From a virus, in IMG/VR virus record IMGVR_UViG_3300045988_100778, positions 41,345-105,344 of that record: a DNA stretch of 64,000 nucleotides. One strand, written 5' to 3'. Position 1 is the first letter of the stretch; every line of letters begins with the position of its first letter. The notes under the pieces are model-generated. The model was given only the letters and a program-made list of their open reading frames with translations, had not been told where the DNA came from and searched no databases. Position numbers and translations under genes: made by a program. Positions 1 to 64,000 of this stretch are shown here, one piece after another.

Positions 1-2061
1 TACAATGCGGTAGACAATATCATAGAGAGACTGCCGGAAAGGGCGCTTAACCAGTTGTTGGAAGGATATGGAAACGACGTTGATACCATGCTTAGGGAAA
101 TGGTGCATCAGTCGGAAAAGGCGCTGTATCTGGGTCGGACGCTGGATTCAGAAAGTTTATCCTATGTGGATAACGTGAAAGCCTCTATGGACAATACGCT
201 TAAAATATTGTCCCTCAATTATTTCATAACAACCATGTTGCCTAAATTCCGGTTAGGGTGGCGTAATATAGAGTGGGGAAATCTCACTCAATTATACCCG
301 TGGAGTTGTTATTTATGCGCCCGGGCGAGTGGCAAGTGCATGAGTGCTGATACATTGGTTGTAATGTATGATGGGGCTTTGAAGAAGATTCAAGATATAG
401 AAGTTGGTGATAAAGTGATGGGTGTTGATTCAACACCGCGTACAGTGCTGCAATTACATAAAGGTGTTGCACCTATGTATAAAGTGAGACAGTCCAAAGG
501 AATGACTTATGAAGTGAATGAAGGACACTTGCTTTGCTGTTATTATAACGGTTATTTCATTGATGTAGAAGTAGATGCTGTATGTAGACAACAGAAAGAT
601 ATAAGAAAGTTGTTTCTGGGATATAAAGTCAAGAATATAGGGAAAGGAACACCAGAATTTGATTATTCTTCATTGAAGATTGAACCTATTGGAGAGGGGG
701 AATATTATGGTTTTGCGTGCGATGGAGACCATAAGTTTTTATTGGAGGATGGGACGGTTGTACATAACAGTTATCAATGGTCTTATGCCTTTATTCTGTG
801 GCGTTTATGGTCCTACACAAGACCGACTGCATATAGACAAGACACGGTAGACAATGCCAACCGGAAAGAAACATGCTATATTACCAATACTTTTACACTG
901 GCAAAGGTGCAGATAGCGAAAGTGACGGAAGAGATAGAGGCGAACGACTTAATAAAGGAAAAACTGAACCCTTATAATAAGGCTTCAATCGGAGAAACAG
1001 CCATAAAGACGGAAACGGGGAGTACGCTGCATGTACGCGGTAAGGATTCAATGATTCGCGGTCTGCATGTGGGGGCTTGCTTGTGTGACGATATGCCGGA
1101 TGAAAGCTCCCTATATTCGGACGAACAAAGAGAGAAATTGAAAGAACTTCTGAAAGGTACTATAGAACCGATTGTAGAGCCATACGGTTACTTTCTTGTA
1201 ACTGGTACGCCTTATTCTTCTGCACCGAATGAATTGTACCAGATATTGAAGGCAGACAAGCGTTTCTATTGTTTTGAATATCCGATATTGTTTCCGGATG
1301 GCAGACCGTTGGCACCAGACAGATACACGTTTGAACAGATATTGGCGAAAAAGGAAGAACTTGGAACGATTGTGTTCAACCGTGAATACTTGGTGGTTCC
1401 TATCAGTGACACGTCAACGATATTTCCGTATGAATATCTGATGCGTAGCGTTATAGGAATGGAAACGATACGTTTTGCGTCAAGTATAGACGATTTTCCT
1501 TTCAAGCTTACAAGGGTACATATAGGTGTGGACTTTGCGGTTTCCGGTAATATTGGAGCGGACTATACAGTGTATTCGGTATGGGGCAAAGATGCGATGG
1601 ATAACTACTATTTGTTGTACTATTACCGGAAGCGCGGTATGTCGCATAACGAACAGGTGGATAAGATTGTACAGCTTGACCGACTTTTCCACCCCAATAA
1701 GATACGGTGTGAGGCAAACGGTTTCCAGTCCATATTGTCCGGACTGGCAAAGGAAAGAGGGCTTAAGAATATAGAACCATTTACGACAACGGAAGGAAAC
1801 AAGAAAGATTTGTATACTGGACTACCTTCTTTGTCCGCAATGTTTGAAAGAGGACAGATAAAATGCCCCTATGCGATAGGAGAAACGAGGCAGGCGGTTG
1901 ACTTGATGTTCGGTGAATTTTCTTCTATTACATTTAGAAGTGATAACGGGAAATTGGAGGCGGCAAGTGGTCACGATGACGTGGTAATGTCGTCGTTCAT
2001 TTCCTTAAATAGCTTACGCGAAGACGATAAAGAAGTACAAGTAAGTGTAGAATTAATATAA
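1..2061 (+). CDS. terL: Terminase large subunit (5' end runs off the window), interrupted by a mini-intein
   Basis: The frame is open from nt 1; the track start at 55 is an internal TTG. After conceptual intein removal the P-loop reads CARASGK-S. A Walker-B-like LCDDMPDE lies downstream. C-terminal RNase-H-fold nuclease motifs are present (HIGVDFAVSG, GHDDVVMS). Confidence 0.85.
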   Translation, partial: YNAVDNIIERLPERALNQLLEGYGNDVDTMLREMVHQSEKALYLGRTLDSESLSYVDNVKASMDNTLKILSLNYFITTMLPKFRLGWRNIEWGNLTQLYPWSCYLCARASGKCMSADTLVVMYDGALKKIQDIEVGDKVMGVDSTPRTVLQLHKGVAPMYKVRQSKGMTYEVNEGHLLCCYYNGYFIDVEVDAVCRQQKDIRKLFLGYKVKNIGKGTPEFDYSSLKIEPIGEGEYYGFACDGDHKFLLEDGTVVHNSYQWSYAFILWRLWSYTRPTAYRQDTVDNANRKETCYITNTFTLAKVQIAKVTEEIEANDLIKEKLNPYNKASIGETAIKTETGSTLHVRGKDSMIRGLHVGACLCDDMPDESSLYSDEQREKLKELLKGTIEPIVEPYGYFLVTGTPYSSAPNELYQILKADKRFYCFEYPILFPDGRPLAPDRYTFEQILAKKEELGTIVFNREYLVVPISDTSTIFPYEYLMRSVIGMETIRFASSIDDFPFKLTRVHIGVDFAVSGNIGADYTVYSVWGKDAMDNYYLLYYYRKRGMSHNEQVDKIVQLDRLFHPNKIRCEANGFQSILSGLAKERGLKNIEPFTTTEGNKKDLYTGLPSLSAMFERGQIKCPYAIGETRQAVDLMFGEFSSITFRSDNGKLEAASGHDDVVMSSFISLNSLREDDKEVQVSVELI
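337..768 (+). other. 144-aa mini-intein (Hint domain, no homing-endonuclease domain) inserted in the TerL Walker A motif
   Basis: It starts with Cys (GK|CMSADTLVVMYDG) and ends VVHN|S. It has a block B-like NEGH, a block F-like YYGFACDGDHKFLL and a block G VVHNS. The flanking exteins rejoin to GKS. Confidence 0.8.
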
Positions 2062-2172
2062 TGTTAATTATATGTTAAAAGCACATAAGCACTTGCGTAT
2101 GTCATAACATAATCTTATCTTTGTAATGTGAGAAAGAGATAAACGAAGTCAAACAAATAAAAAGATAAGAAA
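2061..2172 (+). promoter_or_regulatory. Conserved promoter/leader cassette, copy 1
   Basis: Reads ATGTTAAttatATGTTAAAAgCACATAAGCAC-TTGC(2093-2096)-N19-TATCTTTG(2116-2123), followed by the conserved leader GTGAGA..GAAGTCAAACAA..AAAAGATAA and then the ATG at 2173. The element is near-identical to five other loci in the window. Confidence 0.75.
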
Positions 2173-2496
2173 ATGGAAAACGATATTAAGGTTCTCAAAG
2201 AGTTGTACAAGTTCATTTGTGTTAGTGAAGGTATCAAGGCAATTGCATTGAAGTTCTGTAAAGTTGGAAGGGGCGGTGCTTGTTGTTCTTATGTGGCTAA
2301 CAAACCGAAATCAATCTCTATTGACTTGAATAGAATCAATGTCGGTTCTGCCTATGCTTTGTGCCATGAAGTAGCGCATCAGATTTGCATTGCAAATGAA
2401 GGTAATGCAACACATAATGCAAAGTTCAAAAAGATGGAAAAGGAATTGGTTAAGAAGTATGCCAATTGCACTATTGCAAGAAATTTAATTTGGTAA
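2173..2496 (+). CDS. Small protein with an HExxH (CHEVAHQ) zinc-metallopeptidase-like motif
   Basis: It is the first ORF after promoter cassette 1. The only functional hint is an HEVAH motif followed by a further His (ATHNAKF). Confidence 0.45.
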   Translation: MENDIKVLKELYKFICVSEGIKAIALKFCKVGRGGACCSYVANKPKSISIDLNRINVGSAYALCHEVAHQICIANEGNATHNAKFKKMEKELVKKYANCTIARNLIW

Positions 2497-2514
2497 TGAA
2501 GGGAGGATAAGGTT

Positions 2515-2730
2515 ATGATTACTGATAGAAAGAAAGCCCCGGCATGTTTGAGATACAATGTCAACAATAATTCCGGTTCAATCAACAAGGAATTTGGTAA
2601 AGACCAGCAAGCAGCATATGATTTTGCAAGCCAAATGAATGAAACAGCAATAATTAGAGGATATATGTTCGTGAAACATAAAGGTGAATGGGTAAGAAAT
2701 ACGATTTTTATAGACCATGTTTTTAAATAA
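2515..2730 (+). CDS. Hypothetical protein (71 aa)
   Basis: The ORF has GGGAGGA about 9 nt upstream of the ATG. Confidence 0.55.
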   Translation: MITDRKKAPACLRYNVNNNSGSINKEFGKDQQAAYDFASQMNETAIIRGYMFVKHKGEWVRNTIFIDHVFK

Positions 2731-2747
2731 AGAAGGAGGATAATGTT

Positions 2748-3032
2748 ATGAAAAAGGATTTGGTAAAGACGGCTTTAGGATATAGATGTTTTCTATCTAT
2801 TGAGGAAATTGAAGTAACAGACCCTAAAGATAAGAAGGAATGTAAGATACTTGAAGAATTTAACGATTCTACAACTATTAAGAAAATAGCATTGAAGTAT
2901 ACCGACAACAAGCTGTTCCACGAGATAACAAACCGATTGATTGAACTTGATAAGGTGGATTTGACAGAAGAAGAACATGCAGAAAGACAGGCGTTAATTA
3001 CATTGTCTCAATATTTTAGAGTTAAGTTTTGA
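2748..3032 (+). CDS. Hypothetical protein (94 aa)
   Basis: The ORF has AAGGAGGA about 8 nt upstream of the ATG. Confidence 0.55.
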   Translation: MKKDLVKTALGYRCFLSIEEIEVTDPKDKKECKILEEFNDSTTIKKIALKYTDNKLFHEITNRLIELDKVDLTEEEHAERQALITLSQYFRVKF

Positions 3033-3082
3033 TTTAACCGATTAATAGCGTATATTTGTAACGTATATAACATTTTGTGATT

Positions 3083-3421
3083 ATGGAGGATAAGATAATT
3101 AAGATTAAGGGACATGAATATAAGATGTCCTTCCCTACAGTAGGACAATATTACGAGATTGAAACGCAAAAGCAGTTTTTAGGTCGTGGATATTATAATA
3201 CCTTGCTGGGAAACAGAACGCAGGCTGCGGCTGACGCTTTGGATATGATAGATATTGAAGCGACGCTTACAGTAATGTTGCCCGATTTGCTGGCAGATAT
3301 GAAGGTAACTTCTTTCAAACAGCTTGGTATCAAGGACTACGTGGAGGTAAGGGATATTTACAATAAGGAGGTTTTGCCTTTTATTAAGGAAGTTGAAAAA
3401 ATGATGAACCCCAACCGATAA
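3083..3421 (+). CDS. Possible tail assembly chaperone-like protein
   Basis: The ATG at 3083 is preferred over the GTG at 3077. It is about 112 aa and lies upstream of the tape-measure-like gene. The N-terminal pattern IKIKGHEYKMSFPTVGQYYEIE resembles phage TAC families. The call is positional and pattern-based only. Confidence 0.3.
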   Translation: MEDKIIKIKGHEYKMSFPTVGQYYEIETQKQFLGRGYYNTLLGNRTQAAADALDMIDIEATLTVMLPDLLADMKVTSFKQLGIKDYVEVRDIYNKEVLPFIKEVEKMMNPNR

Positions 3422-3474
3422 GAGTATTCGAGCGAGAATCACTATAGTTTGAATGTTTAGTTATTCAGAGGAGT

Positions 3475-3514
3475 GTGGGGGTATAGTCTGTTATGGGTTA
3501 TACCCCCACTTTTG
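3475..3514 (+). terminator. Rho-independent terminator-like hairpin
   Basis: An 11-bp perfect stem GTGGGGGTATA(3475-3485)/TATACCCCCAC(3499-3509) is followed by TTTTGATTGATTTTG. Confidence 0.7.
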
Positions 3515-3525
3515 ATTGATTTTGT

Positions 3526-3894
3526 ATGATGGAGCGAGATAAAAAGGAAGATTTCAGAACGTTTGTAGTCAGATGGAATAACAAGTTTCCGCTTGACAGA
3601 TGGTATAGAAAGAAACATAACATTGCTTTCATGTCCGAGGAACACAAGAAATGTTCTTTTTTTCAACAACTTTTCGAGTTCGAGGAAGACCGGATGTTCA
3701 AGCAGGCTTTGGAGGACGAGGAAAAGAAAGTTGAATACGTTCCGAATATCGGTGAATGGCTGAAAGATTCCTATGATGAAATGGTGGACCAGGAAACCGA
3801 TACCAAGGAGATAACGCAAAGTCAGATTGAGGCTTTCCGTGAAGAAATGGCGCGGATGGCTGAATACGAGGAAAGCCAAAAAGATAAGGAATAA
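3526..3894 (+). CDS. Hypothetical protein (122 aa), acidic C-terminus
   Basis: The ORF lies directly upstream of the tape-measure-like gene, and its stop overlaps the next ATG. Confidence 0.55.
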   Translation: MMERDKKEDFRTFVVRWNNKFPLDRWYRKKHNIAFMSEEHKKCSFFQQLFEFEEDRMFKQALEDEEKKVEYVPNIGEWLKDSYDEMVDQETDTKEITQSQIEAFREEMARMAEYEESQKDKE

Positions 3895-6668
3895 TGGCAG
3901 AGGATAAGAGGATTAGGATTGCGGCCGATACCACACCGCTAAGACAGTTGAGAGAAGAAGCGGTTTCTTTGTACCGCGAGATAAACCAGACTTCCATGCA
4001 GAGCGCACAGGAAGCCGAGAAAAGCATTTCACAGCTACGGGAACAACTTGCATTGATGGAAGACCGTAACGAGCTTGAAAGACTGTTGCTGGACCTTAAA
4101 AGACAGTCTGCCGCCATTGATGCAACCACAATGCAAAAACCGTCTCCGATGCCGGAAAGACCGATAAGGAGACAGCCGCCTACAGAAGAACTTCCAAGAC
4201 CGGAACAACCTACCATAGACCCCGAAACCGGGTCTATTACATGGGACGTATCGCCAAGAAGAAAAGAGGAACCCGTACAGCCGGAACCAAGACTGGAAAC
4301 GGATGTAGAAGAACCGGAAGAAAAACCAGCACCAAGAAGAAGGAGAAGGAAAGTCCAGGAACCTATACCGGACGTTGAACCCATCATAGACGAGGAAACG
4401 GGTTCTATGACATGGGACTTGACACGGAAACCGCAAAGGGAAAGAGTTACCCCTATAGAAAGAGGTGTAGAAAGAGAAGAACCGACAACAAAGGAAACGC
4501 AGAAGGAAATATTAAGGGAAATAAACAGACACGTCGAAAATATAGATGAATCCGTTACGAACGTTGACAATTCCAAGAACTTCCAGGACAACAGTGAAAA
4601 CAGAACGGACAACTCACGGCATACGGAGAATATAACCGAGAATGTTGTAAATATTGAAAAGAATACCCAGACAATAACGGAGAATACAACCGCTATAAGG
4701 GAAAAGGGGAATTTGGAGGTCGTTTCAGAACAACCGAACAGACCTCTATTAAGGGAAGACGATAGAATACAGAGAAGACCGGAAATAACGGATAACGGAC
4801 AGACGGAAATCAAGTTTTCCGACGAGGGGATAATACGTGCTATTACAAGACTGGGAGTGGTAACGGATAATATAGGACGTGATGTCATTTCCGCTTTAAG
4901 AGGACTTGAAAAAGGAACGGGCGAGGAAAACCAAAGAACCAGTATTACCCGTTACCTGGAAACTATTGCAAATTCCGTATCTGTTATAGAAGACAGTGCA
5001 GAAAACATATTAGAAGAAATACAGAAAGCCGTTTCCGGTTCGGGTTTCGGAGGTGGAACAGGGACACCTGGCGGCATTGTACCACCTACTGGAAGTACAG
5101 GTGGAATAGGAGGAGGACTAAATATATTCGGAGGAGGATTAAAAGGAATATTGGGCGGCCTGGGAGGTTTAGCGGCATTCAATACCGCTAAAAACGTATT
5201 GTCCGAGAGATATTTCAGAAACCAGGAATTCGAGGCAAGGTCGCAATACCAGGGAACCGTGGAGACTGCCGCAAATTATACACGATTGCAAGCCGCTAAC
5301 CAGGCAGACGCTTATAGATGGATTCCTTTAGTTGGAGATGTGATTGCAAAAAGTATAGAATTGCCAGCACAGCTTGCAGCAGAAAAGATGATGGCAACTT
5401 TCGGGAAATACGCGGAAGGCGAAAGACGTGTTATCCCGTATGCACAGGTTATGGGTGTATCAGCCGGGGAAGCGTTCAGACAAGCCGGAAGGGAAGGAAG
5501 TTATGCAGCCGAATCACTTGGTATGGATTACGCTTCATACCTTGGAAGACGTGCCGAATTGATACGTGCAGGAGGAGGACGTTTTGTTGGTGGCAATGAA
5601 TACGACCCGTATGCAGTAAGGGAAACGCAGTCCGTCATGGCTGCCGAAAGACTGTTCGGATTGTCACCTAATGCAGTCAACCGTTTGCAGGGAGCAATGA
5701 GGTTCGGAGACCAGAATTCGGGTACCGGGGCTTCTGCGATTATCAGAGAGTTCGAGCAGGCAATGAAAAATTTAGGCATTCCGTTCGAGCAGATAGCCTC
5801 TACAATGGAAGAAAGTTTAGATACTTTCATTACACAGTCGGACCAGATTCTTTCCAAACGTGGTGATTTTGATGCAAGACAGCTTGCAGCGATGTTTAGC
5901 GGAATACGCCAGGCAACCGGATTGCAGGGAAGACAGCTTGAAAGGGTACAGCAAGCATTTACCGGACAAGGAATGTCAAAAGACGAGGTGACGAATGCAA
6001 TGCTTGTACGGTCTATCCAGGAAGTTATGCCAGACAAAACATCCTATTCGGAAATTCAAGAAGAATTGGAAAAGATACGTGCAGGGGCAGCAAACCCCGA
6101 AGTTATGGAAAACTTTTTGAATAGGGTTGTAGAACGTACTGGGGGAGGTTCTGAACAGTTACGTTTGGCAATGTCCGAAATATTCCCTAATTTGTCCTGG
6201 AATGACATTAATTCTACGATACAAAAGGATAGTGACCCGTCTAAGCTTGTAAGCAATCTGTTTGACTTGTATAAACAGGCAAGTCAAAGGATTAAGGAAA
6301 CGCCCGCAGAAGCTTATGACAGGGGTGCAGCACGGAGGACTGTAGGTGCTGGGGAAACCATTTTGGCAGGTGATATGAATCGCCAGATGTCGGAAGGTGC
6401 AAAACAATTGAAAGAGATTGTTAGATTGTTGACTAATATTGACAATAATACGAAAGAAAAAGAGAAACCCGTAGAATCCGGTCCGGTTACGCGGTCTATG
6501 GTATCGGGTGGAGCAGGTCTTGTAAATGCGGAAAATGTTAGTTCGGGGGTTGAAGCTGGCAGAATGTTGTCACAATGGTTTAAGCGCGTTTTGGATGATT
6601 GGGCAAGGGAAAGAGTTGGTAATATGGCGGTTTCAGAAGCAAATAAAGTGATACAGCAAGAACGATGA
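3894..6668 (+). CDS. Putative tape measure protein
   Basis: It is 924 aa with a coiled-coil-like N-terminus and internal Pro/Glu/Arg-rich repeats. It has a Gly-rich hydrophobic segment (GGTGTPGGIVPPTGSTGGIGGGLNIFGGGLKGILGGLGGLAAF). It sits upstream of the baseplate genes. Confidence 0.5.
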   Translation: MAEDKRIRIAADTTPLRQLREEAVSLYREINQTSMQSAQEAEKSISQLREQLALMEDRNELERLLLDLKRQSAAIDATTMQKPSPMPERPIRRQPPTEELPRPEQPTIDPETGSITWDVSPRRKEEPVQPEPRLETDVEEPEEKPAPRRRRRKVQEPIPDVEPIIDEETGSMTWDLTRKPQRERVTPIERGVEREEPTTKETQKEILREINRHVENIDESVTNVDNSKNFQDNSENRTDNSRHTENITENVVNIEKNTQTITENTTAIREKGNLEVVSEQPNRPLLREDDRIQRRPEITDNGQTEIKFSDEGIIRAITRLGVVTDNIGRDVISALRGLEKGTGEENQRTSITRYLETIANSVSVIEDSAENILEEIQKAVSGSGFGGGTGTPGGIVPPTGSTGGIGGGLNIFGGGLKGILGGLGGLAAFNTAKNVLSERYFRNQEFEARSQYQGTVETAANYTRLQAANQADAYRWIPLVGDVIAKSIELPAQLAAEKMMATFGKYAEGERRVIPYAQVMGVSAGEAFRQAGREGSYAAESLGMDYASYLGRRAELIRAGGGRFVGGNEYDPYAVRETQSVMAAERLFGLSPNAVNRLQGAMRFGDQNSGTGASAIIREFEQAMKNLGIPFEQIASTMEESLDTFITQSDQILSKRGDFDARQLAAMFSGIRQATGLQGRQLERVQQAFTGQGMSKDEVTNAMLVRSIQEVMPDKTSYSEIQEELEKIRAGAANPEVMENFLNRVVERTGGGSEQLRLAMSEIFPNLSWNDINSTIQKDSDPSKLVSNLFDLYKQASQRIKETPAEAYDRGAARRTVGAGETILAGDMNRQMSEGAKQLKEIVRLLTNIDNNTKEKEKPVESGPVTRSMVSGGAGLVNAENVSSGVEAGRMLSQWFKRVLDDWARERVGNMAVSEANKVIQQER

Positions 6669-8827
6669 AAGTAAATATATTTAACATACAGAGTTATAAG
6701 TACAACGTAGAACCCCAAACGTTTATAGACGATTGGCAAAAGGGACTGGGTCCAGATACACCGGAAGCAAAGAAATTGTCGGTTCCGGAATTTATGGACG
6801 TGGTAAACGAGATTTCCAAAATTTCAAATCTGGATGCTATCTGGGCCACATATGACGATTGGGAGAAAGAGAAGTACAAGAACGAGTATTCTAATAAGGA
6901 TTTGCCGTATATCAAGCCGAATACCCCTCTTTCTTTTCCGATAAAGGATTCTCCTTTGCTTATACAAAAAGCGTCAAAGAGCGACATGTTCATGAAGCAA
7001 CGCGATTTTTCGGCTTATTGGTCTGAAAATTTGACAAAGCTTCTACAGGATAAGGAAGGATATGTAGCGGACAATGTGGTTGCACTGGATGAAGAAATGT
7101 CAGTAAGGACAAAAGTACAGCCTATAAACATTAAGGTGTGGATATACTGCAAGGCTATAAACAAGGTTGTGGATGTAAGCCAGTTCGTTAATACATGTTC
7201 TACCGACAAGGGGTTCAAGAACGGTACGTTTTCGATTAACATAACACCCTTTAAGGACGCTAATATGTCGAACGTGTACGGTGCAGGATATTATGATATA
7301 TTCCCGGTTGTAACACCGAAAGGATACGACTATAAATCCTATCTTGAAAAGGTAGTACAGATAAACGATATAGTGTTTATCCGGTTTGAGCGGTTGAGAC
7401 TGGAAGGAAGTTCGGACAGCGAAAATGCCAATGATTTGTTTGTACCGTTGAACAAGCTTGCCAATAATGGTCCGGACTATAATGTTTGGGACATGATAGG
7501 TTTTGTGGACAGTGTAATGGAAACCTATTCTTCGGAAGACAATTCAAAGAGTACCGTCATAAGCGGACGCGATATTGCAAAAATGTTTGTGGAGGATGGA
7601 AGCTACTTCATACCATTGGAAAACGTCAATGATACTGTACAGAACTGGTTATTAAGAAAAACAGGTGGTGTATGGAATGGACGTAATGTGTTCGGTGGTG
7701 AGTATCAATTTGTATGGAATTTGGGGTACAAAACGATAAATGAATGTATTTGGTTTATTATTAATATAATGTCTTCTATCGGATTGTGTAGTGATGAAGT
7801 TTTTTCTTCATGGGGTGACAAGCGGATAACGGCATACAGTATTCCGGGACAGCAGGACTTGAAGGTGAGGGGAATATGGCAGATTGTCAAGCTGCAAGTG
7901 TCTGGGGATATAATGGAAAGGATTGTGACAGATACGGGGCTGGGGAACCCGAACGGAACACTGATGCAGTACATGGAACGTATTTGTCAATATCCTTTGA
8001 CAGAATTTTTCTTTGATACCTATATAAACACGATTGATGTCATTGTAAGACAGCCACCGTTTACGGAGAAGGCAATAAAAGACGCTTTCAAGTCGGAAAA
8101 CTATATTACGATAACACCGGATAATGTAATATCGTATAATTTGAGCTACGACCCACGGGTTTACACCTGGTTCCAGTTACACGCGCAGAATGCGCAGGTG
8201 GGCGGACGTGATAAACCGGGGTTGGCTTTTGTCCCTATTGTGTACCTGGAAGAATATGTGGAACGATGGGGTAACAGGAAAATGGATTTCGTGGACATGT
8301 ACTGTATTCGCATGATACAGAACGGAGCGGAAAACCAGAAGATATTTTCTACCTACCAAGCAACAATGCTGAATGACTTGATTTATCTTGTCGAAAGCAA
8401 CATGTATGTACCTTTTACCCGGTGCGGAACGATAGAGATAAACGGGGACAGACGCATAAAGGTGGGAACTTTCGTGCTGAACCAAAGTACGAACGAGTTT
8501 TTCTATGTGACGAACGTAACCAACACTATATCATTTAACCGTGACGGGGTAGACAGGCGTACCGTTTTACAGGTGGAAAGAGGATTCTATGTACCTATAC
8601 TTAAAGGAAATCTGATGGAAGCGGTAAAAAGAAACGACAATTCGGTTTCTGAAAAATCAGCGTCCGGATTTACACCCGATTACTTTAAGTTGGTGGATTT
8701 AAGCGGTTTGAGACAGAAGGCGAAGGAAGCGGAAAGCGGACAGATAACATCCTATGACAACCCGACGGTTGACAAGCAGCAGTTTGATTATTTTTTGAAC
8801 AGGAAATTTTTTGGAGGACTTGAGTAA
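6665..8827 (+). CDS. Tail/baseplate hub-region protein (function by position only)
   Basis: It is a 720-aa ORF with an ATGA overlap with the upstream gene. It lies between the TMP-like gene and the gpV-like gene. Confidence 0.35.
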   Translation: MKVNIFNIQSYKYNVEPQTFIDDWQKGLGPDTPEAKKLSVPEFMDVVNEISKISNLDAIWATYDDWEKEKYKNEYSNKDLPYIKPNTPLSFPIKDSPLLIQKASKSDMFMKQRDFSAYWSENLTKLLQDKEGYVADNVVALDEEMSVRTKVQPINIKVWIYCKAINKVVDVSQFVNTCSTDKGFKNGTFSINITPFKDANMSNVYGAGYYDIFPVVTPKGYDYKSYLEKVVQINDIVFIRFERLRLEGSSDSENANDLFVPLNKLANNGPDYNVWDMIGFVDSVMETYSSEDNSKSTVISGRDIAKMFVEDGSYFIPLENVNDTVQNWLLRKTGGVWNGRNVFGGEYQFVWNLGYKTINECIWFIINIMSSIGLCSDEVFSSWGDKRITAYSIPGQQDLKVRGIWQIVKLQVSGDIMERIVTDTGLGNPNGTLMQYMERICQYPLTEFFFDTYINTIDVIVRQPPFTEKAIKDAFKSENYITITPDNVISYNLSYDPRVYTWFQLHAQNAQVGGRDKPGLAFVPIVYLEEYVERWGNRKMDFVDMYCIRMIQNGAENQKIFSTYQATMLNDLIYLVESNMYVPFTRCGTIEINGDRRIKVGTFVLNQSTNEFFYVTNVTNTISFNRDGVDRRTVLQVERGFYVPILKGNLMEAVKRNDNSVSEKSASGFTPDYFKLVDLSGLRQKAKEAESGQITSYDNPTVDKQQFDYFLNRKFFGGLE

Positions 8828-9873
8828 TGGCAGGAGGAGCACCAAGAATAAGCAGTAACAATTTGCCGCCTATAATGAAGGGGTATATAATGATACCTAC
8901 GGATGTAGGTAGGGAAGCGTATATAGATACGGTATTCAGAACGAATATAGTTGCCGTGATGATGGAAGGCGGTATATTCCGTAATGATGCACGTATTACC
9001 AACGAGGCTATCAATAACATATGGTTTCCCGAAAAACCGGGTGAGAAGGGATGCCAGGTAATGATAGCGAGCAGCGATTTTCTTAACCAGCCTACAGTCA
9101 TAGGCACCTTTATAGGGAATGATGAGGTTCCGGCATGGAGCGAGGATGTTATACGGATGAAAAAACAGGTGGAAGGAGTAACTATGTCTATGACGATAGA
9201 CCCACGCAACCAGGAATGGAACATGAACCTTACCTCTATAGAGAAGCCCGTAAATTTCAACGTTACATTAGGAGGTAACGAAAAACATAAGATAAGATTG
9301 CAGAGTTCGGGAGAAGCCGAGATAGTGGCTTCCAAGAAGGTGAAGGTAACCGGATATAACGAAGTCATTGCGGAAGTCGTTAACGTGGTCGAGGACGTGA
9401 AAGAAAAGGATAAGGAGATAAGGCGTTTTACTATGAACATGGAGGGAGCCAATTTTACGTGGAAGACCCAGGACAAGACAACCGTAATAAAGGCCGACCC
9501 TAACACTGTGGATGTTAATTTTCACGACGGGAAAAGCCATATGACTATAGACGATAACGGTGTGGTATTGGGTTATGACAACGATACGGAAATGATTCAG
9601 TTAACGCAGAATCTAATAAAGCTTATGACCGGACAGAAGGTCAACATAAACAATGCGAAGGAGCCTTTAACACTGGCGAACACTTTGATACAGCTATTGA
9701 ATAATGTGGAGAACCAGATAATGACGCTAAAGAACGCATGGCAAACAGCGCTTGCAGGTTCAGCAGCGATGGACGGGGGTAAAGCCGGATTCGGTGCCGG
9801 GGTCGGTGCGGTAGCGGCAGTTAACCCATTGCAGTTTGATGGAATAAAAAGCACGGTAACTTTTTCGGATTGA
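8827..9873 (+). CDS. Baseplate spike/hub protein, gpV (gp5 OB-fold)-like
   Basis: The N-terminal pattern ...FPEKPGEKGCQVMIASSDFLNQPTVIGTF resembles the OB-fold of P2 gpV/Mu gp45-type spikes. It lies in the baseplate gene block. Confidence 0.45.
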   Translation: MAGGAPRISSNNLPPIMKGYIMIPTDVGREAYIDTVFRTNIVAVMMEGGIFRNDARITNEAINNIWFPEKPGEKGCQVMIASSDFLNQPTVIGTFIGNDEVPAWSEDVIRMKKQVEGVTMSMTIDPRNQEWNMNLTSIEKPVNFNVTLGGNEKHKIRLQSSGEAEIVASKKVKVTGYNEVIAEVVNVVEDVKEKDKEIRRFTMNMEGANFTWKTQDKTTVIKADPNTVDVNFHDGKSHMTIDDNGVVLGYDNDTEMIQLTQNLIKLMTGQKVNINNAKEPLTLANTLIQLLNNVENQIMTLKNAWQTALAGSAAMDGGKAGFGAGVGAVAAVNPLQFDGIKSTVTFSD

Positions 9874-9911
9874 TAATTATTTCGTATTTTTGAAAACGAT
9901 AAGAAAAGATT

Positions 9912-10688
9912 ATGGCAAACGTCGCGCAGGCAGCAATACAAAAAGCAGGGTCTTTGATAGAGACGGCTGGAAGAGCTATATTAGCATCTCAATTTCCGAA
10001 CGATTTTGAGGTATATCTCTGTACACTTGAACTGGCAGATTCAAAGAATAATACGATAGATTTTTTCACATTTCCCATCACCCCGAATGCGATAAGCAAG
10101 ACGGAAGCGAAGAGGGAAAATATAAGGAACACGGCAGGAGGCGTAACGGTATTGTCTTCTCCTACCTTTGTACCACAGGACATTACAATAAGAGGCGATT
10201 TTGGACGAACATTTAAATTGCTATTGTCGCTTGGTGGCGGTGCGTCAAGTCTGGCAGGAGCGGCCTATAGTCTATCGGCTGGGAAATGGAGTTTGAGCGA
10301 TATTTCGGGGAAAAATACGAACTCTTTGAAGTCAGCTTCGTTCGACCCGTCCGTCAAGAACGGGTATGGATGTACGAAAATATTACAAGCTATCATATCA
10401 AAAAGTAATGGTGTGGATAAGGACGGTTTGCCATTTCGTCTTTACTTCTATAATATGGCTTTGGGTGAGAGTTATTTAGTGACTGTCCCTCCTACTGGAT
10501 TGGTACTGAACCAAAGTTTACAGCGTAATATGATATGGGAATATTCGCTTACAATGACAGCGATAGCCCCTATAGAAGCGGTGGCAGGAGAACAGAAAGC
10601 AAAAACAGCACTTACTAAAATTTGTACGGCCGCAGCAATACAGAAAGGTGTGAACGATTTGGCGGCTTCTTTAGCAACGTTGTTATAA
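9912..10688 (+). CDS. Baseplate-module protein (unknown function)
   Basis: It is a 258-aa ORF between the gpV-like and baseplate-J-like genes. Confidence 0.4.
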   Translation: MANVAQAAIQKAGSLIETAGRAILASQFPNDFEVYLCTLELADSKNNTIDFFTFPITPNAISKTEAKRENIRNTAGGVTVLSSPTFVPQDITIRGDFGRTFKLLLSLGGGASSLAGAAYSLSAGKWSLSDISGKNTNSLKSASFDPSVKNGYGCTKILQAIISKSNGVDKDGLPFRLYFYNMALGESYLVTVPPTGLVLNQSLQRNMIWEYSLTMTAIAPIEAVAGEQKAKTALTKICTAAAIQKGVNDLAASLATLL

Positions 10689-10702
10689 AAGGAGGATAAA
10701 GG

Positions 10703-11620
10703 ATGGATGCAGTAATGGAAACGGCATACGCCAAATTCAAGAATATTACAGGGTACGACATAAAGAAGTTCTTCCAGGATTATGTTGATTTTTGTAATAA
10801 TCATTACCCCTATATAGTGGATTATTACCAGGGAGGAGAACTGAATGCAGAATCATTCTATCAGTTGGATAAGATGATAGCGCAAATTAATATCGTAGAG
10901 CCTATGTTCCAGCTTCACGAAAACAAGTTGGACGATATTTCTATGTGGGAAATATTAGACAACTTTTCGGAAGTGGAAACAAAGATATTGACAATAAAAA
11001 ATTCTGACAGGTGGTTAAGAAGCGCAACCATAGGAAGACAGAACACCCTACAACTTGACAAGCAGTTAAGGACAGGAGAAACATTCGAGAATGTTGCGGA
11101 AGAAATTGCAATGACAGACCCGGAAGACGACTGGACTTCTATAACTACACCACAATACATCATAGAAGAAGATTATGAAGCAGGACGGGGAAGTAATACA
11201 TTTGCCGTGAATCTTCGGAATGTCGGTGTGAATTATGTGGATAATGTGGTAGATACGCTTGTAGGGGAGAATGTGTTAGGCAAAGACATAGATACCGAAT
11301 TCGAGTTTAAGAATGACGATTTGAAGGTGAAGAAATTCGGTACGTCTATGGAACAAGCGTTGAAAATTATATTGGAAGCCTTGAAAGGCTGTATTCCGGA
11401 ATTCAAGGATTACGGGTTACCATCCGATTTTATCGGACAGACAACGAACGCAATACAATATCCGGTGATATTTAAGGCTCTTATGAACATGTTCCAAAGG
11501 GATAACCGATGGGCGAGTGCAGAGCTTTTGGATTTGGTAAAAAAAGAAGACGCGGTATTTATGAAGGTAAAGGCTACAACCGTGACGAGAGAAGATTTTG
11601 TTATTAATGTTCCTATTTAA
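10703..11620 (+). CDS. Baseplate-module protein (unknown function)
   Basis: It is a 305-aa ORF with AAGGAGGA upstream, lying directly upstream of the baseplate-J-like gene. Confidence 0.4.
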   Translation: MDAVMETAYAKFKNITGYDIKKFFQDYVDFCNNHYPYIVDYYQGGELNAESFYQLDKMIAQINIVEPMFQLHENKLDDISMWEILDNFSEVETKILTIKNSDRWLRSATIGRQNTLQLDKQLRTGETFENVAEEIAMTDPEDDWTSITTPQYIIEEDYEAGRGSNTFAVNLRNVGVNYVDNVVDTLVGENVLGKDIDTEFEFKNDDLKVKKFGTSMEQALKIILEALKGCIPEFKDYGLPSDFIGQTTNAIQYPVIFKALMNMFQRDNRWASAELLDLVKKEDAVFMKVKATTVTREDFVINVPI

Positions 11621-11632
11621 ATATATTCAAAA

Positions 11633-14600
11633 ATGATTACTAAGACAGCGAATACGATTGCAAATTTAAAGAATTTGTGGATTGAAATGTTTTTAAACAA
11701 GACCGACCGTGTTTCAAACATTGCGGACGGTTCTGTACTTAATGGCGTCGCTTATGGTACCGCAAAGGTGGCGCAAAAAGCGATAAAGGATATTGCCATA
11801 GTGGAGGCGCAGATTTTCCCAAAGTCGGCAACAGGCGATTATCTGGACAAATCGGCCGCGTTGTTCGGTGTAAGTCCGAGAAAAGAAGCGCTTGGCTCCT
11901 CTACTTATGTACGTGTTTTTGCCGAGCCTGGCACGCATTATGAGGTAGGAACAAAGTTTATTTCAAAGAACGGAGTGCAATTTACTGTAGACCAACCTTT
12001 TACGGTTGATAAGTCGGGATATGGATATATCAGTGTAAGAAGCGTTATCACTGGGTCTGCTACCAATGTGGAGGCAAACAGTATTACGGAAGTATCGCCA
12101 AGACCATTGACACATATAGAGTGCACGAATGAATATGCGGCTATCGGTGGACGTGATTATGAGGACGACGAGACATTCAGAAACAGAATAATAAATTATA
12201 ATAACAAGCTTTCCACTGACACTATGGAAGGCTGGACGCAAATATTCCAGGATTTAGACCCGCGCATTTTAAAGGTAATGAATGTTGGGCTGGGTGAGGA
12301 CGGAAAGACACACATTTACCTTGTAACCCAAAACGGGTCTTTCTTTACGGATGATGAATTGGAAGAATTGCTTACAAAAGCTACACCCTATTTCGGACTG
12401 ACCGAACTTGACTTGCAAGGGAATACGCTTGGAATTGTGATAGAAAATGCAAAATGGATGTATGTAGGCGGTGAAGAGGGGGTGGATTTCCGTGTGGAAT
12501 TGTCGCCTAATGCAGTGATTGCGGATGTAAGAAAAAATATCCAGATTGCAATGACGAAGTATCTGGATTTCCGTTTCTGGGAAGCAGGCAAAAAGGTAGA
12601 ATGGGATGATTTGCTGGAAGTGGTGAAGACTGCGGAAGGCGTTAAGTATGTACCGGACGAATATTTCTTTCCCTATTTTGACGAAGAGGTGCCTTTGAAC
12701 ATGTTGCCGCGTATCAAGGGATTCAGAATGCGAGACTTGGAAGGGAATATTCTGTATGATTCGGGCAGCAGTTTGTCCAATATTTTTTATCCGGCAGGAG
12801 AAAGCGACATATATAAAGGTTCTCAATCGGTTATAGCGTCACAGAAATATTTGTGTTCATTTACCGTAACCAATACCAAGAATGTAGCCGTACCGGGCGC
12901 ATATATAACAATAGGAAACAAGGTAATCATTACGGACAGTAACGGTACGGCAAACATTCTTTTGGAAAATGGGGAATACACATACATATTGTCAAAAACG
13001 AACTGGACACAGAAGACAGGGGAGTTTGTTGTTCTGAACAATCCTATTTACATAAACATAAATGATTTTATTGCAACACCCTATCCGGTTACGTTTACTG
13101 TATATGAAGGTGAAGCGCCCTTGCAGGGAGTGACTGTAACTACAAGCGTTTACACGTCAGAAACGGACGATAAGGGGCAGGCAGTCATTAACCTGGAGCC
13201 GGGAACCTACGAATACAAGCTTGAAAAGTCGGGTTTCCAGACCATAGAAAGCGTATTTACGGTCGAAAATCAGCCAGTAGACATATTTCAAAGAATGTTT
13301 CTTACAAAAATGAATGTAAATTTTGCTGTAATTGACAGAAACAGAAGTATTTACATTCCGGAAGCAAACATCACAATAAATGACATAAAGGAAAAGACGG
13401 ATAACGAAGGGCAGGCAAGTATGGGATTGCAAACCGGGAAATACGAAATGAGGGTTGCAAAAGAAGACTATCAAGACCTTGTAAAGGAAATTGAGATTGT
13501 TGGGGAAGACCCTAATTGTATTCTCGTCGAAATGACGGCAATTCCGTATGCGATAAAGTTTACGGTGCTGGATTCTGCTACCCACATGGTTCTGGAAGGA
13601 GCAACGATAAAGATAAATGGTTCTACCTATCTGACCGACAAGGAAGGTATAGCGATTATAAGTTTGCCGAACGGAACCTATGAATATACGGTTTTCAAGT
13701 CCGGTTATATGTCCGTTAATGATTTTGTAGTGGTGGAAGGTTCGGAAGTTTCTAAAATTGTGGAATTGGAACAAGCTTTCTATACATTCCGCTTGACTGT
13801 ACGGGACATTGAAAACGGTAACTATATCCAGGGTGCAGAATTGCAGATAAACGGAGAGACGCGTGTAACGAACGTCAACGGTGTTGCAAGCGTAACACTT
13901 GGAAACGGTGACTATGAATATACGGTAACGCACAGAAACTATAAGAGATATACCGGAACTGTGACTATCAAAGACCAGGACGTGCCGGAAACAATTTACT
14001 TGGAATTGAGAGATACGGTAATAACATACACTGCAACGGACGCGATAACGAAGGCTCCTATTTCCGGCGTATATATCGAATTGATAAACAAGGGAACTGG
14101 AATTAAGGTGGATTCCGGTTACACGAATGATATAGGTGTATTGCAGCTTGGAGCGGAAGCAGGGGAATATACTTGGAATGCGACACACAGATATTATGAT
14201 GCGGTAGAAAACCAGTCGATAACGCTTGAAAAATTGAAGGATATAGACCTTCCCTTTACTATGACAAGAAGGGAAATCGAACCGGAAGTTGACGTAATAG
14301 AGAATATCCCCGGTGTGTCCGGTGATGCTACTACAGTAAGGTTCAGTGGTGAAAATACGGCTGAGACGTTATCTAATGACAGTTATTATTACATAGTTCA
14401 TACACCGGAAAACTTCGTTATTCCTAACAAAGGGGTGACGTTTGATTTGATGGAACATGTAAAAACTTTTCGACGTGCAGAAATTGGCGGTGAGGACGAG
14501 CCATACGATTTTGCAAGTGGAGGTGCAGAATTGGTATTCAACGTATCGAATGACGAAATAGCTTCTTTGGAAGGTACGATGTTGACAGTGCAGCCGAATG

Positions 14601-17600
14601 TGACACGTGATGCACAGCCGAGAACTTTCTATGTGGATGTGACGATAACGACTCCGGTAAGCCAGGTGACTGTAAAGATAACTGCTGAACAGAAAGCTGC
14701 TCTGAACTTCAATCCGGTTAAGGACGGAATTGTCGTTTCGGTAAAAAATATGTACAATGATAATGTACGGGAATATACGACGAACGCGGCAGGAAAGATA
14801 TTTCCGGAAGTGATGTTGGGTATTGACTATCAGTTGACAATAAAGGAGAAAGGTTTCTACGAGAACAACGGCTTGCTGATTAAGAACTGGGGCTTCGGTG
14901 CGAGTGTACCTACACTGATGGAAATAACGGCTTCAAAAAGGCTTGAATTGAGAGTAAAACAGCAGAATACCCTAAGACCGCTTGAAAATGCGACTATAAA
15001 GGTGTCCGGAATGTCACTGCCTCAAACCGTTACGTCCGGAAGTGATGGTTCGGCAAGAGTGTACATTTCACCTATTGCAATGAGCTATGAGTGTACAGTA
15101 ACAGACCATACGAAAAAGACTGGAACATTCACACCCCCGTTGTCGGCTGATTATATGGATATAATCATGGGTTATGCTGCAATGACATTCAGTCTGACAT
15201 TAACAGCAAGTAACCCCTATTCCAAGGCGGCAGAAAGTTGTCCGGTAACGGTTACGAGTGCATGGAGCGGAACATCTTCACAATCATATAGTTTTTCTGG
15301 AACAACGGATGCAAGCGGACAATTGACATCACAAGGAAATGGAAATTTCAATATACCGCCTGGAAATTATACGATAACCTATGGAGGTGGAAACAGTAAT
15401 TTCGACGGTAAGACAGAAAATATCTATCTGCCTACGGACAAGACGCATTCAGCAGTATTAACAAGAAGAACGAAATCAGTCACATTCACGGTAAAGGAAA
15501 TAATACCCTCTATTTCGACTACAGCATCAAATCCGGTAAAGACAGGTCTTGTGCTTGCATGCTATTACAACGACAATAGTACATCTTCGGGTGCGAATGT
15601 AACGACGAATGCAAGCGGACAATTTACAAAAACAGTGTATGCAGGAATTGCAGAACGTTTCCAGGTGCAACCAATAGGATTCTATTCTGGAAACGGTGCA
15701 ATAGCTACAGTCAATTATAAAGATGCAAACACAAAAGACCTTGTATATACATGTTCAAAGAGAATTCCGGTATATATCACATCCAATCTGTATGGTGAGT
15801 TAAGTGGCGCATCAGTGACGTTCAACGGAATGTCTGTGAACCAGACAGGAACGACCAATACGGACGGGATAGTGCAAATGTACATATCTCCGGTAAATAT
15901 GTCTTACAGTGTAAGCAAGCAGCATTACAATACCAAGACTGGGAATTTCAAGCCTACCGGAACAGAAACAAGAATGGATATTGAATTGGAGGCGAAGGAG
16001 TACCCGGTCACTTTCCATGTGTCAACACAAGGAGTTTTGCCACCGGACGGAATTTTGGTACGTGTGACAAACAACGCATTGCCGGACATTGTATTTGAGG
16101 GCGAGACGAATGTGGAAGGAACGATAGTCATGCCGAATGTTCCGGTAGGAGAATACACCTATGATGTTCTTGCAGGTGAGGTTTCATCCGACACATTCTT
16201 CCATCCTCAAAGTGAAAGTGGTACAGTGTTGGATGTAGAAGTGCAATATGAATTGATTAACGCAGGTATTCAAGTTTCGGAGGTGTATGGTACGGCAGGA
16301 AGGGCGTATCTGTCAAATCAGACTATTACAATGACTTCCAAGGCAGGAACGATAAAGCTTACTTTGGATGAGAACGGTTATACCAATCAGTTATTAATAA
16401 AGGGATTGGAATACACGTTTACGACTGATTCATACCCGGCTTTTTATAGCAACCCGACACAATCCTATACATGGACCGAAGACGGTGTGATATGGCCGTT
16501 CAACTTGAATGTGACCTCAAAGATAACGGTCAATGTAAAGGATGTATATGTGAAAAACAATATCCAGGGAGTAACGGTAGCTTACAACGAACAGATAGTG
16601 ACGACGGATGCAAGCGGTAACGCTTCATTGTTCCGGTCAGCACTGACAAAGGACTATTCTTTGGATAAAGAGGATTATAGTACAGTAAATGGAACCATTG
16701 CACCTACCACGGCTTCACCACTCAATGTCACGATGTTGAGAAACAAACATGTAGTGACGGTACAGCAGTATGAAGTAATACCAGGTGGTGCGAGTGTAAT
16801 TTTGGACGGTGGTTATAATTTTACTCTTAATTATACATCAGCAGCAGGAAACGGAACTATTAGTAGTGGTACAAATACATTTGAGGCATATATCGGCATT
16901 CCTATCACATTTGCAATAGTAGCAGAGAACAGAAGGGTATTTTATAGTAATCCAACTCAAACCCATACATTTACATCGGCAGGTGAGAAATGGAACATGA
17001 ATCTTACTTGTGCGAAACAGATAACCGTAAATGTGAAAGACAATGTGCCTGGCGCGAATGTACAGGGAGCTACGATAAACTATTTTACACAGACAAAAAC
17101 GACGGATGCGAGCGGAAACGCAGTCTTTTATTGGAGTGGTTCAGACCCACGTAATATATCAGTAAGTGCTTCAAATCTGGAATCTTATACCGGACAGATA
17201 GCTTACAATTCACCAAATCCGTTCAATGTTGTAATGACACGTGCAGCCAATCCGGTTACACTTGTAGTAAGAGAAATAACGCCAGCACAAACAACTTATT
17301 ATCAGAACTTACAGATAAAATACACGGTAGGAAGTGCAACCGGAACACTTACTACAAATGCGAACGGTGCAGTGACATTCAATGGATATATAGGTACGGA
17401 AATGACGTTTACGGTAGTGGGACATCCGGAATTTTACAGCAACCCGACACAGAAACACACCTATACAGCCGCCAATCAGTCATGGACTATGGATTTGACG
17501 GTAACAGCAAAGATAACGATTAATGTCAAATCGAATGTACCGAGCGGAACAAATTTGAGTAGAGCTACCGTATCATATTTTCATCAGACAGGGACAACGG

Positions 17601-20600
17601 ACAATAGCGGTAATGTATCATTGTATAGGAGTTCTGTAACAAGAAATGTAGATATTACAGCGACATATCACGGTAATTATAGAGGCAGTATAACGTCAGA
17701 CACCGCGTCTCCGTTCAACGCGGTAATGACGCGTTCAACCGCGACAGTAAGTCTTGGAGTGAGTGAAGTTGTTCGGGTTACTCCTAAATACATGCTCGAA
17801 ATCACTACGGATGCAAGTTCTGCTGTAACTCCTAGATTAGGTGGCTTCTATTTTGGTACACCAACAGCAGCAAATAAGGAGTTTGTGGCGTATTTTAGAG
17901 CAAAGATTCCGGCTGATAGAAAGCTTATTTTTGCAAGTAATGCAACAGGTGACAACCCTATAAGAAAATGGGTTAATTCAAATGACGGAAAAGGAACAGG
18001 AGGATGGTACACTTATGCCTACTATGTAAGATGCGGTTCTACTGGAAGGTTTTCAACAACCAATTTTTTCTATATAGAGGGTGGAAGTAGACCGATTACA
18101 TGGTATCTCGAAATGGCAACGGTATTCGACATAACCGGAAGCAATGTTCAGAATAAATCGGATGCCGAGATTTTAAGTAAGTGTACTTTTGATAGAATGT
18201 TGTCTGGCAATAAAGACTTTTTGTTCAATGAAGGCTCGAACAGAATAAGATGGTACAATAATTCTAATACAAATGCTGTAACAGTGACAAGAAAGGCGGC
18301 TTCTGGAACAGACACGTTTAATTTCACGATGGCAACTTATGCGTCTATGAAGATGAATTTCAGTCCGGCAGCTTCTACAAGTCCTTTGACACTTGATACA
18401 AACGGTAATGTGTCTTTTGTATGCTATTTAGGTACGCCAGTAACATTCACACCGACAACAAGAGCTAATTATTACAGTAATCCAAATACTGCACTGACTT
18501 ATACAGCAGCAGGACAGTTCCAGGGAATATATCTGATTTGTAACCAAAAGATAACCATTAATACAGTAGCGAATATCTACAATACAAGTAATGCACTTGC
18601 AGGAACGATAACCTATTTCGGACAGACACTTCCGTCTGGAGGAAGCTTCTATAGAAGCGGATTAGACAGACAAATGACCGCCACGGCACAGTATTTCAAC
18701 AACTACGTAGGAACAGTTACCGCCACACAGACATCACCCTATACAGTGACGATGAACAGGACGACAAGAACAGTAACATTGATTGTTAGGGAATCAGTAG
18801 GTAGCAATGAATATACATTGAGTAATGCGGTGATAGTAAGAAGTGTTCCGTCTACTTCAAATGCTCCGGCAGGAGAAATAACACTGGACGCAAACGGAAA
18901 GAAAACGAATACTGTATATGCAGGTATAAGCTACACCTATACACCAAAGAATTACGCAAGCTATTACAGCAATGCAAGCCAGGGTCATACATGGACGAGT
19001 GAAAACGAGCAATGGATTATGACATTGAATGTGACGGCACGTCTGACATTCAACATAAAGAGTTCTAATTATGGGACAAATATAAGTGGAGTATCATGTT
19101 CCTATTTAGGACAGACTGGAACGACTGATTCCAGTGGTAACTGGACTGTATACAGAAGTGGTATAAGTAGAAGCTACTCATTCTCGAAAACAAATTACAA
19201 TGCGTTATCCGGTACATTATCGGCAGCACAAGCAAGTCCGTTGAACTTGAAAATGAGTGAGACAAGTTCTTCTATCACTATAACAATAAAGGACTATTAT
19301 CAGAGTGCCGTAAAAGGAAATGCGAACGGATGTCCGGTAACGCTGACGAACAAGAGCCTTTCTTCTATCACGTTCACGGGAACGACAAACAGTAGCGGAC
19401 AGGTGAGTTTCGGACCCATGATAGCAGGTTCATATACATTGTCATGGGGTGGAGGAACAAGTTATTGGGTAAATGGAAGTACCACGATAACAATGCCTAC
19501 AGCAACAACTACACAGAATGCTGTAAGATTGACGAAGATTGTAGGTAATGTATTTTATTTCCAAACACCAGCTACAGGAACGGCATTCAAATATTGGGCC
19601 GTAAATACTTTATTGAAGCCAGTATATACCACTGGAGGAGTGGCGACAACAGTAACTTTGGTAAAATCGGGTGCGACATATTATGATATAGGAAACTACA
19701 CGTACATTGCAGGTATAGCAACGACAATAAGTACGGCAGTAGCGACATATTTCAGAACCGGAAGTTCTACCAACACTGCTTCCGTATATTCTGTCACTCC
19801 TACGTACAACTTTAACAATATACCGGGTGTCACAAGTTCAGCGCCTTTATGTTCGTATGCGATAAAGGGTATTGTAGTGACTGTACAGAACAGCTATACA
19901 AATGCGGCTGTAAATGGAGCCACAATAAAGATGTATGGTATAAACGGTAGTAATGTTGTTGGAGGCGCAGGAGATGGTGCAGTACAGACTGTAACGACAA
20001 ACAGTGCAGGACAGGCGACAGTATATATATCTGGACTGACAAACAGATACATAGTAAGTGCGACAAGATACGTGACATTAAACACCACCAACACGAACAC
20101 CTCTAACTTTACAATCAAGCTGGTACCGTCGGAAGTGACAATAACAATAAACGTAAACAACGCGAGTACAGGTTCAAGAGTAGGAAGTGGTGTAATAGTG
20201 AAGCTGTCAAGTAACAACACCAGCACGACATATAGCGGCACTACAAACTCGTCCGGACAGGTGGTACTGAAGATAAAGCCGGGCAATTATTGGTGGGAAG
20301 CAGGAGGTAGCACGACCTGGGGAGGAAACGGAACAGGAACATGGAATTATCCGAACCGTTCCACTACCTCAATCTCTCTCATCAAAGACCAGTCCATAAC
20401 AATAGAGGCTCTAAAGGTAGGGGTGTGGGTTGATAGTGGAAGTGTGTATTTTGGATTTAAAAATAACGAAAGTTTTTATACTGGTATAAATAGAGAAAAT
20501 GGAGGGTCTGATTATATAGCTCATATCGGCAGTAGTCAAGCATTTATGATGAATATACCGTCTGATGTAAATACTTCAAATTATACGGTAAAAAAATTCT

Positions 20601-21913
20601 TATATTCATTTTCAAGACCTGGAATTGCTGCTCCATTTATAAATGCTTCTGTAATAACAACTTCTTCCAATGGTTCTTTTCAATATAATATCGGAACTGA
20701 CTTTAGTTCAAGTGAAGTCTTAATGGCAGATTTTCTTTATCTGTCTCTTTGGGGTGAAGCTTCTTATAATTACACTTTTGTAATGTATAGTGTAACAAGA
20801 TATTCATTAGCGGCTTATTATTGTCAAATAAGAATTTTAAAACAGACTGGTCAAATGCAACAATCTACATATTTTTTGCAAGAAGTTAGTTATGATGATT
20901 TGCCATACATAAAAGATATTTTAAATAATTTTTGTTACAAGAATTATTACGTTCCTTTATTGAATTATGGAGAAAACCAGGATGATAATTATATTTATAT
21001 AGTAACGGGAATGGATTGTTTCGAATCTACTGATTATGTAATAAGTTATTCTATAGATTATCAGAATACACCTGGGAGTCTTTGGAGCAGAAACCGTCTT
21101 CAAATTAGTGGTAATTCGAGAGTAAGTTCTGGTGCTGTAAAGAGATTCTTGTTTACACAAAGTAGTCACGAACTTTCCGTACTGGTATATGGTAAAAGAA
21201 ATGATGTAAATAATAAATGCCATGCTGCTGTGTTATCGTTTAAAAGTTCAGAATGGAGTCATATAAGAAGTGGTTCAATCGCCAATAATGTTTGGTCTGT
21301 ATATGACAATTTCCCGGCTGCATTTACTGACAAAATGGGTAATAATATGTGGGTTTCAAGTAATCTGAAATGGATGTTTGCTGTTTTGTATGGAACAACA
21401 GACAAACCGTATGGAAAGGGCCTCGTTACTGTAAAGAGTGCAACACCTATTATTGGGAAAACTGGCTGGTCTTTAACTACTTATTATATAGATGATGATT
21501 CAACATTGGAAATACGAAATGCAGTTGCTAATAAATACGTTCTTGATATTATTTTCAATAGCACTGACTATAAGATGATTGTATTATGTAACAGTCTGAT
21601 AGGTTCTGGATTAGACCAAGATACTTATTATTCTTTTATCAGTCCAGATTATTTATATTGCTTTGTTTATAACGGAAAGAAATGGATGGAATTTTCAAAA
21701 GAGAGTGTAGGAATGAGTACGTTGTGGAATAGATATGATAATTATAAGACAATACCTGGCGGTGGAACGTTTGTCGATTACAAACCTTATTTTAATGTTA
21801 TGGGTGTTACTGGTATATATGATAGTAACAGAAATATTTCTTTTGTCTATCCAGCAAAATATTCAACTTATGAACCAACAGCTTATGAATATAGTCTGAC
21901 ATTTGGTGATTGA
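11633..21913 (+). CDS. Giant (3426 aa) baseplate-J-like::tail-fibre fusion protein with a long array of beta-sandwich repeats and a switchable C-terminal tip
   Basis: The N-terminal ~400 aa fit the Baseplate_J/gp47 pattern (SATGDYLDKSAALFGVSPRKEALGSSTYVRVFAEPGTHYEVGTKF). At least ~20 CarboxypepD_reg-like repeats follow (..G..I.ING....TD..G.A.I.L.NG.YEY.V.K.GY). There are five larger FYSNPTQ.HT.T modules and a CBM-like insert. The C-terminal ~494 aa lie inside the inverted-repeat-bounded segment. Confidence 0.85.
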   Translation: MITKTANTIANLKNLWIEMFLNKTDRVSNIADGSVLNGVAYGTAKVAQKAIKDIAIVEAQIFPKSATGDYLDKSAALFGVSPRKEALGSSTYVRVFAEPGTHYEVGTKFISKNGVQFTVDQPFTVDKSGYGYISVRSVITGSATNVEANSITEVSPRPLTHIECTNEYAAIGGRDYEDDETFRNRIINYNNKLSTDTMEGWTQIFQDLDPRILKVMNVGLGEDGKTHIYLVTQNGSFFTDDELEELLTKATPYFGLTELDLQGNTLGIVIENAKWMYVGGEEGVDFRVELSPNAVIADVRKNIQIAMTKYLDFRFWEAGKKVEWDDLLEVVKTAEGVKYVPDEYFFPYFDEEVPLNMLPRIKGFRMRDLEGNILYDSGSSLSNIFYPAGESDIYKGSQSVIASQKYLCSFTVTNTKNVAVPGAYITIGNKVIITDSNGTANILLENGEYTYILSKTNWTQKTGEFVVLNNPIYININDFIATPYPVTFTVYEGEAPLQGVTVTTSVYTSETDDKGQAVINLEPGTYEYKLEKSGFQTIESVFTVENQPVDIFQRMFLTKMNVNFAVIDRNRSIYIPEANITINDIKEKTDNEGQASMGLQTGKYEMRVAKEDYQDLVKEIEIVGEDPNCILVEMTAIPYAIKFTVLDSATHMVLEGATIKINGSTYLTDKEGIAIISLPNGTYEYTVFKSGYMSVNDFVVVEGSEVSKIVELEQAFYTFRLTVRDIENGNYIQGAELQINGETRVTNVNGVASVTLGNGDYEYTVTHRNYKRYTGTVTIKDQDVPETIYLELRDTVITYTATDAITKAPISGVYIELINKGTGIKVDSGYTNDIGVLQLGAEAGEYTWNATHRYYDAVENQSITLEKLKDIDLPFTMTRREIEPEVDVIENIPGVSGDATTVRFSGENTAETLSNDSYYYIVHTPENFVIPNKGVTFDLMEHVKTFRRAEIGGEDEPYDFASGGAELVFNVSNDEIASLEGTMLTVQPNVTRDAQPRTFYVDVTITTPVSQVTVKITAEQKAALNFNPVKDGIVVSVKNMYNDNVREYTTNAAGKIFPEVMLGIDYQLTIKEKGFYENNGLLIKNWGFGASVPTLMEITASKRLELRVKQQNTLRPLENATIKVSGMSLPQTVTSGSDGSARVYISPIAMSYECTVTDHTKKTGTFTPPLSADYMDIIMGYAAMTFSLTLTASNPYSKAAESCPVTVTSAWSGTSSQSYSFSGTTDASGQLTSQGNGNFNIPPGNYTITYGGGNSNFDGKTENIYLPTDKTHSAVLTRRTKSVTFTVKEIIPSISTTASNPVKTGLVLACYYNDNSTSSGANVTTNASGQFTKTVYAGIAERFQVQPIGFYSGNGAIATVNYKDANTKDLVYTCSKRIPVYITSNLYGELSGASVTFNGMSVNQTGTTNTDGIVQMYISPVNMSYSVSKQHYNTKTGNFKPTGTETRMDIELEAKEYPVTFHVSTQGVLPPDGILVRVTNNALPDIVFEGETNVEGTIVMPNVPVGEYTYDVLAGEVSSDTFFHPQSESGTVLDVEVQYELINAGIQVSEVYGTAGRAYLSNQTITMTSKAGTIKLTLDENGYTNQLLIKGLEYTFTTDSYPAFYSNPTQSYTWTEDGVIWPFNLNVTSKITVNVKDVYVKNNIQGVTVAYNEQIVTTDASGNASLFRSALTKDYSLDKEDYSTVNGTIAPTTASPLNVTMLRNKHVVTVQQYEVIPGGASVILDGGYNFTLNYTSAAGNGTISSGTNTFEAYIGIPITFAIVAENRRVFYSNPTQTHTFTSAGEKWNMNLTCAKQITVNVKDNVPGANVQGATINYFTQTKTTDASGNAVFYWSGSDPRNISVSASNLESYTGQIAYNSPNPFNVVMTRAANPVTLVVREITPAQTTYYQNLQIKYTVGSATGTLTTNANGAVTFNGYIGTEMTFTVVGHPEFYSNPTQKHTYTAANQSWTMDLTVTAKITINVKSNVPSGTNLSRATVSYFHQTGTTDNSGNVSLYRSSVTRNVDITATYHGNYRGSITSDTASPFNAVMTRSTATVSLGVSEVVRVTPKYMLEITTDASSAVTPRLGGFYFGTPTAANKEFVAYFRAKIPADRKLIFASNATGDNPIRKWVNSNDGKGTGGWYTYAYYVRCGSTGRFSTTNFFYIEGGSRPITWYLEMATVFDITGSNVQNKSDAEILSKCTFDRMLSGNKDFLFNEGSNRIRWYNNSNTNAVTVTRKAASGTDTFNFTMATYASMKMNFSPAASTSPLTLDTNGNVSFVCYLGTPVTFTPTTRANYYSNPNTALTYTAAGQFQGIYLICNQKITINTVANIYNTSNALAGTITYFGQTLPSGGSFYRSGLDRQMTATAQYFNNYVGTVTATQTSPYTVTMNRTTRTVTLIVRESVGSNEYTLSNAVIVRSVPSTSNAPAGEITLDANGKKTNTVYAGISYTYTPKNYASYYSNASQGHTWTSENEQWIMTLNVTARLTFNIKSSNYGTNISGVSCSYLGQTGTTDSSGNWTVYRSGISRSYSFSKTNYNALSGTLSAAQASPLNLKMSETSSSITITIKDYYQSAVKGNANGCPVTLTNKSLSSITFTGTTNSSGQVSFGPMIAGSYTLSWGGGTSYWVNGSTTITMPTATTTQNAVRLTKIVGNVFYFQTPATGTAFKYWAVNTLLKPVYTTGGVATTVTLVKSGATYYDIGNYTYIAGIATTISTAVATYFRTGSSTNTASVYSVTPTYNFNNIPGVTSSAPLCSYAIKGIVVTVQNSYTNAAVNGATIKMYGINGSNVVGGAGDGAVQTVTTNSAGQATVYISGLTNRYIVSATRYVTLNTTNTNTSNFTIKLVPSEVTITINVNNASTGSRVGSGVIVKLSSNNTSTTYSGTTNSSGQVVLKIKPGNYWWEAGGSTTWGGNGTGTWNYPNRSTTSISLIKDQSITIEALKVGVWVDSGSVYFGFKNNESFYTGINRENGGSDYIAHIGSSQAFMMNIPSDVNTSNYTVKKFLYSFSRPGIAAPFINASVITTSSNGSFQYNIGTDFSSSEVLMADFLYLSLWGEASYNYTFVMYSVTRYSLAAYYCQIRILKQTGQMQQSTYFLQEVSYDDLPYIKDILNNFCYKNYYVPLLNYGENQDDNYIYIVTGMDCFESTDYVISYSIDYQNTPGSLWSRNRLQISGNSRVSSGAVKRFLFTQSSHELSVLVYGKRNDVNNKCHAAVLSFKSSEWSHIRSGSIANNVWSVYDNFPAAFTDKMGNNMWVSSNLKWMFAVLYGTTDKPYGKGLVTVKSATPIIGKTGWSLTTYYIDDDSTLEIRNAVANKYVLDIIFNSTDYKMIVLCNSLIGSGLDQDTYYSFISPDYLYCFVYNGKKWMEFSKESVGMSTLWNRYDNYKTIPGGGTFVDYKPYFNVMGVTGIYDSNRNISFVYPAKYSTYEPTAYEYSLTFGD
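20353..20430. repeat. Inverted repeat, left copy (IR-L), 78 bp, inside the giant fibre gene
   Basis: It is the exact reverse complement of 23487-23564 (78/78, checked base by base). In frame it encodes NRSTTSISLIKDQSITIEALKVGVW. Confidence 0.95.
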
Positions 21914-21918
21914 TTTAA

Positions 21919-21976
21919 TAAAGAGTAACTATATACCTAAACATTCTTGATGTAAATGGTATATAGTTACTCTTTA
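21919..21976. terminator. Bidirectional terminator-like hairpin between the two convergent fibre tips
   Basis: A 19-bp perfect stem TAAAGAGTAACTATATACC(21919-21937)/GGTATATAGTTACTCTTTA(21958-21976) has a 20-nt loop and A/T-rich flanks on both sides. Confidence 0.65.
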
Positions 21977-21997
21977 ATTAATATGAACACTTATTTA

Positions 21998-23563
21998 TTA
22001 GTCTCCGAAAGTCAGTTTAGCGTAATAAGCTGTCGTATTTTCGTTATATGAAGGGAAGGAATAACTCATATCCCAAGAACCAAGATAATTAGGATTGACA
22101 TTAAAGAATGGTTTGTATTTTGCACCAGAACTTCCAGAGGATATATATTTATTCCAGAAATTAGTAAATCCTACTGTACTATAAGGTATATTTACCCATT
22201 TTTTACCATTATACATAAATGTAAATAAATGAGTTGGATGAATACCTTCTATATATTGGTCTAATGTCTTTCCTCCTTGTGCTCCTACTGTATCGTTACA
22301 GAGAACAATCATTTTATTTTCATTCTTATTAAACTGAATTTCAAGTACATAATAATTTGCAAGTGTATTTCTTAAATCTGCTGTAGAGCTATCGTTAATG
22401 GAATAAGTAGCTATCTCATTCCAACCAATATTTACGCTAAAAAGTGAATTTGAACTTGTAACTGTATTAATACCTTTCCCTATTCCGTAATTCCCCCTTT
22501 TGCAATACATCAGTGTCTTCATATCTGTTGTTACCCAAGCATTCAAACCAAAATCATCTGTAATTGCAGAAGGAATATTATTGTAAAAAAACCAAAAATT
22601 ATTTCCTTGATTATCATCTATATAATTCCATGTAGGAGCACCTCTAAATATAAATATCCCAACCATATTAATTCCTCCAGGGTTTGATGTAGCAGATGAA
22701 TCTGGGCCGAAACCTAATATTATTAATATTCTATTTTTATAATCAATATGTAGTTTTTTATAAAAAAGGATTTTGAATACTTTTGAAACTGTCACCGAAG
22801 AATTTATGTCGAATTGATGACCTGTTGTACCGCTACCTATGCTCCATGAGTTAATTTTAAATCTTACCAGATTGATTGCTGAATTATATATCGGTGTAAT
22901 ATAACAGTTATTATATGAATATTCATTATATATAATATCTGATTCGTCTCTTGTAAAAAGTTGTGTGATAGAATTGCGTATAGAATAATTATTGCTAAAA
23001 TTAAATATCCAATTATCTTCTTGGCCAAAAATCTCAAATTTGAGATAATTTAGACTTCCACGTCTTACATTAAATTCCATCCATGTTATTCTATATGCAG
23101 AAGAATTACTGAGAAAGGTTCCTACAATATTTTGAAAATCACCGTCAGAACTTTTACTGAGATACAAGCTTCCTTGCATATAATAATATCCCGACAATAT
23201 GTTATCACTAAAGACATTAGGAAGTCCTGGAACCAAAACACTCGTACGTGTATATAAAAAATTATATGGGTCTATTCCCAAAGAAATAATTGTTTTACCT
23301 TGCGGAACATCTTGGTTTACAGAGCTGTCATTTGTATTGTAAGTTAAGACCATAGAACAAGAAGAACTTGGATATCTTTTATTTTCTGTTACTTCTGAAC
23401 TTGTTATATTGTTGTAATACACTAACCCAGTATATGAATTTTTTCTTGTAACGGCGACAGCATCTCCACCACTCCATTCATCACTCACCCACACCCCTAC
23501 CTTTAGAGCCTCTATTGTTATGGACTGGTCTTTGATGAGAGAGATTGAGGTAGTGGAACGGTT
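21998..23563 (-). CDS. Promoterless alternative fibre C-terminal cassette (paralogue of the tip encoded at 20431-21913)
   Basis: It is the only long minus-strand ORF. Its frame is open through IR-R and is closed by a TAG at 23564-23566. It has no ATG or SD of its own; the track's start at 23494 is a GTG inside the repeat. It shares the ...KMIVLCN..., NGKKW, YKPFFNV and LTFGD-COOH landmarks with the giant fibre C-terminus. Confidence 0.75.
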   Translation of the reverse strand, partial: NRSTTSISLIKDQSITIEALKVGVWVSDEWSGGDAVAVTRKNSYTGLVYYNNITSSEVTENKRYPSSSCSMVLTYNTNDSSVNQDVPQGKTIISLGIDPYNFLYTRTSVLVPGLPNVFSDNILSGYYYMQGSLYLSKSSDGDFQNIVGTFLSNSSAYRITWMEFNVRRGSLNYLKFEIFGQEDNWIFNFSNNYSIRNSITQLFTRDESDIIYNEYSYNNCYITPIYNSAINLVRFKINSWSIGSGTTGHQFDINSSVTVSKVFKILFYKKLHIDYKNRILIILGFGPDSSATSNPGGINMVGIFIFRGAPTWNYIDDNQGNNFWFFYNNIPSAITDDFGLNAWVTTDMKTLMYCKRGNYGIGKGINTVTSSNSLFSVNIGWNEIATYSINDSSTADLRNTLANYYVLEIQFNKNENKMIVLCNDTVGAQGGKTLDQYIEGIHPTHLFTFMYNGKKWVNIPYSTVGFTNFWNKYISSGSSGAKYKPFFNVNPNYLGSWDMSYSFPSYNENTTAYYAKLTFGD

Positions 23564-23564
23564 C
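23487..23564. repeat. Inverted repeat, right copy (IR-R), 78 bp
   Basis: It is the exact reverse complement of 20353-20430. Confidence 0.95.
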
Positions 23565-23644
23565 TACAGTATTTTTCGTCGTGTTTGTTTTCGTAATATC
23601 CAAAATTAATCGTATTTTTACCGTGCAATTAATTGTAGTTCAAC

Positions 23645-26600
23645 ATGGAAGTAAAACAGAAGAAAGAAAACCCGTGTGGGGGATTATTTTTACCCCAGTC
23701 CACACCTATATATGATAATTTGCCTTTCAGTCGTTTTTTCGAGGAAAACGACAAGGAAGTAATACGGTGGGCAGAAAATGTACTTGAAAAACTGGAAGGA
23801 AGGGGAATTTTGCCTACATTCCTAAAGAAGAAAGAGAACGAGGATTTCCGTGCATTCTGGGGAACCATAACCCATATATTCGCTTTGATAGTTCTGTATG
23901 CAAGACAATACAAAAAGATAGACACGAATCAGATTTTGTTCGAGATGTTTATTCAGAACAGAGGTCTTGTTACTAACATGGTGGACAGCCAGGAACAGAT
24001 GAAATACCTATTTTATAATTACCTGGAAGAATATTCAAAGCGTGGAAGACTTGACATCATAAGCAAGGAAGGCGAGATATTGGGAGAATTGTTGCGACTG
24101 ATAAGATACAATTCGTTGGACGAGTTTATATTTGCCTTGTTGAGACCGGAAGCTACGGGGTGGGCGATGGGACATAGTTCGCCTACATGTGACCGGACGA
24201 ATACGGTAATGAATGTATCAAAAGCGTATGAATATACAAAAGGAGTAGAGGATTTGAATAATTATCCTCTATTGATACCGGAAAGTATAAGTATAACGCA
24301 GGACGAAAACGGGAATGATGGAGAGATATTCAACGCTATGACATTTTTTGGCAACCAAGCCGTGGGTATAGACGGAAGGGTGGATTTGGACAAGCTTATA
24401 ATTATAGACCCGAACCTATCCTATGAAATATCATTGCAAGTAAAGGTGTCGGCTACAGACAATGAAAACCTAAAGTTTGGAGTAGCAGGCTATGAAACGG
24501 TAGATGGCGAGCCATTGCCTATGGGGATATTGGAAAACGGACAGATAACCGGAAGCTCTCTATGGTTCCACGAAAACGAATATTTAGACATAAAGAACGA
24601 GGGCATGTATTACTACATAAAAGGAATACTGCTGTCAACGAACGAGAAGTTTTTGAACGCACCTACGCTTAATTTCCCGTCTGGACGTGCTTTGTCGATA
24701 ATGCCGGGAATGAAGTATATCGCACCTATATTTATCCAGGAAAGAACGGTCGGGAATCACCCGTATGTATATATATACGATTTTCATGTGAAACCCTTAT
24801 ATCTGCCGTTTTCACAAGGATATTTGGGTGAACGCGATATTATAGCCGCCTACTACAAGAACAACGCATATCAGAGACAGTTCACCGTAGAGACCTTCCT
24901 AAAAAATTACCTTGTTGGATATAAGAACATATTCGGCAGTGAATTGATACGTCCTTATGTAGGAGAGGAAGAATATCAGATATTGTTCAAGGTATTTTCA
25001 AACCGGAATAAGTATATACCCAATGCGAAGATAACGGTAAACGGGGAAGAACTGATAACGGACGTTAACGGTGAGGCGAAGATAACGCTGCCGCGCGGAC
25101 AATGGTATTACGAGGTGGAAGCAGAAAACTTTGAAAGCGTGGAAAACACCTTATTGGTGGACAAGGATGCTGTAGAATATGTACAGTTAATGGGAGCCGC
25201 CTATGAACGGGTGGTTACGTTCTTTGTGCGCAACAAGGAGACAAAAGACTGGATGCAGAACGTGAAAGTGTCCTTTGCAGGAAAGGTGCAATATACCGGA
25301 AGCAACGGTATAGCGACATTCGAGGTATTTCCTGGTATATATGAATATGTGGCAGAATACGAGGACTATTATACAGTAAGAAGAAATGCTGAAATAGTGG
25401 ATTCTACCAATATCGAAATCGAGATGGAAAAGATACCTTACTATAACGTGACTTTCCGTATAAGGGATGGTGTGGAACCAGTATCGGGCGCATCCGTATT
25501 GGTGACGGGTGAGGGAATTCCTAATCAGACCGGAAGTTCTAATGCGCAGGGTCTTGCAACCGGGTTCGTATATCCGGCAGGAACGTATCATTATAAGGTT
25601 GTTAAGGAAGAATATGTGACGGTAGAAAATGACTTCACAATATACGGCAATGCCGTTATTGACGTGCAGTTCCACCCTATACCGAAATATAAGATAAATT
25701 TTATTGTGAGAAGCAACGGCTTGCCAGTGTCAAAGGCAGACGTGACGTTCAATGGAACGACGCTGCAAACGGCAAGTAACGGAGTTGTGACGTTCATAGA
25801 CATAGCAGGGGAATATAACTGGAAGGTGACAAAGACCGAATTCTATGCAAAGGACGGTACCGTAGAAGTTATCGACCAGGACGTGACGATAGAAGTTGAC
25901 TTGGTGCAGATGGGTTACTTGATTGACTTCTATGTGACGGACGAGGACAACACTCCATTAGACGATGCTTTGGTAACGATAGGAACGGAAGCGATAAGCA
26001 CGAGTGGAGGACAAGCGCAGTTTGTCCGGATATCGGGCGGCTATAACTGGACTGTACAGAAAGAAGGATATTATACCAAGCAGGGTGTAGTGACGGTGAA
26101 CGGGGAGAACAAGCGCGTGGACGTGCAATTGAAGCTTGTCACCTATGATATCATCTTTACTGTGAGGATGAATAATCAGCCAGTAAGGAACCAGCCCGTT
26201 GTGCTTGGAGTGGGAGAAGGAGAACAGACAGTCAATACGGATGGGAGCGGAAACGCGGTATTTAACCGTGTACCAGGCAGTTACCCGTGGAGTGTAAATA
26301 AAGAGGGGTACGAACCGAGAACTGGAACGGCAGTTTTGATAAACCAGCCTTTAGCCATAACGGTAGACCTTGTTAAGCAGACCGGAAAACTGACGGTAAA
26401 AGTTCTTGACGTAGAGACAGAACAGCCTATACAGAATGCAGTGGTGACGATAAACGGGGAGACGAGATATTCCAACAACAACGGTATTGCTGCAAGTTGG
26501 ACGTTAGAACTTGGTGTATGGGAATGGAGTGCCTCACAGCAAGACTATAACCCAGCAAAGGGTAATGTCAACATAAAGCCAGGAGAAAACGAGTACACCA

Positions 26601-29113
26601 TAAAAATGAGCGAGAAGTCCGCGGTTCCGTTCAACGTGACATTCAACGCTTCGATAGGGGCTGTCCAGGCTTCGGGAGCCAAAATAAACATTGTGGGACA
26701 GACAGAAGAACTCGTAACAAATGAGCTTGGTTTGGTATCTACACAATTGTTTTCGGGCACATACGACTATGTGGCAACTTATCCCTATTGCTATGACGTG
26801 GTGAACTCGTTTACCGTGTACAATTCAGACACCCGTGTTCCTATCAACTTTACCGTAAAGAGGGTGAATGTGAGAATACAGGTTGTTAATGGTAGCAATA
26901 TAGGTATAAGCGGTGCACAGGTGACGTTTAACGGAATGACACAGTATTCCGATGGGCAGGGATATACGACCTTCAATGTGGAGGCAGGAAGTTCTGGTAC
27001 GGCTACGGCAAGCAAGTTGCCTCAATACAACGAGAACAGTACCTATGTGACTGTAGGAGAATACGATACAAGTGCGACGATAGTTCTTGGCGTAAATACC
27101 TATAAAGTTATTTTTGACGTGGTGGACGAGAAAGGGATATCCATAAGAGGGGTACGTATTGTATGCGGAGGTACGGCAAAGAACACGGATGGAGCCGGGC
27201 GTGCGGTATTCGGAACATACGTACCGCCTCAGACATTAAGCTGGCAGGCGTCAAAAGCCGGATATCAGAGCCAGAACGGTTCTGTGAGCATAAGTAATAG
27301 CGACGAATATGTTAATGTCGTAATGACGCGCAACAAATGCCAGGTTACATATAACGTGCGTACAAAAAGCGGTTCTCCTATTTCTGGCGTAACTGTGGAA
27401 GACAACATAAGTTCGGGCGTGACAAGTTCGAGCGGCACCGTATCATGGATGGTACCATGTAACGATACCTATGCGTGGATAGCGACAAGTCAGAATTACT
27501 TTACAGAGAGCGGAAGTTACACGGTAGGGCCGGAAGAGTTCAGCAAGACGATTGACATAATAATGGAAGACGGTGCGGTACTGGAAGTAAGTGTGTCAAA
27601 TGGCACGAACATAGTGTTGCCCGTACTTAATACCTCCTCTACCGGGCTGAATAATCTTCGTGTTAAATGGGGAGATGGTGAGCAGACAGTAGGAACAAGT
27701 TCGCATACCTACAGTTCCGGAGGAACAAAGATAATATTGTTCGACTTTAACGGGATGTCGGCCAATTTATCATGGAGTGCAAACGGATTTTCAAGTTTCC
27801 AGAATTGTTTGACAAGAGTAATCAAGTGGTTTACCGAAAATGTGAGAACGTCGTGGGGAAAGGGAGCCTTCCAGGATTGCAGCAGTCTTGAATCGGTTGT
27901 AAGCTGGACTACAAGTCTTATGAGCGGTTCGGCAGATTCGTTCTTTGATGGGTGCAGTAGTTTAAGAAGTGTTCCGTCTGGATTATTTGAATTTGTGACA
28001 AGTGGTACATTCGTAAAAACATTTAAGGATAGCGGATTGAATGGTTCTGTGAACTTGTCAAGTGTGCTTGCAGGGAATTCGATAAGTGATTACTCTTACT
28101 GTTTTTGGAGATGTAAGAATATTTCTTCTGTATCTGGACAGTTAAGAACATCGGGTAATGGAACATCTTTGGATTATATGTTTGCGGAATGCAGCGGAAT
28201 GTCAAGTATAAGCAATGATATAGGCGCGATAAATATAAGTCATTGTGATTACATGTTTTCCAATTGCTCCAATTTACAATCACCTTGCAGAATAACGTTC
28301 AAGTTTTTTTCTGGACGTACACAATCGGCAAGTAGTTTTTGTTGGTCTTCGGGTATATCATCGTTGCCGAGCAATCTGTTTTCCGGGACTATATATTCAT
28401 TGTCCCTTAATAAAGCGTTTTCCGGTTGTACCAATTTGTCAAGTATAAGTTCGGGTGCATTTAATTATACAGTAAGTTCCGGTACACAATGTGTTGATAT
28501 GTTCTATGGTTGTACAAGCTTGCTGAATGTAAGCGGTGTAGTAATTCCGGATATCAGAAGCGCGGCCAACATGTTTTTGAATAGTGGCTTGACTACCATA
28601 ACATCTTCTCTTTTTTCCGATTCTCCTAATTGTGCTTCTTATGCGTATTGCTTTAGTGGATGTAGGAATTTGAGAACAGCAGGTTCACAAGGAAATCCGA
28701 TTACTCCATCGAATCATTCAGTGACGGTAGATATTGACGGAATGTTTGAGAATTGTTCCAATTTGCTGACGGCTGAATATGCTTTCGGTGATGTGACTGT
28801 AAATAAACTTGGACCTACCAGAACTGATAATAGTTATATAGAATCGGGGGTACTGAAATATATAACCAGTTGCACAAATACATTTAGCGGTTGCTCAAAT
28901 ATGACATCTCAACCGAGATGGGATTGTATAGTAGCCGGAGTAAAATTGCCGTCAGCTTATATGCCTCTGTTTTATTATTTTAAGAGAATATTCCAACCAT
29001 ATCAATTCGGTTTCCCGGATGTCGACAGTATATCCAAAAGCGGATGTTTCAGAGGATGTACAAAGATGAATGGTTACGACCAATATATTAGTGCTTATCC
29101 AGAATGGTTCTAA
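23645..29113 (+). CDS. Second large tail-fibre/baseplate protein (1822 aa) with beta-sandwich repeats and a C-terminal BspA-type leucine-rich-repeat domain
   Basis: About 13 CarboxypepD_reg-like repeats are present (e.g. AKITVNGEELITDVNGEAKITLPRGQWYYEVEAENF). A PKD-like VKWGDGEQTVGTSSHTYSSGG motif follows. Then come at least 10 LRR_5-like units (AFQDCSSLESV, FFDGCSSLRSVPSGLF, AFSGCTNLSSISSGAF, MFYGCTSLLNVSG, MFENCSNLLTAEYAF...). Confidence 0.8.
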   Translation: MEVKQKKENPCGGLFLPQSTPIYDNLPFSRFFEENDKEVIRWAENVLEKLEGRGILPTFLKKKENEDFRAFWGTITHIFALIVLYARQYKKIDTNQILFEMFIQNRGLVTNMVDSQEQMKYLFYNYLEEYSKRGRLDIISKEGEILGELLRLIRYNSLDEFIFALLRPEATGWAMGHSSPTCDRTNTVMNVSKAYEYTKGVEDLNNYPLLIPESISITQDENGNDGEIFNAMTFFGNQAVGIDGRVDLDKLIIIDPNLSYEISLQVKVSATDNENLKFGVAGYETVDGEPLPMGILENGQITGSSLWFHENEYLDIKNEGMYYYIKGILLSTNEKFLNAPTLNFPSGRALSIMPGMKYIAPIFIQERTVGNHPYVYIYDFHVKPLYLPFSQGYLGERDIIAAYYKNNAYQRQFTVETFLKNYLVGYKNIFGSELIRPYVGEEEYQILFKVFSNRNKYIPNAKITVNGEELITDVNGEAKITLPRGQWYYEVEAENFESVENTLLVDKDAVEYVQLMGAAYERVVTFFVRNKETKDWMQNVKVSFAGKVQYTGSNGIATFEVFPGIYEYVAEYEDYYTVRRNAEIVDSTNIEIEMEKIPYYNVTFRIRDGVEPVSGASVLVTGEGIPNQTGSSNAQGLATGFVYPAGTYHYKVVKEEYVTVENDFTIYGNAVIDVQFHPIPKYKINFIVRSNGLPVSKADVTFNGTTLQTASNGVVTFIDIAGEYNWKVTKTEFYAKDGTVEVIDQDVTIEVDLVQMGYLIDFYVTDEDNTPLDDALVTIGTEAISTSGGQAQFVRISGGYNWTVQKEGYYTKQGVVTVNGENKRVDVQLKLVTYDIIFTVRMNNQPVRNQPVVLGVGEGEQTVNTDGSGNAVFNRVPGSYPWSVNKEGYEPRTGTAVLINQPLAITVDLVKQTGKLTVKVLDVETEQPIQNAVVTINGETRYSNNNGIAASWTLELGVWEWSASQQDYNPAKGNVNIKPGENEYTIKMSEKSAVPFNVTFNASIGAVQASGAKINIVGQTEELVTNELGLVSTQLFSGTYDYVATYPYCYDVVNSFTVYNSDTRVPINFTVKRVNVRIQVVNGSNIGISGAQVTFNGMTQYSDGQGYTTFNVEAGSSGTATASKLPQYNENSTYVTVGEYDTSATIVLGVNTYKVIFDVVDEKGISIRGVRIVCGGTAKNTDGAGRAVFGTYVPPQTLSWQASKAGYQSQNGSVSISNSDEYVNVVMTRNKCQVTYNVRTKSGSPISGVTVEDNISSGVTSSSGTVSWMVPCNDTYAWIATSQNYFTESGSYTVGPEEFSKTIDIIMEDGAVLEVSVSNGTNIVLPVLNTSSTGLNNLRVKWGDGEQTVGTSSHTYSSGGTKIILFDFNGMSANLSWSANGFSSFQNCLTRVIKWFTENVRTSWGKGAFQDCSSLESVVSWTTSLMSGSADSFFDGCSSLRSVPSGLFEFVTSGTFVKTFKDSGLNGSVNLSSVLAGNSISDYSYCFWRCKNISSVSGQLRTSGNGTSLDYMFAECSGMSSISNDIGAINISHCDYMFSNCSNLQSPCRITFKFFSGRTQSASSFCWSSGISSLPSNLFSGTIYSLSLNKAFSGCTNLSSISSGAFNYTVSSGTQCVDMFYGCTSLLNVSGVVIPDIRSAANMFLNSGLTTITSSLFSDSPNCASYAYCFSGCRNLRTAGSQGNPITPSNHSVTVDIDGMFENCSNLLTAEYAFGDVTVNKLGPTRTDNSYIESGVLKYITSCTNTFSGCSNMTSQPRWDCIVAGVKLPSAYMPLFYYFKRIFQPYQFGFPDVDSISKSGCFRGCTKMNGYDQYISAYPEWF

Positions 29114-29139
29114 TTTTGTAAATAAAAATTTATAAATAT

Positions 29140-29976
29140 ATGGCGCAGATAAATGTTAACAGAAACACTTTTTTAGAAAAGGAAGAAGTGATGAACATGC
29201 AGTCTTTCCTACAGAATTCCCTGCTTGGAAAGATTCTAATTGCCGGAAGTTACACATTCGGTATAGTGACAAATAACCCTACAAAATTCAAGTCCGATTT
29301 TGAAACCGTGGACACCTTTATAGATAACAAGGCGTTTGAAGTACAGCAGGGAACACAAGGAGGAACGGTAAGGATATTGCCGGGTATGGCGGTAAACTCA
29401 TTGGGGCAGGTAATAAACATTGTCAACATATACGATAACTTTGCAATCCCGGCAGACAGCGTGTATTACTGGCTAAAAATCGGGTATTCGACAAAGAATT
29501 ACGAAAACGGATATGTGAGCATTAACCAGAAGGGTGTAGTGACCGGAACCGTGGATTTTTCCGGTAAGGTTAGAGGACAGGCAGGGAAAACCCCGGTAGC
29601 GATAAAGTTTCTGAAGGACGACGGTTCACAGCCCCTAAATAATGGCGTATATGAGATAGTCAATATAATAGATAACAAGAATATTGTATTAACGTCTGAA
29701 TCCGATTTTGTTGCGGAAACAAATTTGCAGGTTGTGATACTGGGAACAGTGCCGCTTGGAAAGGTGTTTACGGATGCACAAATGGAAGGACTTTATACCT
29801 ATGATTGGTTTACGTTGGGATTGGTGCAGGAAGTGACTTTGGAACAACCCCCTACCAAGTCGGTAAACGAGTTTTATATAGCAAGAGTGAGAAACAACGG
29901 TGGTACAGTCACGATTGACAATACGGCAAAAACGGAATATTGGTCTTTGGCAGGAATGCCGAAACCGAAAGAATAA
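29140..29976 (+). CDS. Structural-module protein (unknown function, 278 aa)
   Basis: The ORF immediately follows the fibre genes. Confidence 0.5.
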   Translation: MAQINVNRNTFLEKEEVMNMQSFLQNSLLGKILIAGSYTFGIVTNNPTKFKSDFETVDTFIDNKAFEVQQGTQGGTVRILPGMAVNSLGQVINIVNIYDNFAIPADSVYYWLKIGYSTKNYENGYVSINQKGVVTGTVDFSGKVRGQAGKTPVAIKFLKDDGSQPLNNGVYEIVNIIDNKNIVLTSESDFVAETNLQVVILGTVPLGKVFTDAQMEGLYTYDWFTLGLVQEVTLEQPPTKSVNEFYIARVRNNGGTVTIDNTAKTEYWSLAGMPKPKE

Positions 29977-29990
29977 GAAAGGAGGAGAAA

Positions 29991-30551
29991 ATGAGACTAC
30001 TATATACAGTAAGTTCCGGATATATGGCAGAACAGCAGAATGTTTCTTATTCGTTGGGTGGTTTTGCATCTTCTACGACAATACCTAACGACATGTTCGG
30101 TAATTTGTTTGATGAATTGAGTATAAACACAATAAGAAACGCGAGAAACGAATACAGGGCTATAGTGCTGCACAATGACAGCCAGGAGGTGGCAAAGGGT
30201 GTAAAGATATGGTTCGAGAACCCGGAAACAAATGTGTGTTCGTTCAAGGTGGGTGCCGTGGGAATGACGGAAGGTGAAGACGGAAGCCGATATATGGGGA
30301 GTACACCTAATATATACAGTAGACCCTATACAGTCCAGTTTTACGAGGCTACAGAAGAAAACCCGGTGTCTATCGGGGATATGCAGCCGGACCAGATGAT
30401 AGGTATTTGGGTGGAAAGGAGTATAGACAAGGAAAAGGCTTTGGAAGAGTATAACAAAGTGGCAGAGAGGGATTTAGATACGGAAACGAGATATAAGCCT
30501 ATTCAGAAGGAAACACAAGAAATGTTAAATATGCAATTTTATTGGGAATAA
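29991..30551 (+). CDS. Structural-module protein (unknown function, 186 aa)
   Basis: The ATG at 29991 is preceded by AAGGAGGAG. It is preferred over the non-ATG track start at 29940, which overlaps the upstream gene. Confidence 0.5.
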   Translation: MRLLYTVSSGYMAEQQNVSYSLGGFASSTTIPNDMFGNLFDELSINTIRNARNEYRAIVLHNDSQEVAKGVKIWFENPETNVCSFKVGAVGMTEGEDGSRYMGSTPNIYSRPYTVQFYEATEENPVSIGDMQPDQMIGIWVERSIDKEKALEEYNKVAERDLDTETRYKPIQKETQEMLNMQFYWE

Positions 30552-30555
30552 GTTA

Positions 30556-30586
30556 TTGCGTATGTCATAAACAAATATTATCTTTG
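30556..30586 (+). promoter_or_regulatory. Conserved promoter, copy 2 (core only)
   Basis: Reads TTGC(30556-30559)-GTATGTCATAA..-N19-TATCTTTG(30579-30586). It lacks the upstream ATGTTAA element and the conserved leader. A small hairpin AGGGAG..CTCCCT lies in the leader. Confidence 0.65.
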
Positions 30587-30659
30587 TGGTGTGATTGATA
30601 AGGGAGCGTTAAAACTCCCTTTCTTAAGCTGGTTACACATAATAAAATATTATTTCAAA

Positions 30660-30929
30660 ATGAACAACATCGTAGAACTTAACGGATTGCAGGGTGTAAA
30701 GAGTGAAAAGGTTTACGCCTATTTTTCAACCGAACCGAAAGAGGTGCAGAATGCCCTGGAGCTTGGAATAGCATGTACTGGGGCTGATGATAACGGGGCG
30801 TACAACATTTATTTTGACGATGAAGAAAACATATGCTGTGAATACATGCAGCGTTGTGTCACGAAGGAGTTCAAGAAGGTGGAAACAATAGAAGAAGCTG
30901 TGTTGTGGATGGAGGGTTATTTTAGATGA
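30660..30929 (+). CDS. Hypothetical protein (89 aa)
   Basis: The ATG at 30660 (MNNIVELNG...) is used. The track's GTG at 30591 sits only about 5 nt after the -7 box, so it is unlikely to be translated. Confidence 0.55.
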   Translation: MNNIVELNGLQGVKSEKVYAYFSTEPKEVQNALELGIACTGADDNGAYNIYFDDEENICCEYMQRCVTKEFKKVETIEEAVLWMEGYFR

Positions 30930-31087
30930 AGACGCTAATTTTTGATGTGATGCTGAACGAGCAATACATTCACACGTTCAAGTACAAGTACAATCCTTTG
31001 TTTCCTATCGAGGAGGAAGAGTTAAGGAAGTTTGTAGAAGAGAGATTGCCGACATTGAAAGGAAAGAGTTTTAAGATTTTGTTTTAG
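30926..31087 (+). CDS. Hypothetical small protein (53 aa)
   Basis: This hand-translated ORF (MKTLIFDVMLNEQYIHTFKY...) is below the track's length cutoff. It has an ATGA overlap with the upstream stop. Confidence 0.4.
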   Translation: MKTLIFDVMLNEQYIHTFKYKYNPLFPIEEEELRKFVEERLPTLKGKSFKILF

Positions 31088-31090
31088 GAT

Positions 31091-31255
31091 ATGAATCTGA
31101 ATGCTATCATAAAGAAATGGCTCTGCCGCCATGAATGGGAACTGATGTATGAGAGAAAGGTTACGGCATGGGATGAGTTAGGATGTAATAAATATATCGC
31201 CAGATATTACGTCTGCAAGAAATGCGGTAGATATAAGAAAACAAAAAGTTATTGA
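31091..31255 (+). CDS. Hypothetical small Cys-containing protein (54 aa)
   Basis: This hand-translated ORF (MNLNAIIKKWLCRHEWEL...YVCKKCGRYKKTKSY) has a possible CxH...CxxC zinc-ribbon. Confidence 0.4.
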   Translation: MNLNAIIKKWLCRHEWELMYERKVTAWDELGCNKYIARYYVCKKCGRYKKTKSY

Positions 31256-31566
31256 TTATAAAACCAATAAGGAACAAAGAAGACATTGAAAATCTAAAGA
31301 CAGATGAAAAATTGATTGAGTTCTGTTTGAATGGTAATGTAAATTATTACAGGTTCTTATGTTTCCATCCACGAAACAAGAATTATGTAATTCTACTGAA
31401 TCATTGTGAAGAGCCAGAAAGGTTTTACGTTAAGAGTATTATAGACCGATTTTATACGGACTGTACAACACGCGATATAATCACCCATAGGAGGGATTAT
31501 GCTTTGAAAAAACTCGAAGAGTACGAGCAGGCATTATCCGAATTTAATAAGGAGGAGGAAGAATGA
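31252..31566 (+). CDS. Hypothetical protein (104 aa)
   Basis: The ORF has no internal Met. It probably starts at a TTG that overlaps the previous stop (TTGA). Confidence 0.45.
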   Translation: MIIKPIRNKEDIENLKTDEKLIEFCLNGNVNYYRFLCFHPRNKNYVILLNHCEEPERFYVKSIIDRFYTDCTTRDIITHRRDYALKKLEEYEQALSEFNKEEEE

Positions 31567-31892
31567 AACAGACAGTAGAAGAAGCTGCACAACAAGAGCT
31601 TATGTCAAGCTATGCAATAGTAGTTGAAGGTGAATTAGCCTATCAGAGACAAGCAATGCTAAACATGTTCAGAAAAGGTGCTGAATGGCAGTCAAGGCAA
31701 TCACCTTGGATAAGCGTAAAGGAGCGACCTCCAAAACATAATATTAAGGTTATTATATGCCATGAATGCGAATTTTATATAGGTAAAATGTATCGTTCGA
31801 TGCAATCAAATTGGTGGAGAGTAAGTGATGATGAAAGAACCGATATAATAGTTAGCGAAGATGATTCTTGGATGCCTATACCTATCTTTTGA
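31563..31892 (+). CDS. Hypothetical protein (109 aa)
   Basis: The ORF has AAGGAGGAGGAAGA upstream and an ATGA overlap. Confidence 0.55.
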   Translation: MKQTVEEAAQQELMSSYAIVVEGELAYQRQAMLNMFRKGAEWQSRQSPWISVKERPPKHNIKVIICHECEFYIGKMYRSMQSNWWRVSDDERTDIIVSEDDSWMPIPIF

Positions 31893-31951
31893 CGAGATAC
31901 TTGAAGCAAACAAAGATGTACTGGAACGGATTAAGGAGAAAGGAGACTAAT

Positions 31952-32125
31952 ATGGAAAGATATAGAATTGTGAAAGAAATAAGGTATAGCGGCTGTATTC
32001 CGATAGTCGTGTATTGCGTACAAGTCAGAAAAGACAAACGTATTTCATCCGAATGGGTGAATGTAAAGGGGTTTGATACCTATAGGAAAGCAAGAGAGTT
32101 GTTGTATATTTTAAACGGTGATTGA
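31952..32125 (+). CDS. Hypothetical protein (57 aa)
   Basis: The ATG at 31952 follows AAGGAGAAAGGAGA. It is preferred over the track start at 31868. Confidence 0.45.
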   Translation: MERYRIVKEIRYSGCIPIVVYCVQVRKDKRISSEWVNVKGFDTYRKARELLYILNGD

Positions 32126-32126
32126 T

Positions 32127-32432
32127 ATGGAAATAGTTCCGGATTTGACAAAAAGTAATTTATCTAAAAACCAGGTAGAATATATTCAAAAGAAACAGCA
32201 TGAATATAAATTGACGGACAAGAAGAGGAGGGTTCCGGGACATATTTTATTTTCATTCAATCTGAAAACGAAAGAGATAAAGAGAGCTTCTATTACTAAC
32301 GAAGTTTCAATTGGATTAAACGGGAAACCTATAATGAAAACCAAAACAGTTATTGAGCCGGATTGCTATTACGAACAAGCTTTAAATGAAAAGAATTTTA
32401 GAAAAAGATTAAAGAGGATTGGGTTAATATGA
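32127..32432 (+). CDS. Hypothetical protein (~101 aa)
   Basis: The ATG at 32127 is preferred over the non-ATG start at 32118. Confidence 0.5.
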   Translation: MEIVPDLTKSNLSKNQVEYIQKKQHEYKLTDKKRRVPGHILFSFNLKTKEIKRASITNEVSIGLNGKPIMKTKTVIEPDCYYEQALNEKNFRKRLKRIGLI

Positions 32433-32623
32433 AAACAATTAAGATTTCAAATTTACAAGAAGGGGATTTGTTCATATATAAAGACGTAATGTATGAAATT
32501 GTACATAAGGACAAATGGGAAACCTATTGTAAATATGTCAATGATAAAAGCCATTTAGGAGGATGGTTTTCAAGTGAATATCTTTATTGTAAATTTAGTA
32601 ATTATACAAAAGTAGAGATTTAG
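32429..32623 (+). CDS. Hypothetical protein (64 aa)
   Basis: The ORF has an ATGA overlap with the upstream gene. Confidence 0.5.
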   Translation: MKTIKISNLQEGDLFIYKDVMYEIVHKDKWETYCKYVNDKSHLGGWFSSEYLYCKFSNYTKVEI

Positions 32624-32628
32624 ATGCT

Positions 32629-32925
32629 ATGAGTAAATATAGATACAAGGAAGTGAAGAACTATATCCACAACGAACTAAAGTTGACTAAAGAGGATATA
32701 AAGGAAATTATGATTCCAATTGTGAAAGAGGAGGTTAAACGTATCTTTCAAAACACCTATGGGAATGATGTCGATATAGAGAGGTGGGTTCGTTGTATGG
32801 TTTCCAACGAGATACAAAGACATGGTGATTACTCTATGATAAGGAATTTATGCAGGGAGATAATTAAGGAAGAAATTGCCGATAGGTTGTCAATTGATAT
32901 AAGCCTTAAAAAGAAAGAGGGGTAA
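32629..32925 (+). CDS. Hypothetical protein (98 aa)
   Basis: The ORF lies in a tightly packed same-strand array. Confidence 0.5.
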   Translation: MSKYRYKEVKNYIHNELKLTKEDIKEIMIPIVKEEVKRIFQNTYGNDVDIERWVRCMVSNEIQRHGDYSMIRNLCREIIKEEIADRLSIDISLKKKEG

Positions 32926-32928
32926 AAT

Positions 32929-33117
32929 ATGCAGAACGAAATTTCTTGGAATGATAACACCTATTATGAGATTTGTAATCCATATATGAATATTCCTTTA
33001 GAACCGTGTGGTATACCTAAAAGGAGAAAATATCATTCAAAAAATGATAGATGTACAAACAAGCAGATTGCGAAACGCAGAAAAAGGAACAAGAACCGTA
33101 AAACACATAGGAAATGA
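32929..33117 (+). CDS. Hypothetical protein with a highly basic C-terminus (KRRKRNKNRKTHRK)
   Basis: The ORF has a GAGGGG SD-like motif upstream. Confidence 0.45.
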   Translation: MQNEISWNDNTYYEICNPYMNIPLEPCGIPKRRKYHSKNDRCTNKQIAKRRKRNKNRKTHRK

Positions 33118-33311
33118 GCAGGTTTGAGAAAGAGATACTTCCTTTCATGGAAGAGGAAATTATGCGAAAACTCCGTACATACAACGTGTACAGTATAAAG
33201 GAGTATGAAGACATACGGAAGGCAGTAAGGTATTCAATCAGATTTTGCAAGAAACATAAAATAGTTCGATGTGAAGATAAAAATTTAAACAAAGAAAGGG
33301 ACAAGAAATGA
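33114..33311 (+). CDS. Hypothetical protein (65 aa)
   Basis: The ORF has an ATGA overlap. Confidence 0.45.
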   Translation: MSRFEKEILPFMEEEIMRKLRTYNVYSIKEYEDIRKAVRYSIRFCKKHKIVRCEDKNLNKERDKK

Positions 33312-33823
33312 AAAAGTACAGGGTTTTATTTTGTGATATGGACGGCACGTTAATAGAAACTGCAAGTGGTGAGACGTTTTCAAAGGGGATATGGGACATG
33401 AAATTTAAGTTTGATGTCCTGGATGCAATAAAGAATTTGAATCCCGAAGAAATTTTTATCGTGACAAACCAGGGAGGGATAGAAAAAGGTTTGTTTCCAG
33501 AATCATTTATTTACATCAAATGTAAGTACGTGAATGATAGTATAATAGATTATTGTAATATCGAAACACGTTTTAAGTATTGCGGAAGCAATGACAGAAG
33601 CAACCCTATGAGAAAGCCGAATACCGGAATGCTTGAAGAATTTTTTGATAATTACAAGACATGGAAAGATTGCAGTTTGGAGGTAGAAGATTGTTTAATG
33701 ATTGGTGATGCAAGCGGACTTGAAGGGCAGTTTTCGGACAGTGACAAGAAAACAGCCGAGAATTTTGGCATAGACTATATGGATGTCAGCGAGTTCGTAA
33801 ATGTTTACGGGAAAGGGGTATAA
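33308..33823 (+). CDS. HAD-superfamily (subfamily IIIA, PNK-3'-phosphatase/GmhB-like) phosphatase
   Basis: The HAD motifs are present: motif I FCDMDGTLIET (DxDxT), motif II VTNQGG, motif III RKPNTGML, and motif IV MIGDASG...SDSD. Confidence 0.7.
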   Translation: MKKYRVLFCDMDGTLIETASGETFSKGIWDMKFKFDVLDAIKNLNPEEIFIVTNQGGIEKGLFPESFIYIKCKYVNDSIIDYCNIETRFKYCGSNDRSNPMRKPNTGMLEEFFDNYKTWKDCSLEVEDCLMIGDASGLEGQFSDSDKKTAENFGIDYMDVSEFVNVYGKGV

Positions 33824-33825
33824 TT

Positions 33826-34041
33826 ATGGAAGTAAAGAACGGAATAATAATTGATGGGGTGCTGCATGAGCTTGTAAGACAAGAAAGTAATGACTGCAAA
33901 GGATGCTCTTTATACTATACTTGTCATACATATCGGTTTACTTATGATAAATTATGCGATATAAATTATGCGAAAGGGATTATTTATAAATTCATCAATC
34001 GTGGCAAAGTAACGGATATTAAGATAGATAAGGAGGAATAA
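33826..34041 (+). CDS. Hypothetical protein (71 aa)
   Basis: The ORF contains a CKGC...C...H cluster. Confidence 0.45.
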   Translation: MEVKNGIIIDGVLHELVRQESNDCKGCSLYYTCHTYRFTYDKLCDINYAKGIIYKFINRGKVTDIKIDKEE

Positions 34042-34044
34042 ATC

Positions 34045-34347
34045 ATGTGTAATTCAATAGAATGGGGTAAATGTGAAATATGTGGAAAGGAAGACCAGTT
34101 GGAACGTACTTATTTCTACTATTCAATACATTGTGAATGTTGTGGAAGCAAAGACGAGAATGGGCAAAATAGGCATTTTGAAATGGTAAGACATTGTAGG
34201 AAATGCCCGGCTCCTATACCTAAAGAAATACATCCATTATATAAAGCGATGGATGGTAAAACTTATCGTGCGAGTTTTTCTAATATACTTCCCATTGATG
34301 TTAGAGGGGAGTTTATCATAAATGAACCGATAATTAAGGAGGAATAA
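34045..34347 (+). CDS. Cys-rich zinc-binding-like protein (100 aa)
   Basis: It carries CEICG...CECCG...CRKCP motifs and has AAGGAGGAA upstream. Confidence 0.5.
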   Translation: MCNSIEWGKCEICGKEDQLERTYFYYSIHCECCGSKDENGQNRHFEMVRHCRKCPAPIPKEIHPLYKAMDGKTYRASFSNILPIDVRGEFIINEPIIKEE

Positions 34348-34349
34348 CG

Positions 34350-34844
34350 ATGGAAAGCGATAAACTTATATTAGATGCTTGTTGTGGCAGTAGAATGTTT
34401 TGGTTTGACAAACATAACCCTTTGGTTTTATTTGTAGACAAGCGTTCAGAAACACTTACAGCTAAGGACAAAGATAGAATCAGAACTATAGATGTAAAAC
34501 CGGATGTAATAGCCGATTTTACTAATTTGCCGTTTGAGGATAATTCTTTTTATATGGTGGTGTTTGACCCACCGCATCTAAAAACACTTGGTGAAACCTC
34601 ATGGATGGCTAAGAAATACGGTAAACTGCCAAAAGATTGGAAATCACTTATACACGACGGATTTGCCGAGTGTATGCGCGTCTTGAAACCTAATGGAACG
34701 CTCATTTTCAAATGGAACGAAAGTGAGATAAAAGCTTCAGAAGTTTTGTCCGTTATCCCTTTTAAACCTCTATTTGGACATACCACTGGAAGGCAGAGCA
34801 AAACAATATGGATGTGTTTTATGAAGAGAGAAGACGATGAATAA
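34350..34844 (+). CDS. Small SAM-dependent (probably DNA N6-A/N4-C) methyltransferase
   Basis: A motif I-like LDACCGSRMFWF and a motif IV VVFDPPHL are present. AAGGAGGAA lies upstream. Confidence 0.6.
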   Translation: MESDKLILDACCGSRMFWFDKHNPLVLFVDKRSETLTAKDKDRIRTIDVKPDVIADFTNLPFEDNSFYMVVFDPPHLKTLGETSWMAKKYGKLPKDWKSLIHDGFAECMRVLKPNGTLIFKWNESEIKASEVLSVIPFKPLFGHTTGRQSKTIWMCFMKREDDE

Positions 34845-34992
34845 TACAGAAGAAAAGCATTGCAGTATATGCGTGCATTATGAGATATGTGCCAATTTTC
34901 AGATGTATTGTCACGCATTGAAAAGACGCATAACGGCAAGAAAGCAGGCGAAGAACTGTAAGTATTTTGAATATAGATGGAGGAATAAATAA
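34837..34992 (+). CDS. Cys-rich mini-protein (51 aa)
   Basis: This hand-translated ORF reads MNNTEEKHCSICVHYEICANFQMYCHALKRR...NCKYFEYRWRNK. It overlaps the methyltransferase stop. Confidence 0.4.
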   Translation: MNNTEEKHCSICVHYEICANFQMYCHALKRRITARKQAKNCKYFEYRWRNK

Positions 34993-35114
34993 TGCACCAG
35001 TGTGACTATTGTTGTTGGTATAACGAAAGATACGGGAATTGCGATTGTCCGTATGCAATGAAAAAGTCGGCTTGTGATAAAGCTAAAAAGGAGAAAGAAA
35101 GGAGTGAGAAATGA
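34992..35114 (+). CDS. Cys-rich mini-protein (40 aa)
   Basis: This hand-translated ORF reads MHQCDYCCWYNERYGNCDCPYAMKKSACDKAKKEKERSEK. It has TAATG and ATGA overlaps on either side. Confidence 0.35.
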   Translation: MHQCDYCCWYNERYGNCDCPYAMKKSACDKAKKEKERSEK

Positions 35115-35302
35115 ACCTATTGGAACATTATGTAACAGAAATAATAGGGAAACCTTATTATCACGATTACGGAAGCGGAAAATATAGGTGGTGGCTGAAA
35201 GTTAAAGCCATTTGTTACGGCACAGAATCGGAAACGACGTTAATGTTTGACAGTGAATCTGATGCGCTGAATGTATGTAAAGGGTATATGTTTTTAGCTT
35301 AA
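35111..35302 (+). CDS. Hypothetical protein (63 aa)
   Basis: The ORF has AAAGGAGTGAG upstream. Confidence 0.5.
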   Translation: MNLLEHYVTEIIGKPYYHDYGSGKYRWWLKVKAICYGTESETTLMFDSESDALNVCKGYMFLA

Positions 35303-35315
35303 AAGAAATTAGGAA

Positions 35316-35756
35316 ATGGAAACAAAACAAGTATTATCAGTTGAACAGATGAAGCACTTGCAGGAGCTTGGATTAGATACGAGCGATGCAAGTATATATT
35401 GGGCAAGAGTGTCGCATGGAAGCCGTATTGACGACAAATCAAAAGGTGTATGGTTTTTGAGTTTACATAAGGAATTTCAGACTTGTGGATTTATGTCATA
35501 TGAAATTCTTCCTACTTATACTTTGCAGGATATTCTGGATAAGTTGCCAGAATCAGTACAGGTATATGATTTGTACATATTTAAGAAAGTGGGGTTGTGG
35601 TGGCTCAAATATGTAGACGTAACGAATAATGGAACCGTTCGTTTAGAAAAAATGCCGAAGTTGATAGATGCAGCCTATTATATGCTGTGTTGGTGCATTC
35701 AAAAGGGGTTTGTTAAAATTAATAAGGAGGTTAAAGATGGAAGAAAAGAAAATTGA
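35316..35756 (+). CDS. Hypothetical protein (146 aa)
   Basis: It is an ORF whose N-terminus (MKHLQELGLDTSD) resembles that of 36410-36805 (AKLLKAAGFKED), so the two may be paralogues. Confidence 0.55.
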   Translation: METKQVLSVEQMKHLQELGLDTSDASIYWARVSHGSRIDDKSKGVWFLSLHKEFQTCGFMSYEILPTYTLQDILDKLPESVQVYDLYIFKKVGLWWLKYVDVTNNGTVRLEKMPKLIDAAYYMLCWCIQKGFVKINKEVKDGRKEN

Positions 35757-35946
35757 TTGGGAACAGAGGCGTTATGAACTGGCAAAGGCTGCAATGCAAG
35801 CTTTGATTTCAAACAGTTTCTTTATGAAAAATTTGGGTATGTATTTGGATGAACATCCAGATAAAAAGATGGATGCAATAGAAGTAGTAGCTATTGAATC
35901 AATTAATTATACTGATGTATTGATAAAGAAACTGAAAGGAGAATAA
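35737..35946 (+). CDS. Hypothetical protein (69 aa)
   Basis: The ATG at 35737 follows TAAGGAGGT. It is preferred over the track start at 35668. Confidence 0.5.
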   Translation: MEEKKIDWEQRRYELAKAAMQALISNSFFMKNLGMYLDEHPDKKMDAIEVVAIESINYTDVLIKKLKGE

Positions 35947-35948
35947 TT

Positions 35949-36413
35949 ATGGAAGCACATGTAATGAAACTCGAAAACAACTGTGTAATTGTTGACGAGG
36001 AATATTTTAATGAGATAAAGAAGCAGTCAGAATTTAACCAAGAAAGGATAAACGAGATTGCCGAGGAAAAGTTTTTGAAATACATCAAAGAAAGCGGTAT
36101 CAAGCTCTCCTATGAAGTAAACGGAATACCCTATATATTCCATTATGATTTGTTGAATGAATTGAATTATGAAGAGAGGGGTTATCCGGAATCCGTGTCA
36201 GAAAGGGTGAAGCATACTATCGCAGACGATATAACCGAGGCTTTGAATGATAAGCTTAAGGGATTGAAAGACGAGGCTTTGAATTATGCCTTAAGTGAGT
36301 TTGACAAACGGAAGTACGGTTTAGAGGCTACTGTAAAAATATGGAAATATTTTGCATTAATCTTTATCATTACGACTATTGTTCTAACAATTAGATTATT
36401 TATACAGCTATGA
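35949..36413 (+). CDS. Hypothetical protein with a C-terminal transmembrane helix
   Basis: The ORF has a C-terminal hydrophobic stretch, WKYFALIFIITTIVLTIRLFI. Confidence 0.5.
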   Translation: MEAHVMKLENNCVIVDEEYFNEIKKQSEFNQERINEIAEEKFLKYIKESGIKLSYEVNGIPYIFHYDLLNELNYEERGYPESVSERVKHTIADDITEALNDKLKGLKDEALNYALSEFDKRKYGLEATVKIWKYFALIFIITTIVLTIRLFIQL

Positions 36414-36805
36414 CCGAAGAACTTGTAACATTAGAGACAGCGAAGCTACTAAAGGCGGCAGGATTTAAAGAAGATGTTAGTAGCTTTTATGAATTGGTGT
36501 ATAAAGGAGGTAGTGGTCCTGAGTATGAGATAGATGAAAGCTACGATGCCCAGAATTATAATACAGACGTTTACTCTATCTCTGCTCCAACTCAATCCAT
36601 TGCCCAAAAGTGGCTGCGTGAAACCAAGAACCTACATATTGAAATATACCGAAGTGCCGTAGGGTATGGCTATGCTATAGTGAAAGCCGATAACGGAACG
36701 TGGCAGGAAGATGATGATTCCAGGGGGACTAATGATGGCGGTCTGTGGGACACCTACGAGGAAGCATTAGAAGCTGGAATTATAAAAGCATTGTCTTTAT
36801 TGTGA
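36410..36805 (+). CDS. Hypothetical protein (131 aa)
   Basis: The ORF has an ATGA overlap. Confidence 0.55.
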   Translation: MTEELVTLETAKLLKAAGFKEDVSSFYELVYKGGSGPEYEIDESYDAQNYNTDVYSISAPTQSIAQKWLRETKNLHIEIYRSAVGYGYAIVKADNGTWQEDDDSRGTNDGGLWDTYEEALEAGIIKALSLL

Positions 36806-36809
36806 AATG

Positions 36810-36918
36810 ATGTTAAACAACCCATATTTTACACATAAGCACTTGCGTATCTCATAACATAACCTTATCTTTGTACTGTGATAAGAAATCAAGGTCAAAC
36901 AAGTAAAAGATAAAAGTC
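36810..36918 (+). promoter_or_regulatory. Conserved promoter/leader cassette, copy 3
   Basis: Reads ..ACACATAAGCAC-TTGC(36843-36846)-N19-TATCTTTG(36866-36873), followed by the leader GTGATAAGAAATCAAGGTCAAACAAGTAAAAGATAAAAGTC and the ATG at 36919. Confidence 0.75.
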
Positions 36919-37146
36919 ATGAACTCAGTATTTAAAGCCAAGAAACAAATGTTAGAAAACATTCTTTCAAAAGTTGCAAGTGTTAATGTAGAAATAACTT
37001 TTGCACGTACTAACATGATAACGATTGCTTGGGACGAAGAAAACAAAAGCGCGTTTGAAAGATTACAAAATTACTTCAAAGGAAAACTGTTTGATTATGA
37101 GTACGATGAAGAATGTGATATGTCTGTTTGTTGTTTGAATCTTTAA
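36919..37146 (+). CDS. Hypothetical protein (75 aa)
   Basis: It is the first ORF after cassette 3. Confidence 0.55.
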   Translation: MNSVFKAKKQMLENILSKVASVNVEITFARTNMITIAWDEENKSAFERLQNYFKGKLFDYEYDEECDMSVCCLNL

Positions 37147-37158
37147 TAAGATAAGGTT

Positions 37159-37323
37159 ATGAAAGAAAGATTTTTAGAAAAATTCATTATGATGGAATTT
37201 GTGAAAGGAAATTTGGATTCACAAGAACAAGTCAATAACATGGTTTCTTTGATACAGAGAAAGTTGGGTGTATCAGTAGAGAACGCAGGAAATTTTTTAA
37301 GAAAATCGATTGGTTTGATTTAA
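37159..37323 (+). CDS. Hypothetical small protein (54 aa)
   Basis: This hand-translated ORF (MKERFLEKFIMMEFVKGNLDSQEQ...) is below the track cutoff. Confidence 0.35.
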   Translation: MKERFLEKFIMMEFVKGNLDSQEQVNNMVSLIQRKLGVSVENAGNFLRKSIGLI

Positions 37324-37351
37324 CAATAACAATTTGTTTTTCTCATATTAA

Positions 37352-37378
37352 GGGGTTACGTTTGTAGCCCCAATTTTT
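37352..37378 (+). terminator. Rho-independent terminator-like hairpin
   Basis: The stem GGGGTTAC/GTAGCCCC has a GTTT loop and is followed by AATTTTT. Confidence 0.55.
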
Positions 37379-37390
37379 AAATTAAAAAAG

Positions 37391-38845
37391 ATGGCGCAAA
37401 AATTGTCTACCGGATTTATGGCAGAATTATTCAAGCTTGTATACATGGATTTGAATATCACTCGAATGGTGGTAAATAATCTGACCTATCAGTTGATACC
37501 CAAAGAGTGGCCCGGTTTCAAATTTTTATTAAAAGAGGCAACAGAAGTATTAAAGGAAAAAGATAAGGTTCCTTCTTTGGGTGTGGTGTCTCAAAAATAC
37601 GCTGACAGTGATTTTGTGATTGAGGCGATAGATGCCGTGCAGTCAGCCGCTAAAGTAGACAAGGAAATTATTATAGACCAGTTGGAAGCGTACATTAAAG
37701 ACGTTGAATTCCAGCTACTTTCCAAAAAAGTACATGATTTGTACGAAGAGGGGAAGAAAGAAGACGCTATACGGGTAAACGCGGAAGAGAGCCAAAGAAT
37801 TCTATCCCTATCATTAAGGCATGAGGCAGGCGGTTTCCAAAAAGTGTTCTCCGATTTTGACAAGCGAATGAAGAGGAGACGGGAAGAAGAAGAGGGGGAA
37901 ATCCCGTCACGTGTAATGTTCGGACTTGATAAGATAGACCAGATTTCGGAAGGTGGTGCTACAATGGAAGATACCGTGTTATGGATAATGCGTTCGGGTG
38001 TCGGCAAGTCTACTGTATTGAGGTATCACGGTATGCAGGCAGCTTTTGACGGGCACCCAGTCTTACATATACAGTTGGAAGGTGGTGCGCGTGCGTGTCT
38101 GGAAAGATACGACCAGTTTTGGACTGGACAAAAATACGGGAATATCAGAAAAGGTGTCATAGATGATAAACTGGCTGAAAAAATAGAAAAGGCCTTTGAA
38201 AATATGAAATCTTATTCCAAGGACATAGATGTTTATTCATTTGAAAAATTCGGGCAGGCTACTATGGTGGATATTCGTAACGTGATAGTTTCCTATTACA
38301 AGAAAAACGGTTATTATCCGCATGTATTGATATTGGATTCGTTAGACCTTGTGGCAACAGGAACAAATAGAGTTGTAGACAATAACCCTACATTCAAAAA
38401 AGAAAAATTACAGACATGTGCACAACTTTTGAAAAATTTATGTGTAGAGTTTAAAATGGTGGGATTTACGGCAGCACAAGCCGGAAATGTGCCGTTGGAA
38501 ATATGGGACAATTCGGACAAAGTGATAGACAGAAGCTATACGGAAGGGGACAGGACACTTGTAAAGCCGTTTTCCTTTGTGTTTACCGGGAACCGGACAA
38601 GAGAGGAAAAGAAACAGAACATAATGCGTATCTATATGGATAAGGTACGCGATTATGATACGGTAAAAGATACCTTCCCTATTGTGACGGATTACGGCAG
38701 GGGACGTTTTTGTGACAAGGCGCTGACAGCCGAATATTACGGAGGTGACAAGGGTTTCACGTCCTCTACTTCTGAAAAGAAGACAAGAAAGAAAAAGGAC
38801 GAAGGCGGTGAAAAGCAAAATGATGTTAAAACAGAGGTGATTTAG
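37391..38845 (+). CDS. DnaB-like replicative DNA helicase
   Basis: It has a RecA-fold C-terminal domain with a Walker A (IMRSGVGKSTVL) and a Walker B (HVLILDSLDL). It is adjacent to the primase gene. Confidence 0.6.
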   Translation: MAQKLSTGFMAELFKLVYMDLNITRMVVNNLTYQLIPKEWPGFKFLLKEATEVLKEKDKVPSLGVVSQKYADSDFVIEAIDAVQSAAKVDKEIIIDQLEAYIKDVEFQLLSKKVHDLYEEGKKEDAIRVNAEESQRILSLSLRHEAGGFQKVFSDFDKRMKRRREEEEGEIPSRVMFGLDKIDQISEGGATMEDTVLWIMRSGVGKSTVLRYHGMQAAFDGHPVLHIQLEGGARACLERYDQFWTGQKYGNIRKGVIDDKLAEKIEKAFENMKSYSKDIDVYSFEKFGQATMVDIRNVIVSYYKKNGYYPHVLILDSLDLVATGTNRVVDNNPTFKKEKLQTCAQLLKNLCVEFKMVGFTAAQAGNVPLEIWDNSDKVIDRSYTEGDRTLVKPFSFVFTGNRTREEKKQNIMRIYMDKVRDYDTVKDTFPIVTDYGRGRFCDKALTAEYYGGDKGFTSSTSEKKTRKKKDEGGEKQNDVKTEVI

Positions 38846-38886
38846 ACATAAGCACTTGCGTATGTCATAACATAATCTTATCTTTG
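38823..38886 (+). promoter_or_regulatory. Conserved promoter, copy 4 (upstream half overlaps the helicase 3' end)
   Basis: Reads ATGTTAAAAC...GACATAAGCAC-TTGC(38856-38859)-N19-TATCTTTG(38879-38886). The leader differs from that of copies 1, 3 and 5. Confidence 0.7.
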
Positions 38887-38979
38887 TAGTGTCTTCTTAA
38901 GGGAGGCAAGAAAAGAAGGTGAAAGACTGTAAAGAACATCTTTTTTGGGATATATTGTTTATGAATTAGTTTAGAGGAT

Positions 38980-39312
38980 ATGAAAAGATATAAAGTTGGA
39001 GAAGTATTTGAATACGAAGGCATGATATTGAAAGCGATAGAAGATGATTTGAAACAAGAAGAAAGTGGATGTAAATATTGTGCTTTAAACAAATTTGTGT
39101 GCAGCCATATAGATTGTGGTACAAGAATGAATCCAAGTATTCGTTTTATTGAAGTTTCAAAAGAAAAACTTTTTGCGGATGCACTGCCAATAATCCAAGG
39201 TGCGCCTATGCCACCGCTTGAAGATAATACGAATTTTCTTGATGATTTGGATTTGAAGCCGAAAAAGAAAAGCTTTTGGAAACGGTTAATGTTTTGGAGG
39301 AAAGATGTTTAG
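38980..39312 (+). CDS. Hypothetical protein (110 aa)
   Basis: The ORF lies downstream of promoter copy 4. Confidence 0.5.
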   Translation: MKRYKVGEVFEYEGMILKAIEDDLKQEESGCKYCALNKFVCSHIDCGTRMNPSIRFIEVSKEKLFADALPIIQGAPMPPLEDNTNFLDDLDLKPKKKSFWKRLMFWRKDV

Positions 39313-40306
39313 GGTTGACAAAAACGAGGTAATATCCGAATTGAATTTGTCCTTGTTCGGAGCAAAAGGTTTCATGCAGGATAGGAACAAGGAATGCCCT
39401 TTTTGTAATAAAAAAGGGAAATGGGGGATAAAATTCAACGATGCCGGGAATAATGGTGCATTCCATTGTTTCAAATGTGGCATGAAAACCACCTTAAAAA
39501 AGTTCTTGGAAAAGATAGGAAGGAAGGACCTTATAAAGCAGGATTACGAAAACACCGTAAAAATGCAGAAATTAATACCTCTAATAGATGATGAAGAAGA
39601 GAAAACAACAGAGGAAATTAAGGAATGCACCCTTCCTAAAAAACTGGAATATATAGAAAAGGACGAATATTTGGATAAGAGGGGCTTTGTAAAAAGATAT
39701 TATGAAGAATTCCGTCCGGCAGAAACAAAATTCTTTCTCGAAAGAAAGCTGCATGATAAGTTCATATTCCAGTTTACCATGAACGGCAAATTAGTCGCAT
39801 GGCTGGCACGTTCAAAGAAAAGTAAGGATTGGCACGAAGAAAACCTTCAAAGGTTTAAGGAGGGTAAAGAAAAGCTTGTATTGAGGTATGAAAATTCACG
39901 TGACGGATTTTCCCATGTGATAGGAGGGTATGACAATATAACGGACGAGACGGACACGGTTATAATCGTGGAAGGGATGTTTGACTATATATCGGTTGAC
40001 ACGAAATTGCATCTTTATGAATCACCGGATATAAAGTGCGTGTTTACGTTCGGAAACAACATGGGGTTAAGCCAGATAAGGCTATTGAGGGACAAACCAG
40101 GCATAAGGAACGTGATTTTGATGTACGACCCCGACAAGCCGGAAATGATTAAGACAGTATCAATGACCTTACAAAGATATTTCAATGTACAGATTGCCGA
40201 ACTGGAAGACAAGAAGAAAGACCCTGGGGATGCGACACAAGAAGAACTCCTATGGGCGCTTGACAATATGACAGAACCGATTAATTATTATACAAGACAT
40301 TTATAG
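39305..40306 (+). CDS. DnaG-like DNA primase (zinc finger + TOPRIM)
   Basis: It has a zinc-binding CPFCNKKGKWG...FHCFKCG motif and TOPRIM-like IIVEGMFDYISV and LMYDPDKPE motifs. Confidence 0.7.
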   Translation: MFRVDKNEVISELNLSLFGAKGFMQDRNKECPFCNKKGKWGIKFNDAGNNGAFHCFKCGMKTTLKKFLEKIGRKDLIKQDYENTVKMQKLIPLIDDEEEKTTEEIKECTLPKKLEYIEKDEYLDKRGFVKRYYEEFRPAETKFFLERKLHDKFIFQFTMNGKLVAWLARSKKSKDWHEENLQRFKEGKEKLVLRYENSRDGFSHVIGGYDNITDETDTVIIVEGMFDYISVDTKLHLYESPDIKCVFTFGNNMGLSQIRLLRDKPGIRNVILMYDPDKPEMIKTVSMTLQRYFNVQIAELEDKKKDPGDATQEELLWALDNMTEPINYYTRHL

Positions 40307-40364
40307 TGTTGATTTTTTGCCATTTATCCTAATTTTTGTTAGATTTGAAGTCAAAAATAAGGAC

Positions 40365-40856
40365 ATGGAAAAATCACGGAAAATCAGTCTGGAGCAGTTT
40401 GTAATTAACTTGCAATTGGAGTATTTGAGTTGTAGATTACGCTCGATAGTTTACAACCGTATAGAAAGTGTCGAGCTTGTGAAGATATATAAGGACATAG
40501 CGGAGAAGAAGAAAGCAAAGATTCTGAACTTGAAACAAAGGTTCCGTCTTGGTACGATGTTTGACAGTGACAAGGCGTTTTCAGATTTTTATTTGAAAGA
40601 GTTTTTGCAGGAATACGGATTGCCGAACTTGCAATATTCGGAGAAAACGAAAAAGTCGGTTATGTTCTGGGACAGGTTCCACCTATTGAAACCGGGTACC
40701 ATAGTGATATACAAGGGGAAGGAATATAAGGTGAAGATAAACCATCCGAATGACGATAATGTGGTGATATGGATTAATGACGTGCCGGAACAGATACCTT
40801 ATACCTATTTCAAAATGAGATGGTTAGAAAAAATTGATATGAAAGATTTGAAATAA
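40365..40856 (+). CDS. Hypothetical protein (163 aa)
   Basis: The ATG at 40365 is preferred over the non-ATG track start at 40317. Confidence 0.5.
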   Translation: MEKSRKISLEQFVINLQLEYLSCRLRSIVYNRIESVELVKIYKDIAEKKKAKILNLKQRFRLGTMFDSDKAFSDFYLKEFLQEYGLPNLQYSEKTKKSVMFWDRFHLLKPGTIVIYKGKEYKVKINHPNDDNVVIWINDVPEQIPYTYFKMRWLEKIDMKDLK

Positions 40857-40867
40857 TAGAGATAATA

Positions 40868-40900
40868 TTTGTTTATCTCAAAATTAAATTGTTATATTTG
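40868..40900 (+). promoter_or_regulatory. Bacteroidota-type promoter candidate (not part of the repeat family)
   Basis: Reads TTTG(40868-40871)-N21-TATATTTG(40893-40900), 24 nt upstream of the ATG at 40925. Confidence 0.45.
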
Positions 40901-40924
40901 CAGTACAATTAAAAAACAAAAGAT

Positions 40925-41452
40925 ATGACGTATTTTGAGTATGAAGAAAAGGCGGCTACCACAGCTTGCTATAACGAAAAAGTGGCTTTGTCCTATGTAA
41001 CACTTGGTTTGTGTTCAGAGATGGGAGAAACCTATGAGAAAATCAATAACGAGGCAGAAACGGAAGAAATCTCTAAAGAAATTGGAGATATGTTTTGGTA
41101 TCTCGCTATGATTCGCAAAGAGTGTAATCTTGATATTGAAGGTTGGGATTGGAAAGAAGCTTTGGCAAATGCAGAAGGTGCAGGCGTGTTTGATTTGCCC
41201 GTGGAAGTCGGAAAGATTGCGGACCAGGTTAAAAAGTGGTTGCGTGATGATTGGAAAGACGCGGAAAACAATGTATTCCCGGAAGCACGGAAGAAAGCCG
41301 TTTTGGAAGCCTGGAAGAATGCTTGGAAGGTAATAAACAGCATGATTAACCGCGTAGGGCTTGATACGGAAAAGATTGCCGAGCAGAATATAGAAAAACT
41401 GTTTTCGCGTAAACAACGCGACAAAATTCACGGAGCAGGAGACAACAGATGA
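40925..41452 (+). CDS. MazG-like nucleoside triphosphate pyrophosphohydrolase
   Basis: It shows the all-alpha MazG pattern: EMGETYEKI ... EISKEIGDMFWYLAMI. Confidence 0.7.
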   Translation: MTYFEYEEKAATTACYNEKVALSYVTLGLCSEMGETYEKINNEAETEEISKEIGDMFWYLAMIRKECNLDIEGWDWKEALANAEGAGVFDLPVEVGKIADQVKKWLRDDWKDAENNVFPEARKKAVLEAWKNAWKVINSMINRVGLDTEKIAEQNIEKLFSRKQRDKIHGAGDNR

Positions 41453-42033
41453 GGAACTATGACAAAATATTAATGACCGGGGCGCAGGGCACGGGGAAGA
41501 CAACCCTATTGAAAGCCTTGCAGAACGAACCGGAATTTGACAACTGGAAGTTTTACACGAATGTTGTCAGAACGATGGTTGAAGAAGAAGGGATAACCAT
41601 TAATGAAGAAGGCACGTCCGAATCACAAAAGAAAATATTCGATAAATACACTCAAATAATGGAAGATGCCATGAAACAGCCTTCCATTAGCGACAGATGT
41701 ATTATTGATGTGAATGCCTACACTTCATGGCTTTTTGATAATTGCAGCCCAAAAGACCCGGAATATAATAACCTGGCAGAAGAAGACTTTAAGGAGAAAC
41801 GACAGATTGTAAAGCGAAAATATGAATTCCCTTTACTTGTCTATCTTCCTATCACATTCAGATTGCAAGGTGATGAGGTCCGTTCGGAAGATGAAGAATA
41901 CCAGAAAGAAATAGACCGGAAAATAAAGCAGATTGTCGATAATTACGGAATACCCTACATTTCTGTTTCCGGTTCAACGGAAGAACGAGTACAGCAGATT
42001 AAAGATGCCGTATTCGGGAAAAAGGAGGACTGA
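41449..42033 (+). CDS. P-loop NTPase/kinase (AAA_28/NadR-kinase-like)
   Basis: The N-terminal Walker A is ILMTGAQGTGKTTLLKAL. The size is about 190 aa. Confidence 0.5.
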   Translation: MRNYDKILMTGAQGTGKTTLLKALQNEPEFDNWKFYTNVVRTMVEEEGITINEEGTSESQKKIFDKYTQIMEDAMKQPSISDRCIIDVNAYTSWLFDNCSPKDPEYNNLAEEDFKEKRQIVKRKYEFPLLVYLPITFRLQGDEVRSEDEEYQKEIDRKIKQIVDNYGIPYISVSGSTEERVQQIKDAVFGKKED

Positions 42034-42036
42034 TGT

Positions 42037-42396
42037 ATGGAAGTTTCTTTGTTGACTTTGAGAAATGTAGGTCGGAAACTTGGAATGCAGAATGTTTCCG
42101 GATTCAGAAAGGAAGACCTTTTGCAACAAGTTGTTGAAAGACTGGAAGCAAAAGGAAAGACGCTTGAAGAATATGCAAAGGAGGTATCTGTAAACACCCA
42201 AAAAGGGTATGTAAAGAAAAAGTTCAATCTTTCACCTAAAGGAGAAAACCCGTACAAGAAAGGAAGCATATCTTATAAGGTATGGGAAGAACTCGCAAAG
42301 AATGACGGACGTTCATTCAGCCGGATTGCAAAAGAGCTGGGAACGCATTACAACGTTGTTTCCGTTTGCTGTAGGAACCATTTTGACAAATCATAA
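42037..42396 (+). CDS. Small DNA-binding-like protein (HeH/Rho_N-like N-terminus, HTH-like C-terminus)
   Basis: LTLRNVGRKLGMQNVSGFRKEDLLQQVVERLE resembles HeH/Rho-N motifs. SFSRIAKELGTHYNVVS is HTH-like. Confidence 0.35.
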   Translation: MEVSLLTLRNVGRKLGMQNVSGFRKEDLLQQVVERLEAKGKTLEEYAKEVSVNTQKGYVKKKFNLSPKGENPYKKGSISYKVWEELAKNDGRSFSRIAKELGTHYNVVSVCCRNHFDKS

Positions 42397-42429
42397 ACTT
42401 GCCGTTTTTATTTAGATTTGATTTTTCAC

Positions 42430-42463
42430 GGGGAGTGTAAGTAAATACGCTTCACTCCCCTTT
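42430..42463 (+). terminator. Terminator-like hairpin
   Basis: The stem GGGGAGTG(42430-42437)/CACTCCCC(42453-42460) is followed by only TTT, a weak U-tract. Confidence 0.4.
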
Positions 42464-42476
42464 ACACCCTAAAAAT

Positions 42477-44072
42477 ATGAATGAACTGTATAAAGATTTA
42501 ATCAAATATTTGGAGGATAACTTTCTGTCTTTCAATGCTTTGGATAATTATATTATAGAGATTGACGGGCAAACATTCGAGTTGTTTGAACCTTTCCAAT
42601 GGGACAAAGAGGATAACGGAATTTTCTTTGACGATTCGTTCCAGTGGGTAGGAGACAGAACGGAATGCGACAACTATGTCTTCCGGTTCGGTGATGTATG
42701 GTATTATCTTAAAAAGGGAGACGAGAATAAAGTAAAACTTAACCGATTGCAGTATATCGGAAAGGCAAATTTGTTTGACGAAAGCTTGAGATTTGACACC
42801 TATATAGGTGTGCACGGCAATTTTGAATTGATGAACGGAATGCACTCTTATTCCGATTGGGTAGAAAAAGCGAAATTTTTAGGAATAAAAGCGCTTGGTA
42901 TATGCGAAAAGAATACGCTTGCATCAGCGTTCAAGTTTCAGAATGAGTGTCTAAAAAGTGATATAAGACCTATATTCGGTATGGAAGTTACTGTATATAA
43001 CGAGCAGAAGGACGTGCGATATACAGTAAAGCTGATAGTCAAGGACAAGGAGGGATGGAATAACCTACTGAAAATAAATAAGATTCTGAATGTCGATGAA
43101 AAAGGCTTTATCACGGAAAAGGAATTGCAAGAAATGAAAGACGGGTGTTTCTTGTTGTTTGACCCGAAAACATGTATGTTTGAAAATCTCCCCATATTGT
43201 CAAGAAAATGGAACGATACCTATTACCAGCTTGATACTGTGGAATACAAGAAGAATGACCGGGATAAAAAATATCTTGACAATCTGAAAAAATTCGTGGG
43301 TGTATATAAACCCGTGGCGGTATGTGACGCCTGGTATCTTGAAAGGCGGTATGCTCCTATAAGGGAAAAGCTTAACAGGCTGGCAAAGGTTGCGAATTAT
43401 GAGAGTGACAACCAGTATATGAAGAATTACCAGGAATATTACGAAGAATTGTCAAAACTGATATTGAATGAAGACAAGTTTTTCGGACTGTTTGAAGAAG
43501 CTTTGGTAAATCTTAATTACATATCGGTAAACTGTAATTATTTGCTGGAAACACAGGTAAGACACGCACCTAAATATGTAATGACGGAAGAGGAGAAAAA
43601 GAAATATGCTTCCAATACAGAAATGTTTGAATCGCTTGTCTTTGACGGACTGGCAGAACATCCAGAAATACTGGACAGATACAGCGAAGAGGAACTGACA
43701 GAAAGACTTAACACGGAAATATCCATCATAGAGGAAGGCGACGTAGTGGACTATTTTTTGATGTTGAGGGATATTATTAGATGGGGAAGAGACAATAACA
43801 TTTTGGTCGGATTGGGCCGCGGAAGCAGCGCTGGAAGCCTCGTTTCTTATCTCCTTGGTATTGTCAATGTAAACCCGTTGGAATATGAACTCCTATTCAG
43901 TCGATTTTTGACAAAGGGTCGTTTAATTCGGCATGAAGAGGAAGAGATAATAACGATAAATGGAGAAAAGGAAATATCCGGGAATACCTTTATAAAGATT
44001 GTCCGGAATGACGAGGAAATGATAATTAGAGCCAAAGAGTTAAAAGAAGGTGACGAACTGATAAACGAGTAA
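42477..44072 (+). CDS. dnaE: DNA polymerase III alpha subunit (DnaE-type), N-terminal part (PHP domain to just before the catalytic Asp motif)
   Basis: It has a PHP-like GVHGNFELMNGMHSY...ALGICEKNTL and ...GLGRGSSAGSLVSYLLGIVNVNPLEYELLFSRFLTKGR, which aligns by eye with E. coli GRGSGAGSLVAY...FERFLNPER. A 49-aa non-homologous tail and a TAA follow. Confidence 0.85.
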   Translation: MNELYKDLIKYLEDNFLSFNALDNYIIEIDGQTFELFEPFQWDKEDNGIFFDDSFQWVGDRTECDNYVFRFGDVWYYLKKGDENKVKLNRLQYIGKANLFDESLRFDTYIGVHGNFELMNGMHSYSDWVEKAKFLGIKALGICEKNTLASAFKFQNECLKSDIRPIFGMEVTVYNEQKDVRYTVKLIVKDKEGWNNLLKINKILNVDEKGFITEKELQEMKDGCFLLFDPKTCMFENLPILSRKWNDTYYQLDTVEYKKNDRDKKYLDNLKKFVGVYKPVAVCDAWYLERRYAPIREKLNRLAKVANYESDNQYMKNYQEYYEELSKLILNEDKFFGLFEEALVNLNYISVNCNYLLETQVRHAPKYVMTEEEKKKYASNTEMFESLVFDGLAEHPEILDRYSEEELTERLNTEISIIEEGDVVDYFLMLRDIIRWGRDNNILVGLGRGSSAGSLVSYLLGIVNVNPLEYELLFSRFLTKGRLIRHEEEEIITINGEKEISGNTFIKIVRNDEEMIIRAKELKEGDELINE

Positions 44073-44076
44073 TGGT

Positions 44077-46560
44077 ATGATAGTAAAAAATATTGAAATA
44101 AAGCGTCGGGCAAAGACCGTATTAGGGTCAATGCCCGATATAGATACCGACTTTCCCGGCAGAAGACGGGACGAAATAAAAGCTTACATGGAAGAACGGT
44201 TCGGCAAGGAGCAGGTTTGTTCGCTTGGCACCTATACTACCTTCCAATTAAAAGAGGCAATATCCGATATGGCGCGTGCAGACGGTATACCAGTACAGTT
44301 ATACAGATGGTTTACCGCTTGTATTGGAGATGATAAAGAAAAGACGATAGAAGAGTTTTTCAAGACTGTATGTGGGAAAGAGGACCTAAAGAAGTTTGTC
44401 AAGGAACATACAGAAACGTTTAATGATATGATGGTAATTCTTGGTTCGCCTAAAAGCCAGTCAGTGCATGCGTGCGGAACCGTAGTATTGCCGGACGGGA
44501 AAACATCCTATGAGTGGATGCCCGTACATACACAAAAAGGACTTGTGGTTACGGACTGGGAAGGTTCGGAAGTGGAAGAGGCAGGCTTCTTAAAAGAAGA
44601 CGTTTTGGGGATTATCCAGTTGGACAAGTTCGAGGAAATGTTACGCTTGATAAAGGAAAATCACGGAATAGACGTTGACATATACAGATTGCCTTTGGAC
44701 GATAAACAAGTATTCGAGTATGCAGGCAAAGGATGGCTGGGCGATGTTTTCCAGCTTGGTTCAGCCGGATTATCGGGATATTGTGTAAAGATGAAACCGG
44801 AAAACATAAACGAACTGTCTGCATGTGTAGCCCTCTATAGACCCGGACCTATGGAAAACAATTTTCACAATGAATATATTTTGCGGAAGAACGGGGAAAA
44901 GGACTGGACGGAAGAAATGCCTATAGGTGGGGAAGAAGTGGTGGAGAACACTTATGGGCTGATGTTGTTCCAGGAACAAATTATGTTATTTTGTCAAAAA
45001 TTAGCAGATTTTAACTTAGAGAAGTGTGATTCAGTTCGGAAAGTTTTAGGTAAAAAACTATTACAGAAAGCAAAGGAGTACGGGGATGATTTCGTGAACG
45101 GGTATGTAAAGAAGTACGGTTCTAAAGGAGTTACAAAAGAATATGCGGAAAATCTTTGGAAACAGATGGAGGAGTTTGCGAAATATTCGTTTAATAAGTG
45201 CTTGCATGGAGACGAGAAGATTTACCCTAATGAATTAACAATCAAAGAACTGTATGAAAAAGGAGTTGAGGACATTCCAGCAGTAACGATGGGAAAGTAC
45301 GGTGAATTTATTCCTACCAAAGTAAGGGGAATAAGATATGCAGGGAAACGCTTCATCTATAAGATACAAACGAGCGATGGGGCAACAGTGAGATGTTCCG
45401 GAAACCATAAATTCCCTACACCGGAAGGATATAAATACGCTTTCCTTTTAAGAAAGGGAGATGTGCTGTATACCTATAAACACGGAATGAGGGTAAATGT
45501 GGAAGTCGTTTTTGCTTATGTGATGGATGCGGAACCGACCTATGATGTTGAGATAGACCACCCGGAACATAACTTTGTCACTGGGGAAGGTGTCGTAACA
45601 TGTAACAGTCACTCCGTATGTTATGGTATGACCGCTTATATATGCCTATGGCTTAAAGTACATTATCCTATTGAGTATTGGAGTGCTACATTCTCGTTTG
45701 CGAAGGACGAAAAGATACCCTATTATGTAAACGAAATACAGCAGTCCGGTGAGATAAAGATACATCCGGTAGACATCAACAAGTCAGATGTAAATATCGT
45801 GTCCGATTACCGGACAAGCAGCATGTACTGGGCATTCAATGCAGTAAAGCAATGCGGAGAAAGGGCGCAGGAATATATATCGGAAGAGAAAAAGAAGAAT
45901 GGTCCGTTTTTCTCCTTGGAGGAATTTATAGACCGATGTGTGATTAAAGGCAGTCCGGTAAATAAATCTGTCATTGAGAACTTGACATTTGCAGGCGCAT
46001 TTGACGAATTAGAGAATATCCAGGAACCGAAAGACCGTTTGGCCCTTATTGAGATGTATCGAGAAAATAAACGGGTCAAAGTATTGGAGGATAAGGATTT
46101 ACTTACCAATATTATGAAAGTTCGTAAAGAACGCAATAACTGGTGGTGGTTGTTACAACAAAAAAGAACGTCCGGTTTTGCATTTTTTGATTATTATGAT
46201 TTGGTGAATGAATATCATATGCCTAAATTAGACGACGAAACGGAGTTCCAGGACGTGTCTCAGATAAAATTTTGGGACATAAATTCCAAGAAAACCCGTC
46301 GTGCCGTGATAGGCGGTTATGTAATTGAGATAATAGAGAGAAAAAGCAAGAAGGGTATATTTGCCACTATAGTATTGGAAAGTAATTATGAGTTTATAAA
46401 TGTAACTATTTTTCCAGAGTTGTTTGAAGAATACGGAGAGTTTTTAAGGGGTAGTAAAAAGAACATTTTGTTGGTTAATGGCGTGATTGTGTGGGATAAG
46501 TTCAGAGGAGAATATATTTTGCAGGCGAATGTTAATTCATTGTTTACAGTATTGACGTAA
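44077..46560 (+). CDS. dnaE: DNA polymerase III alpha subunit (DnaE-type), C-terminal part (palm catalytic motif, fingers, OB-like tail), containing a mini-intein
   Basis: After a 17-aa leader come SMPDIDTDF (the catalytic Asp motif), LKEDVLGI, ALYRPGP, and FNK|intein|SHSVCYGMTAYICLWLKVHYPIEY (the canonical GFNKSH motif). Confidence 0.85.
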   Translation: MIVKNIEIKRRAKTVLGSMPDIDTDFPGRRRDEIKAYMEERFGKEQVCSLGTYTTFQLKEAISDMARADGIPVQLYRWFTACIGDDKEKTIEEFFKTVCGKEDLKKFVKEHTETFNDMMVILGSPKSQSVHACGTVVLPDGKTSYEWMPVHTQKGLVVTDWEGSEVEEAGFLKEDVLGIIQLDKFEEMLRLIKENHGIDVDIYRLPLDDKQVFEYAGKGWLGDVFQLGSAGLSGYCVKMKPENINELSACVALYRPGPMENNFHNEYILRKNGEKDWTEEMPIGGEEVVENTYGLMLFQEQIMLFCQKLADFNLEKCDSVRKVLGKKLLQKAKEYGDDFVNGYVKKYGSKGVTKEYAENLWKQMEEFAKYSFNKCLHGDEKIYPNELTIKELYEKGVEDIPAVTMGKYGEFIPTKVRGIRYAGKRFIYKIQTSDGATVRCSGNHKFPTPEGYKYAFLLRKGDVLYTYKHGMRVNVEVVFAYVMDAEPTYDVEIDHPEHNFVTGEGVVTCNSHSVCYGMTAYICLWLKVHYPIEYWSATFSFAKDEKIPYYVNEIQQSGEIKIHPVDINKSDVNIVSDYRTSSMYWAFNAVKQCGERAQEYISEEKKKNGPFFSLEEFIDRCVIKGSPVNKSVIENLTFAGAFDELENIQEPKDRLALIEMYRENKRVKVLEDKDLLTNIMKVRKERNNWWWLLQQKRTSGFAFFDYYDLVNEYHMPKLDDETEFQDVSQIKFWDINSKKTRRAVIGGYVIEIIERKSKKGIFATIVLESNYEFINVTIFPELFEEYGEFLRGSKKNILLVNGVIVWDKFRGEYILQANVNSLFTVLT
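45199..45606 (+). other. 136-aa mini-intein in DnaE at the FNK/SHS site
   Basis: It starts CLHGDEKIYPNE. It has a block B-like CSGNHKF, a block F-like TYDVEIDHPEHNFV, and ends GVVTCN|S with Cys rather than His in the penultimate position. No endonuclease domain is present. Confidence 0.75.
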
Positions 46561-46572
46561 AATATTTTTGAT

Positions 46573-47103
46573 ATGAAAATTATGGTAGAAATCGGTACCA
46601 AGACCGTTGTTTTGGTATCACCGGACAAGGACGAGGAGATAGAACTCGATGATGTTACGACAATCAATTACTCGAATCTTTATGGAGAGGCGGTAACGGT
46701 ATCTGGATTGCTTAACAAGGTCGGTTTGATGAAAGTTGAATACGAAAAGAAAGCGAAGGAAGAGAAACTGTTTTGCGATGTATTTGCAGCTAATTTAAGG
46801 AAGAAATTAAGACGAGAAGCGGCTACGAATGGAGGAAGAATAACGATTGATGGAGAATCTTTTAAGCTGACTGAAAAAGGGTTGGAGGATGCTATATTAC
46901 TCAATGAACAGTATCAGAAAAATTTGATGAATCTTATTGAGATAGAATCGAAGAGAGACAAGTTAGACACCCTATTTTGGGCAGTACAAAGCAAGGACAA
47001 GAAACTTAACAATTTGTTACCAAAGATTGTACCGCAAGACTTTGAAAAAGAGCTTATTGAAGGAAAGATAAATACTTTTAAGATAGTAAAAACTGATTAT
47101 TAA
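46573..47103 (+). CDS. Hypothetical protein (176 aa), replication-module
   Basis: The ORF lies between the polymerase gene and the SSB-like gene. Confidence 0.5.
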   Translation: MKIMVEIGTKTVVLVSPDKDEEIELDDVTTINYSNLYGEAVTVSGLLNKVGLMKVEYEKKAKEEKLFCDVFAANLRKKLRREAATNGGRITIDGESFKLTEKGLEDAILLNEQYQKNLMNLIEIESKRDKLDTLFWAVQSKDKKLNNLLPKIVPQDFEKELIEGKINTFKIVKTDY

Positions 47104-47122
47104 TTTTTAAAAAATTTGTGTT

Positions 47123-48460
47123 ATGGCTTTTGATAGAAGTAAGTACAAAAAAGCGAGTGTAGAATCAATTGATGAAACAGTAGGAAAAGCAGCCGCAACA
47201 ATGAGCGGTGGTTTTGGACAAGGCGGCAGAGCCTCATTTTTTAATCTGAGCGAAGACGGAAGATATGTATTGCGCGTATTGCCGTCGTTGACAGGGAAAC
47301 CCTATATGCCGAGAAAGACGGTTAAACTTCCTATCGAATGTGCGGTATATGACAAGGACGGGAAAGACACCGGAAAGAAGGAAATCAGACAAAGAGACGT
47401 CTTTACTTCTGATATCCACAGCAACCGGATGAACGGTGAGGATGCAGTATTGACCTATATCAGTCATGTGTATAACCTGGCAAACGATATCCAGGACAAG
47501 GACGAGCGCGCAAAATTCCTCTATCCTATCAGCGGTTATCGCAACAAGCAGAAACAGTGGGTATGGGGCATGAAAGCCATGCTTAACTATGTGGCTTATG
47601 TATGGGCAGAAAACGACGTGTACCGTCTTGATTTGCGCCCGGATTGGTGGAAGAAAATGAAGAACATTTCTATGGAGCGCGCAGGCGGTTCTGACGATGG
47701 TATTATTAATCTTGACATCTTTTCTGACCCGGACGAAGGTTATCCGTTGATTGTCAATGTCACCACGGACGAAAACAAAAAGAAAAATTTTGACATTACT
47801 TGTGGTATGCCGGATGCTAATAAGCGCCAGACTTGGGACGATTTCTTTGCTAAAAACCGTGTATCAGACGAAGTGTTCGGTATCATGGAAGAATTGCCTA
47901 CCCTGGATGATATGTATGTAGATGTCTTTTCACGTAAAGACTGGGATATGCAGTTGGAAGGATTGGAAAGAATCGACGAGGAACAATCATACGGTATTTT
48001 CCAAGACGACGTATTCTTGAACAAGCTCGAAGAACTTGACAAGTTGGTTCCGGAAGAGGACGAAATCAAGGAAAAGAAAGCTCCTAAGAAAGCCCCCGAG
48101 ACAAAGAAGGTGAAAACGGAGGAACCGAAAGAAGAGCCAACAAAGACGGAAAAGAAGACAGGCGGTTATCCTACATTAACGAACCTCAAAAAAGAACTCC
48201 GTGCCTACATTGCCGATAACTACGAAGACAAGGAATTACCGGAAGAGTTGACCGTAGCCGAACTCCGTAAATGGTACGACATTGCACAGGAAGGTGGCGA
48301 ACTGCCTTTTGAGGATTACGAAGAGCCGGAAAATGAAGAACAAGGAGCGGCAGACCCAGAACCGGAAGATACGGCAGTTGAAGAAAGGGAAGCATCAGCA
48401 AGCGTTCCTAATTCCATTGCGTCGCGCTTAAGAAACTTGAAAGCAAGAACTTCAAAATAA
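47123..48460 (+). CDS. Possible gp32-like single-stranded DNA-binding protein
   Basis: EDGRYVLRVLPS resembles the T4 gp32 GQAVIRFLPS segment. It has a long acidic C-terminal tail (EDYEEPENEEQGAADPEPEDTAVEE) and a replication-module context. Confidence 0.4.
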   Translation: MAFDRSKYKKASVESIDETVGKAAATMSGGFGQGGRASFFNLSEDGRYVLRVLPSLTGKPYMPRKTVKLPIECAVYDKDGKDTGKKEIRQRDVFTSDIHSNRMNGEDAVLTYISHVYNLANDIQDKDERAKFLYPISGYRNKQKQWVWGMKAMLNYVAYVWAENDVYRLDLRPDWWKKMKNISMERAGGSDDGIINLDIFSDPDEGYPLIVNVTTDENKKKNFDITCGMPDANKRQTWDDFFAKNRVSDEVFGIMEELPTLDDMYVDVFSRKDWDMQLEGLERIDEEQSYGIFQDDVFLNKLEELDKLVPEEDEIKEKKAPKKAPETKKVKTEEPKEEPTKTEKKTGGYPTLTNLKKELRAYIADNYEDKELPEELTVAELRKWYDIAQEGGELPFEDYEEPENEEQGAADPEPEDTAVEEREASASVPNSIASRLRNLKARTSK

Positions 48461-48485
48461 AGTAATATATAATTACCTCACACAA

Positions 48486-48508
48486 GGAAGGGTAATTTCT
48501 ACCCTTCC
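48486..48508 (+). terminator. Terminator-like hairpin
   Basis: A 9-bp perfect stem GGAAGGGTA/TACCCTTCC has a 5-nt loop and a T-rich tail. Confidence 0.55.
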
Positions 48509-48523
48509 ATTATTCCTATTATT

Positions 48524-49144
48524 ATGAAAAATCTTTACAGAATAATTCTCATTTCGGGGATGATAATAATACTCATATTGTTATTCTTATCTATCAAGAA
48601 AGCAAGGGAGAATGAAAGGTTGTTATATGAAGTGGAATTTTATACCGATTCCTTAAACAGATACACAAAGGTTTACAATTCCGAAAGTTTTTCTAAATTG
48701 AAAAAAGAAAACAAAGAATTATACAACCGATTGAAGGAAAAGGAAGCACTTGTAGAGGCAGTGGAATTTGAATGGAAATACAAGTACGAAGGACTGGAAA
48801 GGGAGGTTTCCGAATTGAGGAAAACGGACAGCCTCTATACATTCAAGGAAGAAACCGATACGGTAGGATATGATTTGCAAGTATGGGCTACACACCTGGC
48901 AAAGTATAAGATTAACTTCAATATAACCAACAAATTTTTATTGACAAACCAGCGTATAGGGGACAGTAACCGTATGGAGATAACTTCCCAGTTGCCCGGA
49001 AAGATAGGTGATGTTACAATGTGGACGAAACCGGATAAAAAGAAAAGATTCGGGTTCGGGGTGTCGGTAGGTGCCGGATATGGAGTATTCAACAAGGATT
49101 TTGACGTGTTTGTGGGATTAAGTGGAACATATATAATTTGGTAA
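48524..49144 (+). CDS. Membrane-anchored protein (N-terminal TM helix, coiled-coil, Gly/aromatic-rich C-terminus)
   Basis: The N-terminal TM helix is IILISGMIIILILLFLSI. The C-terminus is GFGVSVGAGYGVF...GTYIIW. Confidence 0.5.
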   Translation: MKNLYRIILISGMIIILILLFLSIKKARENERLLYEVEFYTDSLNRYTKVYNSESFSKLKKENKELYNRLKEKEALVEAVEFEWKYKYEGLEREVSELRKTDSLYTFKEETDTVGYDLQVWATHLAKYKINFNITNKFLLTNQRIGDSNRMEITSQLPGKIGDVTMWTKPDKKKRFGFGVSVGAGYGVFNKDFDVFVGLSGTYIIW

Positions 49145-49148
49145 GATT

Positions 49149-49352
49149 ATGTTTGTACAGATAAACAATAAGAGGATAAAGATTACCTCTATCAGCAGAT
49201 ACAATGACGAGGGATATTCACAGTCAACCAAGAAGTTCAGAATAGCTTTGAAAATATCCAATGTCTGGGAAAGCTTCTATTTTGACAAGGAAGTAGAGAA
49301 AGATAATGTTTTGAAAAATCTTGACAATACATTAAAGGTAACTGCATTATGA
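49149..49352 (+). CDS. Hypothetical protein (67 aa)
   Basis: The ORF has an ATGA overlap with the next gene. Confidence 0.45.
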   Translation: MFVQINNKRIKITSISRYNDEGYSQSTKKFRIALKISNVWESFYFDKEVEKDNVLKNLDNTLKVTAL

Positions 49353-50377
49353 CCGGGAAAATGATAATAAGTACAGACTGGCATTTGAAGCCGTCCAATA
49401 TCGAAGAAATAACGGAATTGCAAAGGCAGGAATTGAACGTAGCGGAAGACAACGGTATAACCAATCATGTGTGGCTTGGCGATATATTCGATTCCCGTAT
49501 ATCACAGAGACAAGATGTTTTAAATGCTTTTTCTTCTATTCTCGATATGTATGCAATGAGGGGTCATAAAATATATTGCATTCCAGGAAATCACGATAAG
49601 AGCGATTATAGTTCGGACAGGTCGTTTTTGGACGCTTTTAAATACCATAAAGGGTTCAGATTAATTACCGGACTGGACGCTTTCGGGATAGGCGGTATAT
49701 TCTGCTATTTTATGCCGTTTTTCGATAATGTGATTTGGTTAAAAGAAATGAAAGATGTACTAAAGGAAAAAGACCATAAGACGCATGTACTATTTACTCA
49801 TATCGCATTTCAAGGAAGTAGGAATAATGACGGTAGTGAGGTGGAAAGCGATATAAAACCCTCTCTGTTTAAAAACTTTGGTATGGTGTTTTCCGGGCAT
49901 TATCACGATACCCAGGAGATAGGAAAGAATATCGTGCACTTGGGAAGCATCACCCAGAACAATTTCGGAGAAGACGATAAAAAGGGGTTCTGGTTATTGG
50001 ATGATGATTTGACCTATGCGTTTATTCCGTCAAAAGGGAAACGATACAGAAAGGTTACTGTAAACCTGGAAAATACGACATTCAAGCAAGCCGACAAGAT
50101 TGTAAAGGATTTTCAGAAGAAAAACAAGGAAGATTTTGTGCGCGTGGAATTCGTAGGTACGAAAGATGCAATTTCCTCCATTGACAAGGAAGAGTATAGA
50201 AAGCTTGGTGTGGATGTCAAAGTTAAGTCCGTAGAACTGGAAACGGAAGAGGTGGAGACAGCAGAAGAAATCAAAGCTTTGTCCGGTTCCGATATTGCAG
50301 AAAAATTCAAGGAATTTTGTAAACAAAATGATTACTCCTATAATGAAGGAATGGAAATTTTAAAGGAGGTGTTATAA
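49349..50377 (+). CDS. sbcD: Mre11/SbcD-family nuclease (T4 gp47-like)
   Basis: The calcineurin-like phosphoesterase motifs are present: STDWHL, LGDIFD, IPGNHD, FTHIAF and SGHYHD. Confidence 0.85.
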   Translation: MTGKMIISTDWHLKPSNIEEITELQRQELNVAEDNGITNHVWLGDIFDSRISQRQDVLNAFSSILDMYAMRGHKIYCIPGNHDKSDYSSDRSFLDAFKYHKGFRLITGLDAFGIGGIFCYFMPFFDNVIWLKEMKDVLKEKDHKTHVLFTHIAFQGSRNNDGSEVESDIKPSLFKNFGMVFSGHYHDTQEIGKNIVHLGSITQNNFGEDDKKGFWLLDDDLTYAFIPSKGKRYRKVTVNLENTTFKQADKIVKDFQKKNKEDFVRVEFVGTKDAISSIDKEEYRKLGVDVKVKSVELETEEVETAEEIKALSGSDIAEKFKEFCKQNDYSYNEGMEILKEVL

Positions 50378-51348
50378 TGGGATTGGAAGAATTATTTGGA
50401 AGAATAGAAAAGCGCTTCGGAAAGGAAGCGGTAGTAGGCAACGATATAAAGGTAGACACTGTGTCTTCCGGCAGCATGGCATTAGATGAAATATTGGGAG
50501 GCGGTTTTGCGCTTGGAAGAATACACGAAATATACGGAGGATTTTCGAGCGGCAAAAGCTCTGCGGCATTACATCTAAGTGCGTCTATACAAAAAACACT
50601 TGGAAAAGCGGTGGGTTATGTGGATACGGAACAAGCGCTTGACCTGGAATACGCAAAAGCGCTTGGAGTTGATTTAAGCCGCGACAAGTGGATAATGTCA
50701 CAGCCGGATAGTGCGGAACAGGCGCTTGAAATCGTGCGTGAGATGCTGGAGGTGCCGGATATCGGATTGGTGGTGCTTGATTCGGTTGCCGGATTGGTGC
50801 CGGAAGCTGTTTTACAGGGTGAGGCAGGAGATGCAAAGATAGCGCTTGTTGCGCGTCTTATGTCACAGCAGCTAAGTATCTTAAAGAATGTATGTAAGAA
50901 AAACGGAAACATCCTCCTATGTATCAATCAGACGAGACAGAAAATCGGGGGTATGGGATTCGGCCCTACAACAACCACACCAGGAGGCGAAGCACTTAAA
51001 TTCTATGCCACCCAAAGAGCGGAATTTGCCCGTATAGGCACGGAAAAGACCGATGGAGTGGCAACCGCCAACAAGACACAAATAAAGGTTGTAAAGAATA
51101 AGATTGCACCCCCTTTCCGTGTATGCCAAGTAATGTTAGAGTACGGTGTAGGATTCGATACGGTACAAGAGCTTATAGATATGTCCATAAGAGAGGGTAT
51201 TTGCTCTAAAAAGGGTGCTTGGTTTTACTATGGCGAGACCCGGTTAGGACAGGGAATGGATAACGCTAAAAAAGCGTTATTGAATAAGGATTTGTTTAAT
51301 GAAATTAAAAATAAATTGATAGATACGTTATGTACCCCGAAAGATTGA
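50377..51348 (+). CDS. recA: RecA-family recombinase
   Basis: VSSGSMALDEILGGGFALGRIHEIYGGFSSGKSSAALH includes the Walker A. VVLDSVAGLVP is the Walker B. INQTRQKIGGMGFGPTTTTPGGEALKFYA is L2-like. All of these align by eye with bacterial RecA. Confidence 0.9.
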   Translation: MGLEELFGRIEKRFGKEAVVGNDIKVDTVSSGSMALDEILGGGFALGRIHEIYGGFSSGKSSAALHLSASIQKTLGKAVGYVDTEQALDLEYAKALGVDLSRDKWIMSQPDSAEQALEIVREMLEVPDIGLVVLDSVAGLVPEAVLQGEAGDAKIALVARLMSQQLSILKNVCKKNGNILLCINQTRQKIGGMGFGPTTTTPGGEALKFYATQRAEFARIGTEKTDGVATANKTQIKVVKNKIAPPFRVCQVMLEYGVGFDTVQELIDMSIREGICSKKGAWFYYGETRLGQGMDNAKKALLNKDLFNEIKNKLIDTLCTPKD

Positions 51349-53330
51349 TATTAAGAAATTTTTTGTCATTTGAAGAACTTGATTACACCTTTACAAAAGA
51401 AACTTTGGGTGTGACTGGGGAGAACCGGACAGAGGAAGACCAGCTAACGAACGGAGTGGGGAAGAGCACTATCGCACAAGGATTGTTCTACGCGATATAT
51501 GGCGTTAATCTAAGAGGAAAGGAAGACAAGAAACTGATACGTAAAGGTACGAAAGAAGCCTATACTAAAGTTGAAATATTTTGTCAAAAACGGAAAGAAA
51601 CACTGATAATTGAGCGTACAATTCCGTTGAAAAGTTCTTCCAAAGTATCACTGACCCTAAAGAAAGATGATGTGGAGACACCCGTAACGGTAGCTACTGT
51701 GTTGGACGCGAATAAATACGTGATTAACTGGATTGAGATTACACCGGAAGATGCCAAGTCCTATTATATCGTAACCAAGGGTAATTATTCGTCTTTTTTT
51801 CGTTCGTCCAATACGGAGAAACTTGCCTTGATAAGTCGCTTTGTCAATTTCTCCAATATTGACAAGACAAAAGGCGTGATTTCCGAAAAAGTCGGAATAT
51901 TGGAACAAGAATTGCACAAAGAAGAATGCTTGAAAAATGTTGCGGAAGGCAAGAAACAAGCCTATGAGGAACAGATACAGCAAGTGTTAAGCGAAGACCC
52001 GGAAGAAAAGAAAAAGGGTATTATAGGTGAGATTCAGTCAGAAATATATTCTTTACAAATTCTTAACGAAGACCTTGTAAGGATGCGCATTCCTAAAGCA
52101 GAAAAGAACATTGAAAATGTAGACAAGGATATTGAAGACCTTGTAAAGTTAAAAGAAGATGTAAGCAAAGAACTTGAAAGTTTTGATATGGACGTTTACA
52201 AGGACACCTATAAAGAAATAGACACGGGAATAGCCGGGTTAAGGAAAGACAAGTCAAACAAGGAAGAAAGGCGTAAAGATTACGCATTGAAATTAGCTGA
52301 TTATGAGAAGAAATTACAGAAGGTTGAAGTATTGCTTTCTGGCGTCATTGTGTGCCCTAACTGCAATCATAAGTTTTTTATGGATGCTGACAAGGATTTT
52401 GAAGAACTGGAGGCTGACAAAGAGGCTTATAAAACAGCCATTGACAAGAATACGGTAAAGAAAAATGAATATGAAACCTCTATTAATGAACTGGAAGACC
52501 TTATCTCCCAATACCAGGATGTAAGGAAGGAAACGGAGGAGGAAGAACGCAAATTGCGTGTCCGTCGTGGAAAGGTGGTTGACAAGCTGATGGAGGTGGA
52601 AGACCGTATAAGGGAGTTTGAACGTGAGAAGAAAGGATATGAAAATTCTATTGTAAAAATGCGTTCAGAAGTCGAAACAAACCGTTCTCTCATTGATTCC
52701 AAGACCAGGTATATAGAGGAGTTGAAAAAGCAAAAAGCAGAAAGACCATCTATCAAAGACCAGGAAAAGGCGATAGAAAAACTTTCCAAGGACATAGAGG
52801 AAGGCAATAAAAAAATTCTTGACAAGAAAAACGAGATTTTCAAAGTACAGCAATGGGATAGCCGTTTTAAAGACTTTAAGATGTATCTGGCAATGGAGCA
52901 GATAAAGAATATCCAAAGCGCGGCCAATGATGTACTAAAGAAAATGAAAAGCGATTTGCGTCTGATGATTGAAGGTTTCAAACGGAACGCGAACGGAACA
53001 TTGAAAGAGGAGATAACACCCTATGTTTTCCGTGATGAAATGGAAAGCTTTTTCTTCTATTCGGGCGGTGAACAGGCACGTGTGGAAGTGGCTCTTATCA
53101 TTGCTATACAAAGTATGATTAACGCGACAAAACAGTACGGAGGTATGGATTTCTTACTGTTGGATGAAGTGCTGGAAAGCAGCGATTCCCTGGGTATAGA
53201 GAATATAATAGCTTCTACAGAGTTTCTGAAACAATCGATATTGATTGTTACGCATGTACCAAAACTCAATGACGAGATAAAACAATTGAAAGTAATCAAA
53301 GAAAACGGAATATCAAGACTGGAGGTGTAA
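51330..53330 (+). CDS. sbcC: Rad50/SbcC-family ATPase (T4 gp46-like)
   Basis: The Walker A is NGVGKSTIAQG. A long coiled-coil contains a CPNC zinc-hook-like motif. The signature motif is SGGEQARVEVAL and the Walker B is LLLDEVLESSD. Confidence 0.85.
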   Translation: MYPERLILRNFLSFEELDYTFTKETLGVTGENRTEEDQLTNGVGKSTIAQGLFYAIYGVNLRGKEDKKLIRKGTKEAYTKVEIFCQKRKETLIIERTIPLKSSSKVSLTLKKDDVETPVTVATVLDANKYVINWIEITPEDAKSYYIVTKGNYSSFFRSSNTEKLALISRFVNFSNIDKTKGVISEKVGILEQELHKEECLKNVAEGKKQAYEEQIQQVLSEDPEEKKKGIIGEIQSEIYSLQILNEDLVRMRIPKAEKNIENVDKDIEDLVKLKEDVSKELESFDMDVYKDTYKEIDTGIAGLRKDKSNKEERRKDYALKLADYEKKLQKVEVLLSGVIVCPNCNHKFFMDADKDFEELEADKEAYKTAIDKNTVKKNEYETSINELEDLISQYQDVRKETEEEERKLRVRRGKVVDKLMEVEDRIREFEREKKGYENSIVKMRSEVETNRSLIDSKTRYIEELKKQKAERPSIKDQEKAIEKLSKDIEEGNKKILDKKNEIFKVQQWDSRFKDFKMYLAMEQIKNIQSAANDVLKKMKSDLRLMIEGFKRNANGTLKEEITPYVFRDEMESFFFYSGGEQARVEVALIIAIQSMINATKQYGGMDFLLLDEVLESSDSLGIENIIASTEFLKQSILIVTHVPKLNDEIKQLKVIKENGISRLEV

Positions 53331-53331
53331 A

Positions 53332-53847
53332 ATGAAAGTATTTTTAGGATTTGACCCCGGAACAAAGGGGTTTGTATCAATGATTGCGGAAGACGGGTCT
53401 TTTATCAAGGCAGAACCTATCTTTAAGGACATTAAGGTAGTAGACATGATAGAGACGGCAAACAGATTGCTTGCTTTTGTCGAAGGGTATGAAGTCCGGC
53501 ACGTTGTAATAGAGGATGTACACGCATTATACGGTTCTTCGGCAAAAGGAACATTTACGTTCGGTTATAATTCGTGCGTACCGGAATTTTTCTGTGCCAT
53601 TGCTGGATTACCCTACACAAAGATACCGCCTAAAAAATGGCAGTCGGACATGCATAAGGGTATAAAGATGGTAACAAAAAATGACGGAACCAAAACGGTA
53701 AAGGATGTAAAGAAAATGAGTATCGTGGCTGCACACCGTATTTTCCCGGACGTGAGTTTAAAACGCTCCAGCAGGAGCCTAAAGGACGATGATAACTTTG
53801 CCGATTCCTTATTGATGGCTGAATATGGACGTAGACATTTTAAATAA
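53332..53847 (+). CDS. RuvC-fold Holliday junction resolvase
   Basis: The catalytic motifs are FLGFDPGTKG (Asp), VVIEDV (Glu) and DNFADSLLMAEY (Asp). Confidence 0.7.
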   Translation: MKVFLGFDPGTKGFVSMIAEDGSFIKAEPIFKDIKVVDMIETANRLLAFVEGYEVRHVVIEDVHALYGSSAKGTFTFGYNSCVPEFFCAIAGLPYTKIPPKKWQSDMHKGIKMVTKNDGTKTVKDVKKMSIVAAHRIFPDVSLKRSSRSLKDDDNFADSLLMAEYGRRHFK

Positions 53848-54175
53848 CAATGGTATGGAAGAATATATAAGAAAAAGTTTTATAACGCCTAATGCAGCAA
53901 TAAAGGTTGCTTGTTTTAAGGCAGGAATGACAGAAGAAGATTATTATAATACATTGGGAGAATGCCGAATGTATGGTGATGATAAGGAAAAGAACGAAGA
54001 GTATCAAAGGGAATTGTGTCGGAAGATATTCAGACCGACACCGGAAGAAGAGGAGGAAGATATCAACAGATGGAAAGAAGACGGTGCAAAAGTTATGAGT
54101 TTCGAGGATTGTGTAACCTTGGTATTGGAAGGATTACCAGTTAAAACAAAGAAAGATGATATATTGGAAATGTGA
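53825..54175 (+). CDS. Hypothetical protein (start uncertain: 53825 or ATG 53855)
   Basis: It is an ORF with an acidic central stretch. Confidence 0.45.
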   Translation: MDVDILNNNGMEEYIRKSFITPNAAIKVACFKAGMTEEDYYNTLGECRMYGDDKEKNEEYQRELCRKIFRPTPEEEEEDINRWKEDGAKVMSFEDCVTLVLEGLPVKTKKDDILEM

Positions 54176-54488
54176 AAACAAGGAATGCACGGAGTTCGGG
54201 AAGGAAATCATAGAGACAAACCCTATGTTTAAATACACCGACAAAGGAACCGTGCCTATTAATATACCTTACTGCAAGGTGTGCGGAAAACAGATGGGGT
54301 ACCGCGAGGAATTGCCGGAAAGTGAAGGTGATATAAACGTGGCGTTCGCTTCTTTCGGTTCCCAGTCCAACGAAAACAAAGCCTCTATCCTCAAAGACAG
54401 ATACAAGAAAGGTCTTGAAAAAGACGGTATTAGCGAGATTATAAAGGCTAAAAGGGATAAAATGACTAAGGACTTTTTCGGTGGGTGA
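54156..54488 (+). CDS. Zinc-ribbon-like protein (110 aa)
   Basis: It carries CENKEC...CKVCGK motifs. Confidence 0.5.
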   Translation: MIYWKCENKECTEFGKEIIETNPMFKYTDKGTVPINIPYCKVCGKQMGYREELPESEGDINVAFASFGSQSNENKASILKDRYKKGLEKDGISEIIKAKRDKMTKDFFGG

Positions 54489-54489
54489 T

Positions 54490-54600
54490 ATGTTAATCTT
54501 ATGTTAAAACGACATAAGCACTTGCGTATGTCATAACATAATCTTATCTTTGCAATGTGAGATTAAGAGATAAGAAGTCAAACAACAAAAAGATAAAGTT
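54490..54600 (+). promoter_or_regulatory. Conserved promoter/leader cassette, copy 5
   Basis: Reads ATGTTAATCTTATGTTAAAACGACATAAGCAC-TTGC(54522-54525)-N19-TATCTTTG(54545-54552), followed by the leader GTGAGATTAAGAGATAAGAAGTCAAACAACAAAAAGATAAAGTT and the ATG at 54601. Confidence 0.75.
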
Positions 54601-54873
54601 ATGAAATCACTTAAAGAGCTTAAGAATAACATTTACGAGAAGATAAACGAAATTAGAAATTTTAGCAACGATGATTCAAAGTTGTTTAATGAAGAAGGCG
54701 GTTACAATTACGAAGAATTGAGCGCCTTTCTCGAAAGAAACAAGAAAAAGAACTATATGAAAGCCGCTTGCATGAGGATGATTAAAAATTATCTCGATAG
54801 GTTGTATGACGGATGGGAATTCTACGAGAAAGACTATTTGGTTTATGTGAATGACTTTAAAAAATTTGGATAA
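54601..54873 (+). CDS. Hypothetical protein (90 aa)
   Basis: It is the first ORF after cassette 5. Confidence 0.55.
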   Translation: MKSLKELKNNIYEKINEIRNFSNDDSKLFNEEGGYNYEELSAFLERNKKKNYMKAACMRMIKNYLDRLYDGWEFYEKDYLVYVNDFKKFG

Positions 54874-55184
54874 TGAATGAATTAGTAGAAAATATATGGA
54901 CACTTGTAGCTCTCACGGGATACAAGTTCATAACGGTAAACTTTTTGGGAACCTATAAGGTTTTTATGGTGGAAAACTTTGCCACAAAGACAAGGGACAA
55001 CCCATTTAATGAAGTGCGCGGAGCGGTGGATATAACAGAAGACGTTAAGCACCTTACTTTCCAATTGTCCGAAATGAACCCTATCGGAATAGATGCCCGG
55101 TTACAGGGAAGACCGAGAAAGGATTTTAAGTTCGGAAGTGACGATTACATTTACTTTATTGCTAACAAGAAAAACGAGTTTTAG
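54873..55184 (+). CDS. Hypothetical protein (103 aa)
   Basis: The ORF has a TAATG overlap. Confidence 0.5.
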   Translation: MNELVENIWTLVALTGYKFITVNFLGTYKVFMVENFATKTRDNPFNEVRGAVDITEDVKHLTFQLSEMNPIGIDARLQGRPRKDFKFGSDDYIYFIANKKNEF

Positions 55185-55186
55185 TT

Positions 55187-55723
55187 ATGGCAAGCGAAAG
55201 ATTAACAATTAGTGAAAAAGATAGGATTGCAAAAAGCATAATCAAGCCTCTCATAGAGCAGTCAAAAAAAGAATTTGAAGATTTTGGTAAATTTGCTGAC
55301 GAATTTTTCAAGAAAAATCTACCAAAAGATGTTATTGAATTTATGGATAAATACCCTAATGCAGTAAAAGTCAGAGATTGTATTTATCTGTCAAGTCTTA
55401 CACGCGAACGAATATACAATATAGTGAGCCATGTTGAAGTTAATTATTTTGTATATTCGTTTATAACTGATACAGAATTTGAAGAATTGAAAAATTCGAT
55501 AGAAGCAAAAATTTTTGTCAATAAAATGATTGAGTTAGACAGGAAAGCATCTAATATCAAAAACCGGACAAAATGCGCGCTTGAAAATATCAATACAACA
55601 AAACAATTGAAAGATAATTTTCCAGAAGCGTATGCTATTCTCACGGAAACTTCTAAAGAAGATGTTAAGAGGAATGAATGTGACAATATAGAAAAATTGC
55701 GTGCAGAACTTTCAAAATTATAA
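55187..55723 (+). CDS. Hypothetical protein (178 aa)
   Basis: The ORF lies upstream of the ligase gene. Confidence 0.5.
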   Translation: MASERLTISEKDRIAKSIIKPLIEQSKKEFEDFGKFADEFFKKNLPKDVIEFMDKYPNAVKVRDCIYLSSLTRERIYNIVSHVEVNYFVYSFITDTEFEELKNSIEAKIFVNKMIELDRKASNIKNRTKCALENINTTKQLKDNFPEAYAILTETSKEDVKRNECDNIEKLRAELSKL

Positions 55724-55728
55724 AGAGT

Positions 55729-57663
55729 ATGGTTAAGTCGAATTTAGACCCTAAAGTATTGGAGGGAAAGATAAAAGAATATAACAATGCCTATCGTAGA
55801 GGCGAATCGGAAATAACGGATGCGGAATTTGACGCGCTGGTAGAACAACTGTATGAGGTCAACCCCAATGCAGATTGGTTCAAGAAAGGGGTCAATGACG
55901 AGGTTTCTGGAAGAAAAGAAAAGTTACCTATCCCGATGTACAGTCTTGAAAAGGTAAAAACTTATGACGAGATTGTAAGGTGGGTAAAATCATGTGGATT
56001 AAAAGACATGGATAGATTGATTATTACTCCTAAATTCGATGGTATCTCTTTATGTGTAGATGAATATAATAAGAAGGCGTGGACGCGTGGAGACGGTGAG
56101 GTAGGGCAAAATTGCACTTCTCATTTTACACAGATGATTAACCACGAATTTAAGGATGTGAAAAGAACGGAAGGATATTATACTTTTGGAGAAGCCATTT
56201 TCCGTAATTCCACTTTCTTGACATTGAAGAAGCGGACAAATTACAAGTCTGCGAGAAATGCGGTAGCTGGTCTTGTCAATTCTCCTACTGTATCTCCAAA
56301 TATGAGGGACGTGCAGTATATAAGGTATGGATATTCCAATGAGGATTGGAACAAGGCAAGTATGATTGCCTTTATAAATGACAATTCTTCCGTAAAAGTC
56401 CGCTATGTCGAAACGTTCGTAGAATCAGTCATTCATAGCGAAAAGATGTTTAATGAATATATGGACAATATTTTCAAGGGTATAACAAATGATTACAAAT
56501 GCGATGGTCTTGTTATAGACGTGGATAGCGCAAAAATAAGAAAAGAGCTTGGAAGATTGCCGAACGGCAACCCACGTTATGCAATTGCCTATAAAAACCC
56601 CGATTGGTCGGAAAGAGAGGAAACGGAGGTAGAAAATGTAAGATGGCAGATTTCCAAGGACGGCAGATTATCCCCGGTAATTGACATTACACCCGTTGAA
56701 TTGTGTGGAGCTACTGTTTCCAAGTGTACGGCATATAATGCTCGTTATGTAAAGGAAAACTTTATCATGCCAGGTTCACGTGTCATTATTTGCCGTTCTG
56801 GTGATGTGATACCGAAACATATATTTACCGTGTCTTGGCCTTCTTTGGTGAGTTGTTTGCCCGATAAATGCCCTATTTGCGGCAAACCCTTGGAAATGGA
56901 CAAAAACGGTGTGGACTTGATTTGCGTGAACAAAAGATGTGATGGGGTGATGCTTGCCAAATGTGTATATTTTTTCAACACTTTAGGTTTTGAAGAGTTC
57001 GGAGAACCGACAATAAAGAAGCTGTTTAATGCCGGGTACAAGACACCAGACAGTATTCTTTTATTGTCAGAAGAAGACCTAAAGAAGATTGAAGGCATAG
57101 GGAATGTAGGCGCAAAGGTGCTGTCAAGACAATTTGAAGAATTGAGAAAGAAAGGTACAAACTTTGCAAAATTATTAACAGCTTATAATAAGTTTGGAGG
57201 TGTAATAGCCGAAAAGACGTGCCAAAAAATTCTTGATGGATTGAAATTATATACTGGTATAGAAGTGTATTCTTTTGTAAAAGAGTGTGACGAAAGCTGG
57301 GCGGCTGACATTGAAGACAAAATTGAAGGTGTCGGATTTAATACGGCTTTGGCATTTATTTATGGTATCATTGACTGGTGGACAGACGAAGAAGACCGCG
57401 CATTCATTCCGGTTACTTATTACGGACTGGAAGAAAAGACCTTTGAAGGACAAATGACGGTCGTATTTACCGGATTCCGTTCACCGGACACGGAAAAGAA
57501 ATTGACGGATATGGGGCATAAGATAGGTTCTTCTGTAAGTAAGAAAACAACATGCCTGGTGGTGAAGGAAAAAGGATTGGGAACCATCAAGGAAAAGAAA
57601 GCGGAGCAATACGGAATACCCGTTTTCACGTTTGAGGAATTTAAGGAAAAATTCAATGTTTGA
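55729..57663 (+). CDS. ligA: NAD+-dependent DNA ligase (LigA)
   Basis: A domain Ia-like YNNAYRRGESEITDAEFDALVEQL is present. The adenylation motif is KFDGISL. An OB domain follows, then the Cys4 zinc finger CPICGKPLEMDKNGVDLICVNKRC, an HhH region, and a C-terminal BRCT-like VVFTGF... Confidence 0.9.
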   Translation: MVKSNLDPKVLEGKIKEYNNAYRRGESEITDAEFDALVEQLYEVNPNADWFKKGVNDEVSGRKEKLPIPMYSLEKVKTYDEIVRWVKSCGLKDMDRLIITPKFDGISLCVDEYNKKAWTRGDGEVGQNCTSHFTQMINHEFKDVKRTEGYYTFGEAIFRNSTFLTLKKRTNYKSARNAVAGLVNSPTVSPNMRDVQYIRYGYSNEDWNKASMIAFINDNSSVKVRYVETFVESVIHSEKMFNEYMDNIFKGITNDYKCDGLVIDVDSAKIRKELGRLPNGNPRYAIAYKNPDWSEREETEVENVRWQISKDGRLSPVIDITPVELCGATVSKCTAYNARYVKENFIMPGSRVIICRSGDVIPKHIFTVSWPSLVSCLPDKCPICGKPLEMDKNGVDLICVNKRCDGVMLAKCVYFFNTLGFEEFGEPTIKKLFNAGYKTPDSILLLSEEDLKKIEGIGNVGAKVLSRQFEELRKKGTNFAKLLTAYNKFGGVIAEKTCQKILDGLKLYTGIEVYSFVKECDESWAADIEDKIEGVGFNTALAFIYGIIDWWTDEEDRAFIPVTYYGLEEKTFEGQMTVVFTGFRSPDTEKKLTDMGHKIGSSVSKKTTCLVVKEKGLGTIKEKKAEQYGIPVFTFEEFKEKFNV

Positions 57664-57695
57664 TTGAGTTTCTTTTGTTTGTTTGACATAGTGGG

Positions 57696-57730
57696 AGAGG
57701 CTGGTTTGAGAAAATAAGCCTCTTATTTTT
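57696..57730 (+). terminator. Rho-independent terminator-like hairpin
   Basis: The stem AGAGGCT/AGCCTCT is followed by TATTTTTG. Confidence 0.55.
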
Positions 57731-57745
57731 GTAAATTTTTTGGTA

Positions 57746-59437
57746 ATGAGATATTGGTATAGAGATAAGGACTACGTTTATATTGGCTTTAATTATAACG
57801 CCAATTTTGTAAATAAAATGAAACGTGATTTTGGAGCCAAGTATAACCCGGCTTTGAAAGAGTGGTATTTTGAACCTTCTTTAGAAAAATCTCTATTGTT
57901 AAAATATTTCTTGGAGGGAAACGGATTCAAGAACGAAAAACCGGAAAGACAGATAGAAATACCTCTAAAGGAAATCAAGCCCCTTGTAAACGAAAAGGAG
58001 TTGAAAGAAATGTTTGATTACCTGGGATTACCGCTACATCTAAGAGATTATCAAATAGAAGGGGTGTCCTATATGGTTAATCATGGCAATTGCCTTAATG
58101 GTTGCGGCCCGGGTGTAGGGAAAACAAGGCAGTCTATAGCGCTGGCAGAATTGCTTAACCTATTCCCCTGCATTGTGGTTTGTCCGGCAACGGTGAAACA
58201 AAGCTGGGTAAACGAATGGAAGTTGTGCAACCCTAACAGAACGGTACATGTGATTGATTCAAAGGACGAGACCAACACGGACTGGAAAGCGGATGTTACG
58301 GTAATAAATTATGACTATCTTTTTAAAAGAAGTGCAAAGGAGGAAGGCAAGAAAGAAGTAAAACTTCGTTACAGTCGTTCCCTTACCAAGAAATGGGGAT
58401 TAGCGGTAATCGACGAAATACATCTATGCAAGAACCCAAAGTCTATACGTTCTAAATGCGTGCAGAAAATCGTGGAGAATGCAGAAAAAACCATAGGATT
58501 AAGCGGTACGGCAATCATGAACAGACCCCAGGAGCTTATCAATATATTACGAATTCTTGGAAGGTTCAAAGAGATATTTCCGGATTCGTTATATTATCTC
58601 TACAGATATTGTGCTGCAAAGAAAACGCGGTTCGGACTTGTATGTACTGGGGCTTCGTGTACGATGGAGCTAAATAAAATAATAAGACATTATTGTTATT
58701 TCCGGAAGGAATTGCGAGACGTGGTGAACGAATTGCCGCCTATAATCAAACAGACAGTGAATGTACCGATAACCAATAAAAAGGAATATAGGAAAGCAGA
58801 AAAGGATTTTATCGAATGGCTGGCTAATATTGACATAGAGGCGGCAGAACGTGCCATACGTGCGGAGCAGCTTGTAAGGTTGTCCGGATTGAAAAAGCTG
58901 TCTATAAATGGGAAAATAAAGTTCATTGTCCAGTTTTTGAAGGAATGGAGCGAAGCGAACGAGGACGAGAAAATGATAGTATTTGGTATCACGACCGACA
59001 TATTGGAAAGGCTTGGAAAGGAGTTCAAGAACAGTGAGGTAGTGACCGGGAAATACAGCACGGAAGAGAAGATGCGAAAGGTTGAAACATGGAAGAAAGA
59101 AAAGACCTTCCTATTTGCCAACATTGCATCATTATCTACGGGTATAGACGGATTACAGAAATATTGTTATAATATGGCGTTTATCGAATTGCCGCAACGC
59201 CCGGCAGAACTGGAGCAGGCAACCGGGCGCATAGACCGTATGGGACAGACGCAGACTATGAACGTCTATTTTTTGCTGTCCAGTGACACGATAGACATGC
59301 AGATACGCGAATTGCTGGACGGAAAGATAAAGGTAACGGATGCAGTCAACAAGGGTATTGACGTACAGGTAAGCCGTGACGATTCGATGGACATTGCACT
59401 GATAAAGAAGTTGAAAGAATGGAAAGAAAAGAAATAA
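57746..59437 (+). CDS. SNF2-family (SF2) helicase/translocase
   Basis: LRDYQIEGVSYM, GPGVGKTRQSIA (motif I), VIDEIHLCKN (DExH), GLSGTAIMNRP and ATGRIDRMGQ (motif VI) are present. The ATG at 57746 is preferred over the TTG at 57740. Confidence 0.85.
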   Translation: MRYWYRDKDYVYIGFNYNANFVNKMKRDFGAKYNPALKEWYFEPSLEKSLLLKYFLEGNGFKNEKPERQIEIPLKEIKPLVNEKELKEMFDYLGLPLHLRDYQIEGVSYMVNHGNCLNGCGPGVGKTRQSIALAELLNLFPCIVVCPATVKQSWVNEWKLCNPNRTVHVIDSKDETNTDWKADVTVINYDYLFKRSAKEEGKKEVKLRYSRSLTKKWGLAVIDEIHLCKNPKSIRSKCVQKIVENAEKTIGLSGTAIMNRPQELINILRILGRFKEIFPDSLYYLYRYCAAKKTRFGLVCTGASCTMELNKIIRHYCYFRKELRDVVNELPPIIKQTVNVPITNKKEYRKAEKDFIEWLANIDIEAAERAIRAEQLVRLSGLKKLSINGKIKFIVQFLKEWSEANEDEKMIVFGITTDILERLGKEFKNSEVVTGKYSTEEKMRKVETWKKEKTFLFANIASLSTGIDGLQKYCYNMAFIELPQRPAELEQATGRIDRMGQTQTMNVYFLLSSDTIDMQIRELLDGKIKVTDAVNKGIDVQVSRDDSMDIALIKKLKEWKEKK

Positions 59438-59880
59438 CAATATTTACCGACGGCAGTTGTGAATGGAAGTCACGTCTTGGCGGTTGCGGTGTGTATATCC
59501 AGGAAGAAGGAAAGGAATACTTTATCTCCAAAGGGTATAGCGACACCACTATAAGCAGATGTGAACTAAGGGCGATATTGCATGCCGTGCAGAGCATGAA
59601 AAAGGACGTGCCTCTAAAGGTTACGATATGGAGCGACAGCCAGTATGCGGTTAGCTGTATGACAGACCCGGAATTAAGACCGACGGTAAACAAGGATATT
59701 ATAGAAAAGATAAAACAAGAGCTGGGCGAGCGTAGACGGATGGTCGTGCGTTTCATGAAAGTACGGGGACACGAAAAAGATGTAAACAACCCTATAATAT
59801 ACGGGAACCATGTAGCCGATATGCTGGCAGATTATAAGAATTTTGATAATTACGAACTTGATAAAATAATAGAATTATGA
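59419..59880 (+). CDS. rnhA: Ribonuclease H (type 1)
   Basis: The DEDD residues lie in IFTDGSC, RCELRAILHA, IWSDSQY and RGH...GNHVADMLA. Confidence 0.85.
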   Translation: MERKEITIFTDGSCEWKSRLGGCGVYIQEEGKEYFISKGYSDTTISRCELRAILHAVQSMKKDVPLKVTIWSDSQYAVSCMTDPELRPTVNKDIIEKIKQELGERRRMVVRFMKVRGHEKDVNNPIIYGNHVADMLADYKNFDNYELDKIIEL

Positions 59881-60347
59881 ATGAGGATTTTGTTTTTACT
59901 AAAGAAGAGAAAGTTAACAAATTGTTTAAAGTTTTGAACGTATTAAGGAACAGTTTGCAGTGTAAACGTATGGTTGTCGGTGGAAGCATGGCTATGTATG
60001 TACATGGTTTCAATGTGGAACCGCACGACCTGGATATAGAGATAGAAGGGATAAGTGGCGATTCTCTGCGTGCTCTAAGTACGATGGCAAGGATAAACAA
60101 GGACATGAAAAGCGACATCCTTTCCGAATATGTAGAAACATCCCCTCTATATCGTATAAGAATAGAAGATGTGGATGTAGACATATGGGTGGTAAACAAA
60201 ATAGACTACAACAGGACTGTTTTCTACAATAACATAGAATTCGGTGATGTTCTGAGCGTAATTAAAAAGAAAATGGACATGAAACGCGAAAAGGACTATA
60301 AATCATTAGTTGATTATATCAACCAGTTAACCTACTTTACAAAATGA
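59877..60347 (+). CDS. Pol-beta-fold nucleotidyltransferase-like protein
   Basis: The motif GGSMAMYVHGFNVEPHDLDIEI fits the GS-x(n)-DxD pattern. Confidence 0.4.
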   Translation: MNEDFVFTKEEKVNKLFKVLNVLRNSLQCKRMVVGGSMAMYVHGFNVEPHDLDIEIEGISGDSLRALSTMARINKDMKSDILSEYVETSPLYRIRIEDVDVDIWVVNKIDYNRTVFYNNIEFGDVLSVIKKKMDMKREKDYKSLVDYINQLTYFTK

Positions 60348-61795
60348 AATGGAGTGACAGACAGTTAGCCATTTTCGACGCATACGAGAACACACGAAAG
60401 AACATTGCCATAGAAGCAACGGCAGGCAGCAGCAAGACAACTTGTATAGTGGAGTGTTGCAGACGGACACCACCTAATAAAAAGGTTCTGTTTATGGCAT
60501 TCAATAAGAGCATTGCGGAAGAATTGAGGGAACGTTTGCCGTCTCATATAGATGTAAACACTTTTCACTCTAAAGGTTTGCGTGTATTGCTTTCCAATTT
60601 CCGTATAAAGCCGAAAATCAACGAGAATAAATGCTTTGTTATCGGGAAGAAAATTCTTGAAACAAAGGATATGGACGTGAAGCAACAGATTCGATACCTA
60701 TTCGAGATACAGATAATATGGAATTACATAAGGGTAAATCTCATTACGGACTACGAGAAGGAAATACCGGGTATCTGCATTGAAAAGAATATCGAATTCC
60801 AGGAACGCATGGTAGGGGACATGGAGCAGATTAGAAATGCTTGGCACAAGGAAATGAAGAAGATAAATTCAGTAAAAGAAATTAACATTGATTTTACGGA
60901 TATGCTTTATTTCCCTTACCAACTACTTGATAGTGAGGATTTTCCTAAATATGATGTTGTTACTTTAGATGAAGTGCAGGATAATAATTCTTTACAAAAA
61001 GAACTTGTATTGCGTTATATAAAGAAAAGCGGACGGCTTGTTACAGTCGGGGATTCCCGGCAATGTATATACGGTTTCCAAGGGAGTTCTTTAGAGGTTT
61101 TCAAGTCCTTGCAATCTTATCCCAACACCATAGTATTACCGTTGGATATTACATACAGATGCGGCAAGAACATAGTCGAAGAAGCGAGAAAAGTTTTTGA
61201 TAACGGGATTGTTGCCGCACCTAATGCGATAGACGGGATTGTAAGAAAAGGAGAGTTCGATGAAGCGGAAAACGGGGATTTTATTCTATGCCGGAATAAC
61301 CTGCCTTTGGCAACGGTCTTTCTCTATTTACTGGAAATGGGAAAGAAAGCGACAATCAAAGGCAAGGATTACGGAGATGCACTCGTAGCACTTGTGGATA
61401 AGATAAGATATATTGAAGACTTGGACGCGATGTGTGAAAAGAAGATTTCCGAACTGAAAGAACGCGGTCTTACCGATATCCAGGCAAAGAATAACCCTTC
61501 CTATGTGGCGTTTCTTGAAAAGTGTACCATATTGAAAATGCTTTATAAGAACTGGGGAGACATGAAGAAGCTGGAAGACAATATAAAGGAAATATACAAG
61601 GATGATACGGAAGGTATCGTGTTATCCACTATCCACAAGTCTAAAGGACTGGAGGCAGACCGTGTTTTCTTGCTAAACAGAAATTTGATTCCCAGCAAGT
61701 ATGCGAATACGGAAGAAGCGCTGTATAATGAAAAATGTTTATTGTTTGTAGCCATAACAAGAGCAAGAAAGGAGCTTGTATATTGCAATGTTTAA
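60344..61795 (+). CDS. UvrD/PcrA-like SF1 DNA helicase
   Basis: EATAGSSKTTCIVE (motif I), TLDEVQDN (motif II), STIHKSKGLEADRVFL (motif V) and FVAITRARKEL (motif VI) are present. Confidence 0.8.
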   Translation: MKWSDRQLAIFDAYENTRKNIAIEATAGSSKTTCIVECCRRTPPNKKVLFMAFNKSIAEELRERLPSHIDVNTFHSKGLRVLLSNFRIKPKINENKCFVIGKKILETKDMDVKQQIRYLFEIQIIWNYIRVNLITDYEKEIPGICIEKNIEFQERMVGDMEQIRNAWHKEMKKINSVKEINIDFTDMLYFPYQLLDSEDFPKYDVVTLDEVQDNNSLQKELVLRYIKKSGRLVTVGDSRQCIYGFQGSSLEVFKSLQSYPNTIVLPLDITYRCGKNIVEEARKVFDNGIVAAPNAIDGIVRKGEFDEAENGDFILCRNNLPLATVFLYLLEMGKKATIKGKDYGDALVALVDKIRYIEDLDAMCEKKISELKERGLTDIQAKNNPSYVAFLEKCTILKMLYKNWGDMKKLEDNIKEIYKDDTEGIVLSTIHKSKGLEADRVFLLNRNLIPSKYANTEEALYNEKCLLFVAITRARKELVYCNV

Positions 61796-62006
61796 TGACG
61801 AACCAAAGAAGACCGTATATACGGAAATAGACCGCGAATTTAAGCGCATGAAACCGGGCACGGAATTTTGCCGGATTGAATTTATCTCAAAGATAAAGGA
61901 TTTCCACCCCGGTTCTGTAAGGAGCGGCATAGACCACTTCCTACTAAAGAAAATAAGTAAAGGAGAAGTAAAAAGAATTGACAAAGGTAAATACTTGAAA
62001 TTATGA
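61788..62006 (+). CDS. Small winged-helix-like protein
   Basis: The ATG at 61788 is used. The C-terminal ...GEVKRIDKGKYLKL resembles wHTH wing sequences. The evidence is weak. Confidence 0.3.
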   Translation: MFNDEPKKTVYTEIDREFKRMKPGTEFCRIEFISKIKDFHPGSVRSGIDHFLLKKISKGEVKRIDKGKYLKL

Positions 62007-62341
62007 AAAAGCAAAAAATGTATATTCCCGTACTTGAACCGGGAAAGAGTGTATCACTTATATGCGCCAACAAGGTAACAGGACTGGAAGAATACTTGCC
62101 TACACAAGAAATGCTGAACATCCACATGGAACAGCAAAAAATCATGATACAGAAGGACAAGGATTACAAGGTACATCCTCTATATCTTTTCGTGGAGAAG
62201 GAAGAATTCGATGATTTGATATGGAGGATAAGAGGAAAGAACAGGAACGCAGAAACGGCTTGCATTCCGCTTGTATGCCAATATCCAGCGGTTCCCATAT
62301 GCGTGCTTTGTCCCAAACAAGAAGAGGAGGAGAAAGAATGA
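62003..62341 (+). CDS. Hypothetical protein (112 aa)
   Basis: The ORF has ATGA overlaps at both ends. Confidence 0.5.
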   Translation: MKKQKMYIPVLEPGKSVSLICANKVTGLEEYLPTQEMLNIHMEQQKIMIQKDKDYKVHPLYLFVEKEEFDDLIWRIRGKNRNAETACIPLVCQYPAVPICVLCPKQEEEEKE

Positions 62342-62766
62342 TATTTGAGTGCACGTTTACCTACATGGCACCCGACCCGAATTCGACAAACGGTAATTAT
62401 AAAAAGTTTGTCGATGTCATAGCGGTACAGGCAGAAAATTATATGGACGCTGAAACAATGGCAACCGGATATGGGATGTTTAACATAGATGCGGACTTTG
62501 CCATATCTCCTATTAAAGAGGTTGTTATAGATTCGGTGCAGCGCAACGATAAGCACGGGGGACGATGGTACAAGTGCACGGGCGTATATAGCGAGGCTAC
62601 CATATCCGGAAAGATAAGGCAATATAAGATGGTTGTATTGCAACAGCATGAGGACTTCATTAAGTCCTCTACTAAAGCACTGGAATACATGCAAAACCTT
62701 GTAGGCGAATGTAGGTTGATAAAGGTGGAGGAAACACCTATAATCGAATATGTGGAAAAGGATTGA
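62338..62766 (+). CDS. Hypothetical protein (142 aa)
   Basis: The ATG at 62338 follows GGAGGAGAAAGA. It is preferred over the overlapping track start at 62221. Confidence 0.5.
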   Translation: MIFECTFTYMAPDPNSTNGNYKKFVDVIAVQAENYMDAETMATGYGMFNIDADFAISPIKEVVIDSVQRNDKHGGRWYKCTGVYSEATISGKIRQYKMVVLQQHEDFIKSSTKALEYMQNLVGECRLIKVEETPIIEYVEKD

Positions 62767-62767
62767 T

Positions 62768-62854
62768 ATGTTAATTATATGTTAAAAGCACATAAGCAGT
62801 TGCGTATGTCATAATATAGCTTTATTTTTGTAGCTGGAAAAATCAATTAATATT
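62768..62854 (+). promoter_or_regulatory. Conserved promoter cassette, copy 6
   Basis: Reads ATGTTAATTATATGTTAAAAGCACATAAGCAG-TTGC(62800-62803)-N19-TATTTTTG(62823-62830). The leader is divergent. The ATG is at 62855. Confidence 0.7.
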
Positions 62855-63082
62855 ATGATACGAATAACAAACCCCAAAGGAGAAACTCAGGTGCACACGG
62901 AAGAAAGCTATGAAAAGCTTCTGTGGCAGTTTGCGGAATCGAAGATGATGGATATGTGGTGCCGAAAACACCATCTTATCCCTATCTATACACACCAGGA
63001 AGAAACCATACTTAACAAAATGGTAGTAGAGGCATTCCTGGAAGCGTTTAACTATAAAGTAGAAAAGGATTATGAAAACTAA
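62855..63082 (+). CDS. Hypothetical protein (75 aa)
   Basis: It is the first ORF after cassette 6. Confidence 0.5.
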   Translation: MIRITNPKGETQVHTEESYEKLLWQFAESKMMDMWCRKHHLIPIYTHQEETILNKMVVEAFLEAFNYKVEKDYEN

Positions 63083-63275
63083 AAAATTCGGAGTAGGCGA
63101 CAAGGTGAAGATACTCCATTGTTCCAACATGATGTTAATAGGACAGATTACGGAAATAGCAAGCATATGCGGAACGGAAGGAAACCGCTATTATCACTTG
63201 AAGATAGACGGTGAACAGCGCGCGTTCATACCTCAAAATTTGGAACTTGTAGAAAAATGTAAGGAGGGTAAATAA
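63072..63275 (+). CDS. Hypothetical protein (67 aa)
   Basis: It is a same-strand ORF with a short overlap. Confidence 0.5.
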   Translation: MKTKKFGVGDKVKILHCSNMMLIGQITEIASICGTEGNRYYHLKIDGEQRAFIPQNLELVEKCKEGK

Positions 63276-63442
63276 TGACCTACACAGAAGAAAGAACCTA
63301 TTGGTTGGAGTGCATGATAAAGGCAAGTAGATACGGACTTGAACCGGAAGTAGCTGTTACAGCACTTGAATATTTAAAGGAAGACCCGAAGTTAAGCATA
63401 AGTCAATGCCTGGAAATGGCATTAAAAGACTGGGATATATGA
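63275..63442 (+). CDS. Hypothetical small protein (55 aa)
   Basis: This hand-translated ORF (MTYTEERTYWLECMIKASRYGLEPE...) has AAGGAGGG upstream and a TAATG overlap. Confidence 0.4.
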   Translation: MTYTEERTYWLECMIKASRYGLEPEVAVTALEYLKEDPKLSISQCLEMALKDWDI

Positions 63443-63834
63443 TACAGAAAATAATCGCTTACCTCTATCAAAAGAAGGTTACGAAGACTTATAACGACAA
63501 CAACGACGGTTTTATTTGCAATTTCGTACTTGAATACAAGGATAAGGGGGATTTTGTACATAAGATGGCATGCTATGCCGTCAACTTTGAACCCGTTGTT
63601 ATTGGAAAGGAGAACCGCTATTTGGTAGAGGTGGATGTGCATGCGGTGCAGAATGTCAAGTACAACAATGACAGGGTATGGCTGCCTCAATGCAAGGTTA
63701 TAAAAATGGACTTATTGCTACAGCCGTGGGGAATTACATCAGCAGAAAAAGAAATAGAAAGATATTACGATGAACAAAGAAAAATTTATGGAACCGGATA
63801 TGACAGCGAAACCGGAAGAAATTGTATGGTTTGA
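63439..63834 (+). CDS. Hypothetical protein (131 aa)
   Basis: The ATG at 63439 (ATATGA overlap) is preferred over the track start at 63406. Confidence 0.5.
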   Translation: MIQKIIAYLYQKKVTKTYNDNNDGFICNFVLEYKDKGDFVHKMACYAVNFEPVVIGKENRYLVEVDVHAVQNVKYNNDRVWLPQCKVIKMDLLLQPWGITSAEKEIERYYDEQRKIYGTGYDSETGRNCMV

Positions 63835-63938
63835 ATCAACAATCAGTGAAAATGTGGAACCAGAAGTTTCATTTGTTGAACAAGAAAAGGAAGAAGTTTT
63901 GGTTTCGTGTACATGGTATTAAATTAGTGAAATAACTA

Positions 63939-63969
63939 TTGTTTATTTCTCTATTAAAACCTAACTTTG
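63939..63969 (+). promoter_or_regulatory. Bacteroidota-type promoter candidate
   Basis: Reads TTGT(63939-63942)-N19-TAACTTTG(63962-63969). It lies 18 nt upstream of an ATG at 63988 that opens an ORF running off the window. Confidence 0.45.
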
Positions 63970-64000
63970 TGGGTAAAACTTCTATATATGGCAAAAAAGA

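Follow-up and report, generated by a model that had tools for sequence, protein, structure and literature searches.

Inversion of tail-fibre genes for host-range switching is textbook knowledge in temperate enterobacterial phages with Gin or Cin, and in Mu and P1 the inversion occurs mainly in the prophage state. The segments of this group (Mu G with Gin, P1 C with Cin, e14 P with Pin, and p15B with Min) have a constant N-terminal part outside the segment and convergent alternative C-terminal parts inside it, their repeats lie in coding sequence with the reading frame kept on flipping, and the presumed purpose is an alternative host range. The locus described here, found in a 64-kb window of phage DNA (64,000 nucleotides of IMG/VR record IMGVR_UViG_3300045988_100778, positions 41,345 to 105,344), has the same layout. 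What, then, sets it apart? Gin, Cin, Pin and Min are serine invertases encoded adjacent to their segments, whereas none was found here near the segment or in a composite of the phage genome. In their sites of 26-34 bp a fixed dinucleotide at the centre separates two dyad half-sites, whereas no gix- or cix-like core was recognized in the present repeat, and each of their variable parts is paired with a U/U'-type assembly gene, none of which is present here. These systems also use a Fis-dependent recombinational enhancer. Unlike the variable parts of those systems, the tips described below are predicted beta-propellers of about 495 aa, carried on a 2900-aa baseplate-J protein, and for this phage, unlike Mu and P1, neither an integrase nor prophage copies were found. 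The logic is that of Mu G and P1 C, apparently without an invertase, and the kind of switch is one already known.

Three other groups of invertible DNA bear comparison. Shufflons, such as that of R64 with Rci and those of Bifidobacterium prophages with Rin (PMC6109161), likewise use inversion to give an adhesin or receptor-binding protein alternative C-termini. They do so with several segments, at least three crossover sites and an adjacent tyrosine recombinase, compared with two arms, two cassettes and no such enzyme found here. Herpesvirus segment isomers and plastid inverted repeats are cases of recombinase-independent flip-flop. Cyanophages also form isomers of a region of about 30 kb flanked by 400-700-bp repeats, with orientations that, as at the present locus, do not follow phylogeny (bioRxiv 10.64898/2026.02.14.705889). 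These systems invert without a dedicated recombinase, as the present locus probably does, and resemble it in having arms that evolve in concert. However, their repeats span hundreds to thousands of base pairs and their inversions change gene order and recode no gene, whereas here a repeat of 78 bp (61-62 bp in one lineage) lies inside an ORF and a flip would recode the receptor-binding end. Gene-altering programmed inversions of bacteria are enriched in certain families, tail-fibre genes among them, and their description allows for loci that have no recombinase close by (Milman, Yelin and Kishony 2023, PMC9881135). The present locus shares their defining arrangement, in which one arm of an inverted repeat lies in a gene and the other in a start-less partial paralogue downstream on the opposite strand. 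For membership of that group long reads should show both variants within one population, whereas the evidence here consists of differences between genomes. The published cases belong to chromosomes or prophages and usually have a recombinase nearby; the carrier here is a large phage, apparently virulent, that encodes its own RecA, and a lineage-wide pool of at least 10 tip types occupies exactly two slots.

Architecture of the locus

The giant fibre ORF (11633-21913, plus strand, 3426 aa) has a Baseplate_J N-terminus (PF04865, 2e-16; also phrog_6, baseplate wedge). Its constant part (11633-20352, plus strand), annotated with Pfam and PHROGs, continues through CarboxypepD_reg, PEGA and Ig-like repeats into a strain-mosaic last stretch of about 2.4 kb; the 1.2-3 kb of fibre sequence that directly precede the repeat share 73-92% identity from strain to strain. 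The left arm of the repeat, IR-L (20353-20430, plus strand), lies inside this ORF, and its codons at 20354-20428 encode NRSTTSISLIKDQSITIEALKVGVW, the joint common to fibre and tip. The right arm, IR-R (23487-23564, minus strand), gives the same residues when read on the minus strand, in frame with a silent tip. The first-pass annotation of this DNA had described the arms as an exact inverted repeat with abruptly ending identity and a shared stretch of 25 residues, and all three statements held: 78/78 positions are complementary, mismatches begin directly beyond both edges, and the 25 residues are encoded in both the 3426-aa fibre ORF and the start-less minus-strand cassette. The chance of a fortuitous 78-mer match is negligible, and the 64-kb window contains no other inverted repeat with a 20-nt exact seed.

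Between the arms, the tip fused to the fibre in this window, type C (20431-21913, plus strand), begins in translation with VDSGSVYF and ends with LTFGD-stop, whereas the silent tip, type A (21998-23486, minus strand), begins with VSDEWSGG, also ends with LTFGD-stop, and has no start codon of its own before the repeat. That the two are diverged paralogues, as first proposed, is borne out by 29% identity (BLASTP E 4e-46) and by the landmarks KMIVLCN, NGKKW, YKP(Y/F)FNV and LTFGD-COOH in both. The segment comprises the two tips and an 84-nt spacer and nothing else, in agreement with the reported absence of fibre-chaperone genes. The spacer (21914-21997) holds a strong hairpin with stems at 21913-21937 and 21958-21982 (-32.6 kcal/mol, z -7.2), which is terminator-like in both directions.

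The description of the silent cassette required some amendment. Its minus-strand frame reads *NRSTTSISLIKDQSITIEALKVGVW... through IR-R and is indeed closed by a TAG at 23564-23566 (minus strand), at the outer edge of the arm, the G of TAG being the outermost repeat base. After this stop, the first in-frame start-type codon is a GTG within the repeat (codon 24), and the first ATG is codon 71. The claim that there is no promoter can be kept as probable only: the intergenic region at 23565-23644, which is followed by a second large fibre gene (23645-29113), contains a minus-strand TAATTTTG box at 23608, although this box is missing from variant flanks in relatives and from a second lineage. Finally, the cassette is not the only long minus-strand ORF of the window, since others of 273-396 aa overlap plus-strand genes; it is the longest and the only one that is not overlapped.

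Tip types and orientation among relatives

Thirty-six relatives were sampled through a neighbouring gene and not through the repeat. Every one has exactly two arms with equal edges, enclosing a segment of 3116-3216 nt, and 35 carry two intact tips of 506-524 aa, the remaining genome having a shortened silent tip. At least 50 contigs assembled independently in ENA, JGI and IMG/VR share this architecture: their frames are conserved, their ORFs intact, and their arms co-vary. In 35/36 genomes the spacer forms a hairpin and measures 46-108 nt, and in flipped genomes the loop of the hairpin is the reverse complement. In the lineage with the 61-62-nt repeat, a stop lies 7 codons ahead of the repeat with no intervening ATG.

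At a threshold of 70% identity the tips fall into 10 types, and each of the 8 types represented more than once occurs both fused and silent; type C, for example, was silent in 9 of the relatives and formed the fused tip in 3 genomes, this window being one of them. Reciprocal pairs were found for C|A (three genomes) and A|C (three), A|B and B|A, D|E and E|D, F|E and E|F, and D|B and B|D. Examination of related genomes for both orientations had been set beforehand as a refutation test, and both were found: oppositely oriented segments are 99.84%, 99.2% and 99.1% identical, compared with 74-98% for their flanks. The proposed swap on flipping 20431-23486 is thereby matched by related genomes that carry the same cassette pairs in both orientations, and the alternative tip is one that a fibre can use, since the silent tip of the window (97% identity over 521 aa) forms the C-terminus of a relative's 3249-aa fibre, P0057. 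These comparisons indicate that the segment does invert, the inversion being visible as a difference between the genomes of relatives.

Among them, no two isogenic genomes differed in orientation, the pre-repeat fibre always being 73-92% identical between reciprocal pairs. Because the upstream fibre differs in every such pair, some of the orientation differences may reflect import of the segment from another phage in either orientation and not flipping in place. The source contig is assembled right across the repeat, which suggests that one orientation was dominant in the source sample. The window matches a 105,344-nt contig, k99_95822 (ERZ27261566), and its JGI copy, from which it probably derives. 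The IMG/VR identifier 3300045988 appears to denote a pooled collection, and cluster membership carried no sample identities by which both orientations could be placed in one sample. Damaged cassettes numbered 3-4 in the silent slot versus 1 in the fused slot, a difference that is not significant. A 797-aa protein (P0017) considered as a short fibre with a tip proved to be a fibre truncated by a contig end.

Evolution of the repeat arms and search for an invertase

Perfect 78/78 arms were found in 22/33 genomes. The two arms differ by 0.79 nt within genomes as against 4.17 nt between genomes, a contrast reached in 0/10,000 permutations, and where a minor allele occurs between columns 13 and 73, both arms nearly always carry it, even though the adjoining tips differ. 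The arms thus evolve in concert, by gene conversion, along their whole length, so that homologous recombination acts on them in any case. Compared between genomes, the repeat shows 4.0 differences per 78 nt versus 11-15 in the fibre coding sequence next to it, a conservation about three times higher. A fixed crossover point was sought from the arm mismatches and none emerged, the mismatches being scattered over columns 1-77. Most dN/dS values for the tips lie at 0.2-0.45, those of the least diverged type at 0.7-0.85, and fused-fused pairs are similar to silent-silent pairs; silent tips that are intact and have dN/dS like that of fused tips must therefore be expressed often on the timescale of sequence change.

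Pfam and PHROGs searches of the window, and of a composite of the rest of the ~105-kb genome, found no serine or tyrosine recombinase, and Resolvase (PF00239) and Phage_integrase domains were likewise missing from both. The composite was put together from several relatives and covered by scans and precomputed Pfam hits, mostly for ORFs above about 100-150 aa. Because no invertase was found in either, the initial guess that the mechanism differs from that of Gin and Cin gains support. The length of the repeat, which had been offered for the same conclusion, is a weak argument, given that the P1 C segment has repeats of about 0.6 kb. A 432-aa ORF (L071:16319-17617) considered as a hidden recombinase matches an HTH only weakly and has no relative in the PDB.

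The window does encode candidate parts of a homologous recombination pathway: a trans-acting Mre11/SbcD-like phosphoesterase (49349-50377, plus strand; PF00149, 8.1e-11), a bacterial-type RecA (50377-51348, plus strand; PF00154, 1.6e-73; RecA_C, 9.6e-15) as the candidate arm-recombining enzyme, and a Holliday-junction resolvase (53332-53847, plus strand; phrog_1770, 1.8e-20). A 666-aa ORF adjoining these genes gave no family match. A repeat of 78 nt should be long enough for RecA-type recombination, and the homology on offer is 78 perfect nt (61-62 nt in one lineage) in a genome with recombination genes.

Only short dyads could be read from the repeat by eye, GAACCGTTC at its outer edge and TAGAGGCTCTA at its centre. 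In one lineage the right arm is shorter by its outer 17 nt, and with them the GAACCGTTC dyad, and cassettes are still diverse there. As to Bacteroidales invertons of the Mpi/Tsr type, the consensus of the Mpi invertase, which we take to be ARACGTWCGT, is absent from the repeat and has its sole match in the window at 56411, a weak test.

How the segment may invert

We favour the reading, to which we give a probability of roughly 0.58, that the locus is a two-slot invertible receptor-binding-tip cassette on a baseplate-anchored giant fibre, flipped mainly by homologous recombination. The 25-residue joint in the 78-bp repeat would end the constant fibre and also head the start-less second tip encoded on the other strand. 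If the arms recombined, the 3.06-kb segment would flip, the alternative ~495-aa beta-propeller tip would become the in-frame C-terminus and the previous tip would fall silent, and the hairpin between the convergent tips would terminate transcription in either orientation. The exchange would be driven mainly by the phage RecA, resolvase and Mre11-like nuclease rather than by a dedicated invertase; homologous recombination is favoured because these proteins are encoded and no invertase was found in the composite genome. Flipping within a population may be frequent enough to serve as a host-range bet-hedge, and the arms could also act as portable homology for swaps of whole segments between co-infecting phages. 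A fuller version of this reading, in which an invertase-free, programmed host-range switch operates in a virulent gut phage, gene conversion keeps the in-frame repeat uniform, RecA flips the segment during replication, and the arms dock a lineage-wide, reshuffled pool of at least 10-20 lineage-specific beta-propeller tips, is offered tentatively, at somewhat less than even odds.

Could the same switch be worked by a site-specific invertase supplied in trans, either a serine or tyrosine enzyme of a Bacteroidales host or an unrecognized phage protein, acting on a short core within the 78 bp? Mpi and comparable Bacteroides invertases are examples of enzymes with distant target sites. Sharp repeat edges, identical across 36 genomes and 10 tip types, the threefold conservation of the repeat relative to adjoining fibre sequence, and the GAACCGTTC and TAGAGGCTCTA dyads would all suit such an enzyme; several phage ORFs have no assigned function (L071:16319-17617 among them), and invertible regions without a nearby recombinase are on record (PMC9881135). 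Nevertheless, the composite genome has no Resolvase or Phage_integrase domain, the outer 17 nt with their dyad are dispensable in the right arm of one lineage, and the Mpi consensus is missing from the repeat. Moreover, conservative site-specific exchange alone could not transfer a mutation between the arms, whose alleles are nonetheless shared over the whole repeat. We regard an invertase in trans as rather unlikely. Less probable still is the absence of any working switch, the second tip being a stored spare, segments being imported rarely through the arms, and each population being effectively fixed. Segments far more alike than their flanks (99.8% versus 74-95%) do indicate whole-segment horizontal movement, no isogenic opposite-orientation pair was seen, full-length contigs assemble across the repeat, and tip types are uneven between expressed and silent slots (chi-square p 0.027, with genomes that are not independent). 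A stored spare would, however, hardly explain silent tips that are intact in 35/36 genomes despite lacking a start codon and have dN/dS about equal to that of fused tips, nor the presence of each common tip type in both slots. Pervasive gene conversion between the arms also argues against it, a crossover being the alternative outcome of gene-conversion intermediates in homologous recombination.

Two further explanations concern the silent cassette and the repeat themselves. Gene callers predict the cassette as a 498-aa protein (P0001) starting at GTG 23494 inside the repeat, and together with the TAATTTTG box, which is of the Bacteroidota -7 type, this could point to an independent gene whose free tip protein joins the fibre through the shared N-terminal residues. 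We consider this very improbable: a stop directly precedes the repeat in both lineages with no ATG until codon 71, the promoter-like box is not retained, a GTG start would drop nearly all of the 25 shared residues, and other genomes carry the same tips fused in frame to the fibre. An assembly artefact, in which a chimeric join or duplicated end made the repeat, might be suspected from several contigs that end at or within it, but is refuted by recurrence of the locus in the independent ENA, JGI and IMG/VR contigs, and hardly any weight is left for it.

If homologous recombination of the phage drives the flip, as we favour, a short in-frame repeat suffices for carrying a spare receptor-binding module, and such switches would escape searches keyed on invertase genes. 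The same switch logic is now seen in a human-gut phage that is abundant, uncultured and apparently virulent, and whose likely hosts, the Bacteroidota, phase-vary their own surface glycans. The locus also supplies at least 10 naturally interchangeable, modular tips that share a defined joint of 25 residues, of use for receptor-binding protein engineering, and it is a marker for phage-host dynamics in gut metagenomes.

The tips, the phage and its likely hosts

The modelled tip is a predicted beta-propeller (pLDDT 74.5, pTM 0.82). Propeller lectins, sialidases and viral attachment proteins head its list of structural matches, all at low TM-scores (0.3-0.5), and the tips may bind glycans of the host surface. 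The tip gave no Pfam or PHROGs match and no sequence relative with a solved structure, and its family is almost restricted to this phage group. A megablast of positions 19000-25000 against GenBank phages returned no match, while a protein search returned distant relatives only: Bacteroides DAC phages (33%), a Chryseobacterium phage and one unannotated faecal phage (46%). A 26-mer of the repeat, sought as a clue to prophages or hosts, is absent from 185,579 species-representative genomes, and a search of full-text literature found no description of this locus. The host likely belongs to the Bacteroidota. The phage, of about 105 kb, is widespread in the human gut and probably virulent, and for one small protein that it encodes the index of a public assembly collection lists 1088 blocks.

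Results

The sequences at 20353-20430 and 23487-23564 are reverse complements at 78 of 78 positions, and the bases mismatch directly beyond either edge, confirming the perfect 78-bp inverted repeat with abrupt edges described in the first-pass annotation; no second inverted repeat with a 20-nt exact seed was found in the 64-kb window. The left arm lies within the 3426-aa fibre ORF (11633-21913, plus strand), which has a Baseplate_J/baseplate-wedge N-terminus followed by CarboxypepD_reg, PEGA and Ig-like repeats. The frame of the minus-strand cassette (21998-23563) stays open across the right arm and is closed by the TAG at 23564-23566, as had been reported; past this stop the earliest start-type codon is a GTG within the repeat and the earliest ATG is codon 71. 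Both arms encode the same residues in frame (NRSTTSISLIKDQSITIEALKVGVW), again as first read. The tip fused to the fibre (20431-21913) and the silent tip (21998-23486, minus strand), each of ~495 aa, are 29% identical (E 4e-46) and have the annotation's landmark motifs in common, so the silent tip is indeed a diverged paralogue. Between them is an 84-nt spacer with a hairpin of 25-bp stem (-32.6 kcal/mol, z -7.2). The G+C content of the tip segment is ~30-31%, against ~42-43% in both flanks, in the window and in every one of 36 related loci, which may mean that the tips have an evolutionary pool or origin of their own. The switch is followed by a second giant fibre-like ORF (23645-29113, 1822 aa) with CarboxypepD_reg repeats and a weak DUF285 match; G+C falls to 36-40% at its 3' end (28000-29000), and no repeat-bounded cassette was seen in it.

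The tips match nothing in Pfam, PHROGs or PDB sequences. The silent tip as modelled with AlphaFold (pLDDT 74.5, pTM 0.82) is nearly all beta. Structurally it comes closest, at TM-scores of only 0.3-0.5, to seven-bladed propeller lectins (PLL5, PHL), sialidases and neuraminidases, paramyxovirus attachment proteins, and phage fibre or hemagglutinin proteins. Searched in full with HMMER, 1.84 billion cluster representatives yielded just 22 relatives of the tip, ~480-498 aa long or fragmentary, with one 3417-aa fibre besides; the tip family is essentially private to this locus.

Does the segment occur in both orientations among related phages? A first sample of ~50 contigs came from exact-word scans with part of the repeat and was biased towards a conserved repeat; a second sample was therefore drawn through the 278-aa protein encoded at 29140-29976, independently of the repeat. 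In the second sample, the repeat edges are the same in all 36 genomes that span the region; each has the two arms, a segment of 3116-3216 nt and a pair of convergent 506-524-aa tips, although one silent copy is broken, and 35 have a hairpin spacer of 46-108 nt. At 70% identity the tips fall into 10 types, and all eight types with at least two members occur both fused and silent. Naming the fused type before the silent type, reciprocal arrangements are C/A (three, including the window's arrangement) and A/C (three), A/B and B/A, D/E and E/D, F/E and E/F, and D/B and B/D. Oppositely oriented whole segments are 99.84%, 99.2% and 99.1% identical, and their spacer-hairpin loops are reverse complements. 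The window's silent tip is found as the C-terminal end of a relative's 3249-aa fibre (P0057), at 97% identity over all 521 residues. The two-tip segment between inverted repeats is a real feature, and its interpretation as a switch is supported by the orientations of relatives, the comparison that the first reading had named. The flanks of oppositely oriented pairs are only 74-98% identical, far less than the segments, and for this reason no isogenic pair of opposite orientation was found among the relatives compared. Since the segments are alike and their flanks divergent, whole segments evidently also travel between phage lineages.

Over its final 1-3 kb (~18000-20352) the constant fibre is strongly mosaic (73-92% identity between strains) and holds 31-nt direct repeats, while the tips and right flank of the same strains are 98-99.8% identical; the fibres of relatives are between 2762 and 3426 aa long. 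Assemblies often break in the fibre region, which could stem from repeat length relative to k-mer size, strain mixtures or mixed orientations. Nine IMG/VR contigs start exactly 26 nt ahead of the homologue of 29140-29976. In two contigs of ~106-108 kb, both ends of the linear sequence fall at the right arm, and this may hold for a further two loci that stop within the repeat.

Of the 33 genomes whose repeat is full-length, 22 have arms that agree at all 78 positions. Arms differ on average by 0.79 nt within a genome as against 4.17 nt between genomes, a contrast reached in 0 of 10,000 permutations. Minor alleles at columns 13-73 are nearly always on both arms, though the adjoining tips differ. 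Between genomes, the repeat has 4.0 differences per 78 nt, compared with 11-15 in adjoining fibre windows. In one lineage the repeat spans just 61-62 nt because the right arm diverges over its outer 17 nt; here too a stop stands ahead of the repeat with no ATG between.

Recombinases were sought in window ORFs of at least 100 aa other than the DNA-polymerase-like ORFs at 42477-46560, by Pfam and in part PHROGs scans (four replication genes through precomputed hits for a relative's homologues), and in ~40 kb outside the window represented by a composite of related contigs (L009-L014, L015, L071, L143 and L097), by direct scans and precomputed Pfam hits. Neither a Resolvase nor a Phage_integrase domain was found in the ORFs scanned, mostly the larger ones, so that the search beyond the window suggested in the first-pass annotation yielded none. 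Genes for a bacterial-type RecA (1.6e-73), a Holliday-junction resolvase (1.8e-20) and an Mre11-like phosphoesterase, the last adjoining a 666-aa ORF without a family match, are nevertheless present in the phage, as are UvrD-like and SNF2-like helicases, judging from precomputed hits for homologues in a relative. By eye, the adjacent ORFs at 42477-44072 and 44077-46560 look like the alpha subunit of DNA polymerase III divided between two frames.

Along the window, a terminase with a Hint module comes first, tail and baseplate genes follow, and a replication/recombination module comes last. The index of a public assembly collection lists one small window protein in 1088 blocks, on contigs of 102-106 kb from human-gut metagenomes. 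Among cultured phages, those of the Bacteroides DAC group (33% aa) and a Chryseobacterium phage come closest. A ~60-nt intergenic repeat has four copies (~2080-2125, 38845-38890, 54511-54556 and 62768-62815; 44 nt identical in three of them), each terminating in TATCTTTG or TATTTTTG, which match the Bacteroidota -7 promoter box TAnnTTTG; they are probably a set of phage promoters. The related contig L143 encodes a BACON-domain protein upstream of the portal gene, none of 185,579 species-representative genomes contains the tip-switch repeat, and the phage showed no integrase. Together these features indicate a phage that is probably virulent, with a host probably in Bacteroidota. In L143 a Zeta-toxin-domain protein (1.5e-34) also adjoins the portal gene (features at 7640-8569 and 4394-5920). 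The large terminase (55-2061) carries a Hint/homing-endonuclease-associated, intein-like module (PF05203, 3.9e-18), and in relatives (L009-L014) the terminase has either 704 aa with this module or 560 aa without. An IS605-type TnpB (OrfB_IS605 and Cas12f1-like TNB) is present in some relatives (L014, 1-939; L097, 10780-11973) and not in the window.

Discussion

How might the segment be turned over? Recombination between the two in-frame arms would flip it and exchange the propeller tip at the fibre end, with a spacer hairpin that would work in either orientation. A site-specific enzyme acting in trans could also do this, but conservative site-specific exchange cannot transfer a mutation between arms, and the arms share their alleles. 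This pattern needs gene conversion, i.e. homologous recombination, and gene conversion between the arms is demonstrated. Crossover is the alternative outcome of gene-conversion intermediates. Because of the arm conversion, the recombination enzymes of the phage and the absence of an invertase from the ORFs scanned, we favour inversion by homologous recombination, with a probability of about 0.6, and regard the trans-acting enzyme as unlikely.

A never-expressed copy would decay. The silent tips are intact in 35 of the 36 genomes of the second sample, and most dN/dS values for pairs of one tip type lie at 0.2-0.45, with 0.7-0.85 in the type that has diverged least; fused-fused and silent-silent pairs give about the same values, and the silent copies are under selection. 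Damaged cassettes, with an internal deletion or premature stop, number four silent and one fused, a difference that is not significant. Intact silent tips with dN/dS like that of fused ones imply either that tips change slot fast relative to their divergence or that the silent copy is expressed on its own. Own expression is disfavoured by the stop upstream with no conserved start, and by the TAATTTTG box at 23608 being missing from variant flanks, so that tips probably change slot faster than they diverge. Orientation change may instead be a rare evolutionary event and not a frequent switch within populations, but selection on the silent copies argues for frequent use.

The locus shares the logic of the Mu G, P1 C and p15B Min segments, as originally proposed, and of the 'gene-altering programmed inversions' catalogued in bacteria (PMC9881135). 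The suspicion that its mechanism differs from that of the Gin/Cin family is supported by the lack of that family's defining features, there being neither an adjacent serine invertase nor a fibre-assembly gene in the segment, and the defining features of shufflons are likewise lacking. Closest in mechanism is the recombinase-free flip-flop between inverted repeats recently reported for ~30-kb cyanophage isomers, in which the repeats are 400-700 bp (bioRxiv 10.64898/2026.02.14.705889), whereas here a 78-bp repeat recodes a protein. A full-text literature search found no description of this locus, whose interest lies in the lack of a recognised invertase, in how abundant the phage is in the human gut and in a common pool of interchangeable tips. 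The ratio of expressed to silent copies is uneven across tip types (D 8:2, E 7:2, B 4:10, C 3:9, A 7:7; chi-square p 0.027 over 36 related loci whose genomes are not independent), which may point to selection for the displayed tip.
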